From NCBI GenBank assembly GCA_036251765.1, contig JAZANL010000062.1, positions 1 through 57,536 on the forward strand: a DNA stretch of 57,536 bases, written 5' to 3'. Under the pieces are notes generated by a model. It searched no databases and was not told where the DNA came from. It saw only the letters and a list, made by a program, of their open reading frames with translations. Every line of letters starts with the position of its first letter. The first letter of the stretch is position 1. Both the position numbers and the translations under genes were made by a program. Shown piece after piece: positions 1 through 57,536 of this stretch. This DNA comes from Thermoplasmatota archaeon (GTDB lineage: Archaea; Thermoplasmatota; Poseidoniia; Poseidoniales; Thalassarchaeaceae).

Positions 1-491
<491 letters not shown>

Positions 492-526
492 TCAATGTTC
501 CAAGTAAGCAATCAGTAAGGAAGGCG

Positions 527-1927
527 TTATCCGAATAGTATCTGATTAGCGATTTCGGACACTCTTTTCTCGTTTCCTGACAGAGTCATTACGTAAACTG
601 CTTCTTGACTGACCTGCCTCTTTCTAAGAGCCTCCGCCATAGGTGTGATCTCCTTGAGCCATCTGGTCTTCCCATCGTCACCAACTACCTTGACGTCCAC
701 CTGAGCCATCCTGGGTTCTGAAAGAAGCAGTTTGACGCTTGGAACGTCGATTGCAACGTAACCCGGTTCCAGACCAGCTCGGAATGCTATGTCATCCTCT
801 ATCTCTCTCCTGACTCTCAAGTCATTGGCTATTGAAGCAAGTTTTACGATCTGCTCTGGTTCCAAATCGTCCTTCCTACGACTCAGACAGACTTTCAACA
901 GGTTCCGATACTTTAGTCGTGTAATCATGTCCCTTGAGAAACCACCAGACTTGTCAAGTGCGCCCCAAATCTCTGCGTCTACTCTCCTCTGAAGATCGAG
1001 AGAGTCTGGCAAAGAGTCGCCTGCCCGCTCAACAGCTCTAGAAAGCATTACCTCGGTAACCCTAGTAACTCTGTGGAAGTAAACTGCGCTGTACATTAGC
1101 CCCCTAGCGACCAACATTCCCTCTAGTGCTGACAGGCCACCCTGCTCTACTACGATGTCACCCCCCTGGCTACGTAGGCACTCAATTAGTCGGTTGTGAT
1201 CCACTACGCCATGCTTTACTCCCGTGAAGTGCGAGTCCCTCAACAGATAGTCTAGTTGATCGCAGTCAATTGGGCCATGGACTAGTTGCGCTAACGTGTT
1301 ATCCCCTCCAGAGAAATCCTCTCTGCCCTCAGTCCAGCTTAGCAGCGATCTCTCCGTTCCTGAGGCATCCGGTCCAGTGATCAATGACGAGACTAGTTTT
1401 GGATCCAGATCATTGTCCTCCAGAATGGCGGGAATTGATTTCCTTTCGTCTATTGAATCCCCTTCGCCGTCAACGATTACATCATATTCGCCGAGGATGA
1501 TGCCTTTGGTCACCTCCATGTGATCCATGCCCCCCCTGTCTGCCAAAATGTGCTCCAATGTGTGTGAATAGGGGCCGTGACCGACGTCATGTAGCATAGC
1601 GGCGGCCTGGAGTGTGTCCGTGTCTATGTCGTCCAGAGAAAGAGATTGAGCCATGCTACCTGCGATGTGTGAAGCACCTAGTGAGTGCTCAAACCTAGTA
1701 TGGTTTGCGCCTGGGAAGATAAGATGGGCTAAACCGAGTTGCTTGATGTGGCTTAGTTTGTTCATCTCAGGAGTGGAAAGGAGATCCTGGGTCACGCCCT
1801 CCAGTTTGAATTGGCCGTGTATTGCGTCGTTGATTACCTTCATCGTTGCACCATGCGATGCCAGACGCCCATGTGCCTTGAATCGCTCGTTTGAGGCAGA
1901 AAGTTGAGATTTACAAATACTAATCAT
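527..1927 (-). CDS. HD-domain phosphohydrolase, SAMHD1/COG1078-like putative dNTP triphosphohydrolase
   Basis: 466-aa ORF. Contains KVINDAIHGQFKL...IKQLGLAHLIFPGANHTRFEHSLGASHIA and MLHDVGHGPYSH (HD motif). An alternative ATG at 1843 (MKVINDA...) matches the usual family N-terminus. A TATA-like AATTATAT at 1958-1965 fits the 1927 start better. Confidence 0.8.
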   Translation of the reverse strand: MISICKSQLSASNERFKAHGRLASHGATMKVINDAIHGQFKLEGVTQDLLSTPEMNKLSHIKQLGLAHLIFPGANHTRFEHSLGASHIAGSMAQSLSLDDIDTDTLQAAAMLHDVGHGPYSHTLEHILADRGGMDHMEVTKGIILGEYDVIVDGEGDSIDERKSIPAILEDNDLDPKLVSSLITGPDASGTERSLLSWTEGREDFSGGDNTLAQLVHGPIDCDQLDYLLRDSHFTGVKHGVVDHNRLIECLRSQGGDIVVEQGGLSALEGMLVARGLMYSAVYFHRVTRVTEVMLSRAVERAGDSLPDSLDLQRRVDAEIWGALDKSGGFSRDMITRLKYRNLLKVCLSRRKDDLEPEQIVKLASIANDLRVRREIEDDIAFRAGLEPGYVAIDVPSVKLLLSEPRMAQVDVKVVGDDGKTRWLKEITPMAEALRKRQVSQEAVYVMTLSGNEKRVSEIANQILFG

Positions 1928-2021
1928 TGTAATTCATTTGCATTTCAATTGCAATACAATTATATCCTGTACGCGTCTCTCGCAGACTCAGGAGGAGCAG
2001 GAGGTGCCAGGCAACAGTCCG

Positions 2022-2369
2022 ATGGTCTCGCTAAGGATACCGGAGGATCACCTACTGGAGCTTGACAGACTCGTGGGCTTCGATGGTATGAGAAATAGGT
2101 CCGATGTAATTAGAGAGGCAGTTAGGAGGATGCTGTCTACACCACTTCCTGGAAAGGGTGATCGGGTCGAAGTTGACCTGGGGCCCGATCTAACCGTCAG
2201 ACTCAGGGACTACTGCAAGATTGTCGGCGAGCCTGCGGATGTCGTACTGAGGCAATCGGCCAGGGAGATGATCCGCAAGGAGATGATCGAAGGTGCCACT
2301 GTAGTGGACCTACTGAGAAAGCGCATGGATGAGTTGCGCTTCAGACACGATGAGGATTCAAACGCTTAG
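2022..2369 (+). CDS. Ribbon-helix-helix (CopG/Arc-MetJ-like) DNA-binding protein, apparently two RHH units in one chain
   Basis: MVSLRIPEDHLLELDRLVGFDGMRNRSDVIREAVRRML shows a beta-alpha-alpha pattern. A second similar unit is VEVDLGPDLTVRLRDYCKIVGEPADVVLRQSAREMIRKEM. The track ORF starts at TTG 1938; ATG 2022 or GTG 2004 (GGAGGA 7 nt upstream) are more plausible. Confidence 0.65.
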   Translation: MVSLRIPEDHLLELDRLVGFDGMRNRSDVIREAVRRMLSTPLPGKGDRVEVDLGPDLTVRLRDYCKIVGEPADVVLRQSAREMIRKEMIEGATVVDLLRKRMDELRFRHDEDSNA

Positions 2370-2412
2370 GAGAGAGAGATATGGGCGAAGTTGGGATGCA
2401 CACAAAAAATTC

Positions 2413-2437
2413 GGGGGAGCGGCTTGTCCGCTCCCCC
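2413..2437 (-). terminator. Perfect 10-bp GC-rich hairpin (GGGGGAGCGG-CTTGT-CCGCTCCCCC), followed on the minus strand by a T6 tract
   Basis: Read directly from the sequence. On the minus strand the stem-loop is followed by GAATTTTTTGTGTG. On the plus strand no T tract follows. It sits in a 268-bp gap with no convincing CDS. Confidence 0.4.
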
Positions 2438-2691
2438 AACCACCAATCAAGCGATGCCAGGAGATTCGGCAACGGGCTTAGAAATATCAGGAACAGGGCA
2501 AAGAAACTGAGCAACGCAGTTGGCTATGACCCCAGTGAAGCTCCTCGGACCCCAAGGAAAGCAGAACAAAACTAGATCTCAATACACACACCGTCCCGCA
2601 CCATGCGTGCGGGGCAACCCCACTCAACCCAGATGCAGTGCTTAACTTTGGGATGCAAACTTATGGACGGTCAATTCCCCGGTCCATCCCC

Positions 2692-4689
2692 ATGTCTGGT
2701 GATGGAATAGTCAACAATGGTCTTTTCTTCGCTCATGAGTCTCCAAGAGAATCCCAGACAGGGATGATTGCTGACGGTATTGAGGCATTGAAGAATGGGG
2801 GTTTCCTACTTGCAGCGGCACCCACGGGGATTGGAAAGACTGCGGCGGCACTGGCATCCGCACTCAATGCTGCGAATCAAAGCGATAACGTAGAAATCCC
2901 GAAGATTATGTTTCTAACTGGAAGGCAATCTCAACATAGGATTGTTGTAGACACAATTCGAGAAATAAACAAAAGGCTTCCAACTGGATTCTCCAGAATC
3001 AAAGTAGTCGATATCATTGGAAGAGAAGGGATGTGCAAATCAGTTGATAGGTCTACAGGTAAATGCAACTGCGAAATAGGGTTAACCGACTCAGAGAGGA
3101 GGTTTTTGAGGGCTGAATTAGAGGAGTTCATACATTCCGAACCGAGACATGTGGACCAGGTTCTGAAGCGAGGAAGAAAGTTGGATGTGTGTACCTGGGC
3201 TACGGCAAGAGAAGCTGCAAAAAAGACGAGGGTAGTCGTTTGCGACTACAACCACGTTTTCGTTGAGGGGGTCAGAGAGGCGTCTCTGCCCGTAATGGGT
3301 ATTGATCTGGAAAATACAATTCTTATTGTCGATGAGGCGCATAACCTTCCGGACCGGATTAGGAGTGGCCTTGAGAGGAGAGTCACTGAGAGGGTTTTCC
3401 AAAGGGCCTTGTCTGATGTCCAGGAATACAAAGAGAGCATGGAGAAGAGGGAGAGGGATTTGGAAATCCCTGAATCAAGTCATCTCAGAGATGCTAAAGA
3501 ACTGGAGAAGCAAATCGAAGCATTGAGAGATGATTCTGGGCTCAGAAAATGGTTCGAAGAAAAGAAGGATGAAAATGAACAGACGAAGGGCGACGACATC
3601 AGAATAGCTACCCAGGAGTTCCTGGACATTATTTCGAAGGCCATAGGTGGCGTTCTAGAAGAAGATCCCGAAGACGAAATATCTCGTCTGAGGATGATGA
3701 TTGGGAGGTTATTGGCAGTCGTAATCGAAGAGGATGAGGATGCTGACGAAGATGAGCAGAATGATTGTACAAGACTTGCAGAAATTCTGGAAATTTGCAT
3801 TAGATATAGGAAAAATCCTGCCTTAGCCCTAGTCTTCGACGAGATACTAGAAGAGCCAAGGGTGACTAGCCATCTGCTCGATCCCAGCGTAGTGGGGGAG
3901 CCAATCTTCGAACAATGCCTAGGTTCGATACTCATGTCCGGAACCTTATTCCCACCAGAAATGTATGCAGAGATACTTGGAATACCAATGGCACGTTCTT
4001 CGTGTAATCAGTATTCTTCGGGTTTCCCCTTGAGCAATAGGCCAGTCCTAATTGCGAGTGATGTGACTAGCAAGTTCACGGAAAGAGAGAGGAGTTTTCC
4101 ATCAATAATTAACCATGTAAAGTCAGTAATAGACAATACGAAAGGAAATGTTGCAATTTTTGCTCCAAGCTATTCAATGCTAGACAGGATTCATGGAGAA
4201 TTTGAGAATAGTTGGAGTCCAAAGAAAATAATCAAGGAAGAGCAACGAATGACTAAATCAGGCGTGGAGAGTTTGATATCCAAACTCTACGAGCAAAAGC
4301 AAATGGGTGGTGCTGCTCTTTTCGGTGTCCTGAGTGGAAAGCTTTCAGAGGGAGTGGATTATTCAGAAAATGTGCTGAGTGCTCTGGTTTGTGTGGGTCT
4401 GCCTTTGCCACCTCCGAGCGCCAAACAAGATGCCTTGCTAGAGTACTACTCGAAGAAGTATGACAGGAATAGAGCATGGAGGTACGCAAGCCTCCAACCA
4501 GCCGTGAATAGCATACTACAGGCTCTTGGTAGGCCAATTAGGAAAAAGGAGGACAGAGCCATTGTGGTTCTCCTAGAGAAGAGGCTCCTAGAAAGGAGGG
4601 TTGGCGATTGTATGCCTGCAATGCAGAAGATGCGGACATCGAAACCCGAAAGAACAGCGGAACGAGTCAAGGCATTTTTCGAGATCTGA
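2692..4689 (+). CDS. xpd: XPD/Rad3-family 5'-3' DNA helicase with Fe-S domain
   Basis: Walker A AAAPTGIGKT, DEAH box IVDEAHNL, and four Cys in the Fe-S cluster position (GMCKSVDRSTGKCNCE...DVCTW). C-terminal motifs GKLSEGVDY and QALGRPIR. The start is uncertain: GTG 2638, ATG 2653 or ATG 2692. Confidence 0.85.
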   Translation: MSGDGIVNNGLFFAHESPRESQTGMIADGIEALKNGGFLLAAAPTGIGKTAAALASALNAANQSDNVEIPKIMFLTGRQSQHRIVVDTIREINKRLPTGFSRIKVVDIIGREGMCKSVDRSTGKCNCEIGLTDSERRFLRAELEEFIHSEPRHVDQVLKRGRKLDVCTWATAREAAKKTRVVVCDYNHVFVEGVREASLPVMGIDLENTILIVDEAHNLPDRIRSGLERRVTERVFQRALSDVQEYKESMEKRERDLEIPESSHLRDAKELEKQIEALRDDSGLRKWFEEKKDENEQTKGDDIRIATQEFLDIISKAIGGVLEEDPEDEISRLRMMIGRLLAVVIEEDEDADEDEQNDCTRLAEILEICIRYRKNPALALVFDEILEEPRVTSHLLDPSVVGEPIFEQCLGSILMSGTLFPPEMYAEILGIPMARSSCNQYSSGFPLSNRPVLIASDVTSKFTERERSFPSIINHVKSVIDNTKGNVAIFAPSYSMLDRIHGEFENSWSPKKIIKEEQRMTKSGVESLISKLYEQKQMGGAALFGVLSGKLSEGVDYSENVLSALVCVGLPLPPPSAKQDALLEYYSKKYDRNRAWRYASLQPAVNSILQALGRPIRKKEDRAIVVLLEKRLLERRVGDCMPAMQKMRTSKPERTAERVKAFFEI

Positions 4690-4729
4690 CCAACAATGGG
4701 TTCATCCGAGTCGGGCAATTGGGGACTGC

Positions 4730-5182
4730 ATGGAGTGGACGAGGGTCGATGTCCAATCAGACGCCGAGATAGAGTCAATTGGTGGGCTGGCGGATCTGAA
4801 AGTTGGCCTTGACACAGATGCGGAGACTATGCATAGAGGATTCCTAAATGAGTTGCCACATCTCTCGGAAGTAATGGAGATGCACGATTCTGTAGTCTCT
4901 GACATAGAGTCCAGAGTCATTAGCGATTCTGTTTCCACTTTGGGGGAGTTTGTCTCTGAGTTCGGAGGGGAGTGGTCAGAGTCTGAAATCAGACTACCAT
5001 TGGAAAAAACCAACAAGCGCGAGTTTGCCATCGAGACCACGATTGAGAATGACTCTCAGATTGTCAGGATGATTGTTCCAGAGAGGTTTGGAGGAATGAT
5101 CAGAACATTTCGTCTCCCCGAGGGAAGGAGCGTTTCCGGAGCAATTTGGGAAGGCGAATTCGTCACAATCAAGTTGGATTGA
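4730..5182 (+). CDS. Acidic hypothetical protein with a possible Hsp20/alpha-crystallin-like C-terminus
   Basis: The ATG at 4730 avoids overlap with xpd. The C-terminal VRMIVPERFGGMIRTFRLPEGRSVSGAIWEGEFVTIKLD resembles the ACD pattern (F-R-x-F-x-LP...G-x-L-x-I). The functional call is weak. Confidence 0.45.
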   Translation: MEWTRVDVQSDAEIESIGGLADLKVGLDTDAETMHRGFLNELPHLSEVMEMHDSVVSDIESRVISDSVSTLGEFVSEFGGEWSESEIRLPLEKTNKREFAIETTIENDSQIVRMIVPERFGGMIRTFRLPEGRSVSGAIWEGEFVTIKLD

Positions 5183-5183
5183 G

Positions 5184-8100
5184 TCACTCATCGATCTCGA
5201 AGTGCATCTCTCTCTTTGGAATGTCTTGAATGGCCTCAATCTCCTGCATCACCGAAGAGAGGGCTAATTGCGCATTATCCCTGTGAGTGTCACCTAGAAC
5301 ATGACTTGAGTATCTTGCCTCCTCGAAAATCCGATCCAGTGAAACCAATGAAGCCTCGCTGATGGGCAGAGCCTCCCGAATCGCGTGCTCGAACTCCCTG
5401 ACTGTCTCGAAGTTCCTACGTAGGAAGCCCCTGCGCATCAAGACCGAACACATGTTCTCGTAGCATAGGAAGATGGCCCTGCGGTATTCATCGCCAGATG
5501 CAAGCATCTCCACGGTCTGTCCCAGAACCTTGGCTAGCTCCCTTATCGTTGACTTCCTCTTCCTATTGAATGCCAGTGCACCGATGGCTATCGCGACCGC
5601 TGCCACCAACAGTGCTCCCAGTGCAGCTGTTGCACTGCCGAAGAATGAGTCGCTCTCTTGCTTCTCATAACTAATGGACACGCCTGATTGGGGCAGAAGA
5701 GCCAGGCTCCCGGGATCGATGAAATCGGAGTCCGAGGAAATCAGCACTGCGAGGAGCCCCCATCCCTCGGGAGGTAGTGACTGTTCGGACAGAGCAGGCA
5801 AGGGGGCCATTGACTTGAATTCGTACTGGAAGACGCCGTCTTCCCCGGTTAACTTAGAGACGGAGAAGTGAGTGGTGCTCCCATTGACCAGGCTAGCAGT
5901 AAGGGATAGGCCCTCAAGAGGGGCTCCGGTATCCCTTGCAGTGGCATTTACTGTCCCCCTGATTACTCTCTGGCCGTTTGAGAGATCCAGTTCGGAGTAT
6001 TCGAAGTCGACCTCGATCATAACCAGAATCTCGACTTCCTCGGAAACTCCGTTGAGGAACCTGGACTGGTCTGAATCGACCACTATTGTGATGATGTTCT
6101 CACCCGGATGCATGAACTCCTGGGCCTTTGCTCTAATTTGGAAGTTCATCGTGCTTGGATTCTCCCATGGCCCGGAGCTGATTGGCAAATTTGATTCCCC
6201 CCAGGTTAGACTCATGGAAAGGTTGGCGAATATTGCTGATTCGCCTCCGACTTCCCTAACAAGCCCCTGTATCATTATCGAGCTGGATGGGGAAGCGTCT
6301 CCTCGGATAATCGTATTAGTAATGGGTTGAACCTCGACTACTATGTCAGACAGGGCAAATACCTGGGAGACGGCCTCTGTAGGCAGGTAGAGGAACTCGC
6401 CAGCGAAAGTGAATGAGACGTTGTGGGAGCCCCTGCTTAATGCGTATTGCACCCTATGGCTGTATGAGAAGAACCCGCCCTCTCCGGTGACGACCAATTC
6501 AACCTGAGACCCATCCAGAAGGACTGAAACCTCTCTTCCCTCGAGTCCCTGCTCGAATCCAGTGTCAGACTCGAAGAGTCGTCCAGTGAAGTTCCAGTGC
6601 CCTCCCCTAGTAACATAGGTCTGTTCTACCTGATGAGAGATTGAGGTGTGATATGAAACAGTGAAATTTGACTCCGTCATTCCCTGCCTGTAGAATCCTT
6701 GTTCTGGGGAGATAGCAGAGATAGAGTGATTTCCTACGTCCATTGATTCTGGGATCGTCCACTCCAAGGACCAAAGCCCATTTTCCTGGCTGCTGGTTAT
6801 GCCCACTAGGACCCCATCGACAAAAATCTCGATTGTTTGGCTTCCTAGCCAACCATCCTCTAGGTTGTCCTTAGCGGAACCTGAAATCAACATGGTGTCG
6901 CCAACCGCTATTGGCCCGATTTGTTCCATTGTTACGAATACCGGAGAAAATACTGTGAAGACTACGGAGGACTCCGAGGGGAGGAGGAAATCCTCGCCTG
7001 CGAACTCTATCCCGATAATCATCGGACCGAGCGTCATGTCTGGTGCGATTGGGACAAAGCCGGTGAATGACCCGTTTCCATCCACCGAAATTGCAGATAG
7101 CTCCTCCCCATTCACAGTCATGACTAGGTCTCTGCTTGGTATTACTCGACCTACCCCATCTGTTAGAATTCCCTCTACTACTGCCACCTCTGTTCTGTCA
7201 ATTTCAGCAGGAGCGGTGGAAATTACCACTTGAGTTGGTTGGGTCACATTGAACGCCATTGAGTCCGAGGATCCCAAGTAGTATTCTGGATTTAGTGAGT
7301 CACCTTGACCCATCGGGTCCACCCAAGAAAATCCGCCTAGGAAATCTACCCGAGCCGTATGGGTTCCGAAGTCCATATCCGAGGGGATTTGGTATGTGAT
7401 TGACCACTGACCGGTTGTAGCGTTGGAGACTGTTGTGTAGGAGGGGCCTACGTCAATACCATCAATGTACAGATGGATCAAGCCTCCAGTGGAGTTGCCA
7501 TCGGCCTTCAGAAGTTGTCCTCTTTCATCCAATAGAGAGCCGACCAATGTTACTGAACCGCCTGCTATGGATGGGGAGGAGGCTTCCTTCAGAACTAGGT
7601 CTGTCGGCGCTAGGACGACTACCCTGGTCCATGCCTCGTCGCCCAGAAGTCCAATTGTTCCGTTGATTCCAGAGAACGTTGCCGTTACCACCATTGGCCC
7701 TGGGTCCCTGTCTGGCCTAACCAGTATTGATGCTGATGCGGTCCCATTAGAATCAGTCAGGCCGCCCCAAACCGTGATATTGTCGATTCTTACAACTATA
7801 GTAGCAGAAATAACTGGTCCACCGGCGTTATCTATCAAGGAGAGGGAGATGTCGAAAGTGTCTCCCCTGATTGTCCTGTTATCGGGATCTAGGTCGTCTG
7901 GGTTCTCTATTGTTAGAACGGAAAAGCCTCTGCTATCAAAGGTTGCAAATCCAGATGCAGAGGAGAAATATGTTACCTGGGGTGTGAAGGAAATTTCCAA
8001 TCCATGTGGGCCTCGGGGGAAGGACAAGTCGAGTCTAATTTCAGCCAACCAAGTACCATCGGAATCGAATGTGACTTGTGAAACAGTGAATGTATTCGAG

Positions 8101-11100
8101 TCCCCATCAATGGAGAATGTCAGCGTGGGGTTCAATGGGTTTCCAGAAGTGTCAGACAATCCTGATCCATTACTAGATGTCAGAGAGCCGGTGACATTGA
8201 AGAATTCCCCCGGCAGTGGGTTCGCGGTGATCGGGTCGATTACCATGGTAGCAGAGGATCTGACTGTTATTGTGTTCAATATCTGCACCGCTTGATGGAG
8301 GTCTTCTGATCCGTTGAAGACGAAAGTGACGTTCACAAGGCCAAGTGGGTGATCGTGGGGGACCTCGAATTCGAAGGCCACGCTTCCATCGGCGGATGTG
8401 ACTCCTGGATCGAGCCATGTGTCGTGGAAAAGAGCCAGAACTTCGAAGCCCGAGAGTGGTTGCTCGTTGTTGCTGAACTCCACTAGTCTAGTCGTAATGG
8501 TGATAGATTCTCCTCTGTCAACAATTGTATTCACAAATGGATTGGAATCTACGAATTGAGAAACTCCAACCACCAGTATTGATTCCACTCCGTTTCCTGT
8601 CAGGTAGAATGGTGTTGAACCGTTAACTACACTGACGACAACTGTCCTTTCCCCCCTGATTACTCCATTTCCTAGAGTATCCGTTGGGACTGTGAGATTG
8701 AATGCACCAGTCATATTCGTAGTTTGGTTTTCAATCAGAAGTTCTTCGGGTTCGTCTAGGAAGAACACACTAATTCCGACCGGTCCATCTACGGTCCTAT
8801 TTACATCGACTGAATCCATCACATTACCTACTAGGTTGAAGGATTGGAGAGCAGTGACTTGAGAGGGTATCGAGGAGATCTCGACCGAGCTAGCCACCTG
8901 CACGGTTAGGTTCACAAAGCTCTCGTTGCCGAGCCACCTTCCTGCATCTGGTGTAGCGAAGGTGTCAGAGAGGTCGTCGGGTGCGTGCACCCTGATGTCG
9001 TAGAATCCTGGTGGGGCCGAGGAAGGAACAATTGGATCGAAGGAAACGACTCCTTGGGAGTCCGTAGTCCCTGATTGGAGTATTGTCTGGAGGGGGCCTC
9101 CCCAGTCGAAATAGAGGTCCAGAGAAACCCCGGACAATGCTGCATTGGGGTCCTCGACATCTGTAACAGTGGAATTAAGGATCAATTCTTCTCCAGCAGT
9201 AACGATCGTAGATTCGGGTTCGGTCTGGACTACGAACTCGGTCTGAACGCCCACACTGATTGTTGTCGGATCTCCCGGGTTGTAGTAACTCCCTCCTACT
9301 GGCGGGTTTCCAGAGAAGCTCAAAGTTACGTCAATCTCGTATACACCGGAAGGAACACCTTGTGGGATCTCGAAGGAGAGATTGTATGCGCCTGTTGTTT
9401 CGTTTACCCAGCCATTAGCGATATTGTATATTGTGGGTGCTGCTGGGAAACCACCAGGAGTGGGAGGGAGATCTGATGGTATCAGGAGTTGGACCGTTAC
9501 TGAGGTGTTGTTCCCTGTAATCTGATTCTGCAACACCATGTCATTCGCGAATCCGGATATCCAGTTTGTAGAACCTCTGACTGACCACTCGTTGGAGAGG
9601 CTTGCAGATGCATTGCCCATCCCCCTGACCCTTAGTACTCCAGAGGTGGAATTAGCGCTGAGCCAAGTAGAGCCACCATAACTCAGGTTCCAATCATAGT
9701 CCCCGGGCGTCATAGTGAACGGGGGGATGAAGGTTGGAGTGACCCTTCCAGCTTCAGGATCTGTTTCGTTCCAAACAGCTCCGCCATCAAAAATTAGAGC
9801 GTATTCCCCGTCGAAAGGAGCGAATGATGATCCTGTGTGATCCTCCAGGAATACGTCGACTGCATACTCTCTACCTCTGATGGCGAAGGGAAGCTCGTAG
9901 TCAAATACGATGAAACTTCGTATTCCGTAGATATCGACGAATTGCTCTTGATCGTTAGAGTTCAAGTCATCGGAATCGAACTGCAGGCGCACATCTACAG
10001 GTCCAGCGGGGAGGGGGACGTCGGAGGCGGAGAATGGCCAAGTGATGGAGAACTCACCCGGATTGGTTCCCCACGATGAGTTGTTGAGATACCACGTGGT
10101 GATCTCTTCGAATGGTCCCGAGAGGTCTGCCCTGCGCATCTCCAGAATCAATGTCCCATTGAGTGCCGTGGGAGATGGGCCCCTGCTTAGTACAGTGCCG
10201 TTCAGGTAGATATTGCTTCCAATCTCCAGAATCGAGTTATTCTGACCTTGGGAGTTGATCTCTGCCGTCAGGTTCGGGGATAGCGTGATGTTGAGCTTGA
10301 AAGGATTGACCTCGGGAAAGGCATGGTATGATGGCGTAGTGGCATTGTTCAAGTCGTCGAAATGCCAGCCTTCGAAGGAAATTGCGGCATCCATCAAACC
10401 AAGTGGTTCAGCCTCATCTATTGGGACGATGAACTCATAGTATCCTCCACCAGATACGCCCGAAACTATCGACACTTCGCCGTCCACATCCGAGGAGTAG
10501 TTCAAAATGACCTGTAGGTCATCAACAACTGATGGGTCTAGGAATGGCGAACTTGACCAAGATAGTTGTCCCGTTATAGACGAGTTTACCCCGATTCCGA
10601 GCATTGGTTGCCCCACTGGAATTGGGCTGGTGATAGAAAGTGATACAGTGTCTGTGATATTGATCTGCCAAGGCATCGAAATCCCTTGCGTGCCGACATA
10701 ACCCATCTCGGTGGTGAGGATCACCAAAGAGCCGAACCCTGGCTGAATTATTTGGGGTGGTAGGCCTGTTAGATTGAATGAGCCATTTTCGTCGGTTGTT
10801 ACATTTGCGACCTTGTGCTCAACTATTGCTGCGCTCCCGGGCACCAACTCTGCCTGACTTGGTTCGACCAAGTACATTGAGAGTGAGATGTTTGCGACCA
10901 TGGTCTGGTTTTCCACAAACTCCAATGCCCCCTGGACCCAAATGGGTTCGGACGACGTGGTGTTCCTCTGGACTGATGTTGGCCCCCAAGACTCCACATT
11001 AACCCTTACTTCTGACATCGGAGGGCATGCTTCGAAGGGGATCCAACCAAGATCTAACTCACCTTGGTTCTGATTAGTCTGCAGATGGACCTCTGCCCAC

Positions 11101-14100
11101 CTTGTGAAATCCTTTCCATATACGTTGAATGCCTTTCCATCCCATGTTCCTCCCGAAAAGCCAGTGACCTTGCGTGCCGGGATTCCCGCTATCCTGAGCA
11201 TAGTAACGAAAACAGAGGTGAATTCATCGCAATCACCCTCCCTGGATGAGTTTAGAATCCAATGTGTGACATCGCTATCGACTCCAAGTCCGCTTTCTCT
11301 ACCAGAACCATAGTGATTCCTGAGGAAAGAGAATGTGTCATTGCCGTTCACAATGAAATCCTGGATAGCAGTGACCTTGTCCCAAGCAGATATGGCTCCC
11401 GACTGATCCAGAATATCCTGGGTTAGGTTAGCGACGAAACCGGAGCTGTTCATGAATTCCTGAGGTAGGTCCTTGCCGTAATCGGAGCCAGAGAAAGCTG
11501 TCGAATTCTCACGGATTGCAGCAGACAATATCACCTCAGGGGCATTGACATACAGTGCCTCTATGACGGCACTATCGACGATTATGTCGCGAGTGTAGTT
11601 GGAAAAGTTGAGTCCGGCCGAATTATCTACCCAAGTAGTGTAATTCACTACATTGTACGGCTGAATTAGCTCCTGCCCGGGGCCGATGTACCCTGCTTCA
11701 TCGAATACGATCTCCCATGATAGTGGTCCCGAGTGATTCCAGAAAGATTGGTCGGCTACACCTTGTTCTGTGGAGAATTCTGGAATGACTGGGGTATTTC
11801 CAACTAGAGTACTATTCACTCCCCAAGACACCCCAGTATAGAAGTCATAGGTGTGCCATCTCCAATAGTGCTTGACCGTTGGATCCAATCCCTCTGAGCT
11901 ATTGGTTGCAGTGAACATGAGTGCGTTCTGCTGGATGTCGTCACTGGGGTCGAAGGGGTCACTAGGTGACCCGATGCAATCGAGGACCCAGAAATCCTCT
12001 GGGCATTCTTCTCCGTCGGGCACCCCGCCTCCATCAGAATCAGGATCTAGCCAGTCAGTTCCTAACTCCTGTTCGATTAGGTCCGGGATTCCGTCTCCAT
12101 CGGTATCAAGTGGGTTGATGTCGTCATCTGGATTGTCTTGGGGGTTTGTTCCGTCTAGGTATTCCTGACCATCCTCTACACCACCATTGTCAGAATCGGC
12201 TACGTTCCAGAGAGTGAACCAGACATCTGAAGTGAAATTCCCGCCGAATCCGAAACCCCCGATTCCAAAAATCATCGAGCAACCGGTGGTATTCTCGAAA
12301 TAGTTGTTGAGGCCGTCCTCATCGGTATCGAGAAGATTGTGGCAGGGCTCTCTTGGGTCTGTGAGATTCAGAATTTCGGATAGGTCATTGACGCCATCAC
12401 CATCGGTATCGTAGAGTGTCGGGTCCGATAAGTACCCCCACGCTGCTGTCAATTCCTCCCAGTCTGCAAGACCATCGCCGTCCGAATCCTTGTAGTCATC
12501 ATCGCACCATGGGTCGTTAGTTGCATTGGCAGAGGCATCCCAGCACCAAGACCCATTGGTGAACAAAATCGTTGCCGCGCCGACGGGGGGTTCTGCATCA
12601 ACTCCCTTCAGGAATGATGGCTCCTCCAAGGACACGTAGCTGAACGGGGTAAGCGTCCCATTGGGGGATACATAGTGACCCATTGGTGCGTTACCCCTCC
12701 AATCCACAGGGTCCGGATTGATCCCTAATGTGGAGTTGATAGTTAGCGTATCAGCATCCCCGTCCCAAGAAATAATCGTGAAGACGAGTTCGAAGATGGA
12801 GGTGCACGGATCAGTCTGCCCGGGGAATCCTTCGTCCCCGTCACTTATTCCTCCCCCATCGGAGTCGGAGACGTTCCACAGCGTGCAAGAGTTGTTCTCC
12901 TGCCAATTTTGTAGACCATCGCCATCAAAATCACCTTCGTCATTTATTCTCGTTGGATCGGTCTCCCCATCATCTATCACGCCATTTCCATTGAGGTCTT
13001 CCTCGCCATCATCCAGATGGTCCCCATCTGTGTTGTTGCTCCTAGGGTCTGATCCTTGGGCAGGGTCTCCGTACGAGCCATTGTATTCGATTCCGTCAAG
13101 GATTCCATCGGAGTCTGTATCTGGAGAAGTTGGGTCCGTAAGTAGGATAAGCCCCTCCAGGGAGTCATTTAGTCCATCTCCATCGGTATCGTTGTTCTGG
13201 GGGTCGGTTTGAGTGATGCCATCGACCTCAGCAGTAAAAATCCCACAGCCACCAGGGCCAAGAGAAAGTACTGGATTGCAAGGAGACTCTGTGATCGTCA
13301 TATTGATTGGACCGGGTCGGAAGTACTGTGTTGGGGGGAATGTCGATCCATTCCTGGTCCCCCATGCTGGGTTGACGTACTCGTAAATGTTTGATAGGCC
13401 GTCAGAGTCAGGGTCCCCGAAAGTCCCATCTTGATTTGAGTTAGATGTTGGATCGAGTCCATTTGCTGCCTCCCACCCATCCGGCATTCCGTCCCCATCC
13501 GTATCCCAACCGTTGGGATCCTCATCTTCGATTCCATCCCCGTCATCGTCATTGGAGCTGCAGTCGGCATCACCGTCGAAGTCCGGATCGTTAGAGTCGA
13601 CCATTCCATCGTGATCGTTGTCAAAAGTATCAGTGCATATGTTTCCGACTGGATCCTCGTCTGCACCGTCTGATCCAGAACCCTGAATCACTTGCATGGC
13701 ACTCTCCTCATCCCAGTTTGAAACGGGAATTGTCCCATTCCACCAGACCCCGTTGTCCAAGACGTTAGTAGTAGATGGCTCGTCCCAACCTGAAGGAATC
13801 CCATACAGATACTCGTTCAGGTTGGTGAGGCCATCGGAATCTGGGTCGCCAGTCGAGCCGTTGTCCCCCACCGAAGAGAGGGGGTCCAAACCATATTGCC
13901 ATTCCCATCCATCGGGAAGACCATCGTTATCTGAGTCCCAATCTTGAGGCTGTGTGTTGATTAGGAACTCAATCCCATAAGGGAGGCCGTCTGCATCCTG
14001 GTCGTTCACGGTGGCTGAAGCCTCGAATGCGGCTAACTGCATTGAGACTATGCTGGAAATGAGCATCAAGAAGGTCAGAAGTGTGGCGGATCGCTTCTGG

Positions 14101-14144
14101 GCTATCGACCCGGATTCTTCGAAATTTGAAGTCACTAACTGCAT
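5184..14144 (-). CDS. Giant (2,986 aa) type-I membrane surface protein: signal peptide, TSP3-like Ca-binding repeats, transglutaminase-like core, Ig-like module array, TM helix, DUF4129-like cytosolic tail
   Basis: Uninterrupted ORF. N-terminal hydrophobic segment ATLLTFLMLISSIVSMQLAAFEASA. About 19 DxDxDG-type motifs in aa 45-720. EGDCDEFTSVFVTMLRIAGIPARKVTGF (TGase core) at aa 969-996. Recurrent D/N-x-x-G-x-F ... G-x-H-x-V-x-F-x-G modules in aa 1640-2610. TM FFGSATAALGALLVAAVAIAIGALAF at aa 2834-2859. The tail has EYRRAIFLCYENMCSVL...TVREFEHAI...LDRIFEEARYSSHVL. Confidence 0.9.
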   Translation of the reverse strand: MQLVTSNFEESGSIAQKRSATLLTFLMLISSIVSMQLAAFEASATVNDQDADGLPYGIEFLINTQPQDWDSDNDGLPDGWEWQYGLDPLSSVGDNGSTGDPDSDGLTNLNEYLYGIPSGWDEPSTTNVLDNGVWWNGTIPVSNWDEESAMQVIQGSGSDGADEDPVGNICTDTFDNDHDGMVDSNDPDFDGDADCSSNDDDGDGIEDEDPNGWDTDGDGMPDGWEAANGLDPTSNSNQDGTFGDPDSDGLSNIYEYVNPAWGTRNGSTFPPTQYFRPGPINMTITESPCNPVLSLGPGGCGIFTAEVDGITQTDPQNNDTDGDGLNDSLEGLILLTDPTSPDTDSDGILDGIEYNGSYGDPAQGSDPRSNNTDGDHLDDGEEDLNGNGVIDDGETDPTRINDEGDFDGDGLQNWQENNSCTLWNVSDSDGGGISDGDEGFPGQTDPCTSIFELVFTIISWDGDADTLTINSTLGINPDPVDWRGNAPMGHYVSPNGTLTPFSYVSLEEPSFLKGVDAEPPVGAATILFTNGSWCWDASANATNDPWCDDDYKDSDGDGLADWEELTAAWGYLSDPTLYDTDGDGVNDLSEILNLTDPREPCHNLLDTDEDGLNNYFENTTGCSMIFGIGGFGFGGNFTSDVWFTLWNVADSDNGGVEDGQEYLDGTNPQDNPDDDINPLDTDGDGIPDLIEQELGTDWLDPDSDGGGVPDGEECPEDFWVLDCIGSPSDPFDPSDDIQQNALMFTATNSSEGLDPTVKHYWRWHTYDFYTGVSWGVNSTLVGNTPVIPEFSTEQGVADQSFWNHSGPLSWEIVFDEAGYIGPGQELIQPYNVVNYTTWVDNSAGLNFSNYTRDIIVDSAVIEALYVNAPEVILSAAIRENSTAFSGSDYGKDLPQEFMNSSGFVANLTQDILDQSGAISAWDKVTAIQDFIVNGNDTFSFLRNHYGSGRESGLGVDSDVTHWILNSSREGDCDEFTSVFVTMLRIAGIPARKVTGFSGGTWDGKAFNVYGKDFTRWAEVHLQTNQNQGELDLGWIPFEACPPMSEVRVNVESWGPTSVQRNTTSSEPIWVQGALEFVENQTMVANISLSMYLVEPSQAELVPGSAAIVEHKVANVTTDENGSFNLTGLPPQIIQPGFGSLVILTTEMGYVGTQGISMPWQINITDTVSLSITSPIPVGQPMLGIGVNSSITGQLSWSSSPFLDPSVVDDLQVILNYSSDVDGEVSIVSGVSGGGYYEFIVPIDEAEPLGLMDAAISFEGWHFDDLNNATTPSYHAFPEVNPFKLNITLSPNLTAEINSQGQNNSILEIGSNIYLNGTVLSRGPSPTALNGTLILEMRRADLSGPFEEITTWYLNNSSWGTNPGEFSITWPFSASDVPLPAGPVDVRLQFDSDDLNSNDQEQFVDIYGIRSFIVFDYELPFAIRGREYAVDVFLEDHTGSSFAPFDGEYALIFDGGAVWNETDPEAGRVTPTFIPPFTMTPGDYDWNLSYGGSTWLSANSTSGVLRVRGMGNASASLSNEWSVRGSTNWISGFANDMVLQNQITGNNTSVTVQLLIPSDLPPTPGGFPAAPTIYNIANGWVNETTGAYNLSFEIPQGVPSGVYEIDVTLSFSGNPPVGGSYYNPGDPTTISVGVQTEFVVQTEPESTIVTAGEELILNSTVTDVEDPNAALSGVSLDLYFDWGGPLQTILQSGTTDSQGVVSFDPIVPSSAPPGFYDIRVHAPDDLSDTFATPDAGRWLGNESFVNLTVQVASSVEISSIPSQVTALQSFNLVGNVMDSVDVNRTVDGPVGISVFFLDEPEELLIENQTTNMTGAFNLTVPTDTLGNGVIRGERTVVVSVVNGSTPFYLTGNGVESILVVGVSQFVDSNPFVNTIVDRGESITITTRLVEFSNNEQPLSGFEVLALFHDTWLDPGVTSADGSVAFEFEVPHDHPLGLVNVTFVFNGSEDLHQAVQILNTITVRSSATMVIDPITANPLPGEFFNVTGSLTSSNGSGLSDTSGNPLNPTLTFSIDGDSNTFTVSQVTFDSDGTWLAEIRLDLSFPRGPHGLEISFTPQVTYFSSASGFATFDSRGFSVLTIENPDDLDPDNRTIRGDTFDISLSLIDNAGGPVISATIVVRIDNITVWGGLTDSNGTASASILVRPDRDPGPMVVTATFSGINGTIGLLGDEAWTRVVVLAPTDLVLKEASSPSIAGGSVTLVGSLLDERGQLLKADGNSTGGLIHLYIDGIDVGPSYTTVSNATTGQWSITYQIPSDMDFGTHTARVDFLGGFSWVDPMGQGDSLNPEYYLGSSDSMAFNVTQPTQVVISTAPAEIDRTEVAVVEGILTDGVGRVIPSRDLVMTVNGEELSAISVDGNGSFTGFVPIAPDMTLGPMIIGIEFAGEDFLLPSESSVVFTVFSPVFVTMEQIGPIAVGDTMLISGSAKDNLEDGWLGSQTIEIFVDGVLVGITSSQENGLWSLEWTIPESMDVGNHSISAISPEQGFYRQGMTESNFTVSYHTSISHQVEQTYVTRGGHWNFTGRLFESDTGFEQGLEGREVSVLLDGSQVELVVTGEGGFFSYSHRVQYALSRGSHNVSFTFAGEFLYLPTEAVSQVFALSDIVVEVQPITNTIIRGDASPSSSIMIQGLVREVGGESAIFANLSMSLTWGESNLPISSGPWENPSTMNFQIRAKAQEFMHPGENIITIVVDSDQSRFLNGVSEEVEILVMIEVDFEYSELDLSNGQRVIRGTVNATARDTGAPLEGLSLTASLVNGSTTHFSVSKLTGEDGVFQYEFKSMAPLPALSEQSLPPEGWGLLAVLISSDSDFIDPGSLALLPQSGVSISYEKQESDSFFGSATAALGALLVAAVAIAIGALAFNRKRKSTIRELAKVLGQTVEMLASGDEYRRAIFLCYENMCSVLMRRGFLRRNFETVREFEHAIREALPISEASLVSLDRIFEEARYSSHVLGDTHRDNAQLALSSVMQEIEAIQDIPKREMHFEIDE

Positions 14145-14219
14145 GAGTGTCAGTCCCTTTTCGTAGGCCGGAAACTTCGGGTCTTAAGAAGAATGGAGCG
14201 TCGTTCGTACATTTGCAGA

Positions 14220-17171
14220 CTATATTAGCTCGACATCCTCGTCGTCGTACCTATCTGGGCCCCTAGCTTCCTCGACCGTAACTGGGGCCGGGATCTCAGG
14301 TGGGTTTTCTTCTACTGATACATCATCCTCGGAAAGTGACTCCAGCATTCTCATCTGAGCGGCCCATCTCCTCCTATTGAGTCTGCTCTGAACTCCAGCA
14401 AACAGCAATAGTACGCTGACCAAAACCAGAACAAGGGTGATTGGCCTAGGGTGGGCCATTTCGTTAACGATTATATCGACGAAGGACCCTATCTCGACTA
14501 TCGCCGTAAGAGTGAACTTGGCTGTTAGAGACTCGGAGAAGCTCTGTTCAGTGTCTAGTGGCGTGGCTGTAACTGTAATCGGAATTGAGTCCCCATTGTT
14601 CGCCGAACTAGATACTGAAACTTCGACCGTAAATGTCGCCTCGTCAAAGGCCTCAATTTCAATCAATGGGGAACCGGAGAGCCCCCCAATGCTGACATCC
14701 CAACCACTCTCGTCGACATCGGCTTCCAGAAGAACTGTCATTGGGCTGTTTCCTTCATTCTTCACCTTCATCTGAATAGAATAGTCATTTCCAGGTGCAA
14801 GTTTAGTGTTCTGAGATACTTGAACAATCTCCAACATAGGTTGGTCTGCTTCGATTTCGAATGTCATTGGCAGATCGAAGTATCTCGGGTCATCGTCTTC
14901 TATGTCCTCTACTATCCTAAGGTAAACTGTATGATTCCCGACCTCCACCTGATTGGTCAGAGTCACGCTGAGGAAGACCTCGGTGAAGTCCCCCGGTCCA
15001 AGGGATACCCGAGGGACTGCTTCTCCGTCCGAGTTTGTTATCCTGAACTCCCATTGGCCGTAAGCGGGATTTCGGTCTGTATTTTCTTTCAATGAGGCTG
15101 GATTTTGAAGAAGCCACCATGATGCTGCCTCCAAATCAGTCTCACTATTTGTCAAACGAGCCCTGAAGTCCAATACGGGCCTATCCTGTCCCGGAGCACA
15201 AAGTGCCACCTTCATGTGGCCGAGGGGAGTCCCATCACAATCCTGCGATACCTCTCCCCTAATGCCATATGTCCTCTGGATGGTGAATGAAACCGTAGTT
15301 GTTGTAGAGGCATTTCCTCCACTGATAACTTCTATCTCTATCTCTCCGATGTCCTCATCCTCTCTATCCAAACTTGGCTTCACCCCTAGGATTAGGACCT
15401 TGGTGCTGTGCCTCTCCAGCAGGGGGGTGTGGAAAGTTCCGTCACCCTCGTCTTGGAGTATCCGTTGACCAGTTAGGTTGTCGTGCAACTGGAAGATTGA
15501 TTTAGATCTCTTCAGAATGTCTATCCTGAATGTGTCGGCATCGAAACCGGTGTTGAAAATCTCCAGAATAAACGGGTTGAATTCCCCATACTCTGCGAAT
15601 CTGGGGATGGTGGAATCCAGTGCGTCGCCCCTGGAAGAGTTCGCTATCGGAATTTTGTGATCTTCTGACCAAACCGAAACCACAGGGGGTTGATAGACGT
15701 CAATCTTCTCGACGTTTAGGACAAGCGTATCCTGATGGACTACGGAGATGACGCCATCCACATCGGCCTCGGCTACTGCGCGAATCTCAATCTTCTTCGG
15801 CATCCCAGTCAGGTCATCTGGGGCAGTTAGTGTCACAGTGGGATTGATTACTGTACCTCCGGAGCTCATCTCGTATCCTGCCGGGGAGTCGAACTCAACC
15901 AACCAAGAGCTACCTAGGTTGGTCAAAACCTCGAGTTCTACGTTCATGGACTTGGTGGAATCTCCCCTATGGACAAGAACCATGGGCACGGGAGTGACTT
16001 TGCCTGGTGCGAAGTATTCGACTGATCGATCGAACCTATGTTTGATTGACACTCCAAACTGATGCATCTCGATTGGTTCGTGCTCTATTTCGATTTCGTT
16101 TCCACCCACGTCCCTGACTCTCAGAAATACGGTATACTCGCCTGGTGGAAGCCCACTATCATAGGTATAGAGGAACTTGCCAAATATTCCTGTGCTTGAG
16201 TCCTCTATGTCCTCCATGTCCCCAGTGATCCTCTCGTCGACCTCATAGTTTCCATCTGGACCCCGCATAAGGATGTCAACCCTTGAGATGTCGGCACGGC
16301 CAAATGCACTGATTGCGTCAATGGAGAACTGCATCTCTCTGTCCTCAACAATGTCGTTAGGGTACCAATCTATCTCCGAACCCTCGGCAATGTTCGCACC
16401 TTCCCTCTGAACCACAATGATGCTGTTCATCAGTGCATTACCGTTTGTCTCCATCTTGGAGAATTTGTTTGGCTCGTTATCGATATTGTTGAAGGCAACA
16501 TCTGCAGAACAGCTAGAACCGCCGAACGGACTGTCGCTACTGTCGCACCCGGACATGCTGGCCCTAACTCTAATGATGAGACGCTCGTTCTTCCCAACTT
16601 GGAAAGATTGAGAATTGCCGATACCCACATCTATAATCTCATGATCGAAATCGCAACTGCTTCCAAATGATGAGGAGCAAACCGAACCGGAGTATGTTGT
16701 TGAACCAATTGTTCTCTCAGAGGTCATAATTGAAACTGTCCAATCGACATTTGAATTCTGAGAACCCTCTGACTTGAGGAATAGTTCAACTGGTATGTAG
16801 TATGAGTCATTTGCATGGAACTTCCTCCCGAAAAATTCCATAGACGACATCAATGATATGGACATGAATTGTACATCGTCATCCAAGGCGCTTGCCACTT
16901 CCTGGTCATCATTGCCCTCAGGAGGCTGAGTGCTAATCAGTCCGTCCATTCCAGCAGTCTGGTTCTGTCCTGCTTGTACGAAATATAACTTGTACAAGTT
17001 GGCATCCGGTGCGCTTTCGGAGGCATTGAATGGGGCGTAATCGGAAAGTTCTGAAGTTTCCAAATCTAAGCTGGTGGGGATGAGCATCAATAATGCCAAT
17101 GACAGTGAGACCAGTGTGGTTTGACGCACAGAGGGGCGGTGATTCCTATTTCGCACGATTGTGCGCCGCAT
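14220..17171 (-). CDS. 983-aa secreted, C-terminally membrane-anchored protein with CARDB/NEW3-like beta-sandwich repeats (COG1470-like)
   Basis: N-terminal signal-anchor TTLVSLSLALLMLIPTSL. Recurring V-x-N-x-G ... GW patterns (MKVKNEGNSPMTVLLEADVDESGWDVSIGG, LEIFNTGFDADTFRIDIL, LEVLTNLGSSWLVEFDSPAGY). C-terminal TM PITLVLVLVSVLLLFAGVQ followed by RLNRRRW and an acidic tail. It lies 75 bp upstream of the giant gene on the same strand. Confidence 0.85.
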   Translation of the reverse strand: MRRTIVRNRNHRPSVRQTTLVSLSLALLMLIPTSLDLETSELSDYAPFNASESAPDANLYKLYFVQAGQNQTAGMDGLISTQPPEGNDDQEVASALDDDVQFMSISLMSSMEFFGRKFHANDSYYIPVELFLKSEGSQNSNVDWTVSIMTSERTIGSTTYSGSVCSSSFGSSCDFDHEIIDVGIGNSQSFQVGKNERLIIRVRASMSGCDSSDSPFGGSSCSADVAFNNIDNEPNKFSKMETNGNALMNSIIVVQREGANIAEGSEIDWYPNDIVEDREMQFSIDAISAFGRADISRVDILMRGPDGNYEVDERITGDMEDIEDSSTGIFGKFLYTYDSGLPPGEYTVFLRVRDVGGNEIEIEHEPIEMHQFGVSIKHRFDRSVEYFAPGKVTPVPMVLVHRGDSTKSMNVELEVLTNLGSSWLVEFDSPAGYEMSSGGTVINPTVTLTAPDDLTGMPKKIEIRAVAEADVDGVISVVHQDTLVLNVEKIDVYQPPVVSVWSEDHKIPIANSSRGDALDSTIPRFAEYGEFNPFILEIFNTGFDADTFRIDILKRSKSIFQLHDNLTGQRILQDEGDGTFHTPLLERHSTKVLILGVKPSLDREDEDIGEIEIEVISGGNASTTTTVSFTIQRTYGIRGEVSQDCDGTPLGHMKVALCAPGQDRPVLDFRARLTNSETDLEAASWWLLQNPASLKENTDRNPAYGQWEFRITNSDGEAVPRVSLGPGDFTEVFLSVTLTNQVEVGNHTVYLRIVEDIEDDDPRYFDLPMTFEIEADQPMLEIVQVSQNTKLAPGNDYSIQMKVKNEGNSPMTVLLEADVDESGWDVSIGGLSGSPLIEIEAFDEATFTVEVSVSSSANNGDSIPITVTATPLDTEQSFSESLTAKFTLTAIVEIGSFVDIIVNEMAHPRPITLVLVLVSVLLLFAGVQSRLNRRRWAAQMRMLESLSEDDVSVEENPPEIPAPVTVEEARGPDRYDDEDVELI

Positions 17172-17272
17172 CCGGGATGTTAAAGAGTTCGGGAGTTTGG
17201 AGTAGCGGATGCGTCGGTTATAGGACGTTATCGTCCGCTCGGTTGAAATCGAAAGTCGGGCCTCGTTAGGAT

Positions 17273-17358
17273 GCAGGGGTACCCGAGTTGGTCAAAGGGG
17301 CCGGACTTAAGCTCCGGTGCTTAGTGCTTCATGGGTTCGAATCCCATCCCCTGCACCA
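17273..17358 (+). tRNA. tRNA-Leu(UAA): tRNA-Leu (anticodon UAA), type II with long variable arm, CCA encoded
   Basis: Manual cloverleaf. Acceptor GCAGGGG/CCCCTGC. Anticodon stem CCGGA/TCCGG with loop C-U-UAA-G-C (U33 present). T arm ATGGG-TTCGAAT-CCCAT. 13-nt variable region. Discriminator A followed by CCA. The variable-arm pairing is weak (2 bp). Confidence 0.85.
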
Positions 17359-17778
17359 TTAATCCTCAGATTTGGTTTTCACTCTCGCCAGAGTGCAGCC
17401 AAACTTGCCATCAAAGCCAATGGGGGAGATCTTCGTCAGACTCACCACCCCAGCTACAACATTCTCCGGGAGGAGGATAGTTTCCAGAATTGAAGAAGCG
17501 ATTGTCTCCATTAGGCTGTGCCTTCGAGAGGTTGCTGATTCTATTGAATGGTGAAGATATTCGTAGTCTAACACGTTTCCAATTTGATCGTCTTTTGGGG
17601 GTTCTGAACCTTCGAGTAAGACTTCGATGTCAAATCTTACTGGTTGCTTCACCCCCTTCTCGTATTCATGTGCGCCGATGTCCAAATCTAGAACCACATC
17701 TTCGAGTCTCAATGTTGTCCAACCTGCGGACTCGAGGTTTCCAATAATGGAGCTAAGATGCTTGGTTGTTTTTGTCAA
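17359..17778 (-). CDS. folB: Dihydroneopterin aldolase-like (FolB / tunnelling-fold) protein
   Basis: LRLEDVVLDLDIGAHEYEKGVKQPVRFDIEVLLE...VLDYEYLHHSI...LMETIASSILETILL...VVSLTKISP follows the FolB pattern (IG-x-x-x-x-E...Q-x-v-x-fDi ... DY ... L-x-E ... K). TTG start overlaps the upstream stop (TTGA). Confidence 0.55.
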   Translation of the reverse strand: MTKTTKHLSSIIGNLESAGWTTLRLEDVVLDLDIGAHEYEKGVKQPVRFDIEVLLEGSEPPKDDQIGNVLDYEYLHHSIESATSRRHSLMETIASSILETILLPENVVAGVVSLTKISPIGFDGKFGCTLARVKTKSED

Positions 17779-18554
17779 TTTCTCCCCACCTTGTCAAATG
17801 CAGGATCGTTACCCATTTTCCTAAATCTCTCACCTGAGTCAACAAATATCGTTTGGCCGGTGATTGAAATGGAGTTCGCCAAGAATACCACAGATTCTGA
17901 TACGTCATTTGTAGATGGGCCGAAACCCAGTGGCGATTGCGATTGAACTTCATTCAGTGAGTCCGCATCTAGGACATCGCTAGTGAGAACGTGCCCTGGT
18001 GCAACACAGTTTACTCTGATTCTTGGAGCGAGGTCAATGGCAAGGGCGGACGTCAATCCGTACATTGCGAATCTAGAACCCGTGTATGAGAGATAGTCTG
18101 CATTTGGCGATTCGACCTTGAAATCCAATACGTTAACCACCCATGAATTCTCTTGGGCGGACTTTGACAGCTCGCTGATCAAGACTAGTGGCGCAAATGC
18201 GTTTACTTTCATGTGTTCTATCCACAATTCTTCGGATAGGCTTTCTATCCTGTCAAAGGAGAATAGGGATGCGTTGTTGACTACTCCCACTACACTCCCG
18301 AGTGATTCGTTTGCCTTGGGGATCAATCCTTTCACGGAATCTGAGTCATTGAGGTCGCATTGAAGAGAGATTGCCTTTCCACCCCTAGACTCGATCTCAT
18401 CAACGAGTTGGTTTGCTTCCTGTTCCGAAGTCCTGTAGTGGATTGCTATGGAGAATCCCTCGTCTGAGAGGGCGAGGCATATTTCTCTGCCTATTCTTTT
18501 GGCCCCCCCGGTTACCAATACTGCCCCGCGCATGTGCTGCGCAGGGGACTTCAC
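17775..18554 (-). CDS. Short-chain dehydrogenase/reductase, pteridine reductase (PTR1/FolM)-like
   Basis: AVLVTGGAKRIGREICLALSDEGFSIAIHYRTSEQEANQLVDEI closely resembles the PTR1/FolM N-terminus. YxxxR/K region YTGSRFAMYGLT. The likely true start is ATG at 18533 (MRGAVLVTGG). Confidence 0.7.
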   Translation of the reverse strand: MKSPAQHMRGAVLVTGGAKRIGREICLALSDEGFSIAIHYRTSEQEANQLVDEIESRGGKAISLQCDLNDSDSVKGLIPKANESLGSVVGVVNNASLFSFDRIESLSEELWIEHMKVNAFAPLVLISELSKSAQENSWVVNVLDFKVESPNADYLSYTGSRFAMYGLTSALAIDLAPRIRVNCVAPGHVLTSDVLDADSLNEVQSQSPLGFGPSTNDVSESVVFLANSISITGQTIFVDSGERFRKMGNDPAFDKVGRN

Positions 18555-18603
18555 ACTTTACCGATTGCTCATTAGAAGTGGGACTTTGCAATGAGAACGG
18601 TTA

Positions 18604-19698
18604 ATGTCGTTCTTCTACCCGCTGAACACGATGGAGAGGCGGTTGCCAATCATCGATTCTGGGACAGAGGCTTCCGGAGGATGTGGAAGTGCAGGTGAGA
18701 TAAGCCCATTGGAAAAAAGGAAGAACATGAGGAAGAGGCTCCCTTCATGGTTCAAAACGTCACTTCCAACTGGCCTGGCCCAGTCTAGTTTCAACGACAC
18801 CAAGAGCAATGTAGTGACTCATGGATTGAATACAGTCTGCGAGGAGGCCCGTTGCCCGAACGTTCACGACTGCTGGAGTCGGGGCACTGCTACATTCATG
18901 GTCGCAGGGGAAGTTTGCACAAGGGGGTGCAGATTCTGTGCGGTTGGGACTGTGAAGACGCCTCCTGAACTAAATGCCGAAGAGCCCAAAGAATTGGCTG
19001 ATGCGGTTCTCAAGATGGGGCTTAGCTATGCAGTAATTACTGTCGTAAACAGAGATGATCTCTCGGATGGGGGGGCTATGCACTACAGAGATTGCATCCT
19101 AGAGGTTTCCGAAAAGAGTCCGGATGTAGGATTGGAATTGCTTTGTTCTGACTTGGATGGGAATATTGAGGCCCTCGAGAATATGTTGGAAGGTCTGCCA
19201 TTGAGGGTTTTCGCCCACAATGTCGAGTGCGTGCCCCGGCTAGACGGAGTAGTTCGCGATAGAAGGGCATCCTTCGAACAATCCCTGAATATTCTGAGGA
19301 AGGCAAAGGAGATTCGCCCGAACCTACTTACCAAGACTAGTTTGATGGTCGGACTCGGGGAAACGGATGAAGAGATTGAAGAGGCGATGGAGATGATTCG
19401 TGAGGCGGGTGTCGACATGATTACTCTGGGACAGTATCTGCAGCCTAGCTACAGTCACCTTCCAGTAGACCGTTTCCCAGAACCAGAAAGATTTGCAGAC
19501 TGGGATCGCATTGCCAGAGATCTTGGCTTCCGAGCAGTGGCTAGCGGGCCTCTGGTTAGATCTAGCTACAGAGCAGGTCTTCTCTGGGAGGAAGCAATGG
19601 GGGGTGAGCCAGTGGTCACCAGGGACTCAACTGGTTCTGCGGTTAGTCACATCATTTCGCAGAAGAGATTGGTTGCTGCAGAGGTTGATAATTCATGA
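18604..19698 (+). CDS. lipA: Lipoyl synthase
   Basis: CEEARCPNVHDCW (auxiliary cluster) and CTRGCRFCAV (radical-SAM CxxxCxxC). Confidence 0.92.
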   Translation: MSFFYPLNTMERRLPIIDSGTEASGGCGSAGEISPLEKRKNMRKRLPSWFKTSLPTGLAQSSFNDTKSNVVTHGLNTVCEEARCPNVHDCWSRGTATFMVAGEVCTRGCRFCAVGTVKTPPELNAEEPKELADAVLKMGLSYAVITVVNRDDLSDGGAMHYRDCILEVSEKSPDVGLELLCSDLDGNIEALENMLEGLPLRVFAHNVECVPRLDGVVRDRRASFEQSLNILRKAKEIRPNLLTKTSLMVGLGETDEEIEEAMEMIREAGVDMITLGQYLQPSYSHLPVDRFPEPERFADWDRIARDLGFRAVASGPLVRSSYRAGLLWEEAMGGEPVVTRDSTGSAVSHIISQKRLVAAEVDNS

Positions 19699-19713
19699 AA
19701 AGTGGAGGGATGA

Positions 19714-20952
19714 ATGATGGCCCCTAAGGACTCAGACGGTAAAATACACGTTCCTGACGCCCCATTCAGGCCAGGGGAGGAAGCAAGTTTCGAAAGCTGG
19801 CCATGGAAACCTGGAGATTTCACTAGGCCCGATCCCAAGAAGTGTCATTTTCAAGACACGGTTGAACTAGCAAGTGGCCTCGTCAGAGTACTTGACGACG
19901 ATGGAAATGCCTCTGGAGAGTGGGATCCAAAACTCACTACCGAGGAACTGCTGACCGGTTTGGAGCATATGGTGAGATTGAGGATCTTTGATGATAGGAT
20001 GATGAAGATGCAGAGGACCGGTCTGCTTTCATTCTACATGCGTTCATTGGGAGAGGAGGCAGTGGCTATCGCCCAAACAATGGCTTTGGAGACGCAAGAC
20101 TGGATTTTCCCAACTTATCGGCAACCGGGTGCACAATTTGTCAGAGGGAGGGGGATGGTGAGCATGATCTGCCACTGTATTGGAAACGAAGAAGACAATA
20201 TCAAGGGCAGACAAATGCCAGTACACTATTCTTACAGAGAAGGGAGGTTCATCTCTGTTTCTAGCCCGGTTGGGACGCAGTTCAGCCAGGCAGTAGGAGT
20301 GGCTCTTGCATCTAGATACAAGGGTCTTGATGAGGTCACCATCACGTGGATAGGCGACGGGGCAAGTGCTGAGGGCGATTATCACTATGCGTTAAACTTC
20401 GCAAGCGTTTTCAACGCCCCCGTAATCCTCAATGTAGTAAATAACCAATGGGCAATTTCCACTCATGCAAACTTCGCTACTGGAATCGGGGATTTTGCAT
20501 CTAGGGGGATACCCTTCGGCCTTCCCTCCATCAGGGTGGATGGGAATGATTTCCTGGCGCTATATTCAGTAACCAAGTGGGCTCGAGAGAGGGCGGCTTC
20601 GGGCTCTGGAGCAACACACATCGAGGTCCTAACTTACAGAACTGGGGCACACAGCAGCAGTGACGACCCCAGCAGGTATAGGCCAAAGGACGAGCATGCA
20701 AAGTGGCCCGGGGGAGATCCTGTTGATAGGCTGAAAGGTCACCTGATAAAATTGGGAGAGTGGAGCGAGGAGAAGCACAAAGAACTGGAGGAAAGGATCG
20801 ATTCAGAGGTTGTTGATGCTTACAAGGAGGCCGTAAAATTCGGAGATCTTGCCAATGGCCCATATCCATCTGCAGATACAATCTTCACAGAGGTATACGA
20901 AGAGATGCCCTGGCACCTCAGGGAGCAGCATGACGAGATGATGGGGGGTTGA
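19714..20952 (+). CDS. 2-oxoacid dehydrogenase E1 component, alpha subunit (TPP-binding)
   Basis: YRQPGAQFVRG, GDGASAEGDYHYALNFASVFNAPVILNVVNNQWAIST (TPP motif), LTYRTGAHSSSDDPSRYR. Confidence 0.9.
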   Translation: MMAPKDSDGKIHVPDAPFRPGEEASFESWPWKPGDFTRPDPKKCHFQDTVELASGLVRVLDDDGNASGEWDPKLTTEELLTGLEHMVRLRIFDDRMMKMQRTGLLSFYMRSLGEEAVAIAQTMALETQDWIFPTYRQPGAQFVRGRGMVSMICHCIGNEEDNIKGRQMPVHYSYREGRFISVSSPVGTQFSQAVGVALASRYKGLDEVTITWIGDGASAEGDYHYALNFASVFNAPVILNVVNNQWAISTHANFATGIGDFASRGIPFGLPSIRVDGNDFLALYSVTKWARERAASGSGATHIEVLTYRTGAHSSSDDPSRYRPKDEHAKWPGGDPVDRLKGHLIKLGEWSEEKHKELEERIDSEVVDAYKEAVKFGDLANGPYPSADTIFTEVYEEMPWHLREQHDEMMGG

Positions 20953-20954
20953 AC

Positions 20955-21965
20955 ATGGCAAACATGAATATGATTCAATCGCTAAACAGTGCTCTGGACA
21001 ACATGCTGGAAAGCAATCCGGATGTAATCATCTTCGGAGAAGACGTGGGATACTTCGGAGGTGTTTTCAGAACGACGGATGGATTGCAAGAGAGGCATGG
21101 CGAGCATCGAGTTTTCGACACCCCCCTTTCCGAGGGTGGAATTGCTGCAACTGCTTTTGGAATGGGGCTAAATGGACTCAGGCCCGTTGTCGAGATTCAG
21201 TTTGCTGACTACATCTTCCCGGCTTATGACCAGATTGTTAACGAGATGGCAAAGGTTAGACACCGTTCTGGAGGCGAGTTCTGGTCCCCCGTCACGCTAA
21301 GGACTCCGGCTGGTGGAGGGATTCGAGGTGGGCACCATCATTCACAGTCCCCAGAGTCTCAGTTCACCCACACCCCAGGGCTAAAGGTGGTTTACTGCTC
21401 AACACCATACAATGCAAAAGGTCTGCTAATTAGCTCAATCGAGTGCAATGACCCTGTAGTTTTCTTTGAGCCAAAGAGATGTTATCGAGGACCATTCTAC
21501 GGCGACCCTCACAGCGTCCCTACCTGGTCCGATCACCCAGAGGCAGAAGTTCCAGATGACATCTACAGAATACCCCTTGGCGAGGCAAGGCTGGCACAAC
21601 AAGGAAGCGATTGCACGGTAATTTCATGGGGGGCAATGGTTCATGTTTGTGAGCAAGCAATAGGGGATAGTGGAGTTTCATGTGACCTGATTGACCTGCA
21701 AACCCTTGTTCCTTGGGACAAAGAGGCAATAGTGAGTTCGGTTGAGAAGACTGGCAGATGTGTTATTGTCCATGAAGCCCCCAAAACAAGCGGGTTCGGA
21801 GCGGAGATGGCTGCTTCGATTCAGGAGAGGTGCTTCTACCACCTCGAAGCACCCATTGAGAGGGTGACAGGATGGGACACACCATTCCCCCATACTACTG
21901 AATGGGATTACATGCCCGGACCATCTAGAATCGCGGCGGCGATCAAGAAAACACAGGAGGAGTGA
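20955..21965 (+). CDS. 2-oxoacid dehydrogenase E1 component, beta subunit
   Basis: VIIFGEDVGYFGGVFRTTDGLQERHGEHRVFDTPLSEGGIA, VEIQFADYIFPAYDQIVNEMAK. The track start TTG 20949 overlaps the upstream stop; ATG 20955 is preferred. Confidence 0.9.
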   Translation: MANMNMIQSLNSALDNMLESNPDVIIFGEDVGYFGGVFRTTDGLQERHGEHRVFDTPLSEGGIAATAFGMGLNGLRPVVEIQFADYIFPAYDQIVNEMAKVRHRSGGEFWSPVTLRTPAGGGIRGGHHHSQSPESQFTHTPGLKVVYCSTPYNAKGLLISSIECNDPVVFFEPKRCYRGPFYGDPHSVPTWSDHPEAEVPDDIYRIPLGEARLAQQGSDCTVISWGAMVHVCEQAIGDSGVSCDLIDLQTLVPWDKEAIVSSVEKTGRCVIVHEAPKTSGFGAEMAASIQERCFYHLEAPIERVTGWDTPFPHTTEWDYMPGPSRIAAAIKKTQEE

Positions 21966-21966
21966 G

Positions 21967-23274
21967 ATGTCAAATTTCGTGTTCAAGTTACCCGATATCG
22001 GAGAAGGAGTAGTTGAAGGAGAGGTAGTGCAGTGGCACGTTTCGGTTGGAGATTCAGTATCCGAAGACGACCCGATCGTGGATGTAATGACCGACAAGGC
22101 CACCGTTACAATTCCGTCCCCAACAAGCGGGGTTATAGCTTCTCTAAGCGGAGGTGTTGGCGACATGATTGCAGTTGGTACGACTCTACTAGAAATCAGC
22201 ACTGGTGAGGTCATGGAGAGTGAAGGGGGAGTGGCAGTCGGAGGTGATGAAGGAGCGGATACGGACCCTGAACCAGCTGCTGCTCCGGCCCCGGCACCGG
22301 CCCCAACTCCTGAACCAGCTCCTGCCCCTGCTCCGGCACCGGCCCCAACTCCTGAACCAGCTCCGGCTCCAACTCCGAAGGCACCGTCACAAAGCTCAAC
22401 GGGAAGGGTTCTGGCCAGTCCTGCAGTTCGGAAGCGAGCAAGGGAGAATGATGTCGATCTTTCGACCGTTAGAGGTTCAGGCCCTGCAGGAAGAATAAGG
22501 CATGCTGATTTGGATGCATACATTGCAGCGGGCGGATCGATAGCTGGAGCTCCTCCCATGGCCTACTCTGTGAAGAGGACCGAGGTTACGCCAGTGAAGG
22601 TTGTCGGACTGAGAAGGAAGATTTCCGAGCAAATGAGCCTCTCAAAGAGCAGGATCCCCCACTTCTCGTATTTCGAAGAGGTAGACATTACTGAGTTGGA
22701 GTCTTTGAGGCAGGTCCTAAACTCGACAAAGGACGAAACTCAACCTAAGTTGACATACCTCCCATTCATCATGCTAGCTCTCGCCAAGATCATGCCCGAA
22801 CATCCAGAATGCAATGCGCACTTCGATGATGAAGGTGGAGTTGTAAACCGGCAAGGGGCGGTGAATCTGGGAATTGCAACCCAAACTGATCGTGGCTTGT
22901 ATGTCCCTGTGGTTAAGCACGTTGAGGCAATGGACATCTGGAATGCTGCATCGGAAATGCAAAGGGTATCAGGATCGGCAAGAGATGGCAGTGCTAGCCT
23001 GGATGAGTTAACCGGATCCACTTTCACGATCACAAGCTTAGGAAGGGAGGGTGGCTTGGGAGCAACTCCGATCATCAACCATCCAGAGGTTTCTATCCTT
23101 GGCGTGCACAAGGCCAGAGAGATGCCTGTTGTCAGGGATGGCAAGATAGTTATCAGGAGAATAATGAACCTTTCAAGCGCCTTTGACCACCGGGTGGTCG
23201 ACGGGGCGGATGGGGCCTCTCTGATACAGCATCTGAAGAGGATGTTGGAAAACCCAGCACTCATTTTCATGTGA
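21967..23274 (+). CDS. Dihydrolipoamide acyltransferase (E2): one lipoyl domain, Pro/Ala linker, catalytic domain
   Basis: Lipoyl-Lys motif VMTDKATVTIPS, PAPAPTPEPAP linker, subunit-binding ASPAVRKRARENDVDLSTVRGSGPAGRI, catalytic LSSAFDHRVVDGADGA. Confidence 0.92.
   Translation: MSNFVFKLPDIGEGVVEGEVVQWHVSVGDSVSEDDPIVDVMTDKATVTIPSPTSGVIASLSGGVGDMIAVGTTLLEISTGEVMESEGGVAVGGDEGADTDPEPAAAPAPAPAPTPEPAPAPAPAPAPTPEPAPAPTPKAPSQSSTGRVLASPAVRKRARENDVDLSTVRGSGPAGRIRHADLDAYIAAGGSIAGAPPMAYSVKRTEVTPVKVVGLRRKISEQMSLSKSRIPHFSYFEEVDITELESLRQVLNSTKDETQPKLTYLPFIMLALAKIMPEHPECNAHFDDEGGVVNRQGAVNLGIATQTDRGLYVPVVKHVEAMDIWNAASEMQRVSGSARDGSASLDELTGSTFTITSLGREGGLGATPIINHPEVSILGVHKAREMPVVRDGKIVIRRIMNLSSAFDHRVVDGADGASLIQHLKRMLENPALIFM
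22291..22364. repeat. Perfect 32-nt direct repeat at 42-nt period inside the E2 Pro/Ala linker
   Basis: CCGGCACCGGCCCCAACTCCTGAACCAGCTCC occurs at 22291-22322 and again at 22333-22364. Confidence 0.9.
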
Positions 23275-23283
23275 GGAACTCAA

Positions 23284-24720
23284 ATGGCAGAAACACGCAA
23301 GTGCCAGGTATTGGTTATCGGTGCCGGACCAGGGGGTTACGTAGCGGGAATTCGATCAGCGCAACTTGGCCTTGATACGATCGTCGTCGAGGGCGACAAG
23401 GCAGGAGGAACTTGCCTAATCAGAGGATGCATTCCAAGCAAAGCGATAATCCACGCGGCAGAGAGATTTGAGTCACTTCGTCAGCATTCTTCCGAAGGAG
23501 GGCATATGGGCCTGTCTGTAACAGGTGATGCTGAAGTTGACATGGGGGAGTTGGTTTCGTGGAAGGATTCTATTGTTGATAGGTTAAACAAGGGTGTTGA
23601 GGGTCTGCTTAATGCTGCTGGGGCCACTTTGATCAAGGGGTGGGCCCGTTTCGATGGTCCGAAGAGTTGCACAGTAGATACTGGTGACTCCAGTCTGAAG
23701 ATAGAAGCGGAGAATGTCATCATCGCCACTGGATCTAGCCACATTGACTTGCCATTCATGCCATGTGACGAGGAGTTTGTCCTATCCTCCACTGGTGCTT
23801 TGGATCTTGATTCATTGCCAAAGAGCGTCGCAATTGTGGGAGGGGGGTATATTGGTCTCGAGCTGGGGTGCGCGCTAGCCAAACTTGGTTCAGAAATTAC
23901 TGTCGTAGAGGGGATGAGTAGCGTCTTGGCGATAATGGACAAGGAAATTAGGAGGCCGTTGGAACTCTGGCTGAAGAAGCACAAGGTTACCGTCCACACC
24001 GAGTCTCTGGCCAGGGGCGTCGAAATCAAGGGAAGGGGTGCATCGAAAAAGGCCGAATTGACATTCGAGAAGGACGGGGTCGAACACAAGACCAAGGTAG
24101 ACAAGGTTCTAGTCACTGTGGGAAGAAAACCCAATACCAAGGGCTGGGGACTAGAAAACATCGGAGTTAGGATGGATGGCTCTGGACACTTCATTCGGAC
24201 GGATAGGCAATGCAGAACATCAGTTCCAGGCGTATATGCCATTGGAGACGTATCTGGTGAGCCGATGCTAGCACACAAGGCCAGTGCAGAGGGTGAAATG
24301 GTCGCAGAAATTATTGCTGGCCACAAAAGAGAATTCGACAAGGTTGCCATACCCGCAATCGTCTTTACCGAACCTGAGATAGTGTCTGTCGGACTAACTC
24401 CCGATGAAGCCAAGGAAAGGGGTGAAGAAATCATCGTGGGCAAGTTCCCACTTGCCGCGAATGGAAGAGCATTGAGCCTAGAGGCCGAGAAGACGGGCGG
24501 TTTCATCCGAGTTACAGCAAGAGAATCGGATCACGTAATCCTCGGGGTTCAAGCAGTGGGAAGCCATGTGGCAGAGTTGCATTCCGAATTCGTGCTGGCC
24601 CTAGAAATGGGAGCACTGCTTGAGGATGTGGCTGGGACGGTGCATGCACATCCAACAATGTCCGAGGCATTCCATGAGAGTGTTCTCAAGACCCTTGGTC
24701 ATGCCATCCACATCAATTGA
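23284..24720 (+). CDS. lpdA: Dihydrolipoyl dehydrogenase (E3)
   Basis: FAD motif VIGAGPGGYVAG, redox disulfide GGTCLIRGCIPSK, NAD motif IVGGGYIGLELG, C-terminal HAHPTMSE. Confidence 0.93.
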   Translation: MAETRKCQVLVIGAGPGGYVAGIRSAQLGLDTIVVEGDKAGGTCLIRGCIPSKAIIHAAERFESLRQHSSEGGHMGLSVTGDAEVDMGELVSWKDSIVDRLNKGVEGLLNAAGATLIKGWARFDGPKSCTVDTGDSSLKIEAENVIIATGSSHIDLPFMPCDEEFVLSSTGALDLDSLPKSVAIVGGGYIGLELGCALAKLGSEITVVEGMSSVLAIMDKEIRRPLELWLKKHKVTVHTESLARGVEIKGRGASKKAELTFEKDGVEHKTKVDKVLVTVGRKPNTKGWGLENIGVRMDGSGHFIRTDRQCRTSVPGVYAIGDVSGEPMLAHKASAEGEMVAEIIAGHKREFDKVAIPAIVFTEPEIVSVGLTPDEAKERGEEIIVGKFPLAANGRALSLEAEKTGGFIRVTARESDHVILGVQAVGSHVAELHSEFVLALEMGALLEDVAGTVHAHPTMSEAFHESVLKTLGHAIHIN

Positions 24721-24728
24721 GGGGTCGA

Positions 24729-25403
24729 ATGGAAGGAATCGAAGTACTTAGGTGCGGAATAGTAGATTACCAGGTAATGTCGGACTGGATGAAGGATCTA
24801 CAAAGAAGGAGGATTGCTGACGAGATTGATGATACCTTGATCTTCGTCCAGCATCCAGAGGTAGTCACAATCGGCCCCAAGGCCGTCCGTGACAATGTTG
24901 TCGTAGACGGTTATCCAACTTGTCTAACAGACAGAGGGGGAGGGATTACTTGGCATGGACCCGGGCAACTCGTTGTATATCCGATTATCAAATGGGAAAT
25001 CGGAGAACAGAGTGTCAGAGGAGTGATTGGAAAGTTGGAAGAGTGGGCGATTTCGGCCCTTGGGGAATGTGGAGTTTCTGCTTATAGAGACGAGGCAATG
25101 CAAGGGGCATGGTTAGATGGGTACAAGATTTGCTCAATAGGGCTGTCATTCCTACACTGGGTTAGCCGCCATGGAATGTCGATCAATATTGACACGCCTG
25201 GGACCAGGGTTCAGGATTTGGAATGCTGTGGAATTCCCGCTGGTACCCACACCAGCCTTTCTCACCTAGGATATGAAAAAGACAATCGAGGAGAGCCGAT
25301 TAACTTCGAGAGAATTGAGGAGGCCCTGATTTTGACATGTGAGGAAATCCTCGGAAGAGTGCCAAAGAGTCCTGTAGATTGGAGTCCAGAGATGATAGTG
25401 TGA
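24729..25403 (+). CDS. lipB: Octanoyltransferase (lipoyl(octanoyl) transferase)
   Basis: FVQHPEVVTIG...TDRGGGITWHGPGQLVVYPI and KICSIGL (conserved Cys/Lys region). ATG 24729 with GAGGGG 5 nt upstream. The track TTG 24717 overlaps the lpdA stop. Confidence 0.85.
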   Translation: MEGIEVLRCGIVDYQVMSDWMKDLQRRRIADEIDDTLIFVQHPEVVTIGPKAVRDNVVVDGYPTCLTDRGGGITWHGPGQLVVYPIIKWEIGEQSVRGVIGKLEEWAISALGECGVSAYRDEAMQGAWLDGYKICSIGLSFLHWVSRHGMSINIDTPGTRVQDLECCGIPAGTHTSLSHLGYEKDNRGEPINFERIEEALILTCEEILGRVPKSPVDWSPEMIV

Positions 25404-26590
25404 GCAGGCCACGAAGGAGTGAGTTTGCTGAGCACTGGATGCTCTCGAAGGAGACTTGTTTTCTGAATCATGGCTCTTTCGGGGCTACTCCAATTGCAGT
25501 TCTTGAAGAGCAAACTAGGCTCAGAGGTAAAATCGAGAGGGACCCGGTTAGATTCTTCGAAAGGGATTACATCACTCTGATGAACTCGTCTGTTGGAAGG
25601 CTTGCAGAATTCATGAATGCTGACCCGGAGGGGATGACATTAGTGAAGAATACCACTGAAGGAGTGAACACAGTACTAAGGAGCCTGGTACTAAATCCCG
25701 GTGATGAGATCCTAGTCACCAACCACAGCTACCAGGCCTGTTGGAATGCTGTAGACTTCGTTACCGAGAGGGCGGGTGCGAAGACTGTAGTTGTAGAAAT
25801 CCCATTCAGAGTTGAGAGCGAAGAGGAAATTGTTGACCTCATGATGAGTTCGGTTACCGAACGAACAGTCCTGGCCATGGTGGACACAGTAACTAGCGCT
25901 ACTGGGCTTAGGATGCCATTCGAAAGTCTCGTCAGAGATTTGCAGGAATCAGGGGTTGATGTTCTTCTTGATGCAGCGCATGGACCAGGCATTGTCCCCC
26001 TGGACCTAACTGAACTAGATGCTGCGTACTGCACTGGAAATTGCCACAAATGGCTATGCACGCCGAAGGGATCTGCGTTTCTTCACATTAGGTCTGATCT
26101 AAAGAAGATGATTAGACCTCTAAGCATTAGCCACGGTGCTAGCTTCGAAGGGACGGACCAAGAGAAGTTCGAGTTTGAATTTGGATGGCCGGGAACCCAA
26201 GACCCGACTCCATGGCTATGCATTCCGCTAGCCATTGATTTCCTAGGCGGGCTTGTGAAAGGTGGGTGGCCGGAGATAATGGAAAGAAACCGTTCATTGG
26301 CACTGGAGGGGAGGAAGATCATCTGCAACGCCCTTGGGACTTCAGAGCCGGTTCCCGAGTCTATGGTTTCTTCGATTGCTTCCGTGGAGATGCCCGGGGA
26401 AGAGGAGGTGGGGCCTATGAGCATGGAGGGTGACCCCTATCACAACTATCTTCTAGATGAGTTTGGAATCCAAGTCCCTGTCTTCCCATGGAGGCACCAT
26501 GGAAAGAAATACATCAGAATCTCAGCCCAGCTCTACAACAGTGTAGAAGAGTATGAGTTCCTTGCAGAGTGTCTAGAACAATCGATGTGA
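25400..26590 (+). CDS. Class V PLP-dependent aminotransferase (isopenicillin-N epimerase / cysteine desulfurase-like)
   Basis: FLNHGSFGATP start region and PLP-Lys context TGNCHKWLCTPKGSAFL. The GTG 25400 start overlaps the lipB stop (GTGA). The track TTG 25379 or the later ATG (MLSKE) are also possible. Confidence 0.75.
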   Translation: MSRPRRSEFAEHWMLSKETCFLNHGSFGATPIAVLEEQTRLRGKIERDPVRFFERDYITLMNSSVGRLAEFMNADPEGMTLVKNTTEGVNTVLRSLVLNPGDEILVTNHSYQACWNAVDFVTERAGAKTVVVEIPFRVESEEEIVDLMMSSVTERTVLAMVDTVTSATGLRMPFESLVRDLQESGVDVLLDAAHGPGIVPLDLTELDAAYCTGNCHKWLCTPKGSAFLHIRSDLKKMIRPLSISHGASFEGTDQEKFEFEFGWPGTQDPTPWLCIPLAIDFLGGLVKGGWPEIMERNRSLALEGRKIICNALGTSEPVPESMVSSIASVEMPGEEEVGPMSMEGDPYHNYLLDEFGIQVPVFPWRHHGKKYIRISAQLYNSVEEYEFLAECLEQSM

Positions 26591-26611
26591 GATTGGGAAA
26601 CCATTGAATGG

Positions 26612-27214
26612 ATGTGGGGGTGCCGCAATGCCATGCCTGAGGCCGTTGTCGCACTAACTGGAGCCTCGGGGGCACAGTACTGTGTCAAACTGATCGAGGC
26701 TCTTGTTGAGCACAATTGGTCTGTGAATCTGATAGTAACTAGTACCGGAGCCATTAATCTGGATCTGGAATGTGGGATTTCCCCTAGTGAATTGGCCGAA
26801 AGAGAAGGCGTGACTCTGGAGGATAATGCCAATCTGGCTGCCAGGGCGGCATCGGGTTCTGCTAGATTCGATGCCTATGTCATTTGTCCGGCCAGTGGCA
26901 CAACCATTGGAAAAATAGCCGCAGGAATTAGTGACAATCTTGCAACTAGGAGTGCTTTGGTTGCAATGAAGGAAAGGAGAAAATTGATCATTGTACCCAG
27001 GGAGGCTCCCTACTCAACACCTCATCTGAAAGCTATGTTCAACCTATCCGAGTGGGGTGCAGTAATCCTTCCTGCGAGTCCAGGATTCTACCATTCCCCT
27101 AGAAATATTGGGGACTTGGTTGACTTTGTGGTGGCTAGGATACTAGATCAGTTGGACATTGACCACTCGTTGGGCAAAAGGTGGACTGGCGAAGAGGTCG
27201 ATGCTGAAGATTGA
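26612..27214 (+). CDS. ubiX: Flavin prenyltransferase UbiX family
   Basis: VVALTGASGAQYCVKLIEAL...LIVTSTG, ICPASGTTIGKIAAGISDNL, IVPREAPYSTPHLKAM. Alternative ATG at 26633 (MPEAVVALTGASG). Confidence 0.85.
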   Translation: MWGCRNAMPEAVVALTGASGAQYCVKLIEALVEHNWSVNLIVTSTGAINLDLECGISPSELAEREGVTLEDNANLAARAASGSARFDAYVICPASGTTIGKIAAGISDNLATRSALVAMKERRKLIIVPREAPYSTPHLKAMFNLSEWGAVILPASPGFYHSPRNIGDLVDFVVARILDQLDIDHSLGKRWTGEEVDAED

Positions 27215-27277
27215 CCTCCACCATGACCGTAACTGGAATGGGTTCAATAGTGGTGGAAAGAGTTCAATTGCAATAAC

Positions 27278-28834
27278 ATGGCTGAATTGGCATCTGGTTT
27301 TGGGAAGTCGACTTCCACGATGGTAGTCATTGGCATGATTGTCATTGGAGCGGCGGGAGGCGGGATTTTGTTCGGGGACGATCTGGTGAAATGGATTAAG
27401 GGAGAGCAAGAATACGAGTTAATTGACTTTGACACCAACCAAACTAGATCATATGCCCAGGGCCTAGTTGACCTAGGCGATCCGAATTGGGGAGGGAGGC
27501 TTTCTGGGACTGTAGAAGAAGAGAATGCGGCACAATCTATCAAGACCAATTTCTCGAATAGCGGATTGCCATCTACTCTAGAAGAGTTTGACGTCCCACT
27601 TTACTACATGGGAAACACATTCGAACTGACGATTTGCCAGCCTGGCAATGTTGGGGGGATCTTCGGCGGCCCTGCACCTTGCTCTGTAGCCGACTTGGAC
27701 AGGGACATAGTACAATTCGAGCATCGTTCAGATTTCGTAGTCCAGGGGTACAGCGGGAGCGTCAATATCCCATCGAACAGCGATGTCCATGTCATCGACT
27801 TAGGGATGGGAAATGAATCAGAGGATTGGAGTGCAGCAGGCAATGGCGTTGGACTGGTGTGGATCTTGGACGGAGAAGATGGTCAACCGGGGACCGAAAG
27901 TAACACCATCCTGATGATGAGAGCACAGGAGAATGGTCTTAGGGGACTGATTACGATAAATTCTAGGCAGAATTGTGATGATTTGGTTTCTGGTGATTGC
28001 GTCCCTTACTCGAAATCCCTGGATATCACCCAGTTCCAGGAAAAGCCGTACGACATCGGATTCGTAATGGTCTCTAAGAGTGTGGGCGAGTCAATCCGTG
28101 ACAACGTAGTGAATTCCGATGGGATGCTAGGATTCAGCGTAGAAGTTGACAATCAGAACAATGGGAACGTCCACGTCCCTTGTGGAATTATAGAGGGCGA
28201 GAGTGATGAATTGGTAGTTATTGGGGCTCATCACGACACAGTCTACAATGGCCAAGGTGCAGTGGACAACACGGCTGGGACTGCAACTGTGATGGAGATG
28301 GCTAGGCAATTCGGACTATTGCAGGAAGAGTTTGGAGAGCCTGCGTTGACGATATACTTCTGCACTTGGGGTGGCGAAGAAGAGGGTCTCTGGGGGTCCT
28401 CAGAATGGGTCAGCAAGCATAGAGAAATGCTTCAGGAGAATCTCAGGTTATACATCAACCTGGATATGAACCACGTAGACTCAGAGAGGAACGCTGGACT
28501 AACCCTTCTGGGAAACAGTGCGAGAGATGTGAGACACATCGAGGGTTTGGTTGAGGTGTTTGCTGATTCCCATCCTGAACTGTACGAAAGGTACAGCATT
28601 AGCATCAGGCAGCTGGGCTCGGAGGAGATGCCAGACAACTCGGATCATGCGCCATTCGTCTTTGGCATCCACCAAGAAGAGTCTGACGAATATGGGATGG
28701 CGATGATGTGCTATGGTTCCGGCTCATCAGAATATCATACCTACCTGGACAACATGGATCGATTCAACGAGGAGAGCCTTGCTGTTTCTGGAATAATCTA
28801 TGGGTCCCTAGTCAGGCACCTAGCGTGGGGCTAA
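27278..28834 (+). CDS. Membrane-anchored M28-family metallo-aminopeptidase with PA-like insert
   Basis: N-terminal TM MVVIGMIVIGAAGGGILFG. Zn ligand motifs VIGAHHDTVYNGQGAVDNTAGTA, WGGEEEGLWGS, SDHAPF. Confidence 0.8.
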   Translation: MAELASGFGKSTSTMVVIGMIVIGAAGGGILFGDDLVKWIKGEQEYELIDFDTNQTRSYAQGLVDLGDPNWGGRLSGTVEEENAAQSIKTNFSNSGLPSTLEEFDVPLYYMGNTFELTICQPGNVGGIFGGPAPCSVADLDRDIVQFEHRSDFVVQGYSGSVNIPSNSDVHVIDLGMGNESEDWSAAGNGVGLVWILDGEDGQPGTESNTILMMRAQENGLRGLITINSRQNCDDLVSGDCVPYSKSLDITQFQEKPYDIGFVMVSKSVGESIRDNVVNSDGMLGFSVEVDNQNNGNVHVPCGIIEGESDELVVIGAHHDTVYNGQGAVDNTAGTATVMEMARQFGLLQEEFGEPALTIYFCTWGGEEEGLWGSSEWVSKHREMLQENLRLYINLDMNHVDSERNAGLTLLGNSARDVRHIEGLVEVFADSHPELYERYSISIRQLGSEEMPDNSDHAPFVFGIHQEESDEYGMAMMCYGSGSSEYHTYLDNMDRFNEESLAVSGIIYGSLVRHLAWG

Positions 28835-29295
28835 GGTGAACAGAAAGAGACTACTTCTTCGTAATCTGGTTCGACCCCGGGATTTTCGGCCACCCATCGA
28901 TACTGGACAGTCCCCTCGCTGTCGATTATTATGACTACGCGATTTGCGCTGACATAGCCATCGAGACCTCCGAGACCAACGAATCCGGCATCATATGAAT
29001 CTACTACCTCTCTGTCGAGATCTGAGAGTAATTCGAATTCTAGGTTGTATCTTCTCGCAAACTCTGCATTCGCCCATGGAGAGTCTACGCTAATCCCCAA
29101 TACAGTCGCATTGCAATCATTCAGAATGGCGAGATTATCTTGAAATGAGCACATCTCTTTGTCGCAAACACCAGTAAATGCTCCGGGATAGAATGCCAAA
29201 ATGACAGTCTTTCCTCGGTGATCAGAGAGTGTCACTCCCTCTTTTGACGTGTTCTTCAATGTAAAATCGGGTGCCTTGTCGCCTACTTTAACCAT
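28831..29295 (-). CDS. bcp: Peroxiredoxin, Bcp/PrxQ-type
   Basis: MVKVGDKAPDFTL...VILAFYPGAFTGVCDKEMCSF (Cys-x4-Cys). Start chosen at ATG 29295; the track start is 29316. Its stop overlaps the convergent M28 stop. Confidence 0.85.
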   Translation of the reverse strand: MVKVGDKAPDFTLKNTSKEGVTLSDHRGKTVILAFYPGAFTGVCDKEMCSFQDNLAILNDCNATVLGISVDSPWANAEFARRYNLEFELLSDLDREVVDSYDAGFVGLGGLDGYVSANRVVIIIDSEGTVQYRWVAENPGVEPDYEEVVSFCSP

Positions 29296-29335
29296 GAAGA
29301 CTGCGAGAGGTTGCATATTTTGAACATGCCTAGAT

Positions 29336-31051
29336 TCACATTCTCTCTGGGACGTCGATTCCCAATATCCCCAATCCCAATTGGAGTTCTCTAGCGGTAA
29401 GATCGCACAAGGCTAGTCTCCTTCTAGACAACTTTGGATTCTCCTCGTTCAGAATACTACAATTCTCGTAGAAAGAGGCAAATGAGGATGCTACTGAGTG
29501 GAGTTGTTTGCAAATCTTGTGAGGGCTGAAGGTAGTGATTGAATCATCCAAAATAGACGGGAATTCTACGAGTCGTCGTGCTAGTGTCAGTTCTTCGTTG
29601 CTAAGGCTAATTTGGCCGTCTTCCAGAATAGAGTCAAGATCAGCCCGAAGCGAGTCCCTCTCCCCTCCCCACTTTCTGAAAATGCTACAAATTCTGGCGT
29701 GTGCATATTGGAGATAGGGGGCCGTATTGCCCTCGAAGGATAGCATCCTCTCCCAATCGAAAACGTAATCCTTCGTCCTTTCGGTGGATAGATCTGCATA
29801 CTTGACTGCACCGATACCCACTTTTCTGGCGACTTGCTTCCTATCCTCGCCTACCAAATCGGGGTTCTTCTCGTTTATTGCATCCTCAGCTCGCCTTATT
29901 GCCTCATCAAGTAGATCATGCAGCTTGATTACCTCTCCTTCGCGGCTCTTCAGGACCTTGCCATCCGTATCCAAGACTGAGCCAAAATTGACGTGAATCG
30001 CCTGGTGTTTTTCACTCATGAATCCAGCTTGTATGGCAACCTGAAAAACCATCTCGAAATGCTGCTTTTGAGGAGTTCCAACGACATAGAGAAATCCATC
30101 GCAACCCAGCCTCTCTACTCTGTCGATAATACACGCCAAATCTGAGGTGCTGTAGTTGTATCCACCGTCTGCCTTCCTGATTATCATCGGAAGCGGATCT
30201 CCCTCTCGATTGACCCATCCGCCCGGAAACACAACATCTGCCCCCTCGCTCTCCTCCAGAATTCCTGCCTCGTGGAGTCGTGCAACGACGTCGGGTAGTA
30301 AGTCCCTATAGCTGGACTCGCCTCTAATGTCTTCATCTGTTAATAGAACCCCCAGCATCGAGTATACCTCGTTGAAGTACCTCATTGATTCATCAACCAA
30401 TATTCTCCATAGACGGAGAGTCTCGGGATCCCCCCCTTGTAGAAGAACGACCCTGCTCCTGGAGCGATCGGCGAACTCATCATCGGAGACGAACTTAGCC
30501 CTAGCCTGTTTGTAGAATGAGTCTAGATCCCCCACTCCCAACTCATTTGCTGCCTGATCCTCTCCGAGATCTAGTAGGTGCTCGATCAACATGCCGAATG
30601 GGGTGCCCCAATCCCCTACGTGATTTTCCCTGATCGCCCTATGCCCCTTGAATTCTAGCATCCTGACAATTGAGTCTCCTATCACCGTTGACCTCAAGTG
30701 GCCAACGTGCATCTCCTTAGCCACGTTTGGGGCAGAATAATCGATAGCGAATGTAAGTGGTTTTTCGGTCTCGATGCCCAATCTTGGGTCTGAAAGTAGC
30801 TGCGAAAGTGATTTCCAGAGCCAAGCTGGTTTTGCGCTGACGTTGACGAACCCGCTAATTGATGAGACATTTGCAATTGGGTCGAGATCTTCCTTGACGA
30901 GTGAGCAAATTTGCTCAGCGATATCCTGAGGGGACCTTCGCAAAATACTCGCGAGAGAATGGCACGGGAGGGCAATGTCTCCATGGTCCTCAACGGTCGC
31001 TCTGCCAATTAATGGAATCCAAACTGAGTCTTCTACCTCCATCGACGCCAT
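29336..31051 (-). CDS. argS: Arginine--tRNA ligase
   Basis: SAPNVAKEMHVGHLRSTVIGD (HIGH-type motif) and a C-terminal anticodon-binding DALR-like region (APYLQYAHARICSI). Confidence 0.92.
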   Translation of the reverse strand: MASMEVEDSVWIPLIGRATVEDHGDIALPCHSLASILRRSPQDIAEQICSLVKEDLDPIANVSSISGFVNVSAKPAWLWKSLSQLLSDPRLGIETEKPLTFAIDYSAPNVAKEMHVGHLRSTVIGDSIVRMLEFKGHRAIRENHVGDWGTPFGMLIEHLLDLGEDQAANELGVGDLDSFYKQARAKFVSDDEFADRSRSRVVLLQGGDPETLRLWRILVDESMRYFNEVYSMLGVLLTDEDIRGESSYRDLLPDVVARLHEAGILEESEGADVVFPGGWVNREGDPLPMIIRKADGGYNYSTSDLACIIDRVERLGCDGFLYVVGTPQKQHFEMVFQVAIQAGFMSEKHQAIHVNFGSVLDTDGKVLKSREGEVIKLHDLLDEAIRRAEDAINEKNPDLVGEDRKQVARKVGIGAVKYADLSTERTKDYVFDWERMLSFEGNTAPYLQYAHARICSIFRKWGGERDSLRADLDSILEDGQISLSNEELTLARRLVEFPSILDDSITTFSPHKICKQLHSVASSFASFYENCSILNEENPKLSRRRLALCDLTARELQLGLGILGIDVPERM

Positions 31052-31107
31052 TGCCTTAGAGAAGGTTGGAGAAATCTCAATAATTAGGTCCCTAATACTA
31101 AATCACC

Positions 31108-32355
31108 TCATGAAATTGGATATCTCAGCAGTGCCGCGATTCCGCCGAATGCCGTATTGAGTGTCGAGCCCTCCTCGGTATCCAGAGAGATTAGTCTGAC
31201 CTTTGCAGAGGTGTGTCCAGCCAGCGTAGTTAGTTCGTCGATGAGATCCATTGTATTCTCATCGTCCTCACTTACTTTGTCTGATTTGCACTCGGGGCAA
31301 ATTGGGGTTGCCGATGACTTATCATGTGTGCTAACCCATTCGTTCTTGCACCCCTTGCAAAACCAAGTGACTCTCCTCTTCGTTATTGCCTCGGAGAGGA
31401 GTAGGGTGGAAACGGCACCTTGATCCAAAGCTGAGCGTATCATCATCTCACCATAAGTCGCCTTTGGGTTTGACTTCATCACCTCCTGCAAGAATTCATC
31501 GACGATTGTCCGTTCGACATCTAGCTCTATCTGGTCCATTGTTGAGCCGGCGCGTTGAATCAACTCTCTTAGGCCGCTTTCATTGGAATACCCAACATCA
31601 AAGAATGGTTCAGCAATTAGCTTCTTGATTTCGTGATGAAAGTAATCATTCTTCACTACGAAATCCTTTGTCGCTCCTGGGCCTCCGATTATTACTCCCT
31701 TCAAATCCTGAACCATGGGGAGCCAGTAGTTCGACGCTCTTTCTGTTGCTTTCTTGAAGAAATTATGAGCTGCCTCCTCGATAAGCCTCTCGAACCTTTG
31801 TGCAGATTGGCCCCCCCTCCCATGCTTGGAGGGGACTAGTGAAGTGATGTGCTCCTGGCAGTGGAGTCTTTTTCCCGAGGCCAATCCATAAGCAGCCTCG
31901 GACCTATCTATGACAAAGAGAGCATATGAGGTTCTATCGATAAGCATCTCTTCCAACTGACTAACTTCGAAGGATGAGTCGCACCTGTATCTGAAAGATG
32001 GAAATGGCTCTGGTGGATCGTCAATGACTGTAGACATCAGCCTTGTCTTGTTGTTTCCAACAATCACGTGGCCAACGAAAATTGCGATGCCCCCCTCTCC
32101 GGGGGTCTTGTAACGATTTATGGTAGAGATTGCTGATTCAATTGCATCAGTCACATGCTTCTTGGTGGATTTTGACTTGATGTTGGCAGCTTGTCCGGCC
32201 TCATTTCCAAGATGTTGGCGAACATCGCTAATCATTCTATCAGGGGGGATAATGACCGTAACTAACTCAGTCCCCATGCCCTTCATTGCCGAGAGTTCCT
32301 CTAGCGACTTCTTTAGTCGAAGCCTACGCTGCTGCTGCGCTATCTCGTCAGACAT
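31108..32355 (-). CDS. prf1: Peptide chain release factor aRF1
   Basis: NIKS motif (AANIKSKSTKK), GGQ motif (HGRGGQSAQRF), C-terminal Zn-ribbon-like insert CKGCKNEW...CPECK. Confidence 0.93.
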   Translation of the reverse strand: MSDEIAQQQRRLRLKKSLEELSAMKGMGTELVTVIIPPDRMISDVRQHLGNEAGQAANIKSKSTKKHVTDAIESAISTINRYKTPGEGGIAIFVGHVIVGNNKTRLMSTVIDDPPEPFPSFRYRCDSSFEVSQLEEMLIDRTSYALFVIDRSEAAYGLASGKRLHCQEHITSLVPSKHGRGGQSAQRFERLIEEAAHNFFKKATERASNYWLPMVQDLKGVIIGGPGATKDFVVKNDYFHHEIKKLIAEPFFDVGYSNESGLRELIQRAGSTMDQIELDVERTIVDEFLQEVMKSNPKATYGEMMIRSALDQGAVSTLLLSEAITKRRVTWFCKGCKNEWVSTHDKSSATPICPECKSDKVSEDDENTMDLIDELTTLAGHTSAKVRLISLDTEEGSTLNTAFGGIAALLRYPIS

Positions 32356-32452
32356 GCTACTCCTCCGTGATTTGCCATCATGGGCGGCATTTCAACCCTT
32401 CAGCGCCAGTAGAGCATACGTATTGAAAGGCAAGGTGCCCAACCTATGGTCG

Positions 32453-33154
32453 ATGGCGACTGTTGTTGTTGCGCTCGGAGGGAGCTTGCTTAGGCCTGAA
32501 GTTGAGGGTAGGCAAACATGGTTACAGGGCATGGTCGAAGTAATCGTTTCGAGAGTAGAGTCTGGTTCAAAGGTGGCTTTGGTCGTTGGAGGTGGCGCTC
32601 CTGCGAGAGAGGGGATTGAATTGGCCAAGCCATTTATCGAAGATGTATCCCACTTGGACAGGATTGGAATTGCCGCGACTAGACTCAACGCCACCATTGT
32701 TAGGGAAGCACTATCTGAAGGTGGAGTGGCTGTGTCTGCCAAGATTCCGGAAAGCATTGGAGAGGCAGTCCTAGAACTGGAGAAATGGGATGTTGTAGTT
32801 ATGGGGGGGACTGAGCCTGGCCACACTACCGATGCAGTTGCAATTAGATTGGCGATTCAGAGTGAGGCAGAGAAGTGCGTTATTGCGACGAACGTATCTC
32901 GAGTCTATGCAGAGGACCCAAGGCATAATCCAGAAGCAAAATCATTCGATGAGCTCACGCTGAGTGAATTGCAAGAGATTGTCGGGCCTCCAGAACATGC
33001 TGAGGCGGGTTCCTCCCAAGTCGTTGATCCGGTTGGTGTAGGCGAGGCTTTGGAGCATGGACTCAATCTTGACGTACTGGATGGGAGAGATACTGAAGTA
33101 ATCAATAAATCACTGCAGGGGGAAAATTTTGAGGGGACGAGGGTGAGGGGCTAA
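32453..33154 (+). CDS. pyrH: Uridylate (UMP) kinase, archaeal type
   Basis: MATVVVALGGSLLRPE..., VALVVGGGAPAR, VVVMGGTEPGHTTDAVA. The track ORF from 32120 overlaps aRF1 antisense, so ATG 32453 is chosen. Confidence 0.85.
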   Translation: MATVVVALGGSLLRPEVEGRQTWLQGMVEVIVSRVESGSKVALVVGGGAPAREGIELAKPFIEDVSHLDRIGIAATRLNATIVREALSEGGVAVSAKIPESIGEAVLELEKWDVVVMGGTEPGHTTDAVAIRLAIQSEAEKCVIATNVSRVYAEDPRHNPEAKSFDELTLSELQEIVGPPEHAEAGSSQVVDPVGVGEALEHGLNLDVLDGRDTEVINKSLQGENFEGTRVRG

Positions 33155-33462
33155 TGGCCAGTAGGAAAGACACAATTCTGAAGGCGGCAAAGAGGACTGC
33201 GAAGCAAGCCCATGCCGCGGCCTCAAAGAGGGGGAGCAAAACCAGAACTAGGGTCGGCATAGAGCCTCATAGGCATTGTTCCGTTTGCTGGAAGCCAATC
33301 TCATTGGAAAGCGAACCTCCCATTTGCGGCGATGAGAATTGCCAAGCGATGTATGAAAGGCGAGAGAAATCGAGGAAAAGATTCAGCTTCTTGATGTACT
33401 TCGGGATTGCAATCTTCGTAGGTCTACTAGCATTCCAGATAATCATGGGAGCGTCAGGTTAA
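33154..33462 (+). CDS. Small Zn-ribbon plus C-terminal TM protein (DUF2116-like)
   Basis: Basic N-terminus, HRHCSVCWKPISLESEPPICGDENCQAMYERREKSRKR, then TM FLMYFGIAIFVGLLAFQII. The ATG overlaps the pyrH stop (TAATG). Confidence 0.65.
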   Translation: MASRKDTILKAAKRTAKQAHAAASKRGSKTRTRVGIEPHRHCSVCWKPISLESEPPICGDENCQAMYERREKSRKRFSFLMYFGIAIFVGLLAFQIIMGASG

Positions 33463-33489
33463 ATCATGTTGAAACAGGAGGAATGCTAG

Positions 33490-34071
33490 ATGATGGTGAG
33501 GATTCTTTCCGTCCTGCCGATGTTAGTCGGGTTGCTGTGCGCCCTTATTCTGGTTCTGAGTCTGTTCGGATACCAAACACCGGTCAAAGGAGAACAGGTT
33601 CCTATCGTGCCTTGCTCGGATGATGACTCGGGGTGCTATGTCGTAATGACGGTTGATGATTTGGATGTCCCAAGAGCATTCAGACTATTGGAAATCACAA
33701 TCCATGTTGAGTGGGATGAACCAGACAGGGGGTGGCTGGGAGTAGTAGATTCCTCGGCGGCAGAAGATTGCCCCCCCGACTCGATGGGACTCACAAAGTG
33801 CACAGAAGAGGAGATTGAAGATTTCCTAGTTGCCGGAGGCTCACAAAACGAAGGTTCCATGACATTCCGGCTCGAACCTGGTTCCTACCGTTTCGTAACT
33901 GCTGGTTATGAGGGATCTGGTCTCGAGAAGCAGCAAGTGGACATTTCCTCTGGCATACACCTGAACAATTTCGTGGAGATTATCCTAGCTGCCACCTCTG
34001 GACTGCTACTAATTGGTGCTGGAGAGATGGCTTTCCCGATTAGAAATCTGATAAAGAAAATAAGAGGTTAG
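33490..34071 (+). CDS. Hypothetical membrane protein (N-terminal and C-terminal TM helices)
   Basis: 193-aa ORF. VLPMLVGLLCALILVLSLF at the N-terminus and IILAATSGLLLIGAG near the C-terminus. No recognised family. Confidence 0.6.
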   Translation: MMVRILSVLPMLVGLLCALILVLSLFGYQTPVKGEQVPIVPCSDDDSGCYVVMTVDDLDVPRAFRLLEITIHVEWDEPDRGWLGVVDSSAAEDCPPDSMGLTKCTEEEIEDFLVAGGSQNEGSMTFRLEPGSYRFVTAGYEGSGLEKQQVDISSGIHLNNFVEIILAATSGLLLIGAGEMAFPIRNLIKKIRG

Positions 34072-34122
34072 AAGTGGGTTTCCCTCAGTATCGTTGAATA
34101 ACCAATCCGTATTGGGCAGGGT

Positions 34123-34239
34123 ATGCGTGTGACAAAATGCCCCAACTGCGGGTCTGAGGTTGATGTCTCGGGACTTCCTGAGTCTTATGGCGGACACAAC
34201 TTCTACTGCGTAGTTTGTGGCCACTCTTGGCACGTATAG
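34123..34239 (+). CDS. 38-aa zinc-ribbon mini-protein (below the track size cutoff)
   Basis: Manual translation gives MRVTKCPNCGSEVDVSGLPESYGGHNFYCVVCGHSWHV*, with two CxxC pairs. It lies in an otherwise empty 180-bp gap. Confidence 0.45.
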   Translation: MRVTKCPNCGSEVDVSGLPESYGGHNFYCVVCGHSWHV

Positions 34240-34254
34240 TTCTTGCAATTGGGC

Positions 34255-35334
34255 CTAAACCTCGTCCTGACGAGGCCAATGTTCAGGGAGGGTGAGTGGG
34301 TCTTCTACCCTATCAGCGTCGATAATCTCGATAACGTCAGACCTCAACTCCTCCAATCCTTCCCCGGTAATTGAGCTGATTCTGTGATCGTCTTGATCGT
34401 CGCCTTCCTCAATTAAATCGGACTTAGTTGAAACCACCAGAACCCTCCTGTCGGAAAGCAGCCCACGAACCTCTTCGAGGAGATGCTCTTGCTCCGAGAC
34501 TGGAGTTGTCGAGTCATCAGTCCTGTCAATAAGAAACAACAGAACATCACCCAAATGCTCCAGAGCAGCGATGGCCTGCATCTCGATCTGATTCCTCTCA
34601 GGCATGGGCCTATCTAGAAGCCCCGGAGTATCCACCATCTGGTACACTCTTCGTCTGTGAGTGAAGTGTCCTAGGTGGATTTGCTTTGTCGTAAATGGGT
34701 ATGATGCGACCTGTGGCTCCCCGCTCGAAAGTGCGCCAATTAATGCCGATTTCCCGACGTTTGGGGAACCTGCTACTACAATGCAAGGTTCCAATGGGTC
34801 GGTAGAAGGGAGTTTCCTGAGAACATCTCGAGCCTCCCCCAACCACATAATCTGAGGTGAAATCTGATCGATTACTGAGGATAAGCGCCCATATGCATGC
34901 CTCCTTGCCTTGTGGAAACCGTCGATATCCCGAAGTCTGAGTATCTTTGACTGGGCTTCTCCTGAGATTCGTTGGGACCTCTCGGCGGCCCATTGCAATG
35001 ATGCTAGATTCTTTTTGTAGTCATCACACCCGACAGCAGCGTCCACTAGCGCTTGGTCGAACTCTGATAACGCGTTTAGGCTGGGCCATCTATCAACATA
35101 CGAATTTAGTGTCTTTGTCGCGACATCGCATGCAGACTGGACCATTCGATTCATCTGCTTCCTTACTCGATGGTACTTGTCCGGGTCCTCGACCAAATCG
35201 GCCTGACTACTTGCCCTTCCAAATGCCTTGTCAAGGATCTCCTGAGGATAGAGTACTGTCGGAATCGACCTCCATTCTACCGATGCCAAGCTACTACCTC
35301 CGTCGTCTCCGCCACGGTATCGCACTTCAATCAT
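34255..35334 (-). CDS. Nog1-family GTP-binding protein
   Basis: IPTVLYPQEILDKAF, G1 VVAGSPNVGKSALI, G2 YPFTT, G3 MVDTPGLLDRP, G4 STKSD. The track ORF (to 35613) adds a 93-aa Arg/His/Ser-rich extension that overlaps the divergent gene, so ATG 35334 is chosen. Confidence 0.85.
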   Translation of the reverse strand: MIEVRYRGGDDGGSSLASVEWRSIPTVLYPQEILDKAFGRASSQADLVEDPDKYHRVRKQMNRMVQSACDVATKTLNSYVDRWPSLNALSEFDQALVDAAVGCDDYKKNLASLQWAAERSQRISGEAQSKILRLRDIDGFHKARRHAYGRLSSVIDQISPQIMWLGEARDVLRKLPSTDPLEPCIVVAGSPNVGKSALIGALSSGEPQVASYPFTTKQIHLGHFTHRRRVYQMVDTPGLLDRPMPERNQIEMQAIAALEHLGDVLLFLIDRTDDSTTPVSEQEHLLEEVRGLLSDRRVLVVSTKSDLIEEGDDQDDHRISSITGEGLEELRSDVIEIIDADRVEDPLTLPEHWPRQDEV

Positions 35335-35408
35335 TAGCAACAATATGCAGAAAATTGGGGTCCATTGGCGACCCGCTGGTTTTTCTATGACTGCCGTAAC
35401 GAAGGCAT

Positions 35409-35861
35409 GTGTCGGACGCTGGAAGACCGAGTGGAGAAGCCGATTTGCCCGCCTGGGCTGCGAGTTTCTTCGAGAATTATGGGTCTCCCAGTCTGGATGA
35501 GCTTGGCGATGTCTTTCACGGCCCTCTTCTGGACCGGAAATATGGCCTAAGGAAGGACGACTTGGTCGAGATGCTTCTCGACAGGAGGATGCTGCCCGAT
35601 GACAGGGACCCATGGGTTCGTGGAATGATGGTTGGTGGGAGGAGTTCTTCGATAGACATACTGGATGAGAATGGGGATTTCAGATCGATTTCACGTGATG
35701 CGATTGTAGAAGTCAGACTCGTCACGCATCTGAGGAAAACTTACATCGAGGACGAAGAGTTACTGAAATTCGAGAAGGATGATATGAAGAGAAGATCGGA
35801 AGTACACGAGATGGCTGAGAAGACAAGCGAAGGGCATGGCAACAACCTTTCATGGGGGTGA
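35409..35861 (+). CDS. Hypothetical protein
   Basis: 150-aa ORF with balanced composition and a GTG start with GAAGG upstream. No recognised motif. Confidence 0.5.
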   Translation: MSDAGRPSGEADLPAWAASFFENYGSPSLDELGDVFHGPLLDRKYGLRKDDLVEMLLDRRMLPDDRDPWVRGMMVGGRSSSIDILDENGDFRSISRDAIVEVRLVTHLRKTYIEDEELLKFEKDDMKRRSEVHEMAEKTSEGHGNNLSWG

Positions 35862-35865
35862 AGAA

Positions 35866-36198
35866 ATGGAAAGGCTTTCTGCTATGGAATGTGTCCCTTG
35901 TGAAGGAGGCACCCCTCCTCTCAGCGAAGAGGAGTCTGCAGCATTCATAGTTCAGATACACGAAGACTGGGAGATAGTGGATAATCACCACATTACTCGT
36001 GCATGGGATTTCCCAGACTTTGCATCTGCACTCGAATTCACCAATGCACTTGGGGAGATATGCGAGGAGCAATCTCATCACGCCGATTTCAGCCTTGGGT
36101 GGGGAAAATTGGTTGCTGTAATTTTCACTCATAAAATTGACGCCCTGACCGAGTCAGACTTCGTATTGGCTTCCAAGTTCGATGAAATCGAACGGTGA
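35866..36198 (+). CDS. Pterin-4-alpha-carbinolamine dehydratase (PCD/DCoH)
   Basis: WEIVDNHHITRAWDFPDFASALEFTNALGEICEEQSHHADFSLGWGKLVAVIFTHKIDALTESDF matches the PCD pattern (HHP/HHAD ... W ... v ... l-tH). ATG 35866 has GGGGGTGA 5 nt upstream. Confidence 0.8.
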   Translation: MERLSAMECVPCEGGTPPLSEEESAAFIVQIHEDWEIVDNHHITRAWDFPDFASALEFTNALGEICEEQSHHADFSLGWGKLVAVIFTHKIDALTESDFVLASKFDEIER

Positions 36199-36203
36199 AG
36201 GAA

Positions 36204-36773
36204 ATGTCAGAATTCCAAGAGTTGCTTACTTCAAGGCGCACCATCTATAGATTCAGTGACAAGAAGGTTAGCGAGGAAGAGCTAGAGTTGGCATTTGAAG
36301 CGGCTAGGAATGCTCCATGCCACAAGAATACCCATCCTTGGAAATTCTACGTAATGGGTGAAGAAGCCAGGGGGGAAATCATCCCCGAGGTAAAGAGACT
36401 GGCTGAGAAAAAGGTATCCTCTGGAGAGGATGCTGAGGCGGGAATCTCCAAGGCGGTGCAGAAAATTCTTTCTCCACCTGTTCTAATTTGTGTTACTAGC
36501 GCCTTGACACCTGAGGACGCATTTCGAGAAGAGGAAGACTACGCTGCAACAGTATGTGCTACACACAACCTTGTCCTCTCCCTATGGGGCAATGGCATAG
36601 GGTCCCAGTGGAGCACTGGTGCGATAACACGTTCAAAGGCTACCTATGATGCCATTCGAGCATCACCTGATGAAGAGAGAATAATTGGATTCATCAAGAT
36701 TGGCCATCCGTTGGGTGAATTGCCATCTAAGAAAAAGAAGGAGATAGAAGAAATTAGAAAATACATCCCATAG
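36204..36773 (+). CDS. Nitroreductase-family flavoprotein
   Basis: LLTSRRTIYRFSDKKVSEEELELAFEAARNAPCHKNTHPWKFYV is a typical nitroreductase N-terminus. Confidence 0.8.
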   Translation: MSEFQELLTSRRTIYRFSDKKVSEEELELAFEAARNAPCHKNTHPWKFYVMGEEARGEIIPEVKRLAEKKVSSGEDAEAGISKAVQKILSPPVLICVTSALTPEDAFREEEDYAATVCATHNLVLSLWGNGIGSQWSTGAITRSKATYDAIRASPDEERIIGFIKIGHPLGELPSKKKKEIEEIRKYIP

Positions 36774-36807
36774 AGGGGTGTTAAGAGACTAAGTTCGAGG
36801 TGCTTCA

Positions 36808-37830
36808 ATGAGGAAAATTGTCTACCCAAAGGCCGGTGGAGTCGAGACAATCGAGATCGTGGAGGATGCAGACCCTGTGCCGGAAAGAGGAGAAGTGTGC
36901 ATCAGAATTCACAGGGCGGGAATAAACTTCGCAGAATTGATGATGAGGCAGGGGCTATACGGCTCTAGTCCTGACTTCCCATTCACTCCCGGATACGAGG
37001 CGTCCGGAGTAGTAATTGGAGTCGGAGAAGGTGTAGATTCCCTAAGGGAGGGTGATCGAGTCCTAGCTATGACTGGATTTGGGGGATATTCGGAAAAGGT
37101 CTGCCTAGATTCTAGGAGAGTCATCCCCATTCCAGACTCGGTCTCTTTCGACCAAGCAGCCTCCATTCCAGTCACATATGGTACAGCATTCCACATGCTA
37201 GTTCACCTAGGCAGGATTAGAGAGGGGGATTCTGTCCTAATCCATCACGCTGCTGGTGGTGTGGGTACTGCAGTGGCTCAGATATGTGAGGCCTTCGGGG
37301 CTTCTCTTGTTGTCGGGACCGCGTCCACTCCGAAGAGGAGTTTTGTGGAGTCGATGGGCATGAGATTTGTAGACAGGGAGAAAGAGGACTTCGAAGAGGT
37401 GTGTAAGCAGATGACAGATGGAAGAGGCGTCCATCATGCAATCGACCCAGTTGGCGGTAGCCACCTACTACGATCTTACAAGTCCCTTCGTAAGGGCGGG
37501 AAACTCTACTATTTCGGAGCATCTGCAGCAGTAAAGGGCGAAAGGAGGTCGAGGCTTTCAGAACTTAGAATGTGGTGGGGGATGCCTCGATTTGACCCCA
37601 TCAGACTAATGACCTCTAACAAGGCGGTTTTTGGAGTCCACATGGGCCTACTCGAGGATGATTCAGTTTTCAAGAGTCATCTTGCTTCATTATCAAAGAT
37701 GCTAGAGGAAGGAAAGATAGACCCTGTAATCGACTCCGTGTGGAGGTTCGAAAATGTGGCGGATGCGCAGATGCACATTCATAATCGGAAAAATAAGGGG
37801 AAGGTCCTGTTGGACTTCTCACCTGAGTAA
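36808..37830 (+). CDS. Zn-independent MDR-family quinone oxidoreductase (zeta-crystallin/VAT-1-like)
   Basis: GEVCIRIHRAGINFAELMMRQGLY, PFTPGYEASGVV, VLIHHAAGGVGTAVAQI (NADPH fold), GKVLLDF C-terminus. Confidence 0.8.
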   Translation: MRKIVYPKAGGVETIEIVEDADPVPERGEVCIRIHRAGINFAELMMRQGLYGSSPDFPFTPGYEASGVVIGVGEGVDSLREGDRVLAMTGFGGYSEKVCLDSRRVIPIPDSVSFDQAASIPVTYGTAFHMLVHLGRIREGDSVLIHHAAGGVGTAVAQICEAFGASLVVGTASTPKRSFVESMGMRFVDREKEDFEEVCKQMTDGRGVHHAIDPVGGSHLLRSYKSLRKGGKLYYFGASAAVKGERRSRLSELRMWWGMPRFDPIRLMTSNKAVFGVHMGLLEDDSVFKSHLASLSKMLEEGKIDPVIDSVWRFENVADAQMHIHNRKNKGKVLLDFSPE

Positions 37831-38241
37831 CTACAGGCGAACTGGCCTTGTGGCACCACATGCCTGGCATTTCAATAGGGTCGTTCTATCTTCACGCATG
37901 AACCTCGTATCCGGAGCCTTGCACTCGCCGCATAGGATGTAGGTCTTCACATAGGAGACTATCTTCTCCTTGATTCTCTTGGGAGGGACCTTGCCCTTCA
38001 GCATGATTCTGACTTGCTCCCTACTCCCCGAAGTACCAAGTTCGTTCAGAAGATATTGAAAAACATGATTTGCGTCCCTATCCATCGCATCTACAATCTC
38101 CGAGAAGTTTCTGAGAATCGTCTGGCTTCCCTCGATCATGATGTCTGGCTGTGGCATAGTCCATCTGGAACGCTCGCTGATATCCTTGGGAATCCTCTCT
38201 CTAGCACGATCCAAGAGATCCTCGTATCCGCGGTTCGACAC
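37831..38241 (-). CDS. eif2b: Translation initiation factor aIF2 beta subunit
   Basis: YEDLLDRA..., and a C-terminal zinc ribbon YILCGECKAPDTRFMREDRTTLLKCQACGA. GTG start. Confidence 0.9.
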   Translation of the reverse strand: MSNRGYEDLLDRARERIPKDISERSRWTMPQPDIMIEGSQTILRNFSEIVDAMDRDANHVFQYLLNELGTSGSREQVRIMLKGKVPPKRIKEKIVSYVKTYILCGECKAPDTRFMREDRTTLLKCQACGATRPVRL

Positions 38242-38302
38242 ACCCGTCCGAGAATAGGGTGGCTTTTCACCCCACCGGGAGGTTGGGAACGGTCAAGGAC
38301 CG

Positions 38303-38770
38303 ATGCTGACTCGGAAACATATGGGTGCGACGCCCGTTGTCAAGGTAGCCAAGACCGACCCCGCCGCCAGGATGCCTACCAAGGGAAGCGCGCATGCTGC
38401 TGGATGGGACCTTTACTGCTTGGAGGACACAGTCGTAAACTTCAGGTCTAGCATGAAGTTAAGGACTGGTCTAAGAGTTGCCATTCCTGAAGGATTCGAA
38501 GGTCAAGTAAGGGCAAGGTCATCCCTAGGTTCGAAAGGCCTCATCCTCCCACATAGCATAGGAACAATTGATGCCGATTACAGGGGCGAATTGTTCGTCC
38601 TGATGACATGGATTGGAGAGGGTGATTCTTACAAGGTTAAGTCAGGAGAGAGGATAGCTCAACTAGTAATAGCTCCCATACCCGATGTTCAATTCTCAGA
38701 AGTTGAGATCGAGGATTTGGGGGAAACTGAGAGAGGCGAGGGCGGCTTTGGGAGCACCGGAAGATTCTGA
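38303..38770 (+). CDS. dut: dUTP diphosphatase, classical homotrimeric type
   Basis: All five Dut motifs are visible: AAGWDLY, RSSLGSKG, GTIDADYRGE, ERIAQLVI, RGEGGFGSTG. Alternative ATG at 38321. Confidence 0.88.
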   Translation: MLTRKHMGATPVVKVAKTDPAARMPTKGSAHAAGWDLYCLEDTVVNFRSSMKLRTGLRVAIPEGFEGQVRARSSLGSKGLILPHSIGTIDADYRGELFVLMTWIGEGDSYKVKSGERIAQLVIAPIPDVQFSEVEIEDLGETERGEGGFGSTGRF

Positions 38771-38842
38771 ATATGGAAAATATATCTCCGAGCATAGAAT
38801 AGCCCCGGTGGATTCATAGCACTCTAACGCTACCAACGACTG

Positions 38843-39424
38843 ATGCACCTAAGTGTAGATGAGTTAAGATCCAAGGTCGAAGAGTTCAGAACACGTGGAC
38901 TCAACACCCAGCAAATAGCGGATGAGCTTTCACTTTCACAGACCACTGTTCAGTGGCTCTCTGCCAGCGACTACGAGGTAGATGAAAAACCACTTGACGT
39001 TAAGGTCGGTTGGAGATCAATTGCTGTGAAAGGAGACCGAATCGAGGCGGTTTCGTACATTTTCTGCGACATCATAGATGAGATGGTGGGCGAGGATGTA
39101 GACACCATCGTAGGGGTGAGCATTAACGGCATAGCATTCGCTCAAGCGATTTCTTCCACTTTGGACCTGGAGATGGCAGTAGTAAGAAGCATCAACGAGG
39201 ATGTTAGCGGGCATCTTTCAGAAGTCTATGCAAGCATCGATGGGAAAAGGGTAATCATTGTTGATGATGTATACTCTTCCGGCACTACTATGCAAAAGAC
39301 TGCATCGGACCTCAAGGCATCTGGTGCGGATGTAAAAATGTGCATGGTTCTTGTAAACAAGTCCTGGGACGATGACGTCGATGGTGTGCCACTGAGGGCG
39401 CTGATTAGAGCAGCGACGGTCTGA
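38843..39424 (+). CDS. HTH-plus-phosphoribosyltransferase protein (GfcR / orotate PRTase-like regulator family)
   Basis: N-terminal HTH RGLNTQQIADELSLSQTTVQWL. C-terminal PRPP loop VIIVDDVYSSGTTM. Confidence 0.7.
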   Translation: MHLSVDELRSKVEEFRTRGLNTQQIADELSLSQTTVQWLSASDYEVDEKPLDVKVGWRSIAVKGDRIEAVSYIFCDIIDEMVGEDVDTIVGVSINGIAFAQAISSTLDLEMAVVRSINEDVSGHLSEVYASIDGKRVIIVDDVYSSGTTMQKTASDLKASGADVKMCMVLVNKSWDDDVDGVPLRALIRAATV

Positions 39425-39432
39425 GGTGGCGC

Positions 39433-41004
39433 ATGCACTGGGCGGATTATACCGCACAAAGGCTCATGGAGCGTGGTGGGAAACAGGTATCAGCATCTGG
39501 CATCACGCCCTCAGGTGAGTTCCACATAGGCCACCTGAGGGAGATTCTCTCGGCCGAGATGATCCATAGGGCATGCATTGATGCCGGGCTAGATTCGAAA
39601 TACATCTTCATCGTTGATTCAATGGACCCACTAAGGAGAGTGTATGATTTCCTATCACCCGAATACGAGGAATATATCGGCCAGCCACTCGCATATATCC
39701 CAGCACCCGATTCCGAGGGAAGGCCAAGGGGAGCGGGCACTTACGCGGAGCACTTCCTTGGGCCTTTCCTCGAGGCCCTAGGCGAGATAGGCGTCCGTCC
39801 AGAGGTGGTAATGAACCACGAGACTTACGAATCCGGGGAATTCGCGGAGTACATCGACTTAGCCATCTCAAATAAGGAAGAGATCAGGGCAATCATCCAG
39901 GAGATTTCAGGGAGAGAGCTTGCTGGAGACTGGTTCCCTTACAACCCAATGGGGTCCGATGGGAGCATGGATGGGGTGACCGTGACAAGCTATGAGAAGC
40001 CATTCGTCCATTGGACTGACTCGAATGGAAAAGAAGGGAAATCAGACATCAGAAAGGCCGAGGGGAAAATGCCTTGGAGAATTGACTGGGCAGCCAGATG
40101 GGCGATTCATGGCATTACTTGCGAGCCGGCCGGAAAGGACCATGGGTCCGCAGGAGGAAGTTACGATACCGGCATTCCGATTTGCAAACTCCTAGGTGGA
40201 GATCCCCCGGACAAAATAGTGTACGAGTGGATCCAATTGAAGGGAATGGGGCCCATGTCAAGCTCCACCGGACTCACCATCGGGCCGATGGAGGCCCTCT
40301 CCCTTGTCCCCCCTGAGATTCTTCGTTTCGTAATCGCCAGGAGCAAGATCAACCGACATATAGAATTCGATACGGGAGGAGCCCTTTTCCGTACTGCTGA
40401 CGAGTATGAAAGACTTGTTTCCAGACCGTCTCAGGAAGAGGAGGGTATGACAAAAAGGCAGTTGGTGGCCGCCCAGACCCAACAAGGGGCCATCAGGCTG
40501 AGTCAAGTGGAGTCCGGTTCAGACCCACTTGAGTCAGTAGGCGGGGTTTCGTTCAGGCACCTATCAATGCTCGCGCAGATCAAGTCCTCCGACGAGGACG
40601 TCTGGGAATCCCTGAATCGGTCAGGCCACATCGAAGGCGAACCTGGGGAGTCGCTAATGGTCAGACTATCTAGGATGAGGACTTGGATTGATGGTCCGCA
40701 CTTCCCAGAAGACGCCAAGATCGAGATCAAGATGGAACTGGGCGATGAAACCAGGGAGAGGCTAGACTCTGAGAGCAAGCAATTCCTTTCTGCGCTCTCA
40801 CCCCTCCTTTCGGAATGTGAATGGACAGATGAGCAGATTAACGAGGCGATTGCGAGCGCCTGCGAGTCTTCAGGAATAGAAAGAAGGAAGGGGTATTCCA
40901 CGATATATTGGGCACTAATTGGAAGGAGTCATGGACCCAAGGCTTCCTCCCTACTCTTCGAGCTTGACAGAAATGCAGTTCTATCGCTCCTAGGGAGTGC
41001 TTAG
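39433..41004 (+). CDS. lysS: Lysine--tRNA ligase, class I
   Basis: ASGITPSGEFHIGHLREI (HIGH) and a KMSKS-equivalent GMGPMSSSTG. Length and layout are typical of archaeal class I LysRS. Confidence 0.9.
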   Translation: MHWADYTAQRLMERGGKQVSASGITPSGEFHIGHLREILSAEMIHRACIDAGLDSKYIFIVDSMDPLRRVYDFLSPEYEEYIGQPLAYIPAPDSEGRPRGAGTYAEHFLGPFLEALGEIGVRPEVVMNHETYESGEFAEYIDLAISNKEEIRAIIQEISGRELAGDWFPYNPMGSDGSMDGVTVTSYEKPFVHWTDSNGKEGKSDIRKAEGKMPWRIDWAARWAIHGITCEPAGKDHGSAGGSYDTGIPICKLLGGDPPDKIVYEWIQLKGMGPMSSSTGLTIGPMEALSLVPPEILRFVIARSKINRHIEFDTGGALFRTADEYERLVSRPSQEEEGMTKRQLVAAQTQQGAIRLSQVESGSDPLESVGGVSFRHLSMLAQIKSSDEDVWESLNRSGHIEGEPGESLMVRLSRMRTWIDGPHFPEDAKIEIKMELGDETRERLDSESKQFLSALSPLLSECEWTDEQINEAIASACESSGIERRKGYSTIYWALIGRSHGPKASSLLFELDRNAVLSLLGSA

Positions 41005-41308
41005 AGTGGAAAAGGAAGAGTCGTACATCCTCGCACTTCATGGAATTGCCATATCTTGCTTCTACATTCTTCTGAGCATCTTGCTGAGGCTCGCAGAATG
41101 GTTCGCAATGACGATAACGGGTTGGGGAGGCCTCGCAGAGGGTTTCCCTTGGTGGATTATTCTCCCTCTAACTGTCACCTTCTATCCGCCTGTATTTATC
41201 TACTACAGAGAGAACCTAGATCAAGTCAACCCAAAGGATGACTTGATTACTGCTTTGCTACTTATCCCACTACTATTGATTGGATACGTGGTCCTATCAA
41301 TCCTATAG
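40997..41308 (+). CDS. Small hypothetical membrane protein (3 TM)
   Basis: Hydrophobic segments IAISCFYILLSILL, FPWWIILPLTVTFYPPVFIYY, ALLLIPLLLIGYVVLSIL. GTG start, with the position uncertain (40997 or 41006). Confidence 0.5.
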   Translation: MLRVEKEESYILALHGIAISCFYILLSILLRLAEWFAMTITGWGGLAEGFPWWIILPLTVTFYPPVFIYYRENLDQVNPKDDLITALLLIPLLLIGYVVLSIL

Positions 41309-41319
41309 AAAAATATCAA

Positions 41320-41673
41320 ATGAGCCATACTGGACCATCAATCATGGGAGTTTACGAACTACTGATGAAGGCAATGGAAGAGAGGGACGAAAGGCACTAC
41401 ATAGAGGCATTACACGATGACTTCGAATTCGTACGTCATCAAACTGGGACGACAATGAGCAAGTCCAAGATGAGCGAGATGATGGCTAGCATGATGGCCA
41501 ATAAGGATGTAGTAATCAATAATCCAAGATGCATCTACGAGAACGAGGATATCCTGGTCGAGCACTCTGTGATGGACTTCCCAGATGGGACAACCGAGGC
41601 GGTAATGGCCGTCCACACAAAGAAGGATGGGAAGATAATCAGGACAGAGACCGGAGCCACCCTAATTAATTGA
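41320..41673 (+). CDS. Hypothetical protein, possibly NTF2/SnoaL-like fold
   Basis: 117-aa ORF. The fold call rests only on size and the YIEALHDDFEFV...AVHTKKDGKIIRTE pattern, so it is weak. Confidence 0.5.
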   Translation: MSHTGPSIMGVYELLMKAMEERDERHYIEALHDDFEFVRHQTGTTMSKSKMSEMMASMMANKDVVINNPRCIYENEDILVEHSVMDFPDGTTEAVMAVHTKKDGKIIRTETGATLIN

Positions 41674-41696
41674 GTCAAGTTAGAAGGTAAATCCTA

Positions 41697-41703
41697 TTTT
41701 TTT
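41697..41703 (+). terminator. Oligo-T (T7) tract, archaeal-type terminator candidate
   Basis: TTTTTTT lies 24 nt after the stop of the 41320-41673 gene, in the 32-bp gap before convergent carB. Confidence 0.4.
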
Positions 41704-41705
41704 CT

Positions 41706-44700
41706 CTAGTTAAGGGATTTGATATCCAGAAGCCTTGGTTCTGGAATCCCATCCAAGGCTTCCTTGATCGCCTCAACCTCCATTCTTGCACCTGCCATGG
41801 TAGTTACGAAGGGTATGTTGAGTTCAACTGCCAGCCTCCTCATCATGTTGCCATCCAGAACCGCCCCTCCAGTCGATCTGGGAGTATTGATGACGAGTTG
41901 TATCTTTCCTTGGCGCATCAGGTCGAGCGCGTCGGGAGATCTCCCCTCTGCAATCCTGTAGCACGTCTCCACCTCCAATTCTCCGACTCCACGAAGTACG
42001 CGAGAGGTGCCCCTTGTAGCGAAAATAGTGAATCCCATTTCCTTGAGGCTATCTGCTAGTGGGATCATTGCATACTTGTCCTCATCCTTCACCGTGATGT
42101 AAACCCCTCCCTCCGTAGGCACGGGGATTTCGGTTGCGAGTCTTGCCTTGAGGTAGGCAGCTGATGCCCTAACGTGGGAACCCATGACCTCCCCGGTCGA
42201 TTTCATCTCGGGACCTGGTGCGGGATCCAGCCCACGAAGTTTGATGAATGGGAAAACGGGGGCCTTGACGCACACGGCATCGGTATGCGGTTCCGGGATC
42301 TCCAAATCGCACAGCCTATCACCCAAGGCGACTCTTGCAGCGATCCTTGCAAGTGGGATCCCTGTGGACTTGGCTACGAAGGGGAACGTCCGAGACCCCC
42401 TCGGGTTTACTTCGAGAACGTACAGCAGACCGTCGTGGATTGCAAACTGGATGTTGTAGCAGCCGCGAATTCCAAGTTCCAGCCCTATCACCCTCGTCCA
42501 TTCATGGACTTGCTCGAGGATCTCATCTGGTACGTTCTGCGGAGGAATGAAGCAAGTAGAATCTCCCGAGTGTATCCCTGCTTCTTCCAGATGCTCCATT
42601 ATCGCGCCCACTAGGACGTCCTCTCCATCGCATACGGCATCGACATCCAGTTCCATCGCGTTTCCAAGATACTTGTCGATAAGCAGGGGCCTGTCTGATG
42701 AAAGGTAAGCATCCCTCATGTATGACTCCAACTGCTTGTAGTTGGCCAGAATCTCCATCCCCCTCCCTCCAAGGACGTAGGAGGGACGGACCAGAACCGG
42801 GTAGCCGATCTCATTTGCGGCATGCCTAACGCCCTCTGGATTAGTTGCAGTTGCACCATCTGGCATCCTCAGACCGCATCGAAGTGCGAACGCCTCGAAT
42901 CTTTCACGGTCGCTTGCCTCGTCTACCGATTCAGGGGACGTGCCCTCCATCACAAGCTCCAGACCCATAGACGAGAGGTGAGGCAGTTCATCGGACAGGG
43001 GCAGTGCTAGGTTTATCGCAGTCTGGCCGCCGAATTGCAGCAGGATCCCATTGGCGTCTTCCCTGAGGAGTATCTCAGAGACTGATTCCAGAGTCAATGG
43101 GTCGAAGTACAGCCTGTCGCTGGTGTCGAAGTCAGTAGATACCGTCTCCGGGTTGTTGTTGATGATTATCGCCTCATGCCCCAAGTCCTGTATCGCGCCT
43201 GCAGCGTGCACGCACCCGTAGTCAAACTCAATTCCCTGTCCGATTCGAATCGGTCCCGAACCCACGACAGCTATCCTCTGCTTGACCGAGGATGCTAATC
43301 CTGGGACGTAGTCAACTCCGGATTCAGCCGAACCGCCCTCATAAGTCGAGTAGTAGTATGGAGTTACTGCAGCGAACTCAGCGGCGCACGAGTCGACCAT
43401 CCGATATCTTGGGTGTACGCCTATTTCGTGCCTCCTAATCCTTACAGCGGTTTCATCTTGGCCGGTTGGGAGATTCTTGAAGCCGCTCTCTGGGAAGCCG
43501 CAAAGCGCATCCGCAATATGCAGATCTGTGAATCCCGCCCCCTTCCATGACCTCATCTCTGATTGTGGTATTTCGGCAGGTCGCATGCCTATCTCTCCAG
43601 CCGCTCTGATCTCCGTCTCTATAGCCGCAATTCTCTCGAACCTTCTAAGGAACCACCTTGTAATTCCACCAGTTAGATCCCTCACGTCCTCAATCGAGTA
43701 GCCTCTTCTAAAAGCCTCAATGACGGCTCCAAGCCTCCTATCCGTGGGTATTCGAAGCCAGTCCTCGAGGAGTGCTGTTGGTAGTCTCTCTGAAGCCCGC
43801 TCATCCATAGTCTCGCCATCGGAAGCATCGGACATAGTCAATGGCCTTGGATGAGGTTTTCCGTACTCTAGGCTAGCCCAAGCCTTGAGGCACGCTTCCT
43901 CGAAGGAACGGCCAATGGCCATCACCTCGCCAGTAGATTTCATCGAGGTCCCGAGGCTCCTGTCAGCAGTCCTGAACTTGTCGAACGGCCATCTGGGAAT
44001 CTTGACGACACAATAGTCCAGGGTTGGTTCAAATGCAGCCGTGGTACCTTCTCCGGTAATTGGATTGGGGAGCTCATCCAGTGTGTAGCCGACGGCAATC
44101 AAGGCAGCCATCCTTGCGATTGGATAGCCTGTTGCCTTGGAAGCCAATGCAGATGAGCGAGAGACTCGAGGATTCACCTCAATGACCCTATAGTCCCCAG
44201 TAGCCTGATCGACTGCGAACTGTACATTGCATCCGCCCTTGATGTTGAGTCTCCTGATTAGTTTCAGGGCCGAGTCACGAAGACCCTGATGGTCACGATC
44301 GGAAAGGGTCTGTTGTGGGGCCACTACAATCGACTCGCCCGTATGAACTCCCATCGGATCGATGTTCTCCATAGTGCACACGATAATCGCGTTGTCCGAG
44401 CTGTCCCTCATCACCTCATACTCATGCTCTTGCCAGCCTAGGATGCTCTCCTCAATTAGCACCTGGCCAATGGCTGAGTGCAAAATCCCCTGGCTAGCAA
44501 TCTCAACCAACTCCCCCATGTTGAATGCAGTTCCACCTCCGAGGCCCCCGAGGGTGAAGGCGGGCCTAATCAGCAATGGGAAGGAGCCTAGTTCCTCAGC
44601 CGCTGCTATTACCTCCTCAATCGATTCGCATGCCATTGCCTTGCATACAGGTAGATCGATTTCCTCGCACACCCTCTTGAACAGGTCCCTGTCTTCCGCC

Positions 44701-45077
44701 TCATCTATAGCAGCAAGATTGCACCCTATCAGCTCAACCCCCAACTCGTCCAGGGTTCCGTCCTTAGCGAGAGCGGAGGCAATGTTCAGAGCAGTCTGCC
44801 CACCCATGCCTGCTAGAAGTGCGTCTGGCTTCTCAGACTCCATGATTCTCTTCACCACCTCTGGCAGGAGCGGTTCGATGTATATCCTATCAGCCATCTC
44901 TGGGTCGTTCTGAATGGTTGCTGGGTTGGAGTTGACTAGAATGACCTCATAACCGTCTGAGCGTAGTGCTCTGCAGGCCTGTGAGCCGGAGAAATCGAAC
45001 TCGGCTGCCTGGCCAATACGAATAGGTCCGCTACCAAGGATGAGGATGCGCTTCAAGTCATCACGACGAGGCATCAA
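41706..45077 (-). CDS. carB: Carbamoyl-phosphate synthase large subunit
   Basis: 1,123 aa. ILILGSGPIRIGQAAEFDFSG and the second-half IAVVGSGPIRIGQGIEFDYG show the duplicated ATP-grasp halves. C-terminal MGS-like domain. Confidence 0.95.
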   Translation of the reverse strand: MMPRRDDLKRILILGSGPIRIGQAAEFDFSGSQACRALRSDGYEVILVNSNPATIQNDPEMADRIYIEPLLPEVVKRIMESEKPDALLAGMGGQTALNIASALAKDGTLDELGVELIGCNLAAIDEAEDRDLFKRVCEEIDLPVCKAMACESIEEVIAAAEELGSFPLLIRPAFTLGGLGGGTAFNMGELVEIASQGILHSAIGQVLIEESILGWQEHEYEVMRDSSDNAIIVCTMENIDPMGVHTGESIVVAPQQTLSDRDHQGLRDSALKLIRRLNIKGGCNVQFAVDQATGDYRVIEVNPRVSRSSALASKATGYPIARMAALIAVGYTLDELPNPITGEGTTAAFEPTLDYCVVKIPRWPFDKFRTADRSLGTSMKSTGEVMAIGRSFEEACLKAWASLEYGKPHPRPLTMSDASDGETMDERASERLPTALLEDWLRIPTDRRLGAVIEAFRRGYSIEDVRDLTGGITRWFLRRFERIAAIETEIRAAGEIGMRPAEIPQSEMRSWKGAGFTDLHIADALCGFPESGFKNLPTGQDETAVRIRRHEIGVHPRYRMVDSCAAEFAAVTPYYYSTYEGGSAESGVDYVPGLASSVKQRIAVVGSGPIRIGQGIEFDYGCVHAAGAIQDLGHEAIIINNNPETVSTDFDTSDRLYFDPLTLESVSEILLREDANGILLQFGGQTAINLALPLSDELPHLSSMGLELVMEGTSPESVDEASDRERFEAFALRCGLRMPDGATATNPEGVRHAANEIGYPVLVRPSYVLGGRGMEILANYKQLESYMRDAYLSSDRPLLIDKYLGNAMELDVDAVCDGEDVLVGAIMEHLEEAGIHSGDSTCFIPPQNVPDEILEQVHEWTRVIGLELGIRGCYNIQFAIHDGLLYVLEVNPRGSRTFPFVAKSTGIPLARIAARVALGDRLCDLEIPEPHTDAVCVKAPVFPFIKLRGLDPAPGPEMKSTGEVMGSHVRASAAYLKARLATEIPVPTEGGVYITVKDEDKYAMIPLADSLKEMGFTIFATRGTSRVLRGVGELEVETCYRIAEGRSPDALDLMRQGKIQLVINTPRSTGGAVLDGNMMRRLAVELNIPFVTTMAGARMEVEAIKEALDGIPEPRLLDIKSLN

Positions 45078-46414
45078 GAACCGCCTTCCTTGCTAACTAG
45101 TTCCGCCTTGGGCCTCCCAAGATGCTCTGCAACCAAATTCTGGAATCTGTCGAACAATGGCGAGGCGTCATGGGGTCCCGGGCAAGCCTCTGGATGGAAT
45201 TGTATGGTAAATGCGGGTTTGTCCAATAAGTCGAGCCCCTCAACCGTACCATCGTTAGAGTTGACATGCCTGACCCTGAACTCAGCCCCAAGTACATTGT
45301 CGCTAGTTTCGGAGCGGGCACCACTAGGATGGGGAGCAAGCATACCCTGAACCGGATCCTCAACCGCGAATCCATGATTCTGACTTGTGATGTGGACCCT
45401 GCCTGTCTCCAAGTCCATGACTGGCTGATTGGAGCCTCTGTGGCCGTATCGCAGCTTGTATGTCCTTAGTCCGGCTGCGAGGCCCATCAGCTGATGCCCG
45501 AGGCATATTCCCATTACTGGCATCCCCTGTCGAACTGCGGCTGCTAATGTCCTCCTAGCGTCAGTTGCAGCCCCGGGGTGTGCTGGATCTCCAGGGCCAT
45601 TGGAGGCGAATAGCGCATCAGGGGACCAGTCGCGGGAAATCTCCTCGAGAGGCATGTCGGCGGGGCACCAGACAACCTCGAACCTAGTACAGAGTTCCCT
45701 CAGAATATTGTGCTTGACACCACAATCTAGGGCCGCGAGGCGAGGCAGGGCGTTTCCTTCTTCATCCTGGGCTCCCGGGTTCAGAAGAGTAGGGGCCTTA
45801 CAGGTTACTTGGGCGACCAAATCATCCGCATCAGGAGGAGTGAGCTCATCAAGAATTACTTCCATTTCCTCGATTCTTTCCGCGGGACCGAAAACGCAGA
45901 GGAGGGTGCCGTGCTCTCGGACCCTACGAGTCAGTGCCCTTGTATCGATACCTTCGATCCCGGGGATGTTGTGAGCCACCAACAGGTCGTGCACGCTTCC
46001 CACCGAGTCACGGTGGTCAGGGAATGACATGTGTTGCCTGCAAACGACTCCTCTGGGATGGACCGAAGAAGACTCCGAAATTCCCGGGTGGACACCGTAA
46101 TTTCCCAAAAGAGGATATGTGAAAGTTAGGACTTGGCCGGCGAAGGATGGGTCGGTAAGGCTCTCTTGATATCCACACATCCCAGTAGTGAAAACCAACT
46201 CACCCTCTGCAATTTCCTCCGAGCCGAAAAGTCGCCCTTCGAACCTTGTTCCATCAGCAAGAAGAAGCACGCCACGGGCCCCGCTAGGCTGCTCCGAGGA
46301 TTCAGAATCGATGAGCAAATCGGCTGCATCTGGGAAGGTTGGTGGGGAGTCGACGCCACGAATACCAGCGCCGGGGCAGAAGCCCCCGTCTGCTGGACTC
46401 TCCGACATCAGCAA
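45074..46414 (-). CDS. carA: Carbamoyl-phosphate synthase small (glutaminase) subunit, with about 48-aa N-terminal extension
   Basis: LLLADGTRFEGRLFG, TTGMCGYQESLTDPSFAGQ, catalytic GICLGHQL, and HGFAV/QFHPEA. It overlaps the carB start by 4 nt. Confidence 0.92.
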   Translation of the reverse strand: MLMSESPADGGFCPGAGIRGVDSPPTFPDAADLLIDSESSEQPSGARGVLLLADGTRFEGRLFGSEEIAEGELVFTTGMCGYQESLTDPSFAGQVLTFTYPLLGNYGVHPGISESSSVHPRGVVCRQHMSFPDHRDSVGSVHDLLVAHNIPGIEGIDTRALTRRVREHGTLLCVFGPAERIEEMEVILDELTPPDADDLVAQVTCKAPTLLNPGAQDEEGNALPRLAALDCGVKHNILRELCTRFEVVWCPADMPLEEISRDWSPDALFASNGPGDPAHPGAATDARRTLAAAVRQGMPVMGICLGHQLMGLAAGLRTYKLRYGHRGSNQPVMDLETGRVHITSQNHGFAVEDPVQGMLAPHPSGARSETSDNVLGAEFRVRHVNSNDGTVEGLDLLDKPAFTIQFHPEACPGPHDASPLFDRFQNLVAEHLGRPKAELVSKEGGS

Positions 46415-46474
46415 CGCTGCCCAAGTACGATTCTTAATGGTTGACAGGGAAAATGGAATTCCAATATCTCAAAT

Positions 46475-47029
46475 TCACTCTTCATCATCGTTGATTACGA
46501 CCTTTCCCTTGGCCGATGGTATCACTTTCATCCTAGCGCCCGAGAACTTGGATTCGTTGTCTACGGGACCTAGCCAGGAGTTCAGAAATACCGCAAGAGC
46601 AGCCACTTCAGAGTGAGGCTGATTCCCAACAGACACATTGTGATCAGCCAAGTGGAATACCTCAGACGGAACCTTTGTACCGCCGACCACTACCAAAGCA
46701 GGCTTCTCCAACGAAATGCTTGGAATGGCCTCCTCCCACAAACTACCATACATCGTTAGATGCACTATTGTCACCTCTCCAGATTTGGATTGGCCCCTCA
46801 GGAAAGACATGGGGCTCTCTTCAAACCTACTCGTGAAGTCACCTCCGAATCGTTCTGTAACCGAATCCCAAGTCTCCAGTGCAGACGGATCCCTGTCTCC
46901 GGCTAGAATAACCTCGTCGGCCCCGAATGCCCTAGCTGTAAGTCCGAGGTGAGATGTGATCCTCTTGTCCCTATCACGTCGATGTCCGAGGCGAAGCACT
47001 GAGAGATGAGGTGGCATCCCGGCAGTCAT
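46475..47029 (-). CDS. trm56: tRNA (cytidine56-2'-O)-methyltransferase aTrm56 (SPOUT)
   Basis: VLRLGHRRDRDKRITSHLGLTARAFGADEVIL, VHLTMYG, VVGGTKVPSEVFHLADHNVSVGNQPHSEVAALAVFL. This is near-diagnostic for aTrm56. Confidence 0.9.
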   Translation of the reverse strand: MTAGMPPHLSVLRLGHRRDRDKRITSHLGLTARAFGADEVILAGDRDPSALETWDSVTERFGGDFTSRFEESPMSFLRGQSKSGEVTIVHLTMYGSLWEEAIPSISLEKPALVVVGGTKVPSEVFHLADHNVSVGNQPHSEVAALAVFLNSWLGPVDNESKFSGARMKVIPSAKGKVVINDDEE

Positions 47030-47032
47030 GAC

Positions 47033-47680
47033 TCATGCGTAAGGGGGTGACTCATCAGCATGACCCTCCATGGCATCTGTTCCAGAGGATGGGAAAACGT
47101 CCACGCCCATGTTCAGCATGCTTGCCCTCACCCACTGAAGAAGGAGCGCGTCAAACATCATGTGTGAAGCGAAGCCAACCATCACTGCAAGAACAAGGAC
47201 CCTGCCAGTAGCGAATAGCGCATCCCCCTCTAGCTCGCCCCAATTCATCATCGCTGGTTCGACAATGTAGAACGCAGCTAGTACACCCAAGCCTCCTCCG
47301 ATCTGTGACATTGTGGCATTTCCCCTCTCCCTTCCTATTCCAGTGAAGAGTATGGCTGCTATGACTAGAGCCGGGATAACCATGCTGACTGTTTCGAAGT
47401 CCAATGACCCCAGAGTCGAGGGTGGAATTAGCGAGTCATTGACTTGCTCTGAGCCTTTGCTAATTGTGATCCACCACCATAGTGCGCTTGAGAGGAAAAG
47501 GGCCCCAGAGGTCCTTCCTCGCTCAGTAATCATGTCCCTGACGTGGTGAGCATCTCGAGGCTTTAGCCTCTGAACTATGGAGTCTAGGATGAACAGAGTC
47601 TCAGGGTCGTGAGATTCGCCTGAGTCTTGAGCAATTTGTGGCTCTGAGGCCTCTAGGGAAGCATCCTCGCCCAGAACCAT
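47033..47680 (-). CDS. Hypothetical membrane protein (about 5 TM)
   Basis: 215-aa ORF. Acidic N-terminus followed by hydrophobic segments (ALFLSSALWWWITI, VIPALVIAAILFTGIG, GGLGVLAAFYIV, VLVLAVMVGFASHMMF). Confidence 0.6.
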   Translation of the reverse strand: MVLGEDASLEASEPQIAQDSGESHDPETLFILDSIVQRLKPRDAHHVRDMITERGRTSGALFLSSALWWWITISKGSEQVNDSLIPPSTLGSLDFETVSMVIPALVIAAILFTGIGRERGNATMSQIGGGLGVLAAFYIVEPAMMNWGELEGDALFATGRVLVLAVMVGFASHMMFDALLLQWVRASMLNMGVDVFPSSGTDAMEGHADESPPYA

Positions 47681-47702
47681 CGCCCGATTGCCCCTCCGTC
47701 AC

Positions 47703-47711
47703 ATCATAAAG
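47703..47711. promoter_or_regulatory. TATA-like element ATCATAAAG at the exact centre of a 54-bp divergent intergenic region
   Basis: Its centre (about 47707) is 27 nt from the minus-strand ATG (47680) and 28 nt from the folP ATG (47735). That spacing is the usual archaeal TATA-to-start distance for leaderless mRNAs. Confidence 0.4.
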
Positions 47712-47734
47712 CAATCGTCGTTTGCGAGTCTCAT

Positions 47735-48568
47735 ATGGCCGACTGGCGACCTATGCTAAAACGCCGGGACGACGGGTTTCCAAGGATTATGGGGGTCGTC
47801 AACGTCACCCCTGACTCATTTTTCTCCCAATCCAGGTCAGAGGACACAGGTCATGCAATTGGCGTCGCGACCAGAATGGCAGCAGAAGGTGCTGATTGGA
47901 TCGACATAGGGGGAGAGTCGACTAGGCCAGGTGCTAAGTCAGTGACATTGGACGACGAGTTGGCGCGCGTCATCCCTGCTATAGAGGGGATCAGGTCCGA
48001 GCTTCCAGAAATCTGCATTTCTGTGGATACCAGAAGAGCCGAGGTTGCACGTCAGGCACTGGAATTGGGTGCTAACATGGTGAATGACGTCTCGGCCCTG
48101 GGGGATCATGGGATGATTGACGTATTAGTCGAGTTCGAGTGTCCCGTATGCGTCATGCACATGCAGGGTCTGCCTGAGAACATGCAGAACAATCCGAAGT
48201 ATGGAGATGTGGTGAGTGAAGTGAGGTCTTACCTAGCCACAGCCACAGGTAGGCTAGTCGAAGCCGGCATAGACCCATCGCACATAGTTGCTGACCCGGG
48301 TATAGGATTTGGGAAAACTCTGGAGCATAACCTAGCACTCCTCTCTTCTGGGAGGGAGATTGTACCCGAGGAGCAAATGAGGCTGATGTGGGGAGTCAGT
48401 AGGAAGAGCATGTTCAGAGATCTTCTTGGCAGGGAAAGTAGCGGAGATAGGCTTGCCGGAACCCTTGGAGTAGCTGCTGTTTCCATGAAAAAAGAGGTCG
48501 ACATCATCAGAGTGCATGATGTTGCCGAACATTCGGATGTTTTCTCTTCAATCAAAGCGGTGAGATGA
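47735..48568 (+). CDS. folP: Dihydropteroate synthase
   Basis: IMGVVNVTPDSFF, GADWIDIGGESTRPGA, ISVDT, MVNDVS, DPGIGFGKT. Confidence 0.92.
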   Translation: MADWRPMLKRRDDGFPRIMGVVNVTPDSFFSQSRSEDTGHAIGVATRMAAEGADWIDIGGESTRPGAKSVTLDDELARVIPAIEGIRSELPEICISVDTRRAEVARQALELGANMVNDVSALGDHGMIDVLVEFECPVCVMHMQGLPENMQNNPKYGDVVSEVRSYLATATGRLVEAGIDPSHIVADPGIGFGKTLEHNLALLSSGREIVPEEQMRLMWGVSRKSMFRDLLGRESSGDRLAGTLGVAAVSMKKEVDIIRVHDVAEHSDVFSSIKAVR

Positions 48569-48572
48569 AAAG

Positions 48573-49739
48573 ATGTCAAGTGAAAGCAACAACATAATCG
48601 ACATCGATGGCAGCCTGAGAATATTGGGGACTGCCCATGTCAGTAGTGAATCGGTGCACCTAGTTACGAGTCAGATCGAAGAATGGGGTCCAGACTTGGT
48701 TGCAGTTGAGCTGTGTCCATCGAGAATGGACGCATTGAAGAAACCAGACTCGCTAGAATCTGAGGACCTTCTGAAGATTATCAAAGAGGGCAGGTCGGGA
48801 ATGATTCTCCTGCAATCTGCACTTGCTGCGCAACAGAGGAGGATGGGGGTGTCATCGGGAGAGAAGCCCGGGGCAGAGTTACTTGCGGCGGTGGAAGCGG
48901 CAGAGGAGTCCGGAGTCCCCGTGGAAATGATCGACAGGGATGTTTTAATCACCTTGAGGAGGGCTTGGAGGAAGATGGGTTTTATCGAGAAATGGAGGAT
49001 TCTGAACACCTTGCTTTGGGAAGAGGACGACGACGATATTTCAATTGACGAGGTGCTAGGAGACTCAGACCTTCTCAGCAGCATGATGGAGGAAGCAAGG
49101 GAGATTGCCCCTGCAGCAGGAGAAGTTCTGATTGACGAACGCGACTCTTTCCTTGCCGGAAGGATTCAGCAGATCCGAGGGAAGGGAAAGGTTCTGGCGG
49201 TAATCGGTGCCGGACACCTCAACGGTGTTGCTCACAATTTGGGAGAGCCTGCAATCGAAACGACATCTAGGTTGGCCGAGCTTAGCAAGGAGCCCCCCAA
49301 GGCAATCTGGCCGAGGGTGCTGATGGCAGCAATTCCAATCTTCCTTCTTGGGGCGGTTGCATGGATGGTTGTGAATGGAGAGTTGGAAGCACTGAAGCAG
49401 ACTGCGCAGACTTGGCTGATATTGAACGCGGCGCTGGCGGGGGCAGGAGTCCTAATTGCTAGGGGCCACCCTCTCTCGATTCTTGTGGGGGCAATAGCAT
49501 CCCCAATCACCTCCCTAAATCCAACTCTGGCAGCTGGGTGGTTCGCAGGATATACGCAGCTAAAGGTGGCTTCACCCACTGGCAAGGATGCACAGGACTT
49601 CCTGGTCCTTGACGAGGTTTCCCTATTCTGGAAGAATCGCGTAGGGAGGGTCCTATTGGTCACGATGATGGGGAATATTGGTTCTATGGCGGGTGCCTGG
49701 CTTGCTGGAGGAGCCATCCTGAAAATTCTCCTAGGTTGA
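48573..49739 (+). CDS. TraB/PrgY-family protein with C-terminal membrane domain
   Basis: ILGTAHVSSESVHLVTSQIEEWGPDLVAVELCPSR, AVIGAGHLNGV, then 4-5 TM segments. Confidence 0.8.
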   Translation: MSSESNNIIDIDGSLRILGTAHVSSESVHLVTSQIEEWGPDLVAVELCPSRMDALKKPDSLESEDLLKIIKEGRSGMILLQSALAAQQRRMGVSSGEKPGAELLAAVEAAEESGVPVEMIDRDVLITLRRAWRKMGFIEKWRILNTLLWEEDDDDISIDEVLGDSDLLSSMMEEAREIAPAAGEVLIDERDSFLAGRIQQIRGKGKVLAVIGAGHLNGVAHNLGEPAIETTSRLAELSKEPPKAIWPRVLMAAIPIFLLGAVAWMVVNGELEALKQTAQTWLILNAALAGAGVLIARGHPLSILVGAIASPITSLNPTLAAGWFAGYTQLKVASPTGKDAQDFLVLDEVSLFWKNRVGRVLLVTMMGNIGSMAGAWLAGGAILKILLG

Positions 49740-51190
49740 CACAGAACCATTTTGCGTCGATGCTTCGTCGCAGTCATGTGACGAACTACGGATTCGTGAT
49801 TAACAACAAGACTTGCATTGGGTGCCATGCTTGCACGGTAGCCTGCAAGTCGGAGCACGACGTTCCAATAGGGGTCAACAGGACCCATGTCAAGTACATC
49901 GAAACGGGGACATATCCAGATTCTACTAGAGAGTTCAGCGTCCATCGATGCAATCATTGCGAGGATTCCCCGTGTACGACTATCTGCCCAACTACGGCGC
50001 TTTTCACGAGGTCTGATGGGATAGTGGATTTCGATGATGAGAGGTGCATAGGGTGCAAGTCATGCATGCAGGCCTGCCCCTATGATGCACTGTACATCGA
50101 CCCCAACAAGGGTACTGCAGCTAAGTGCAACTACTGCGCACACAGAATTGAGCACTCATACGAACCTGCATGCGTAATCGTATGTCCGACAGAATCCATA
50201 GTCTCAGGAGACTTGGACGACCCAAATTCTGCGATTTCCAACCTTGTGGCCTCCCATGAGACGACTGTAAGGAAGCCACAATCGGGGGCTAAACCAAACC
50301 TGTACTACATCGATGCTAGCGAAGAGATGCTGGATCCGAACGCAACGGAGGTGACTGGTTCGGGGATGTGGACCGAGCAGGCATTCGGCGTGGGGCACTT
50401 CGCTAAGTACGCGGACAGCAGGTTAGAGGGAGCGGATACCACTTCAATGATCGTTCAACTCGCTCTTGAAAAGAAGGCGAAGAAGTCATCACCACGGGAC
50501 CAGGCAATCATCAGGGACGTGATGGACAGACTTTCGGAAGAGTCGGTTGGGGCGAAGAGAAGTTACGACCAGCCCAGCAAAGGAATCCTGTGGGGGTGGG
50601 AGGTTTCTGCTTACATCTGGACCAAGGGGATTTCAGCGGGAACCTACGTAGTAGCCGTCCTAGCTATGCTGTCTGGACTGGTGGAAATGGATGATTCCCT
50701 GTGGGCGATGACCCTCGGCATCGGAATCGTTTTCCTAGCCATCACTGGACTACTACTAGTCATCGACCTGGACAGGCCAGAGAGATTCCTCTACGTAATG
50801 CTGAGGCCCAATTGGGACTCTTGGTTGGTAAAAGGTGCATACATACTGTCCTGTTATGGTGGCATCCTGGCACTAAGCACTGGAGTCATAATACTGGACC
50901 TTGATCGGGCCATTCTCACGTACCTTGCAATTGCAGGTGTGCCTCTGGCTTTGCTAACTGGGATGTACACAGCTTGGTTGCTTATGCAGGCCAAGGGCAG
51001 ATCTTGGTCAGAAGATTCCCTTCTGCCAGCTAAATTCCTCATTGAGACTTTGGCAATAGGGGCTGCAGTCTTCCTCCCCATCTCATTGATGGAACCTATC
51101 GTCTTCCTAATTGGGGGGGTGGTGCTCCTTGGAATCCTAGCCCATGACAATAAATTGGTCATGAAACCACAAATGGAGCCATTGTTGTGA
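49736..51190 (+). CDS. Fusion of a 4x[4Fe-4S] ferredoxin subunit (PsrB/DmsB-like) to an NrfD/PsrC-like membrane anchor (about 6 TM)
   Basis: Cys groups CIGCHACTVAC, CNHCEDSPCTTICP, CIGCKSCMQACP, CNYCAHR...CVIVCP. This is followed by the NrfD hallmark DLDRPERFLYVMLRPNWDSWLVKGAY and six hydrophobic helices. The TTG start overlaps the TraB stop. Confidence 0.8.
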   Translation: MTQNHFASMLRRSHVTNYGFVINNKTCIGCHACTVACKSEHDVPIGVNRTHVKYIETGTYPDSTREFSVHRCNHCEDSPCTTICPTTALFTRSDGIVDFDDERCIGCKSCMQACPYDALYIDPNKGTAAKCNYCAHRIEHSYEPACVIVCPTESIVSGDLDDPNSAISNLVASHETTVRKPQSGAKPNLYYIDASEEMLDPNATEVTGSGMWTEQAFGVGHFAKYADSRLEGADTTSMIVQLALEKKAKKSSPRDQAIIRDVMDRLSEESVGAKRSYDQPSKGILWGWEVSAYIWTKGISAGTYVVAVLAMLSGLVEMDDSLWAMTLGIGIVFLAITGLLLVIDLDRPERFLYVMLRPNWDSWLVKGAYILSCYGGILALSTGVIILDLDRAILTYLAIAGVPLALLTGMYTAWLLMQAKGRSWSEDSLLPAKFLIETLAIGAAVFLPISLMEPIVFLIGGVVLLGILAHDNKLVMKPQMEPLL

Positions 51191-51199
51191 GGTGATTGA

Positions 51200-53926
51200 T
51201 TGGGTAGGACATTCATCGAAAACGTGGCGCAGAGACTCCGGATCATTCCCAACCTGGACAGGCCTAATGCCGAAGGAGCAAGTGGGGGCTTGAAGCACTT
51301 CCCTGAACCGGAGGATTGGCATGACCACGTAGAGCTTGATGCGAATGAGTGGCCTAAGATGGTCGAAAAGAGGTACTCCCTGGTGCCGACGACATGCTTC
51401 AACTGCGAGTCCGCCTGTGGACTCCTGGCCTATGTTGACAAGGACTCTGGGCAGGTAACGAAGTTCGAGGGAAACCCACACCACCCCGGGAGCAGGGGGA
51501 GGAACTGCGCGAAGGGCCCTGCGACCATTAATCAGATCAATGACACGGAGAGGATACTCCATCCGATGAGAAGGGTTGGTCCAAGAGGAGAAGGTGGTTG
51601 GGAGCAGATTTCCTGGGACCAAGCATTGGACGAGATTTCGTCCAAGATTCGAGAGTCTCTGAAGACGGGGGCAAAGGACAGGGTCGTGTATCACGTCGGG
51701 CGTCCTGGTCACGAAGGGTACACTAACAGGGTTCTGAAGGCATGGGGGGTTGATGGTCACAACAGCCACACCAACATCTGTTCCGCTGGTGCTAGAACCG
51801 GGTATGCTCTATGGCATCGCCACGATAGGCCATCACCTGATCATGCGAACGCCAAAGTAATCCTCCTGACATCCTCGCATTTGGAGACTGGGCACTACTT
51901 CAACCCTCATGCACAGAGGATTCTGGAAGGAATGATGGATGGAGCCAAGCTCATAGTGATCGACCCTAGGCTATCCAACACAGCAGCAATGGCTGACCAT
52001 TGGCTTCCGACGTGGCCGGGTTCAGAATCTGCCCTATTCCTGACCTGGGCCAATATGATACTCGAGAGAGGCCTGTACGACAGGGACTTCGTAGAGAAAT
52101 GGGTCAACTGGGAGGAGTGGTTGGAGGCGGACTACCCCGAAGAGCCCAGAGAGTTCGAACGTTTCATCGAACTTCTGATGGAAGAGTATTCTCAGTACAC
52201 CCCGGAGTTCGCTGCTAGCGAATGTAGGATTCCAGTTGAGCAGGTAATAGAGGTCGGGGAGATTGTGGCGAACGCTGGAAGCCGTCTGGCTACCCACGTT
52301 TGGAGGGCTGCCGCGATAGGCAATCTAGGCGGGTGGCAAGTGAGCAGGACGCTCCATCTGCTGAACGTCCTAACAGGTAGCGTGGGGACCGAGGGTGGGA
52401 CTTCCCCCAACTCGTGGTCCAAGTACAAGCCTGACCTCTTTGACGTCCCCCCTGATCCGGATGGATGGAACGAGTTGCACTTCCCGCCAGAATACACCAT
52501 GTCGCACTACGAGATGAGTCACATCCTACCTCACCTAGTCAAGGACGGAAGAGGGGAGATGGACGTTTACTTCACCAGAGTATTCAACCCGGTTTGGACA
52601 TATCCAGATGGTTTCTCCTGGATCGAGATGCTGCAAAACGAGGATTCTGTTGGATGCCACGTTGCTCTAACCCCTACTTGGAACGAGACTGCGTTCTTCG
52701 CAGACTACGTCCTCCCAATGGGTCACGCCTCAGAGAGGCATGACGTCAACTCATACGCAACCAGTTCTGGCAAATGGGTCGCTTTCAGACAACCTGTCCT
52801 GAGGGAGTATGCCCGCAGAGAGGGACATGAAGTAGAGTTCACTCACGAGGTCAATCCCGGCGAGGTATGGGAAGAGGATGAGTTCTGGAATGAGCTCTCG
52901 TGGAGGATAGACGATGGAACCATGGGAATTAGGGAGCACTTCATGAGCCCTTATCGAGAGGGCGAGAGGATCACCATCGACGAGTACTACCAGTACATGT
53001 TCGAGAGGGTTCCGGGACTTCCCGAAGCTGCAGAGGCCGAAGGTACTGATCCGCTTGGTTACATGCGGAAGCATGGAGCCTTCCTTATTGAGGAGGCTAC
53101 CTACAACAAGCACGAGGAAGATGGGTGGCCAACCCCGAGCGGAAAGCAGGAGATTTACTCTAACAGCATGGCGGAGTTCGGATATCCTGAGCACTCCATC
53201 CCTCATTACAGGGTAATGAGCCACGTGCATCCTGACAACCTACAGGGCGAGGACGAGTACTGCCTGCTGCCGAACTTCCGACTGCCTCAGCACATCCACT
53301 CCAGGTCGGCCAATGCCAAATGGCTTGCAGAGATAGCCCATCGGAATCCCCTCTGGGTGCATCCGCAAGATGCTGCCAAGTTAGGGGTCGGCGAAGGGGA
53401 CTTACTCAAGGTAGAGACCGAGATAGGCTGGTTCATCGACAAGGTCTGGGTTACTGAGGGCATCAAGCCCGGGATTATTGGGTGCTCCCACCACATTGGC
53501 AGATGGAGGAGGAAGCAAGACTCTGGGAACAGGTACATGACCAACGAGGTCGAGATAGAGGACCTAGGAGAAGGGAGGATGAGGATGAGGACTGTCTCAG
53601 GAGTCAGACCTTGGGAGTCTGACGACCCAGACACGAACAGGGTCTGGTGGAGGGATGGCGGGGTGCACCAGAACATCACCCATGCAGTTCAGCCTGATCC
53701 GATAAGCGGTGCTCACTGCTGGCTACAGAAAGTAAGGATCTCGAGGCCTGTTGAAGGTGAAAGGTACGGGGACGTCGAAGTCGACACCAACAAGTCGTTT
53801 GAGTACTACAAGAAGTGGAACGAAATGGCAAAGGAGAGGGAAGTCCACCCTCGTGGGGAGAGGAGGCCACTATGGATGAATCGTCCACTGCCACCTAGGA
53901 AGGAGCACTGGTTCATCGGAGAGTAG
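51200..53926 (+). CDS. Molybdopterin (bis-MGD) oxidoreductase catalytic subunit, no Tat signal
   Basis: N-terminal Fe-S motif CFNCESACGLLAYVDKDSGQVTKFEGNPHHPGSRGRNCAKG. 908 aa. TTG start with GAGGTGA upstream and an in-frame TGA immediately before it, so no hidden N-terminal extension. No RRxFLK motif. Confidence 0.85.
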   Translation: MGRTFIENVAQRLRIIPNLDRPNAEGASGGLKHFPEPEDWHDHVELDANEWPKMVEKRYSLVPTTCFNCESACGLLAYVDKDSGQVTKFEGNPHHPGSRGRNCAKGPATINQINDTERILHPMRRVGPRGEGGWEQISWDQALDEISSKIRESLKTGAKDRVVYHVGRPGHEGYTNRVLKAWGVDGHNSHTNICSAGARTGYALWHRHDRPSPDHANAKVILLTSSHLETGHYFNPHAQRILEGMMDGAKLIVIDPRLSNTAAMADHWLPTWPGSESALFLTWANMILERGLYDRDFVEKWVNWEEWLEADYPEEPREFERFIELLMEEYSQYTPEFAASECRIPVEQVIEVGEIVANAGSRLATHVWRAAAIGNLGGWQVSRTLHLLNVLTGSVGTEGGTSPNSWSKYKPDLFDVPPDPDGWNELHFPPEYTMSHYEMSHILPHLVKDGRGEMDVYFTRVFNPVWTYPDGFSWIEMLQNEDSVGCHVALTPTWNETAFFADYVLPMGHASERHDVNSYATSSGKWVAFRQPVLREYARREGHEVEFTHEVNPGEVWEEDEFWNELSWRIDDGTMGIREHFMSPYREGERITIDEYYQYMFERVPGLPEAAEAEGTDPLGYMRKHGAFLIEEATYNKHEEDGWPTPSGKQEIYSNSMAEFGYPEHSIPHYRVMSHVHPDNLQGEDEYCLLPNFRLPQHIHSRSANAKWLAEIAHRNPLWVHPQDAAKLGVGEGDLLKVETEIGWFIDKVWVTEGIKPGIIGCSHHIGRWRRKQDSGNRYMTNEVEIEDLGEGRMRMRTVSGVRPWESDDPDTNRVWWRDGGVHQNITHAVQPDPISGAHCWLQKVRISRPVEGERYGDVEVDTNKSFEYYKKWNEMAKEREVHPRGERRPLWMNRPLPPRKEHWFIGE

Positions 53927-53927
53927 T

Positions 53928-54173
53928 TCATACTGCAGGTTCGGAGACGCCCCACTCTATTGCTTCCCATGCCCTCTCGTGGACATAGTAGAAGCCCATC
54001 TTCAATGGGAACTCGATGACGATGAACCAACCCGCCGTCTCTATCTCTCCCGTGAGGAGTCCAGCTACCGCCGCACCCGTCAAAGTCGCAATTATTCTCC
54101 AAGCAAATGTCTTCGCAAGGACGCGTTCCCTAGTGTACATTCCCATCGCCATATCATCGCGCGGGCCTAGCAT
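53928..54173 (-). CDS. DUF2061-like small membrane protein (copy 1)
   Basis: RERVLAKTFAWRIIATLTGAAVAGLLTGEIETAGWFIVIEFPLKMGFYYVHERAWEAIEWG. Confidence 0.65.
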   Translation of the reverse strand: MLGPRDDMAMGMYTRERVLAKTFAWRIIATLTGAAVAGLLTGEIETAGWFIVIEFPLKMGFYYVHERAWEAIEWGVSEPAV

Positions 54174-54220
54174 TGGGCAATTAACCTAAGCGGTTGCTAG
54201 TTCGTCATCCACATGTTTTG

Positions 54221-54493
54221 CTAGGAATGTTGAATTTCCGGAATTGAAGAGGGGTCGATTGGCTCCACGTCTTCCAATCCCCAGTCGCTCCAGGCCCATC
54301 CTCTCTCGTGCAAGTAGTAGAGAAACATCTTTGTGAAAAGCTCCGTAACCCCTACTGCCGCCCCTGCAGACCAACTTCCCGTTACTATCCTAGTGATGAT
54401 GATCGTATCGAGCGTTCCTATTGTCCTCCAAGTAATTGTCTTCAAGAGGCTTCTCTTTGCTGTTGCGTGTCCGGTGCCGGGTATGTGGGCCAT
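54221..54493 (-). CDS. DUF2061-like small membrane protein (copy 2)
   Basis: KRSLLKTITWRTIGTLDTIIITRIVTGSWSAGAAVGVTELFTKMFLYYLHERGWAWSDWG is a clear paralogue of the adjacent ORF. Confidence 0.65.
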   Translation of the reverse strand: MAHIPGTGHATAKRSLLKTITWRTIGTLDTIIITRIVTGSWSAGAAVGVTELFTKMFLYYLHERGWAWSDWGLEDVEPIDPSSIPEIQHS

Positions 54494-54548
54494 ATATCCC
54501 GCCCGATTTGATAGGGCATAACCCCTCCGATTCTAGGTTCTGGATTTT

Positions 54549-55781
54549 TTAGGCGGATTCCAGTACAACGGCGATTCCCTGACCGCCCCCTATGCATGCA
54601 GTGGCGACTCCGTATCTGTCCCCTCTCCTCCTGAGCTCGTGGGAGAGAGTAAGGACCAATCTCGTGCCCGTTGCCGCCAGCGGGTGCCCCAGTCCGACGG
54701 CTCCACCATTCACATTGACCCGGTCATAGTCTATGCCGAGGTCCTTGATGCATGCGACAGCTTGTCCGGCGAATGCCTCGTTTATCTCCCAGAGATCTAT
54801 GTCCTCAACGGAGAGGCCGGCCTTCTCGATCGCCTTCAGGCTGGAAGGAACTGGTCCGTATGCCATGATACTTGGTTCAAGTCCGACAATCCCCCATGAG
54901 ACGATTCGAGAGAGCGGTTCGTCACCGTCTGCTTCGGCTCGAGAAGCCGACTTCACCACCACGGCAGCCGCGCCATCGACTACACCGGAGGCATTTCCGG
55001 CGGTGACCAACGAGTCCGGGCCGAAGTGAGTCCTCAGTCCGGAAAGAGTCTCCATCGTGGTTCCAAGAACGACGTGGTCCTCGTGGGTGTGGTCTACCAT
55101 CCCCTCCGATGTATCGACAGATACAACCTCTTCAGCCCATGCTCCCGAAGAGACGCTTGCTTCGGTTCTCTGGTGGCTAATTGCCGCGAACTCGTCCGCT
55201 TGCTCCCTTTGTACTCCCTTCCTACGGCAAAGCTCGTCACTGGTTTGGGCCATGAACATGCCACTTACCCCATCCACCAGGTTTGTGAAAAGGTAGTCCT
55301 CCATGTCCTGGGGAAGCTCCTCCCCCGCACTTGGAGGTCGGCCGAGCTTGTATGTCCCCCTCATCCCTCTGAGGACGTGCGGGGCCTGGCTTAGGTTCTC
55401 CATCCCACCTGCGACAACTACCTCGGCCTCGCCCAGCATTATCATCTGGGTCGCACTGACGATCGACTGTGCACCGCTCCCACAGAGCCTGTTCAGAGTT
55501 AGCATTGGCACCTCTTCAGGGATTCCAGCCCTCAGTCCTGAGTGTCTAGCCCCGAAGATGGCTTGGCCCGAGGTCTGCAGGGCGTGTCCCATAACCACGT
55601 GATCGACGGAACTGGGGTCGGTGCCAGTCTTCTCCATGGCACCAGAGATTGCGATGGTCCCGAGTTGCTCTGCGGAAACGGAGGCTAGGCGTCCACCTGG
55701 GCCGCCGTCCCCTCGCTTCCCACCTAGCCACTCGCAGAAGGGTGTCCTCGCCCCTCCTACGACAACCGCGCCCTCCGTCAT
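54549..55781 (-). CDS. Acetyl-CoA C-acetyltransferase (thiolase)
   Basis: Active-site Cys context LNRLCGSGAQSI. C-terminal NVNGGAVGLGHPLAATG and ACIGGGQGIAVVLE. Confidence 0.92.
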   Translation of the reverse strand: MTEGAVVVGGARTPFCEWLGGKRGDGGPGGRLASVSAEQLGTIAISGAMEKTGTDPSSVDHVVMGHALQTSGQAIFGARHSGLRAGIPEEVPMLTLNRLCGSGAQSIVSATQMIMLGEAEVVVAGGMENLSQAPHVLRGMRGTYKLGRPPSAGEELPQDMEDYLFTNLVDGVSGMFMAQTSDELCRRKGVQREQADEFAAISHQRTEASVSSGAWAEEVVSVDTSEGMVDHTHEDHVVLGTTMETLSGLRTHFGPDSLVTAGNASGVVDGAAAVVVKSASRAEADGDEPLSRIVSWGIVGLEPSIMAYGPVPSSLKAIEKAGLSVEDIDLWEINEAFAGQAVACIKDLGIDYDRVNVNGGAVGLGHPLAATGTRLVLTLSHELRRRGDRYGVATACIGGGQGIAVVLESA

Positions 55782-55798
55782 TTGGATACATCCGTTGT

Positions 55799-57217
55799 TC
55801 AGGACTCGTCGGATTCATCGGTCATCGAGCCAAGGTAGTCTGGCAGTTCGACTCCGGACATCTTGGCGACGTCGTGAATCGGCGGAAGGCTCTGGACAAG
55901 GCTGCTGACAAAGTTGCTGGTGGCGGAGTTTCCGTCTGCGTCGTTACCGCTGTCCCATACTGTGATCTTGTCTATCTTCAGGTTGCGGATTGCCTCGGTC
56001 TGAGCGGCCACCATGGTCTCGATCTTCTCGACCATGAGCAGGGTTGCTGCGGCCTTGGGATCACCTGAAGCGCTTGTCACTAGGTTGCTGTAACCCTGAG
56101 CCTTTGCTTCGAGAACCTTCTGGACACCCTCGGCCTCTGCCTCGTACTTCGCGAGGATTGCGTCTGCCTCACCACGGGCGATTCTCCTCTGCCTCTCTGC
56201 TTCTGCCTCTGCTGCTATCTCGACCTGTTGCTTGGCAACGGTCTCTCTTGCAATCTCGGAGGCTCGGAGCTTCTGCTCTTCCTCGTCGTAGGTTGCCTTG
56301 GCGATCTCTGCCTCGGCCTGTGCTGTTGCCACGTCGGCCCTCTGCTTGGCGGATGCCTCGGCTTCTGCGAGATCTGCATTGGCCCTGGCTATCTCTGCCT
56401 GGGCCGCGTTCTCACCGCCTACGGCCATTGCCTCTTGCTGCTCGACGAATACACGCTGGTCGGCCTCTGCTGCCTTCCTACCCTTCTCTGCCTCTGCCGT
56501 ATTCTGGGCGACCTGGATCTCCTTCACTCTATCCGCTTCGGCCTTACCGATGGCTCCGTCCCTCTCTGCGTTTGCCACGTCTATCCTAGCCTGCTCGACG
56601 GCAGTGGATGCGGCCTTCTTTCCGATGCTCTCGATGTAGTCTGACTCGTCTGTGATGTCAGCGATGTTAACGTTGATCAGGTATAGTCCGACCTTCCTCA
56701 TCTCTTGACCGACGTTCTTCTGAATCAGTTCTAGGAAAGAGTCCCTATCCTGGTTGATCTGCTCGATCGTCAGGGTCGCAACTGTTAGACGCAGTTGACC
56801 GAAGATTATCTCCTTGGCCATCTCCTCGATGTCATCTACCTTGAATCCCAAGAGACGCTCGGCTGCGTTGGCCATCACGGTAGGCTCAGTCGAGACGCCT
56901 ATGGTGAAGGTGCTTGGAACATTAATCCTGATGTTCTGTAGGGATAGAGCCCCTCTGAGGTCGATGTTTATTGTCATCGGCTTCAGGGATATGTAGGCAT
57001 AGTCCTGAATCAGCGGCCAGACCAGTGAGGCGCCTCCGTGAAGTGTCTTGGACGGTTTCGGGCGCCCCTCTGCGGTCCTCTCTGTCCTACCGTAGATCAC
57101 CATGATCTGGTCTGGTGGGCATCTCTTGTATCGCTGTGCGAAAAACATCACAGCGGCCACAAGAATCAGTACGACTGCAAAAATCATTATTCCTAGTATA
57201 TCTGCTCCATCTGCCAT
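55799..57217 (-). CDS. Flotillin-like SPFH/band-7 protein with long Ala/Glu-rich coiled coil
   Basis: N-terminal TM IMIFAVVLILVAAVMFF, SPFH core (LSLQNIRINVPSTFTIG...), then about 150 aa of EA-rich heptads (AEAEKGRKAAEADQ...AEAEAERQRRIARGEADAILAKYEAEAEG). Confidence 0.88.
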   Translation of the reverse strand: MADGADILGIMIFAVVLILVAAVMFFAQRYKRCPPDQIMVIYGRTERTAEGRPKPSKTLHGGASLVWPLIQDYAYISLKPMTINIDLRGALSLQNIRINVPSTFTIGVSTEPTVMANAAERLLGFKVDDIEEMAKEIIFGQLRLTVATLTIEQINQDRDSFLELIQKNVGQEMRKVGLYLINVNIADITDESDYIESIGKKAASTAVEQARIDVANAERDGAIGKAEADRVKEIQVAQNTAEAEKGRKAAEADQRVFVEQQEAMAVGGENAAQAEIARANADLAEAEASAKQRADVATAQAEAEIAKATYDEEEQKLRASEIARETVAKQQVEIAAEAEAERQRRIARGEADAILAKYEAEAEGVQKVLEAKAQGYSNLVTSASGDPKAAATLLMVEKIETMVAAQTEAIRNLKIDKITVWDSGNDADGNSATSNFVSSLVQSLPPIHDVAKMSGVELPDYLGSMTDESDES

Positions 57218-57305
57218 TGGCTCAACTCATTCCACATGAGGGTGCAGTCACCTATGAATGCTTACCCGACGCGATCTTTGGAGTCCGAGTACTACTTTTT
57301 CTGAC

Positions 57306-57536
57306 TCAAACCCTCTTGACGACCAGAACCTCTCCGATGGTGTCTACCACTTCGATGAAGTCTCCTGTTGCGATCTCTGCTCCGTCCTCTGACTTCGCAT
57401 TGTAGGTTCTCTGCGCCTCGTTGACCTCCACCGTTACCTGGCCTACACCATCGGCGGCAATCCTGAGGTAAACTTGCCCCTTGGACCCTATCGCCTCAGG
57501 GAGGTCTACGGTCCCGTCCTGCTGGAGGTTGACGAA
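57306..57536 (-). CDS. NfeD-like OB-fold C-terminal domain (partial; gene continues past the right edge)
   Basis: Manual reverse translation in frame to the window edge gives FVNLQQDGTVDLPEAIGSKGQVYLRIAADGVGQVTVEVNEAQRTYNAKSEDGAEIATGDFIEVVDTIGEVLVVKRV*. This is the pattern of the soluble NfeD C-terminal domain, and it sits in the classic position upstream of flotillin. Confidence 0.6.
   Translation of the reverse strand, partial: FVNLQQDGTVDLPEAIGSKGQVYLRIAADGVGQVTVEVNEAQRTYNAKSEDGAEIATGDFIEVVDTIGEVLVVKRV

What the first reader, a model, noticed from the sequence alone, without database searches (positions are those of the whole stretch)
5184..14144. Giant 2,986-aa surface protein built on a transglutaminase/DUF4129 scaffold
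One uninterrupted 8.96 kb ORF encodes six parts:
- a signal peptide (aa 20-44);
- about 680 aa of thrombospondin-type-3-like Ca-binding repeats;
- a transglutaminase-like core (aa 960-1045);
- about 1,780 aa of beta-sandwich modules;
- one TM helix (aa 2834-2859, nt 5568-5645);
- a 127-aa cytosolic tail with a DUF4129-like pattern (nt 5187-5567).

TGase core plus TM plus DUF4129 is the known bacterial/archaeal TgpA-type layout. Here both flanks are expanded with adhesin-type repeats to roughly 3-4 times the usual size. No MoxR ATPase or DUF58/vWA partner, which often accompany such TGase proteins, is present in the window. This combination may be a distinct cell-surface cross-linking or adhesion machine.
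Basis: partly seen in the sequence, partly recalled or inferred. Interest (0 to 1): 0.75.

Follow-up and report, generated by a model that had tools for sequence, protein, structure and literature searches.

The report
Giant dead-transglutaminase surface protein of MGII archaea
This 9-kb gene is real and encodes a giant, heavily glycosylated cell-surface protein found in many Marine Group II archaea (abundant, uncultured ocean plankton); its transglutaminase-like domain has lost a key catalytic residue, so it is more likely an envelope or adhesion scaffold than a cross-linking enzyme.

Summary
Window 5184-14144 (-) is one 2,986-aa ORF. It has a signal peptide, about 690 aa of Ca-binding TSP3-like repeats and a TgpA-like transglutaminase-fold domain. 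About 1,770 aa of diverged beta-sandwich modules follow, then one TM helix and a cytosolic DUF4129 helical bundle. Transglut_core and DUF4129 pass Pfam thresholds.

- **Not a rare combination.** It is a full-length, length-constant family (2,937-3,017 aa among 120 homologs at 40-90% identity; 3,088 aa at about 30%). It occurs in at least 488 loci of species-representative genomes. All 78 listed records are Poseidoniales/MGII or only broadly named archaeal MAGs, and both MGII families are named among the hits. Public databases already label it generically "transglutaminase domain-containing protein".
- **Catalytic triad broken clade-wide.** Cys972 is invariant. The canonical His is never His. 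The canonical "DPT" Thr is an invariant Cys1040, probably disulfide-paired with Cys972. A canonical cross-linking enzyme is therefore unlikely.
- **Not TgpA proper.** It lacks the DUF3488 five-TM bundle. No MoxR or DUF58 gene lies nearby in the window or in the loci with Pfam-annotated neighbours.

A 950-980-aa membrane-anchored beta-sandwich protein sits directly upstream throughout the family.

Best reading: a non-catalytic envelope/adhesion scaffold derived from a TgpA-type ancestor. Interest is moderate.

The parts
5184..14144 (-). Complete gene for the 2,986-aa giant protein (stop codon 5184-5186)
   Evidence: Single ORF. Full-length orthologs at 30-91% identity occur in independent assemblies.
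14013..14144 (-). N-terminal signal peptide (aa 1-44; hydrophobic core aa 19-41; 'AFEASA' end)
   Evidence: Kyte-Doolittle scan found only two hydrophobic segments in the protein. Sequence checked. Cleavage is inferred, not shown.
11955..14012 (-). Ca-binding thrombospondin-type-3-like repeat region (aa 45-730) with six conserved Cys pairs
   Evidence: 12 strict DxDxDGxxDxxE motifs. TSP3_bac 23.5 bits, below its cut-off of 25. Partial CglD and MtsD hits. One of the two most conserved regions of the protein. Cys714 and Cys723 are lost together in 7 of 121 sequences.
10965..11954 (-). TgpA-like ectodomain with transglutaminase fold (aa 731-1060; Pfam core aa 922-1039 = nt 11028-11381)
   Evidence: Transglut_core 49 bits and 20/20 members. 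PDB sequence hit to TgpA 6G49. AF2 model pLDDT 88.2 with best Foldseek hit 6G49, E 2.8e-13.
11229..11231 (-). Codon of Cys972, the position of the TGase nucleophile (invariant)
   Evidence: Cys in 121/121 sequences. Aligned to the Cys of TgpA. Codon checked.
11103..11105 (-). Codon of Thr1014, the position of the canonical catalytic His (lost)
   Evidence: Aligned to the His of 'DAHAWVEY' in TgpA. T66/A21/S16/D8/G4 are the commonest residues in the family, and the domain has no invariant His. Nearly all outgroup cores have His here.
11025..11027 (-). Codon of Cys1040, which replaces the Thr of the canonical [DE]PT motif (invariant)
   Evidence: Cys in 121/121 sequences. Also Cys in the distant clade members P0280, P0247, P0245 and P0243; most outgroup cores that align there have Thr. 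With Cys972 it is the only Cys between aa 724 and 2893.
5649..10964 (-). About 1,770 aa of diverged beta-sandwich modules (aa 1061-2832), roughly 16 units of about 110 aa; the presumed stalk
   Evidence: Sub-threshold MG2, bMG3 and CarboxypepD_reg hits. Big_3_5, MG4, SpaA and Big_1 hits in orthologs. Weak internal repeats with a period of about 105-115 aa. 52 N-glycosylation sequons. No Cys, so no thioester.
5559..5648 (-). Single transmembrane helix (aa 2833-2862)
   Evidence: Highest hydropathy peak, 2.58. Modelled as a continuous helix in the AF2 model of the tail.
5187..5558 (-). Cytosolic tail (aa 2863-2986) with a DUF4129 helical bundle (Pfam aa 2894-2959 = nt 5268-5465)
   Evidence: DUF4129 above its cut-off and in 25/25 members. 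AF2 pLDDT 84.6, TM helix plus four further helices. No sequons. 21 invariant residues in aa 2901-2950, including 'RRxFETVREFE' and 'FExARYS'.
14220..17171 (-). Conserved upstream partner gene: 983-aa ORF with an N-terminal hydrophobic segment, a beta-sandwich ectodomain, a C-terminal TM helix and a short acidic tail
   Evidence: Translation. Hydrophobic segments at aa 19-38 and 905-932. Weak NPCBM_assoc and FixG_C hits; NPCBM_assoc passes its cut-off in the L084 ortholog. Upstream on the same strand in every related locus with enough upstream flank, directly adjacent in nearly all. Orthologs share 30-47% identity where the giant shares about 40-44%. Only 75 nt separate it from the giant gene.
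4730..5182 (+). Small convergent ORF (about 150 aa, acidic, soluble) abutting the giant gene's stop. Its position is conserved; whether it belongs to the system is unknown
   Evidence: Found by tblastn at the same place in most related loci. Called as a 125-166-aa gene. No Pfam hit.

Best explanation
The gene encodes a conserved, vertically inherited giant type-I membrane glycoprotein of the Marine Group II (Poseidoniales) cell envelope. Members are named for both MGII families.

**Shown**
- One N-terminal signal-like segment and one C-terminal TM helix put about 2,790 aa outside the cell and a 124-aa DUF4129 helical bundle inside.
- The ectodomain is strongly acidic and enriched about 2.7-fold in N-glycosylation sequons.
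- From the N-terminus it reads: Ca-binding TSP3-like repeats with conserved Cys pairs, a TgpA-like transglutaminase-fold domain, then about 16 diverged beta-sandwich modules.
- The TGase domain keeps the nucleophile Cys972. It has lost the catalytic His, and the Thr of the canonical [DE]PT motif has become an invariant Cys1040.

**Inferred**
- The C-terminal anchor and the beta-sandwich run form a membrane-proximal stalk. It presents the TGase-like domain and the Ca-loaded TSP3 region at the distal end.
- Cys972 and Cys1040 form a disulfide. This turns the former active site into a non-catalytic structural or ligand-binding pocket, i.e. a pseudoenzyme.
- The protein works as an envelope or adhesion scaffold, binding particles, algal or cell-surface polymers, or neighbouring envelope proteins. 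It probably acts together with the upstream 950-980-aa membrane-anchored beta-sandwich protein, which may be co-transcribed.
- The highly conserved cytosolic DUF4129 bundle ties it to an unidentified conserved cytoplasmic partner.

It descends from TgpA-type TGase/DUF4129 membrane proteins but is not a TgpA and probably not an enzyme.
For: **Architecture and topology:**

**Surface glycoprotein**
- 80 sequons against 29.4 +/- 4.7 in shuffles, all in the ectodomain and none in the tail.
- Sequon density is about 2.9 per 100 aa against 0.25 in 12 cytoplasmic proteins of the same window.
- The family median is 85 sequons, and 52 of the 80 query sites are kept in at least half of the family.

**Disulfide logic**
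- The 14 ectodomain Cys fall into 7 sequential pairs, all conserved.
- Cys714 and Cys723 are lost together in 7 of 121 sequences.
- Cys972 and Cys1040 are the only Cys between aa 724 and 2893, and both are present in 121/121 sequences.

**Loss of the triad**
- His aligns to Thr1014 against TgpA.
- The family profile at that position is T/A/S/D/G, and the TGase domain has no invariant His.
- Nearly all outgroup cores keep His, and those that align through the motif mostly have Thr. The whole clade, including the 30%-identical P0280, has no His and has Cys.

**A fixed structural role rather than a variable adhesin**
- Lengths are 2,937-3,017 aa at 40-90% identity and 3,088 aa at 30%.
- The internal repeats are old and diverged.

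**Breadth and vertical inheritance**
- At least 488 loci in species-representative genomes; all 78 listed are Poseidoniales/MGII or only broadly named archaeal MAGs.
- Hits are named for both Thalassarchaeaceae and Poseidoniaceae.
- Synteny is constant: lipA-SDR-(FolB)-partner-giant-small ORF-XPD.

**Tail under the strongest constraint:**

**Literature:** Rinke et al. noted widespread 'thrombospondin' genes in Poseidoniales and read them as adhesion genes (PMC6461757).
Against: - No expression, localisation or binding data exist for this family in the literature I could search.
- The Cys972-Cys1040 disulfide is inferred from conservation and pairing. The structure tool returns no coordinates, so the S-S distance could not be measured.
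- An invariant Cys at the nucleophile position would also fit a non-canonical catalytic or redox site.
- The extreme conservation of the cytosolic tail is not explained by a passive scaffold.
- The partner is not sequon-enriched (7 found, 7.1 expected), so the two proteins may not share the same surface biology.
- Co-transcription with the partner is not shown.
- Adhesion targets are unknown.
Confidence: 0.55

Rival explanations
1. It is an active surface enzyme. The TGase-fold domain uses Cys972 with a non-canonical partner (for example Cys1040, Glu/Asp1038 or His1020) to cross-link, trim or deamidate envelope proteins or captured substrates. This is essentially the first reader's 'cross-linking machine'.
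For: - Cys972 is invariant, and the fold is that of the active enzyme TgpA.
- TgpA has TGase activity in vitro (PMC3507681).
- TGase-like domains elsewhere act as endoisopeptidases or deamidases (PeiW/PeiP and WbmE, cited).
- The W1016-x-E1018 and G1033-W1034 motifs are kept.
Against: - The catalytic His is absent in all 121 members and in the distant clade members.
- The Asp position varies, including Q, N and K.
- His1020 is present in only 94 of 121 sequences.
- The second invariant Cys, in an oxidising extracellular setting, and the paired behaviour of the other ectodomain Cys favour a disulfide.
Confidence: 0.2
2. Together with the upstream 983-aa protein it forms the main proteinaceous wall (an S-layer-like lattice) of MGII cells. 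This would be analogous to two-component archaeal S-layers whose genes are adjacent, and would not be primarily an adhesin.
For: - It has typical features of archaeal surface-layer glycoproteins (my own knowledge): wide distribution in one order and a constant size, a signal peptide, heavy sequon load, a strongly acidic composition, a C-terminal TM anchor and an adjacent co-oriented second membrane-anchored beta-sandwich protein.
- A weak Foldseek hit to the SbsB S-layer protein exists, but only at E about 1e-3 and low probability.
Against: - At about 3,000 aa it is far larger than the S-layer proteins I know of (my own knowledge).
- Both proteins carry their own TM anchor.
- A conserved folded cytosolic domain is not a feature of S-layer proteins.
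- No abundance data are available.
- No S-layer family hit appeared in Pfam or NCBIfam.
Confidence: 0.15
3. The long ORF is an assembly chimera, a fusion of several genes, or a decaying pseudogene.
For: Nothing specific. It is only a general risk for 9-kb repeat-containing ORFs in metagenome assemblies. One related locus (L055) has the frame split.
Against: - The same end-to-end architecture and length occur in at least 120 protein clusters and dozens of independent contigs, including single-cell and long-read assemblies.
- GC content is even across the gene.
- Conservation runs along the whole length.
Confidence: 0.01

Closest known systems
TgpA (PA2873) of Pseudomonas aeruginosa and the TgpA-type COG1305 membrane proteins (DUF3488 + Transglut_core + TM + DUF4129)
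   Same: - The extracytoplasmic TGase-fold domain is homologous over the whole TgpA periplasmic domain. TgpA is the only PDB sequence hit and the best Foldseek hit, 6G49 at E 2.8e-13.
- The order TGase domain, then TM helix, then cytosolic DUF4129 is kept.
- The nucleophile Cys is conserved.
   Different: - It has no five-TM DUF3488 bundle, only a signal peptide.
- It is about 4.5 times longer than TgpA's 668 aa. About 690 aa of TSP3 repeats precede the TGase domain, and about 1,770 aa of beta-sandwich modules are inserted between it and the TM helix.
- The catalytic His is lost and the Thr of DPT is replaced by Cys. TgpA keeps the triad and is active in vitro.
MoxR-DUF58-transglutaminase clusters (e.g. 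the bifidobacterial PFNA cluster pkb2-fn3-aaa_atp-duf58-tgm; other giant multi-TGase proteins such as P0250 in L085)
   Same: - A membrane TGase-like protein is encoded next to a beta-sandwich (FN3-like) surface protein (PMC8430577).
- Other giant TGase-core proteins exist in metagenomes.
   Different: - No MoxR or DUF58 gene lies in the window or within 8-10 kb in the four distinct homolog loci whose neighbours carry Pfam calls. The giant P0250 has both immediately downstream.
- Most cores of those proteins keep the canonical His, and several carry 2-4 TGase cores.
Giant Ca-binding adhesins and archaeal adhesin-like proteins (SiiE, MpIBP-type RTX adhesins; TG-type ALPs of Methanobrevibacter and Methanosphaera)
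   Same: - A long run of Ig-like or beta-sandwich modules serves as an extender, combined with Ca-binding acidic motifs.
- Weak Foldseek hits to invasin, intimin and MpIBP Ig-like domains.
- Some archaeal ALPs also combine Ig-like repeats with a TG-like domain (PMC11532034).
   Different: - Its module number and length are fixed across an entire order, rather than varying between strains.
- It is anchored by a C-terminal TM helix with a conserved cytosolic domain.
- No pseudomurein-binding repeats or beta-helix domains were detected.
- The methanogen TG-type ALPs are short and anchored at the N-terminus.
Thrombospondin type-3 repeats / bacterial TSP3 proteins (CglD, MtsD of Myxococcus)
   Same: DxDxDGxxDxxE Ca-binding motifs interspersed with disulfide-forming Cys; partial NCBIfam hits to CglD and MtsD.
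   Different: Only the repeat region matches: 96 bits against the CglD cut-off of 400. There is no vWA domain and no lipoprotein signal.

Membership tests
Transglutaminase-like superfamily (Pfam PF01841 Transglut_core) | HMM match above the gathering threshold | tested here: met
   49.2 bits against a cut-off of 23, aa 922-1039. All 20 family members scanned also match.
Transglutaminase-like superfamily | Papain-like TGase fold | tested here: met
   AF2 model of aa 730-1170, pLDDT 88.2, pTM 0.88. Foldseek hits: TgpA 6G49 at E 2.8e-13, then FXIII, TG2 and 3ISR.
Transglutaminase-like superfamily (active enzymes) | Cys-His-Asp catalytic triad | tested here: not met
   Cys972 is invariant. The His position is T/A/S/D/G among the commonest residues. 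The Asp position is E64/D36/Q10/N7/K2. The domain has no invariant His. Nearly all outgroup cores keep His.
TgpA family (DUF3488/TgpA_N + TGase + DUF4129) | N-terminal DUF3488 bundle of five TM helices | tested here: not met
   There is only one N-terminal hydrophobic segment, aa 19-41. The TgpA_N hit is sub-threshold (12.8-15.6 bits against a cut-off of 30) and covers only profile positions 213-256, in the extracytoplasmic part of the protein. TgpA topology is taken from PMC3507681.
TgpA family | Extracytoplasmic TGase domain followed by a TM helix and a cytosolic DUF4129 | tested here: met
   The order is kept, but about 1,770 aa of beta-sandwich modules lie between the TGase domain and the TM helix.
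DUF4129 (Pfam PF13559) | HMM match above the gathering threshold | tested here: met
   26.5 bits in the whole protein and 33 bits in the isolated tail, against a cut-off of 24.8. 25 of 25 members match.
MoxR-DUF58-TGase gene clusters | Adjacent MoxR (AAA_3) ATPase and DUF58/vWA genes | tested here: not met
   Absent from the main ORFs of the 57.5-kb window and from the 8-10 kb flanks of the homolog loci whose neighbours carry Pfam calls. Presence elsewhere in MGII genomes was not tested.
Bacterial TSP3 repeat (Pfam PF18884) | HMM match above threshold, or the DxDxDGxxDxxE Ca-binding motif in tandem | tested here: inconclusive
   Pfam gives 23.5 bits against a cut-off of 25, yet there are 12 strict motifs. 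PF18884 is recorded for many orthologs. Ca binding itself was not tested.
Alpha-2-macroglobulin / thioester-containing proteins | MG domains plus a thioester (CGEQ) domain | tested here: not met
   MG2 and bMG3 hits fall below their cut-offs. There is no Cys at all between aa 1041 and 2893, so no thioester motif is possible.
Archaeal TG-type adhesin-like proteins (ALP group III) | N-terminal TM anchor, archaeal Big domains, C-terminal TG domain with pseudomurein-binding repeats | tested here: not met
   Here the anchor is C-terminal, the TG domain lies in the N-terminal third, and no pseudomurein-binding repeat was hit. The definition is taken from PMC11532034.
Archaeal S-layer proteins | Forms the regular outermost lattice; high abundance | not testable with these tools
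   Only indirect features are available: signal peptide, sequons, acidity and a C-terminal anchor. No S-layer HMM was hit.

The most novel reading that the evidence does not exclude
The giant protein and its upstream partner are the main envelope or attachment apparatus of the uncultured MGII archaea. An ancestral TgpA-type transglutaminase was converted into a disulfide-locked pseudoenzyme 'head' on a fixed-length stalk of about 16 modules. The invariant cytosolic DUF4129 bundle couples surface binding to a cytoplasmic partner. This would be an integrin-like outside-in anchoring or signalling device in archaea, and would give DUF4129 its first functional context.
Probability: 0.15. Interest if true: 0.7.

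Novelty: new variant of a known kind. Interest (0 to 1): 0.45.

Why it matters
Marine Group II archaea are described as the most abundant planktonic archaea of the surface ocean and remain uncultured (PMC6461757). I found nothing in the searchable literature about their cell envelope.

**Why the gene stands out**
- It is 9 kb long, roughly 0.5% of an estimated ~2-Mb genome (the genome size is my own estimate).
- It is kept at a fixed length and in a fixed genomic position in both MGII families, which suggests a core function.

**What follows if it is the major surface glycoprotein or adhesion scaffold**
- It becomes a concrete target for metaproteomics.
- It could supply antibodies or labels for cell sorting and enrichment.
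- It is a candidate virus receptor.
- It bears on how these cells attach to particles and algae.

**Value for family annotation**
- The clade-wide swap of the catalytic His for a small residue, together with Thr to Cys, looks like a clean natural case of a transglutaminase becoming a pseudoenzyme.
- It shows that DUF4129 can be conserved and presumably functional without local MoxR or DUF58 genes.

The sequences are already public and generically annotated, and the architecture is an elaboration of known domains. The advance is therefore one of interpretation, not the discovery of a new kind of system.

Tried and rejected
**Searches that gave nothing useful**
- PDB sequence search with the full-length family profile found only TgpA, plus one spurious antibody hit.
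- The tail profile against PDB sequences gave nothing significant: best hit a COMMD-like protein at E 0.79.
- Foldseek of the tail model gave only generic four-helix bundles (FAT, talin and vinculin-tail-like, cytochrome oxidase subunits), all at E > 0.1. No functional inference was drawn.
- Rfam and tRNA scans of the window found only tRNA-Leu.
- Literature searches for MGII + transglutaminase and for DUF4129 + transglutaminase returned no papers. The MGII transcriptome and niche papers do not mention the gene.
- Cluster look-up returned almost no organism names for the distant relatives.
- By eye, the C-terminus of the small convergent ORF resembled an Hsp20 domain. Pfam gave no hit at E<=1 in three orthologs, so I dropped the idea.

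**Readings considered and rejected**
- Alpha-2-macroglobulin-like thioester protein: no Cys in the MG-like region.
- Recently expanded, strain-variable repeat adhesin: length is constant and the repeats are old.
- Mis-assembly.

**Not attempted**
- Archaeal promoter prediction, because the available scanner covers only sigma-70 promoters. The 75-nt partner-giant spacer was inspected only by eye.
- Structure prediction of the partner.

Full report
**1. The observation**

The window carries a single uninterrupted ORF at 5184..14144 on the minus strand: 2,986 aa with an ATG start. The rest of the window is archaeal housekeeping. It includes an XPD/Rad3 helicase, aRF1, NOG1, ArgRS, class-I LysRS, a 2-oxoacid dehydrogenase/lipoylation cluster and carbamoyl-phosphate synthase. 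The nearest public relatives are named Thalassarchaeaceae, Poseidoniales or Marine Group II.

- **Hydrophobic segments.** Only two exist: aa 19-41 (signal peptide, ending AFEASA) and aa 2833-2862 (TM helix).
- **TSP3-like repeats.** Twelve strict DxDxDGxxDxxE motifs lie between aa 70 and 691. TSP3_bac scores just under its threshold (23.5 against 25), and there are partial CglD and MtsD hits.
- **TGase core.** Transglut_core matches aa 922-1039 at 49 bits against a cut-off of 23.
- **DUF4129.** It matches aa 2894-2959 at 26.5 bits against a cut-off of 24.8. The isolated tail scores 33 bits, and 25 of 25 family members match.
- **Beta-sandwich region.** The stretch between the TGase domain and the TM helix gives only sub-threshold MG2, bMG3 and CarboxypepD_reg hits. 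Family-profile self-searches show old, diverged repeats of about 105-115 aa, mainly in aa about 1580-2650. That amounts to roughly 16 modules.

**2. It is a real gene and a large family**

A search of 5.8 billion proteins gave 1,844 clusters at E<=1e-5. The best 120 nearly all cover 98-100% of the query (one truncated entry covers 89%), at identities from 90% down to 40%. The 120 full-length sequences I aligned are 2,937-3,017 aa long, median 2,983.

All 78 listed loci come from records named Poseidoniales, Thalassarchaeaceae or MGII, or only broadly named (Euryarchaeota, Methanobacteriota, Thermoplasmatota) MAGs. They include single-cell genomes and long-read MAGs.

A divergent ortholog, P0280 (3,088 aa), is about 30% identical end to end and has the same Pfam domain set. 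A search seeded with it also retrieved a member named Poseidoniaceae. Both MGII families therefore carry the gene.

In the related loci the gene is a single reading frame of about 2,950-3,100 codons, stop to stop. The only split frame in a locus that holds the whole gene is L055; shorter frames belong to contigs that end inside the gene. Mis-assembly is thus excluded for practical purposes.

Database names are generic: 'transglutaminase domain-containing protein', 'transglutaminase-like putative cysteine protease' or 'hypothetical protein'. I found no paper on this family. Rinke et al. only note widespread 'thrombospondin' genes in Poseidoniales as hints of adhesion.

**3. Gene neighbourhood**

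The gene order is the same in homologs at 40-58% identity, in the 30% ortholog and in the GTDB loci with enough flank:
- 2-oxoacid dehydrogenase operon;
- lipA;
- SDR;
- FolB (usually);
- a 950-980-aa protein;
- the giant gene;
- a small convergent ORF;
- XPD helicase.

The upstream protein (window 14220-17171, 983-aa ORF) has an N-terminal hydrophobic segment and a beta-sandwich ectodomain. It gives weak NPCBM_assoc and FixG_C hits here, and NPCBM_assoc passes threshold in the L084 ortholog. It ends with a C-terminal TM helix and a short acidic tail. It diverges in step with the giant: 47% and 30% identity in two loci where the giant is about 44% and 40% identical. The spacer between the two genes is 75 nt here. 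I treat it as a conserved partner; co-transcription is not shown.

No MoxR or DUF58 gene lies in the window, or within 8-10 kb of the homologs whose neighbours carry Pfam calls. By contrast, an unrelated giant multi-TGase/HEAT protein (P0250) has MoxR and DUF58 immediately downstream.

**4. The transglutaminase domain is TgpA-like but its triad is broken**

The only solved structure related by sequence is the periplasmic domain of P. aeruginosa TgpA, 6G49. An AF2 model of aa 730-1170 (pLDDT 88.2, pTM 0.88) matches 6G49 best: E 2.8e-13 over 315 columns. Factor XIII, TG2 and 3ISR follow.

In the phmmer alignment the TgpA nucleophile Cys aligns with Cys972. The catalytic His of 'DAHAWVEY' aligns with Thr1014 of 'DFTRWAEV'.

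Across 121 aligned family sequences:

| Position | Canonical role | Residues observed |
|---|---|---|
| 972 | nucleophile Cys | Cys in 121/121 |
| 1014 | catalytic His | T66, A21, S16, D8, G4 (commonest five) |
| 1038 | catalytic Asp | E64, D36, Q10, N7, K2 |
| 1040 | Thr of [DE]PT | Cys in 121/121 |

No His is invariant anywhere in the domain.

I then ran an exhaustive HMMER search of 1.84 billion representatives with aa 740-1100 and tabulated the core positions. Outgroups are TgpA-like proteins of 600-790 aa and other giants with 2-4 TGase cores. Nearly all their cores show AHxWxEV, and those that align through the next motif mostly show [DE]PT. The MGII clade, including P0280, P0247, P0245 and P0243, shows no His together with [DE]xCP. 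Loss of His and gain of the second Cys are therefore a joint signature of the clade.

**5. Evidence on the Cys pair and on surface exposure**

The protein has 16 Cys. Fourteen are in the ectodomain and fall into seven sequential pairs: 170/195, 289/300, 420/447, 534/547, 601/622, 714/723 and 972/1040. All are conserved. Cys714 and Cys723 are lost together in 7 of 121 sequences and never singly, as expected for disulfide partners. Cys972 and Cys1040 are the only Cys between aa 724 and 2893.

My inference is a Cys972-Cys1040 disulfide that closes the former active site. I recall from animal transglutaminases that the Thr of the DPT motif lies next to the nucleophile. That is memory, not a test, and the tools return no coordinates to check it.

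The ectodomain has 80 N-x-S/T sequons against 29.4 +/- 4.7 in shuffles, and the tail has none. The density is about 2.9 per 100 aa against 0.25 in 12 cytoplasmic proteins of the window. The family median is 85 sequons, and 52 of the 80 query sites are kept in at least half of the members. The protein is strongly acidic: 439 D+E against 101 K+R. These are typical features of an archaeal surface glycoprotein.

**6. The tail**

Conservation along the protein peaks in the TSP3 region and in aa 2901-2950. That 50-residue stretch has 21 invariant residues, including RRxFETVREFE and FExARYS.

The AF2 model of aa 2826-2986 (pLDDT 84.6) shows the TM helix running on into the cytosol, followed by four more helices that form a small bundle. 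It resembles nothing specific in the PDB. A folded, near-invariant cytosolic domain argues for a conserved intracellular partner, which I could not identify.

**7. What it most likely is**

*Shown:* a giant type-I membrane glycoprotein, conserved in both MGII families, with a fixed module count, a TgpA-derived domain lacking the canonical triad, and a conserved neighbour.

*Inferred:* the C-terminal anchor and the beta-sandwich run form a stalk that presents the pseudo-TGase domain and the Ca-loaded TSP3 region distally. The protein serves as an envelope or adhesion scaffold, possibly together with the partner. The DUF4129 bundle links it to something in the cytoplasm. I put this at about 0.55.

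*Rivals:*
- A non-canonical Cys-based enzyme, 0.2. The invariant Cys972 keeps this alive.
- The principal S-layer-like wall component together with the partner, 0.15.
- An assembly artefact, about 0.01.

**8. Comparison with known systems**

It works most like giant Ca-binding Ig-repeat adhesins and archaeal adhesin-like proteins. Some of those also carry TG-like domains (PMC11532034).

It descends from TgpA-type TGase/DUF4129 membrane proteins (PMC3507681). It is not a TgpA: the five-TM DUF3488 bundle and the catalytic triad, both defining features, were tested and not met.

It is not part of a MoxR-DUF58-TGase cluster of the PFNA kind (PMC8430577). It is not an alpha-2-macroglobulin either, because the MG-like region has no Cys and so no thioester.

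**9. Verdict**

What is new here:
- the clade-wide pseudoenzyme signature;
- the fixed length;
- the conserved partner and synteny;
- the distribution across both MGII families.

I rate it a new variant of a known kind, with interest 0.45.

Noticed in passing
window 4730-5182 (+): A small acidic soluble ORF of about 150 aa, convergent with the giant gene and ending 1 nt from its stop. Its position is conserved in most related loci (called as 125-166 aa). No Pfam hit at E<=1 in three orthologs. A by-eye resemblance of its C-terminus to Hsp20 was not supported.
   Followed up: partly
window 17273-17358 (+): A tRNA-Leu(TAA) gene, the only RNA gene detected in the window. It sits between FolB and the partner gene, on the opposite strand.
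   Followed up: no
L085 8001-21315 (protein P0250), and other proteins: A separate set of giant proteins (1.3-3.9 kaa) carries 2-4 tandem TGase cores. Most cores keep the canonical His, and some have Cys replaced by Ser. P0250 (2,801 aa) also has HEAT repeats, and MoxR (AAA_3) and DUF58 genes lie immediately downstream. Their organisms are unknown.
   Followed up: partly
window 49736-53926 (+): A fused 4Fe-4S/NrfD-like membrane protein is followed by a 908-aa molybdopterin oxidoreductase. GC content rises from about 0.50 to 0.53-0.57 in the last 15 kb of the window. This could be a respiratory module worth checking against the nitrate-reductase acquisitions reported for some Poseidoniales.
   Followed up: no
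L001 4416-6839; L068 and L078 between partner and giant: The otherwise rigid synteny has local insertions. L001 has an 807-aa He_PIG/YHYH protein upstream of the partner. L068 and L078 have about 1.9 kb inserted between the partner and the giant gene.
   Followed up: no
window 14220-17171 (-): The partner protein is not enriched in N-glycosylation sequons (7 found, 7.1 expected), unlike the giant (80 against 29). Gene callers also disagree on its start: 947, 956 or 983 aa. Only the longest form includes the charged N-terminus and the complete hydrophobic signal-like segment.
   Followed up: partly
L004 26438-28916 (-): In one related locus, about 7.5 kb downstream of the giant gene, lies another very large surface-type gene: at least 1,936 aa with a weak CARDB hit. 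MGII genomes may therefore encode several giant envelope proteins.
   Followed up: no
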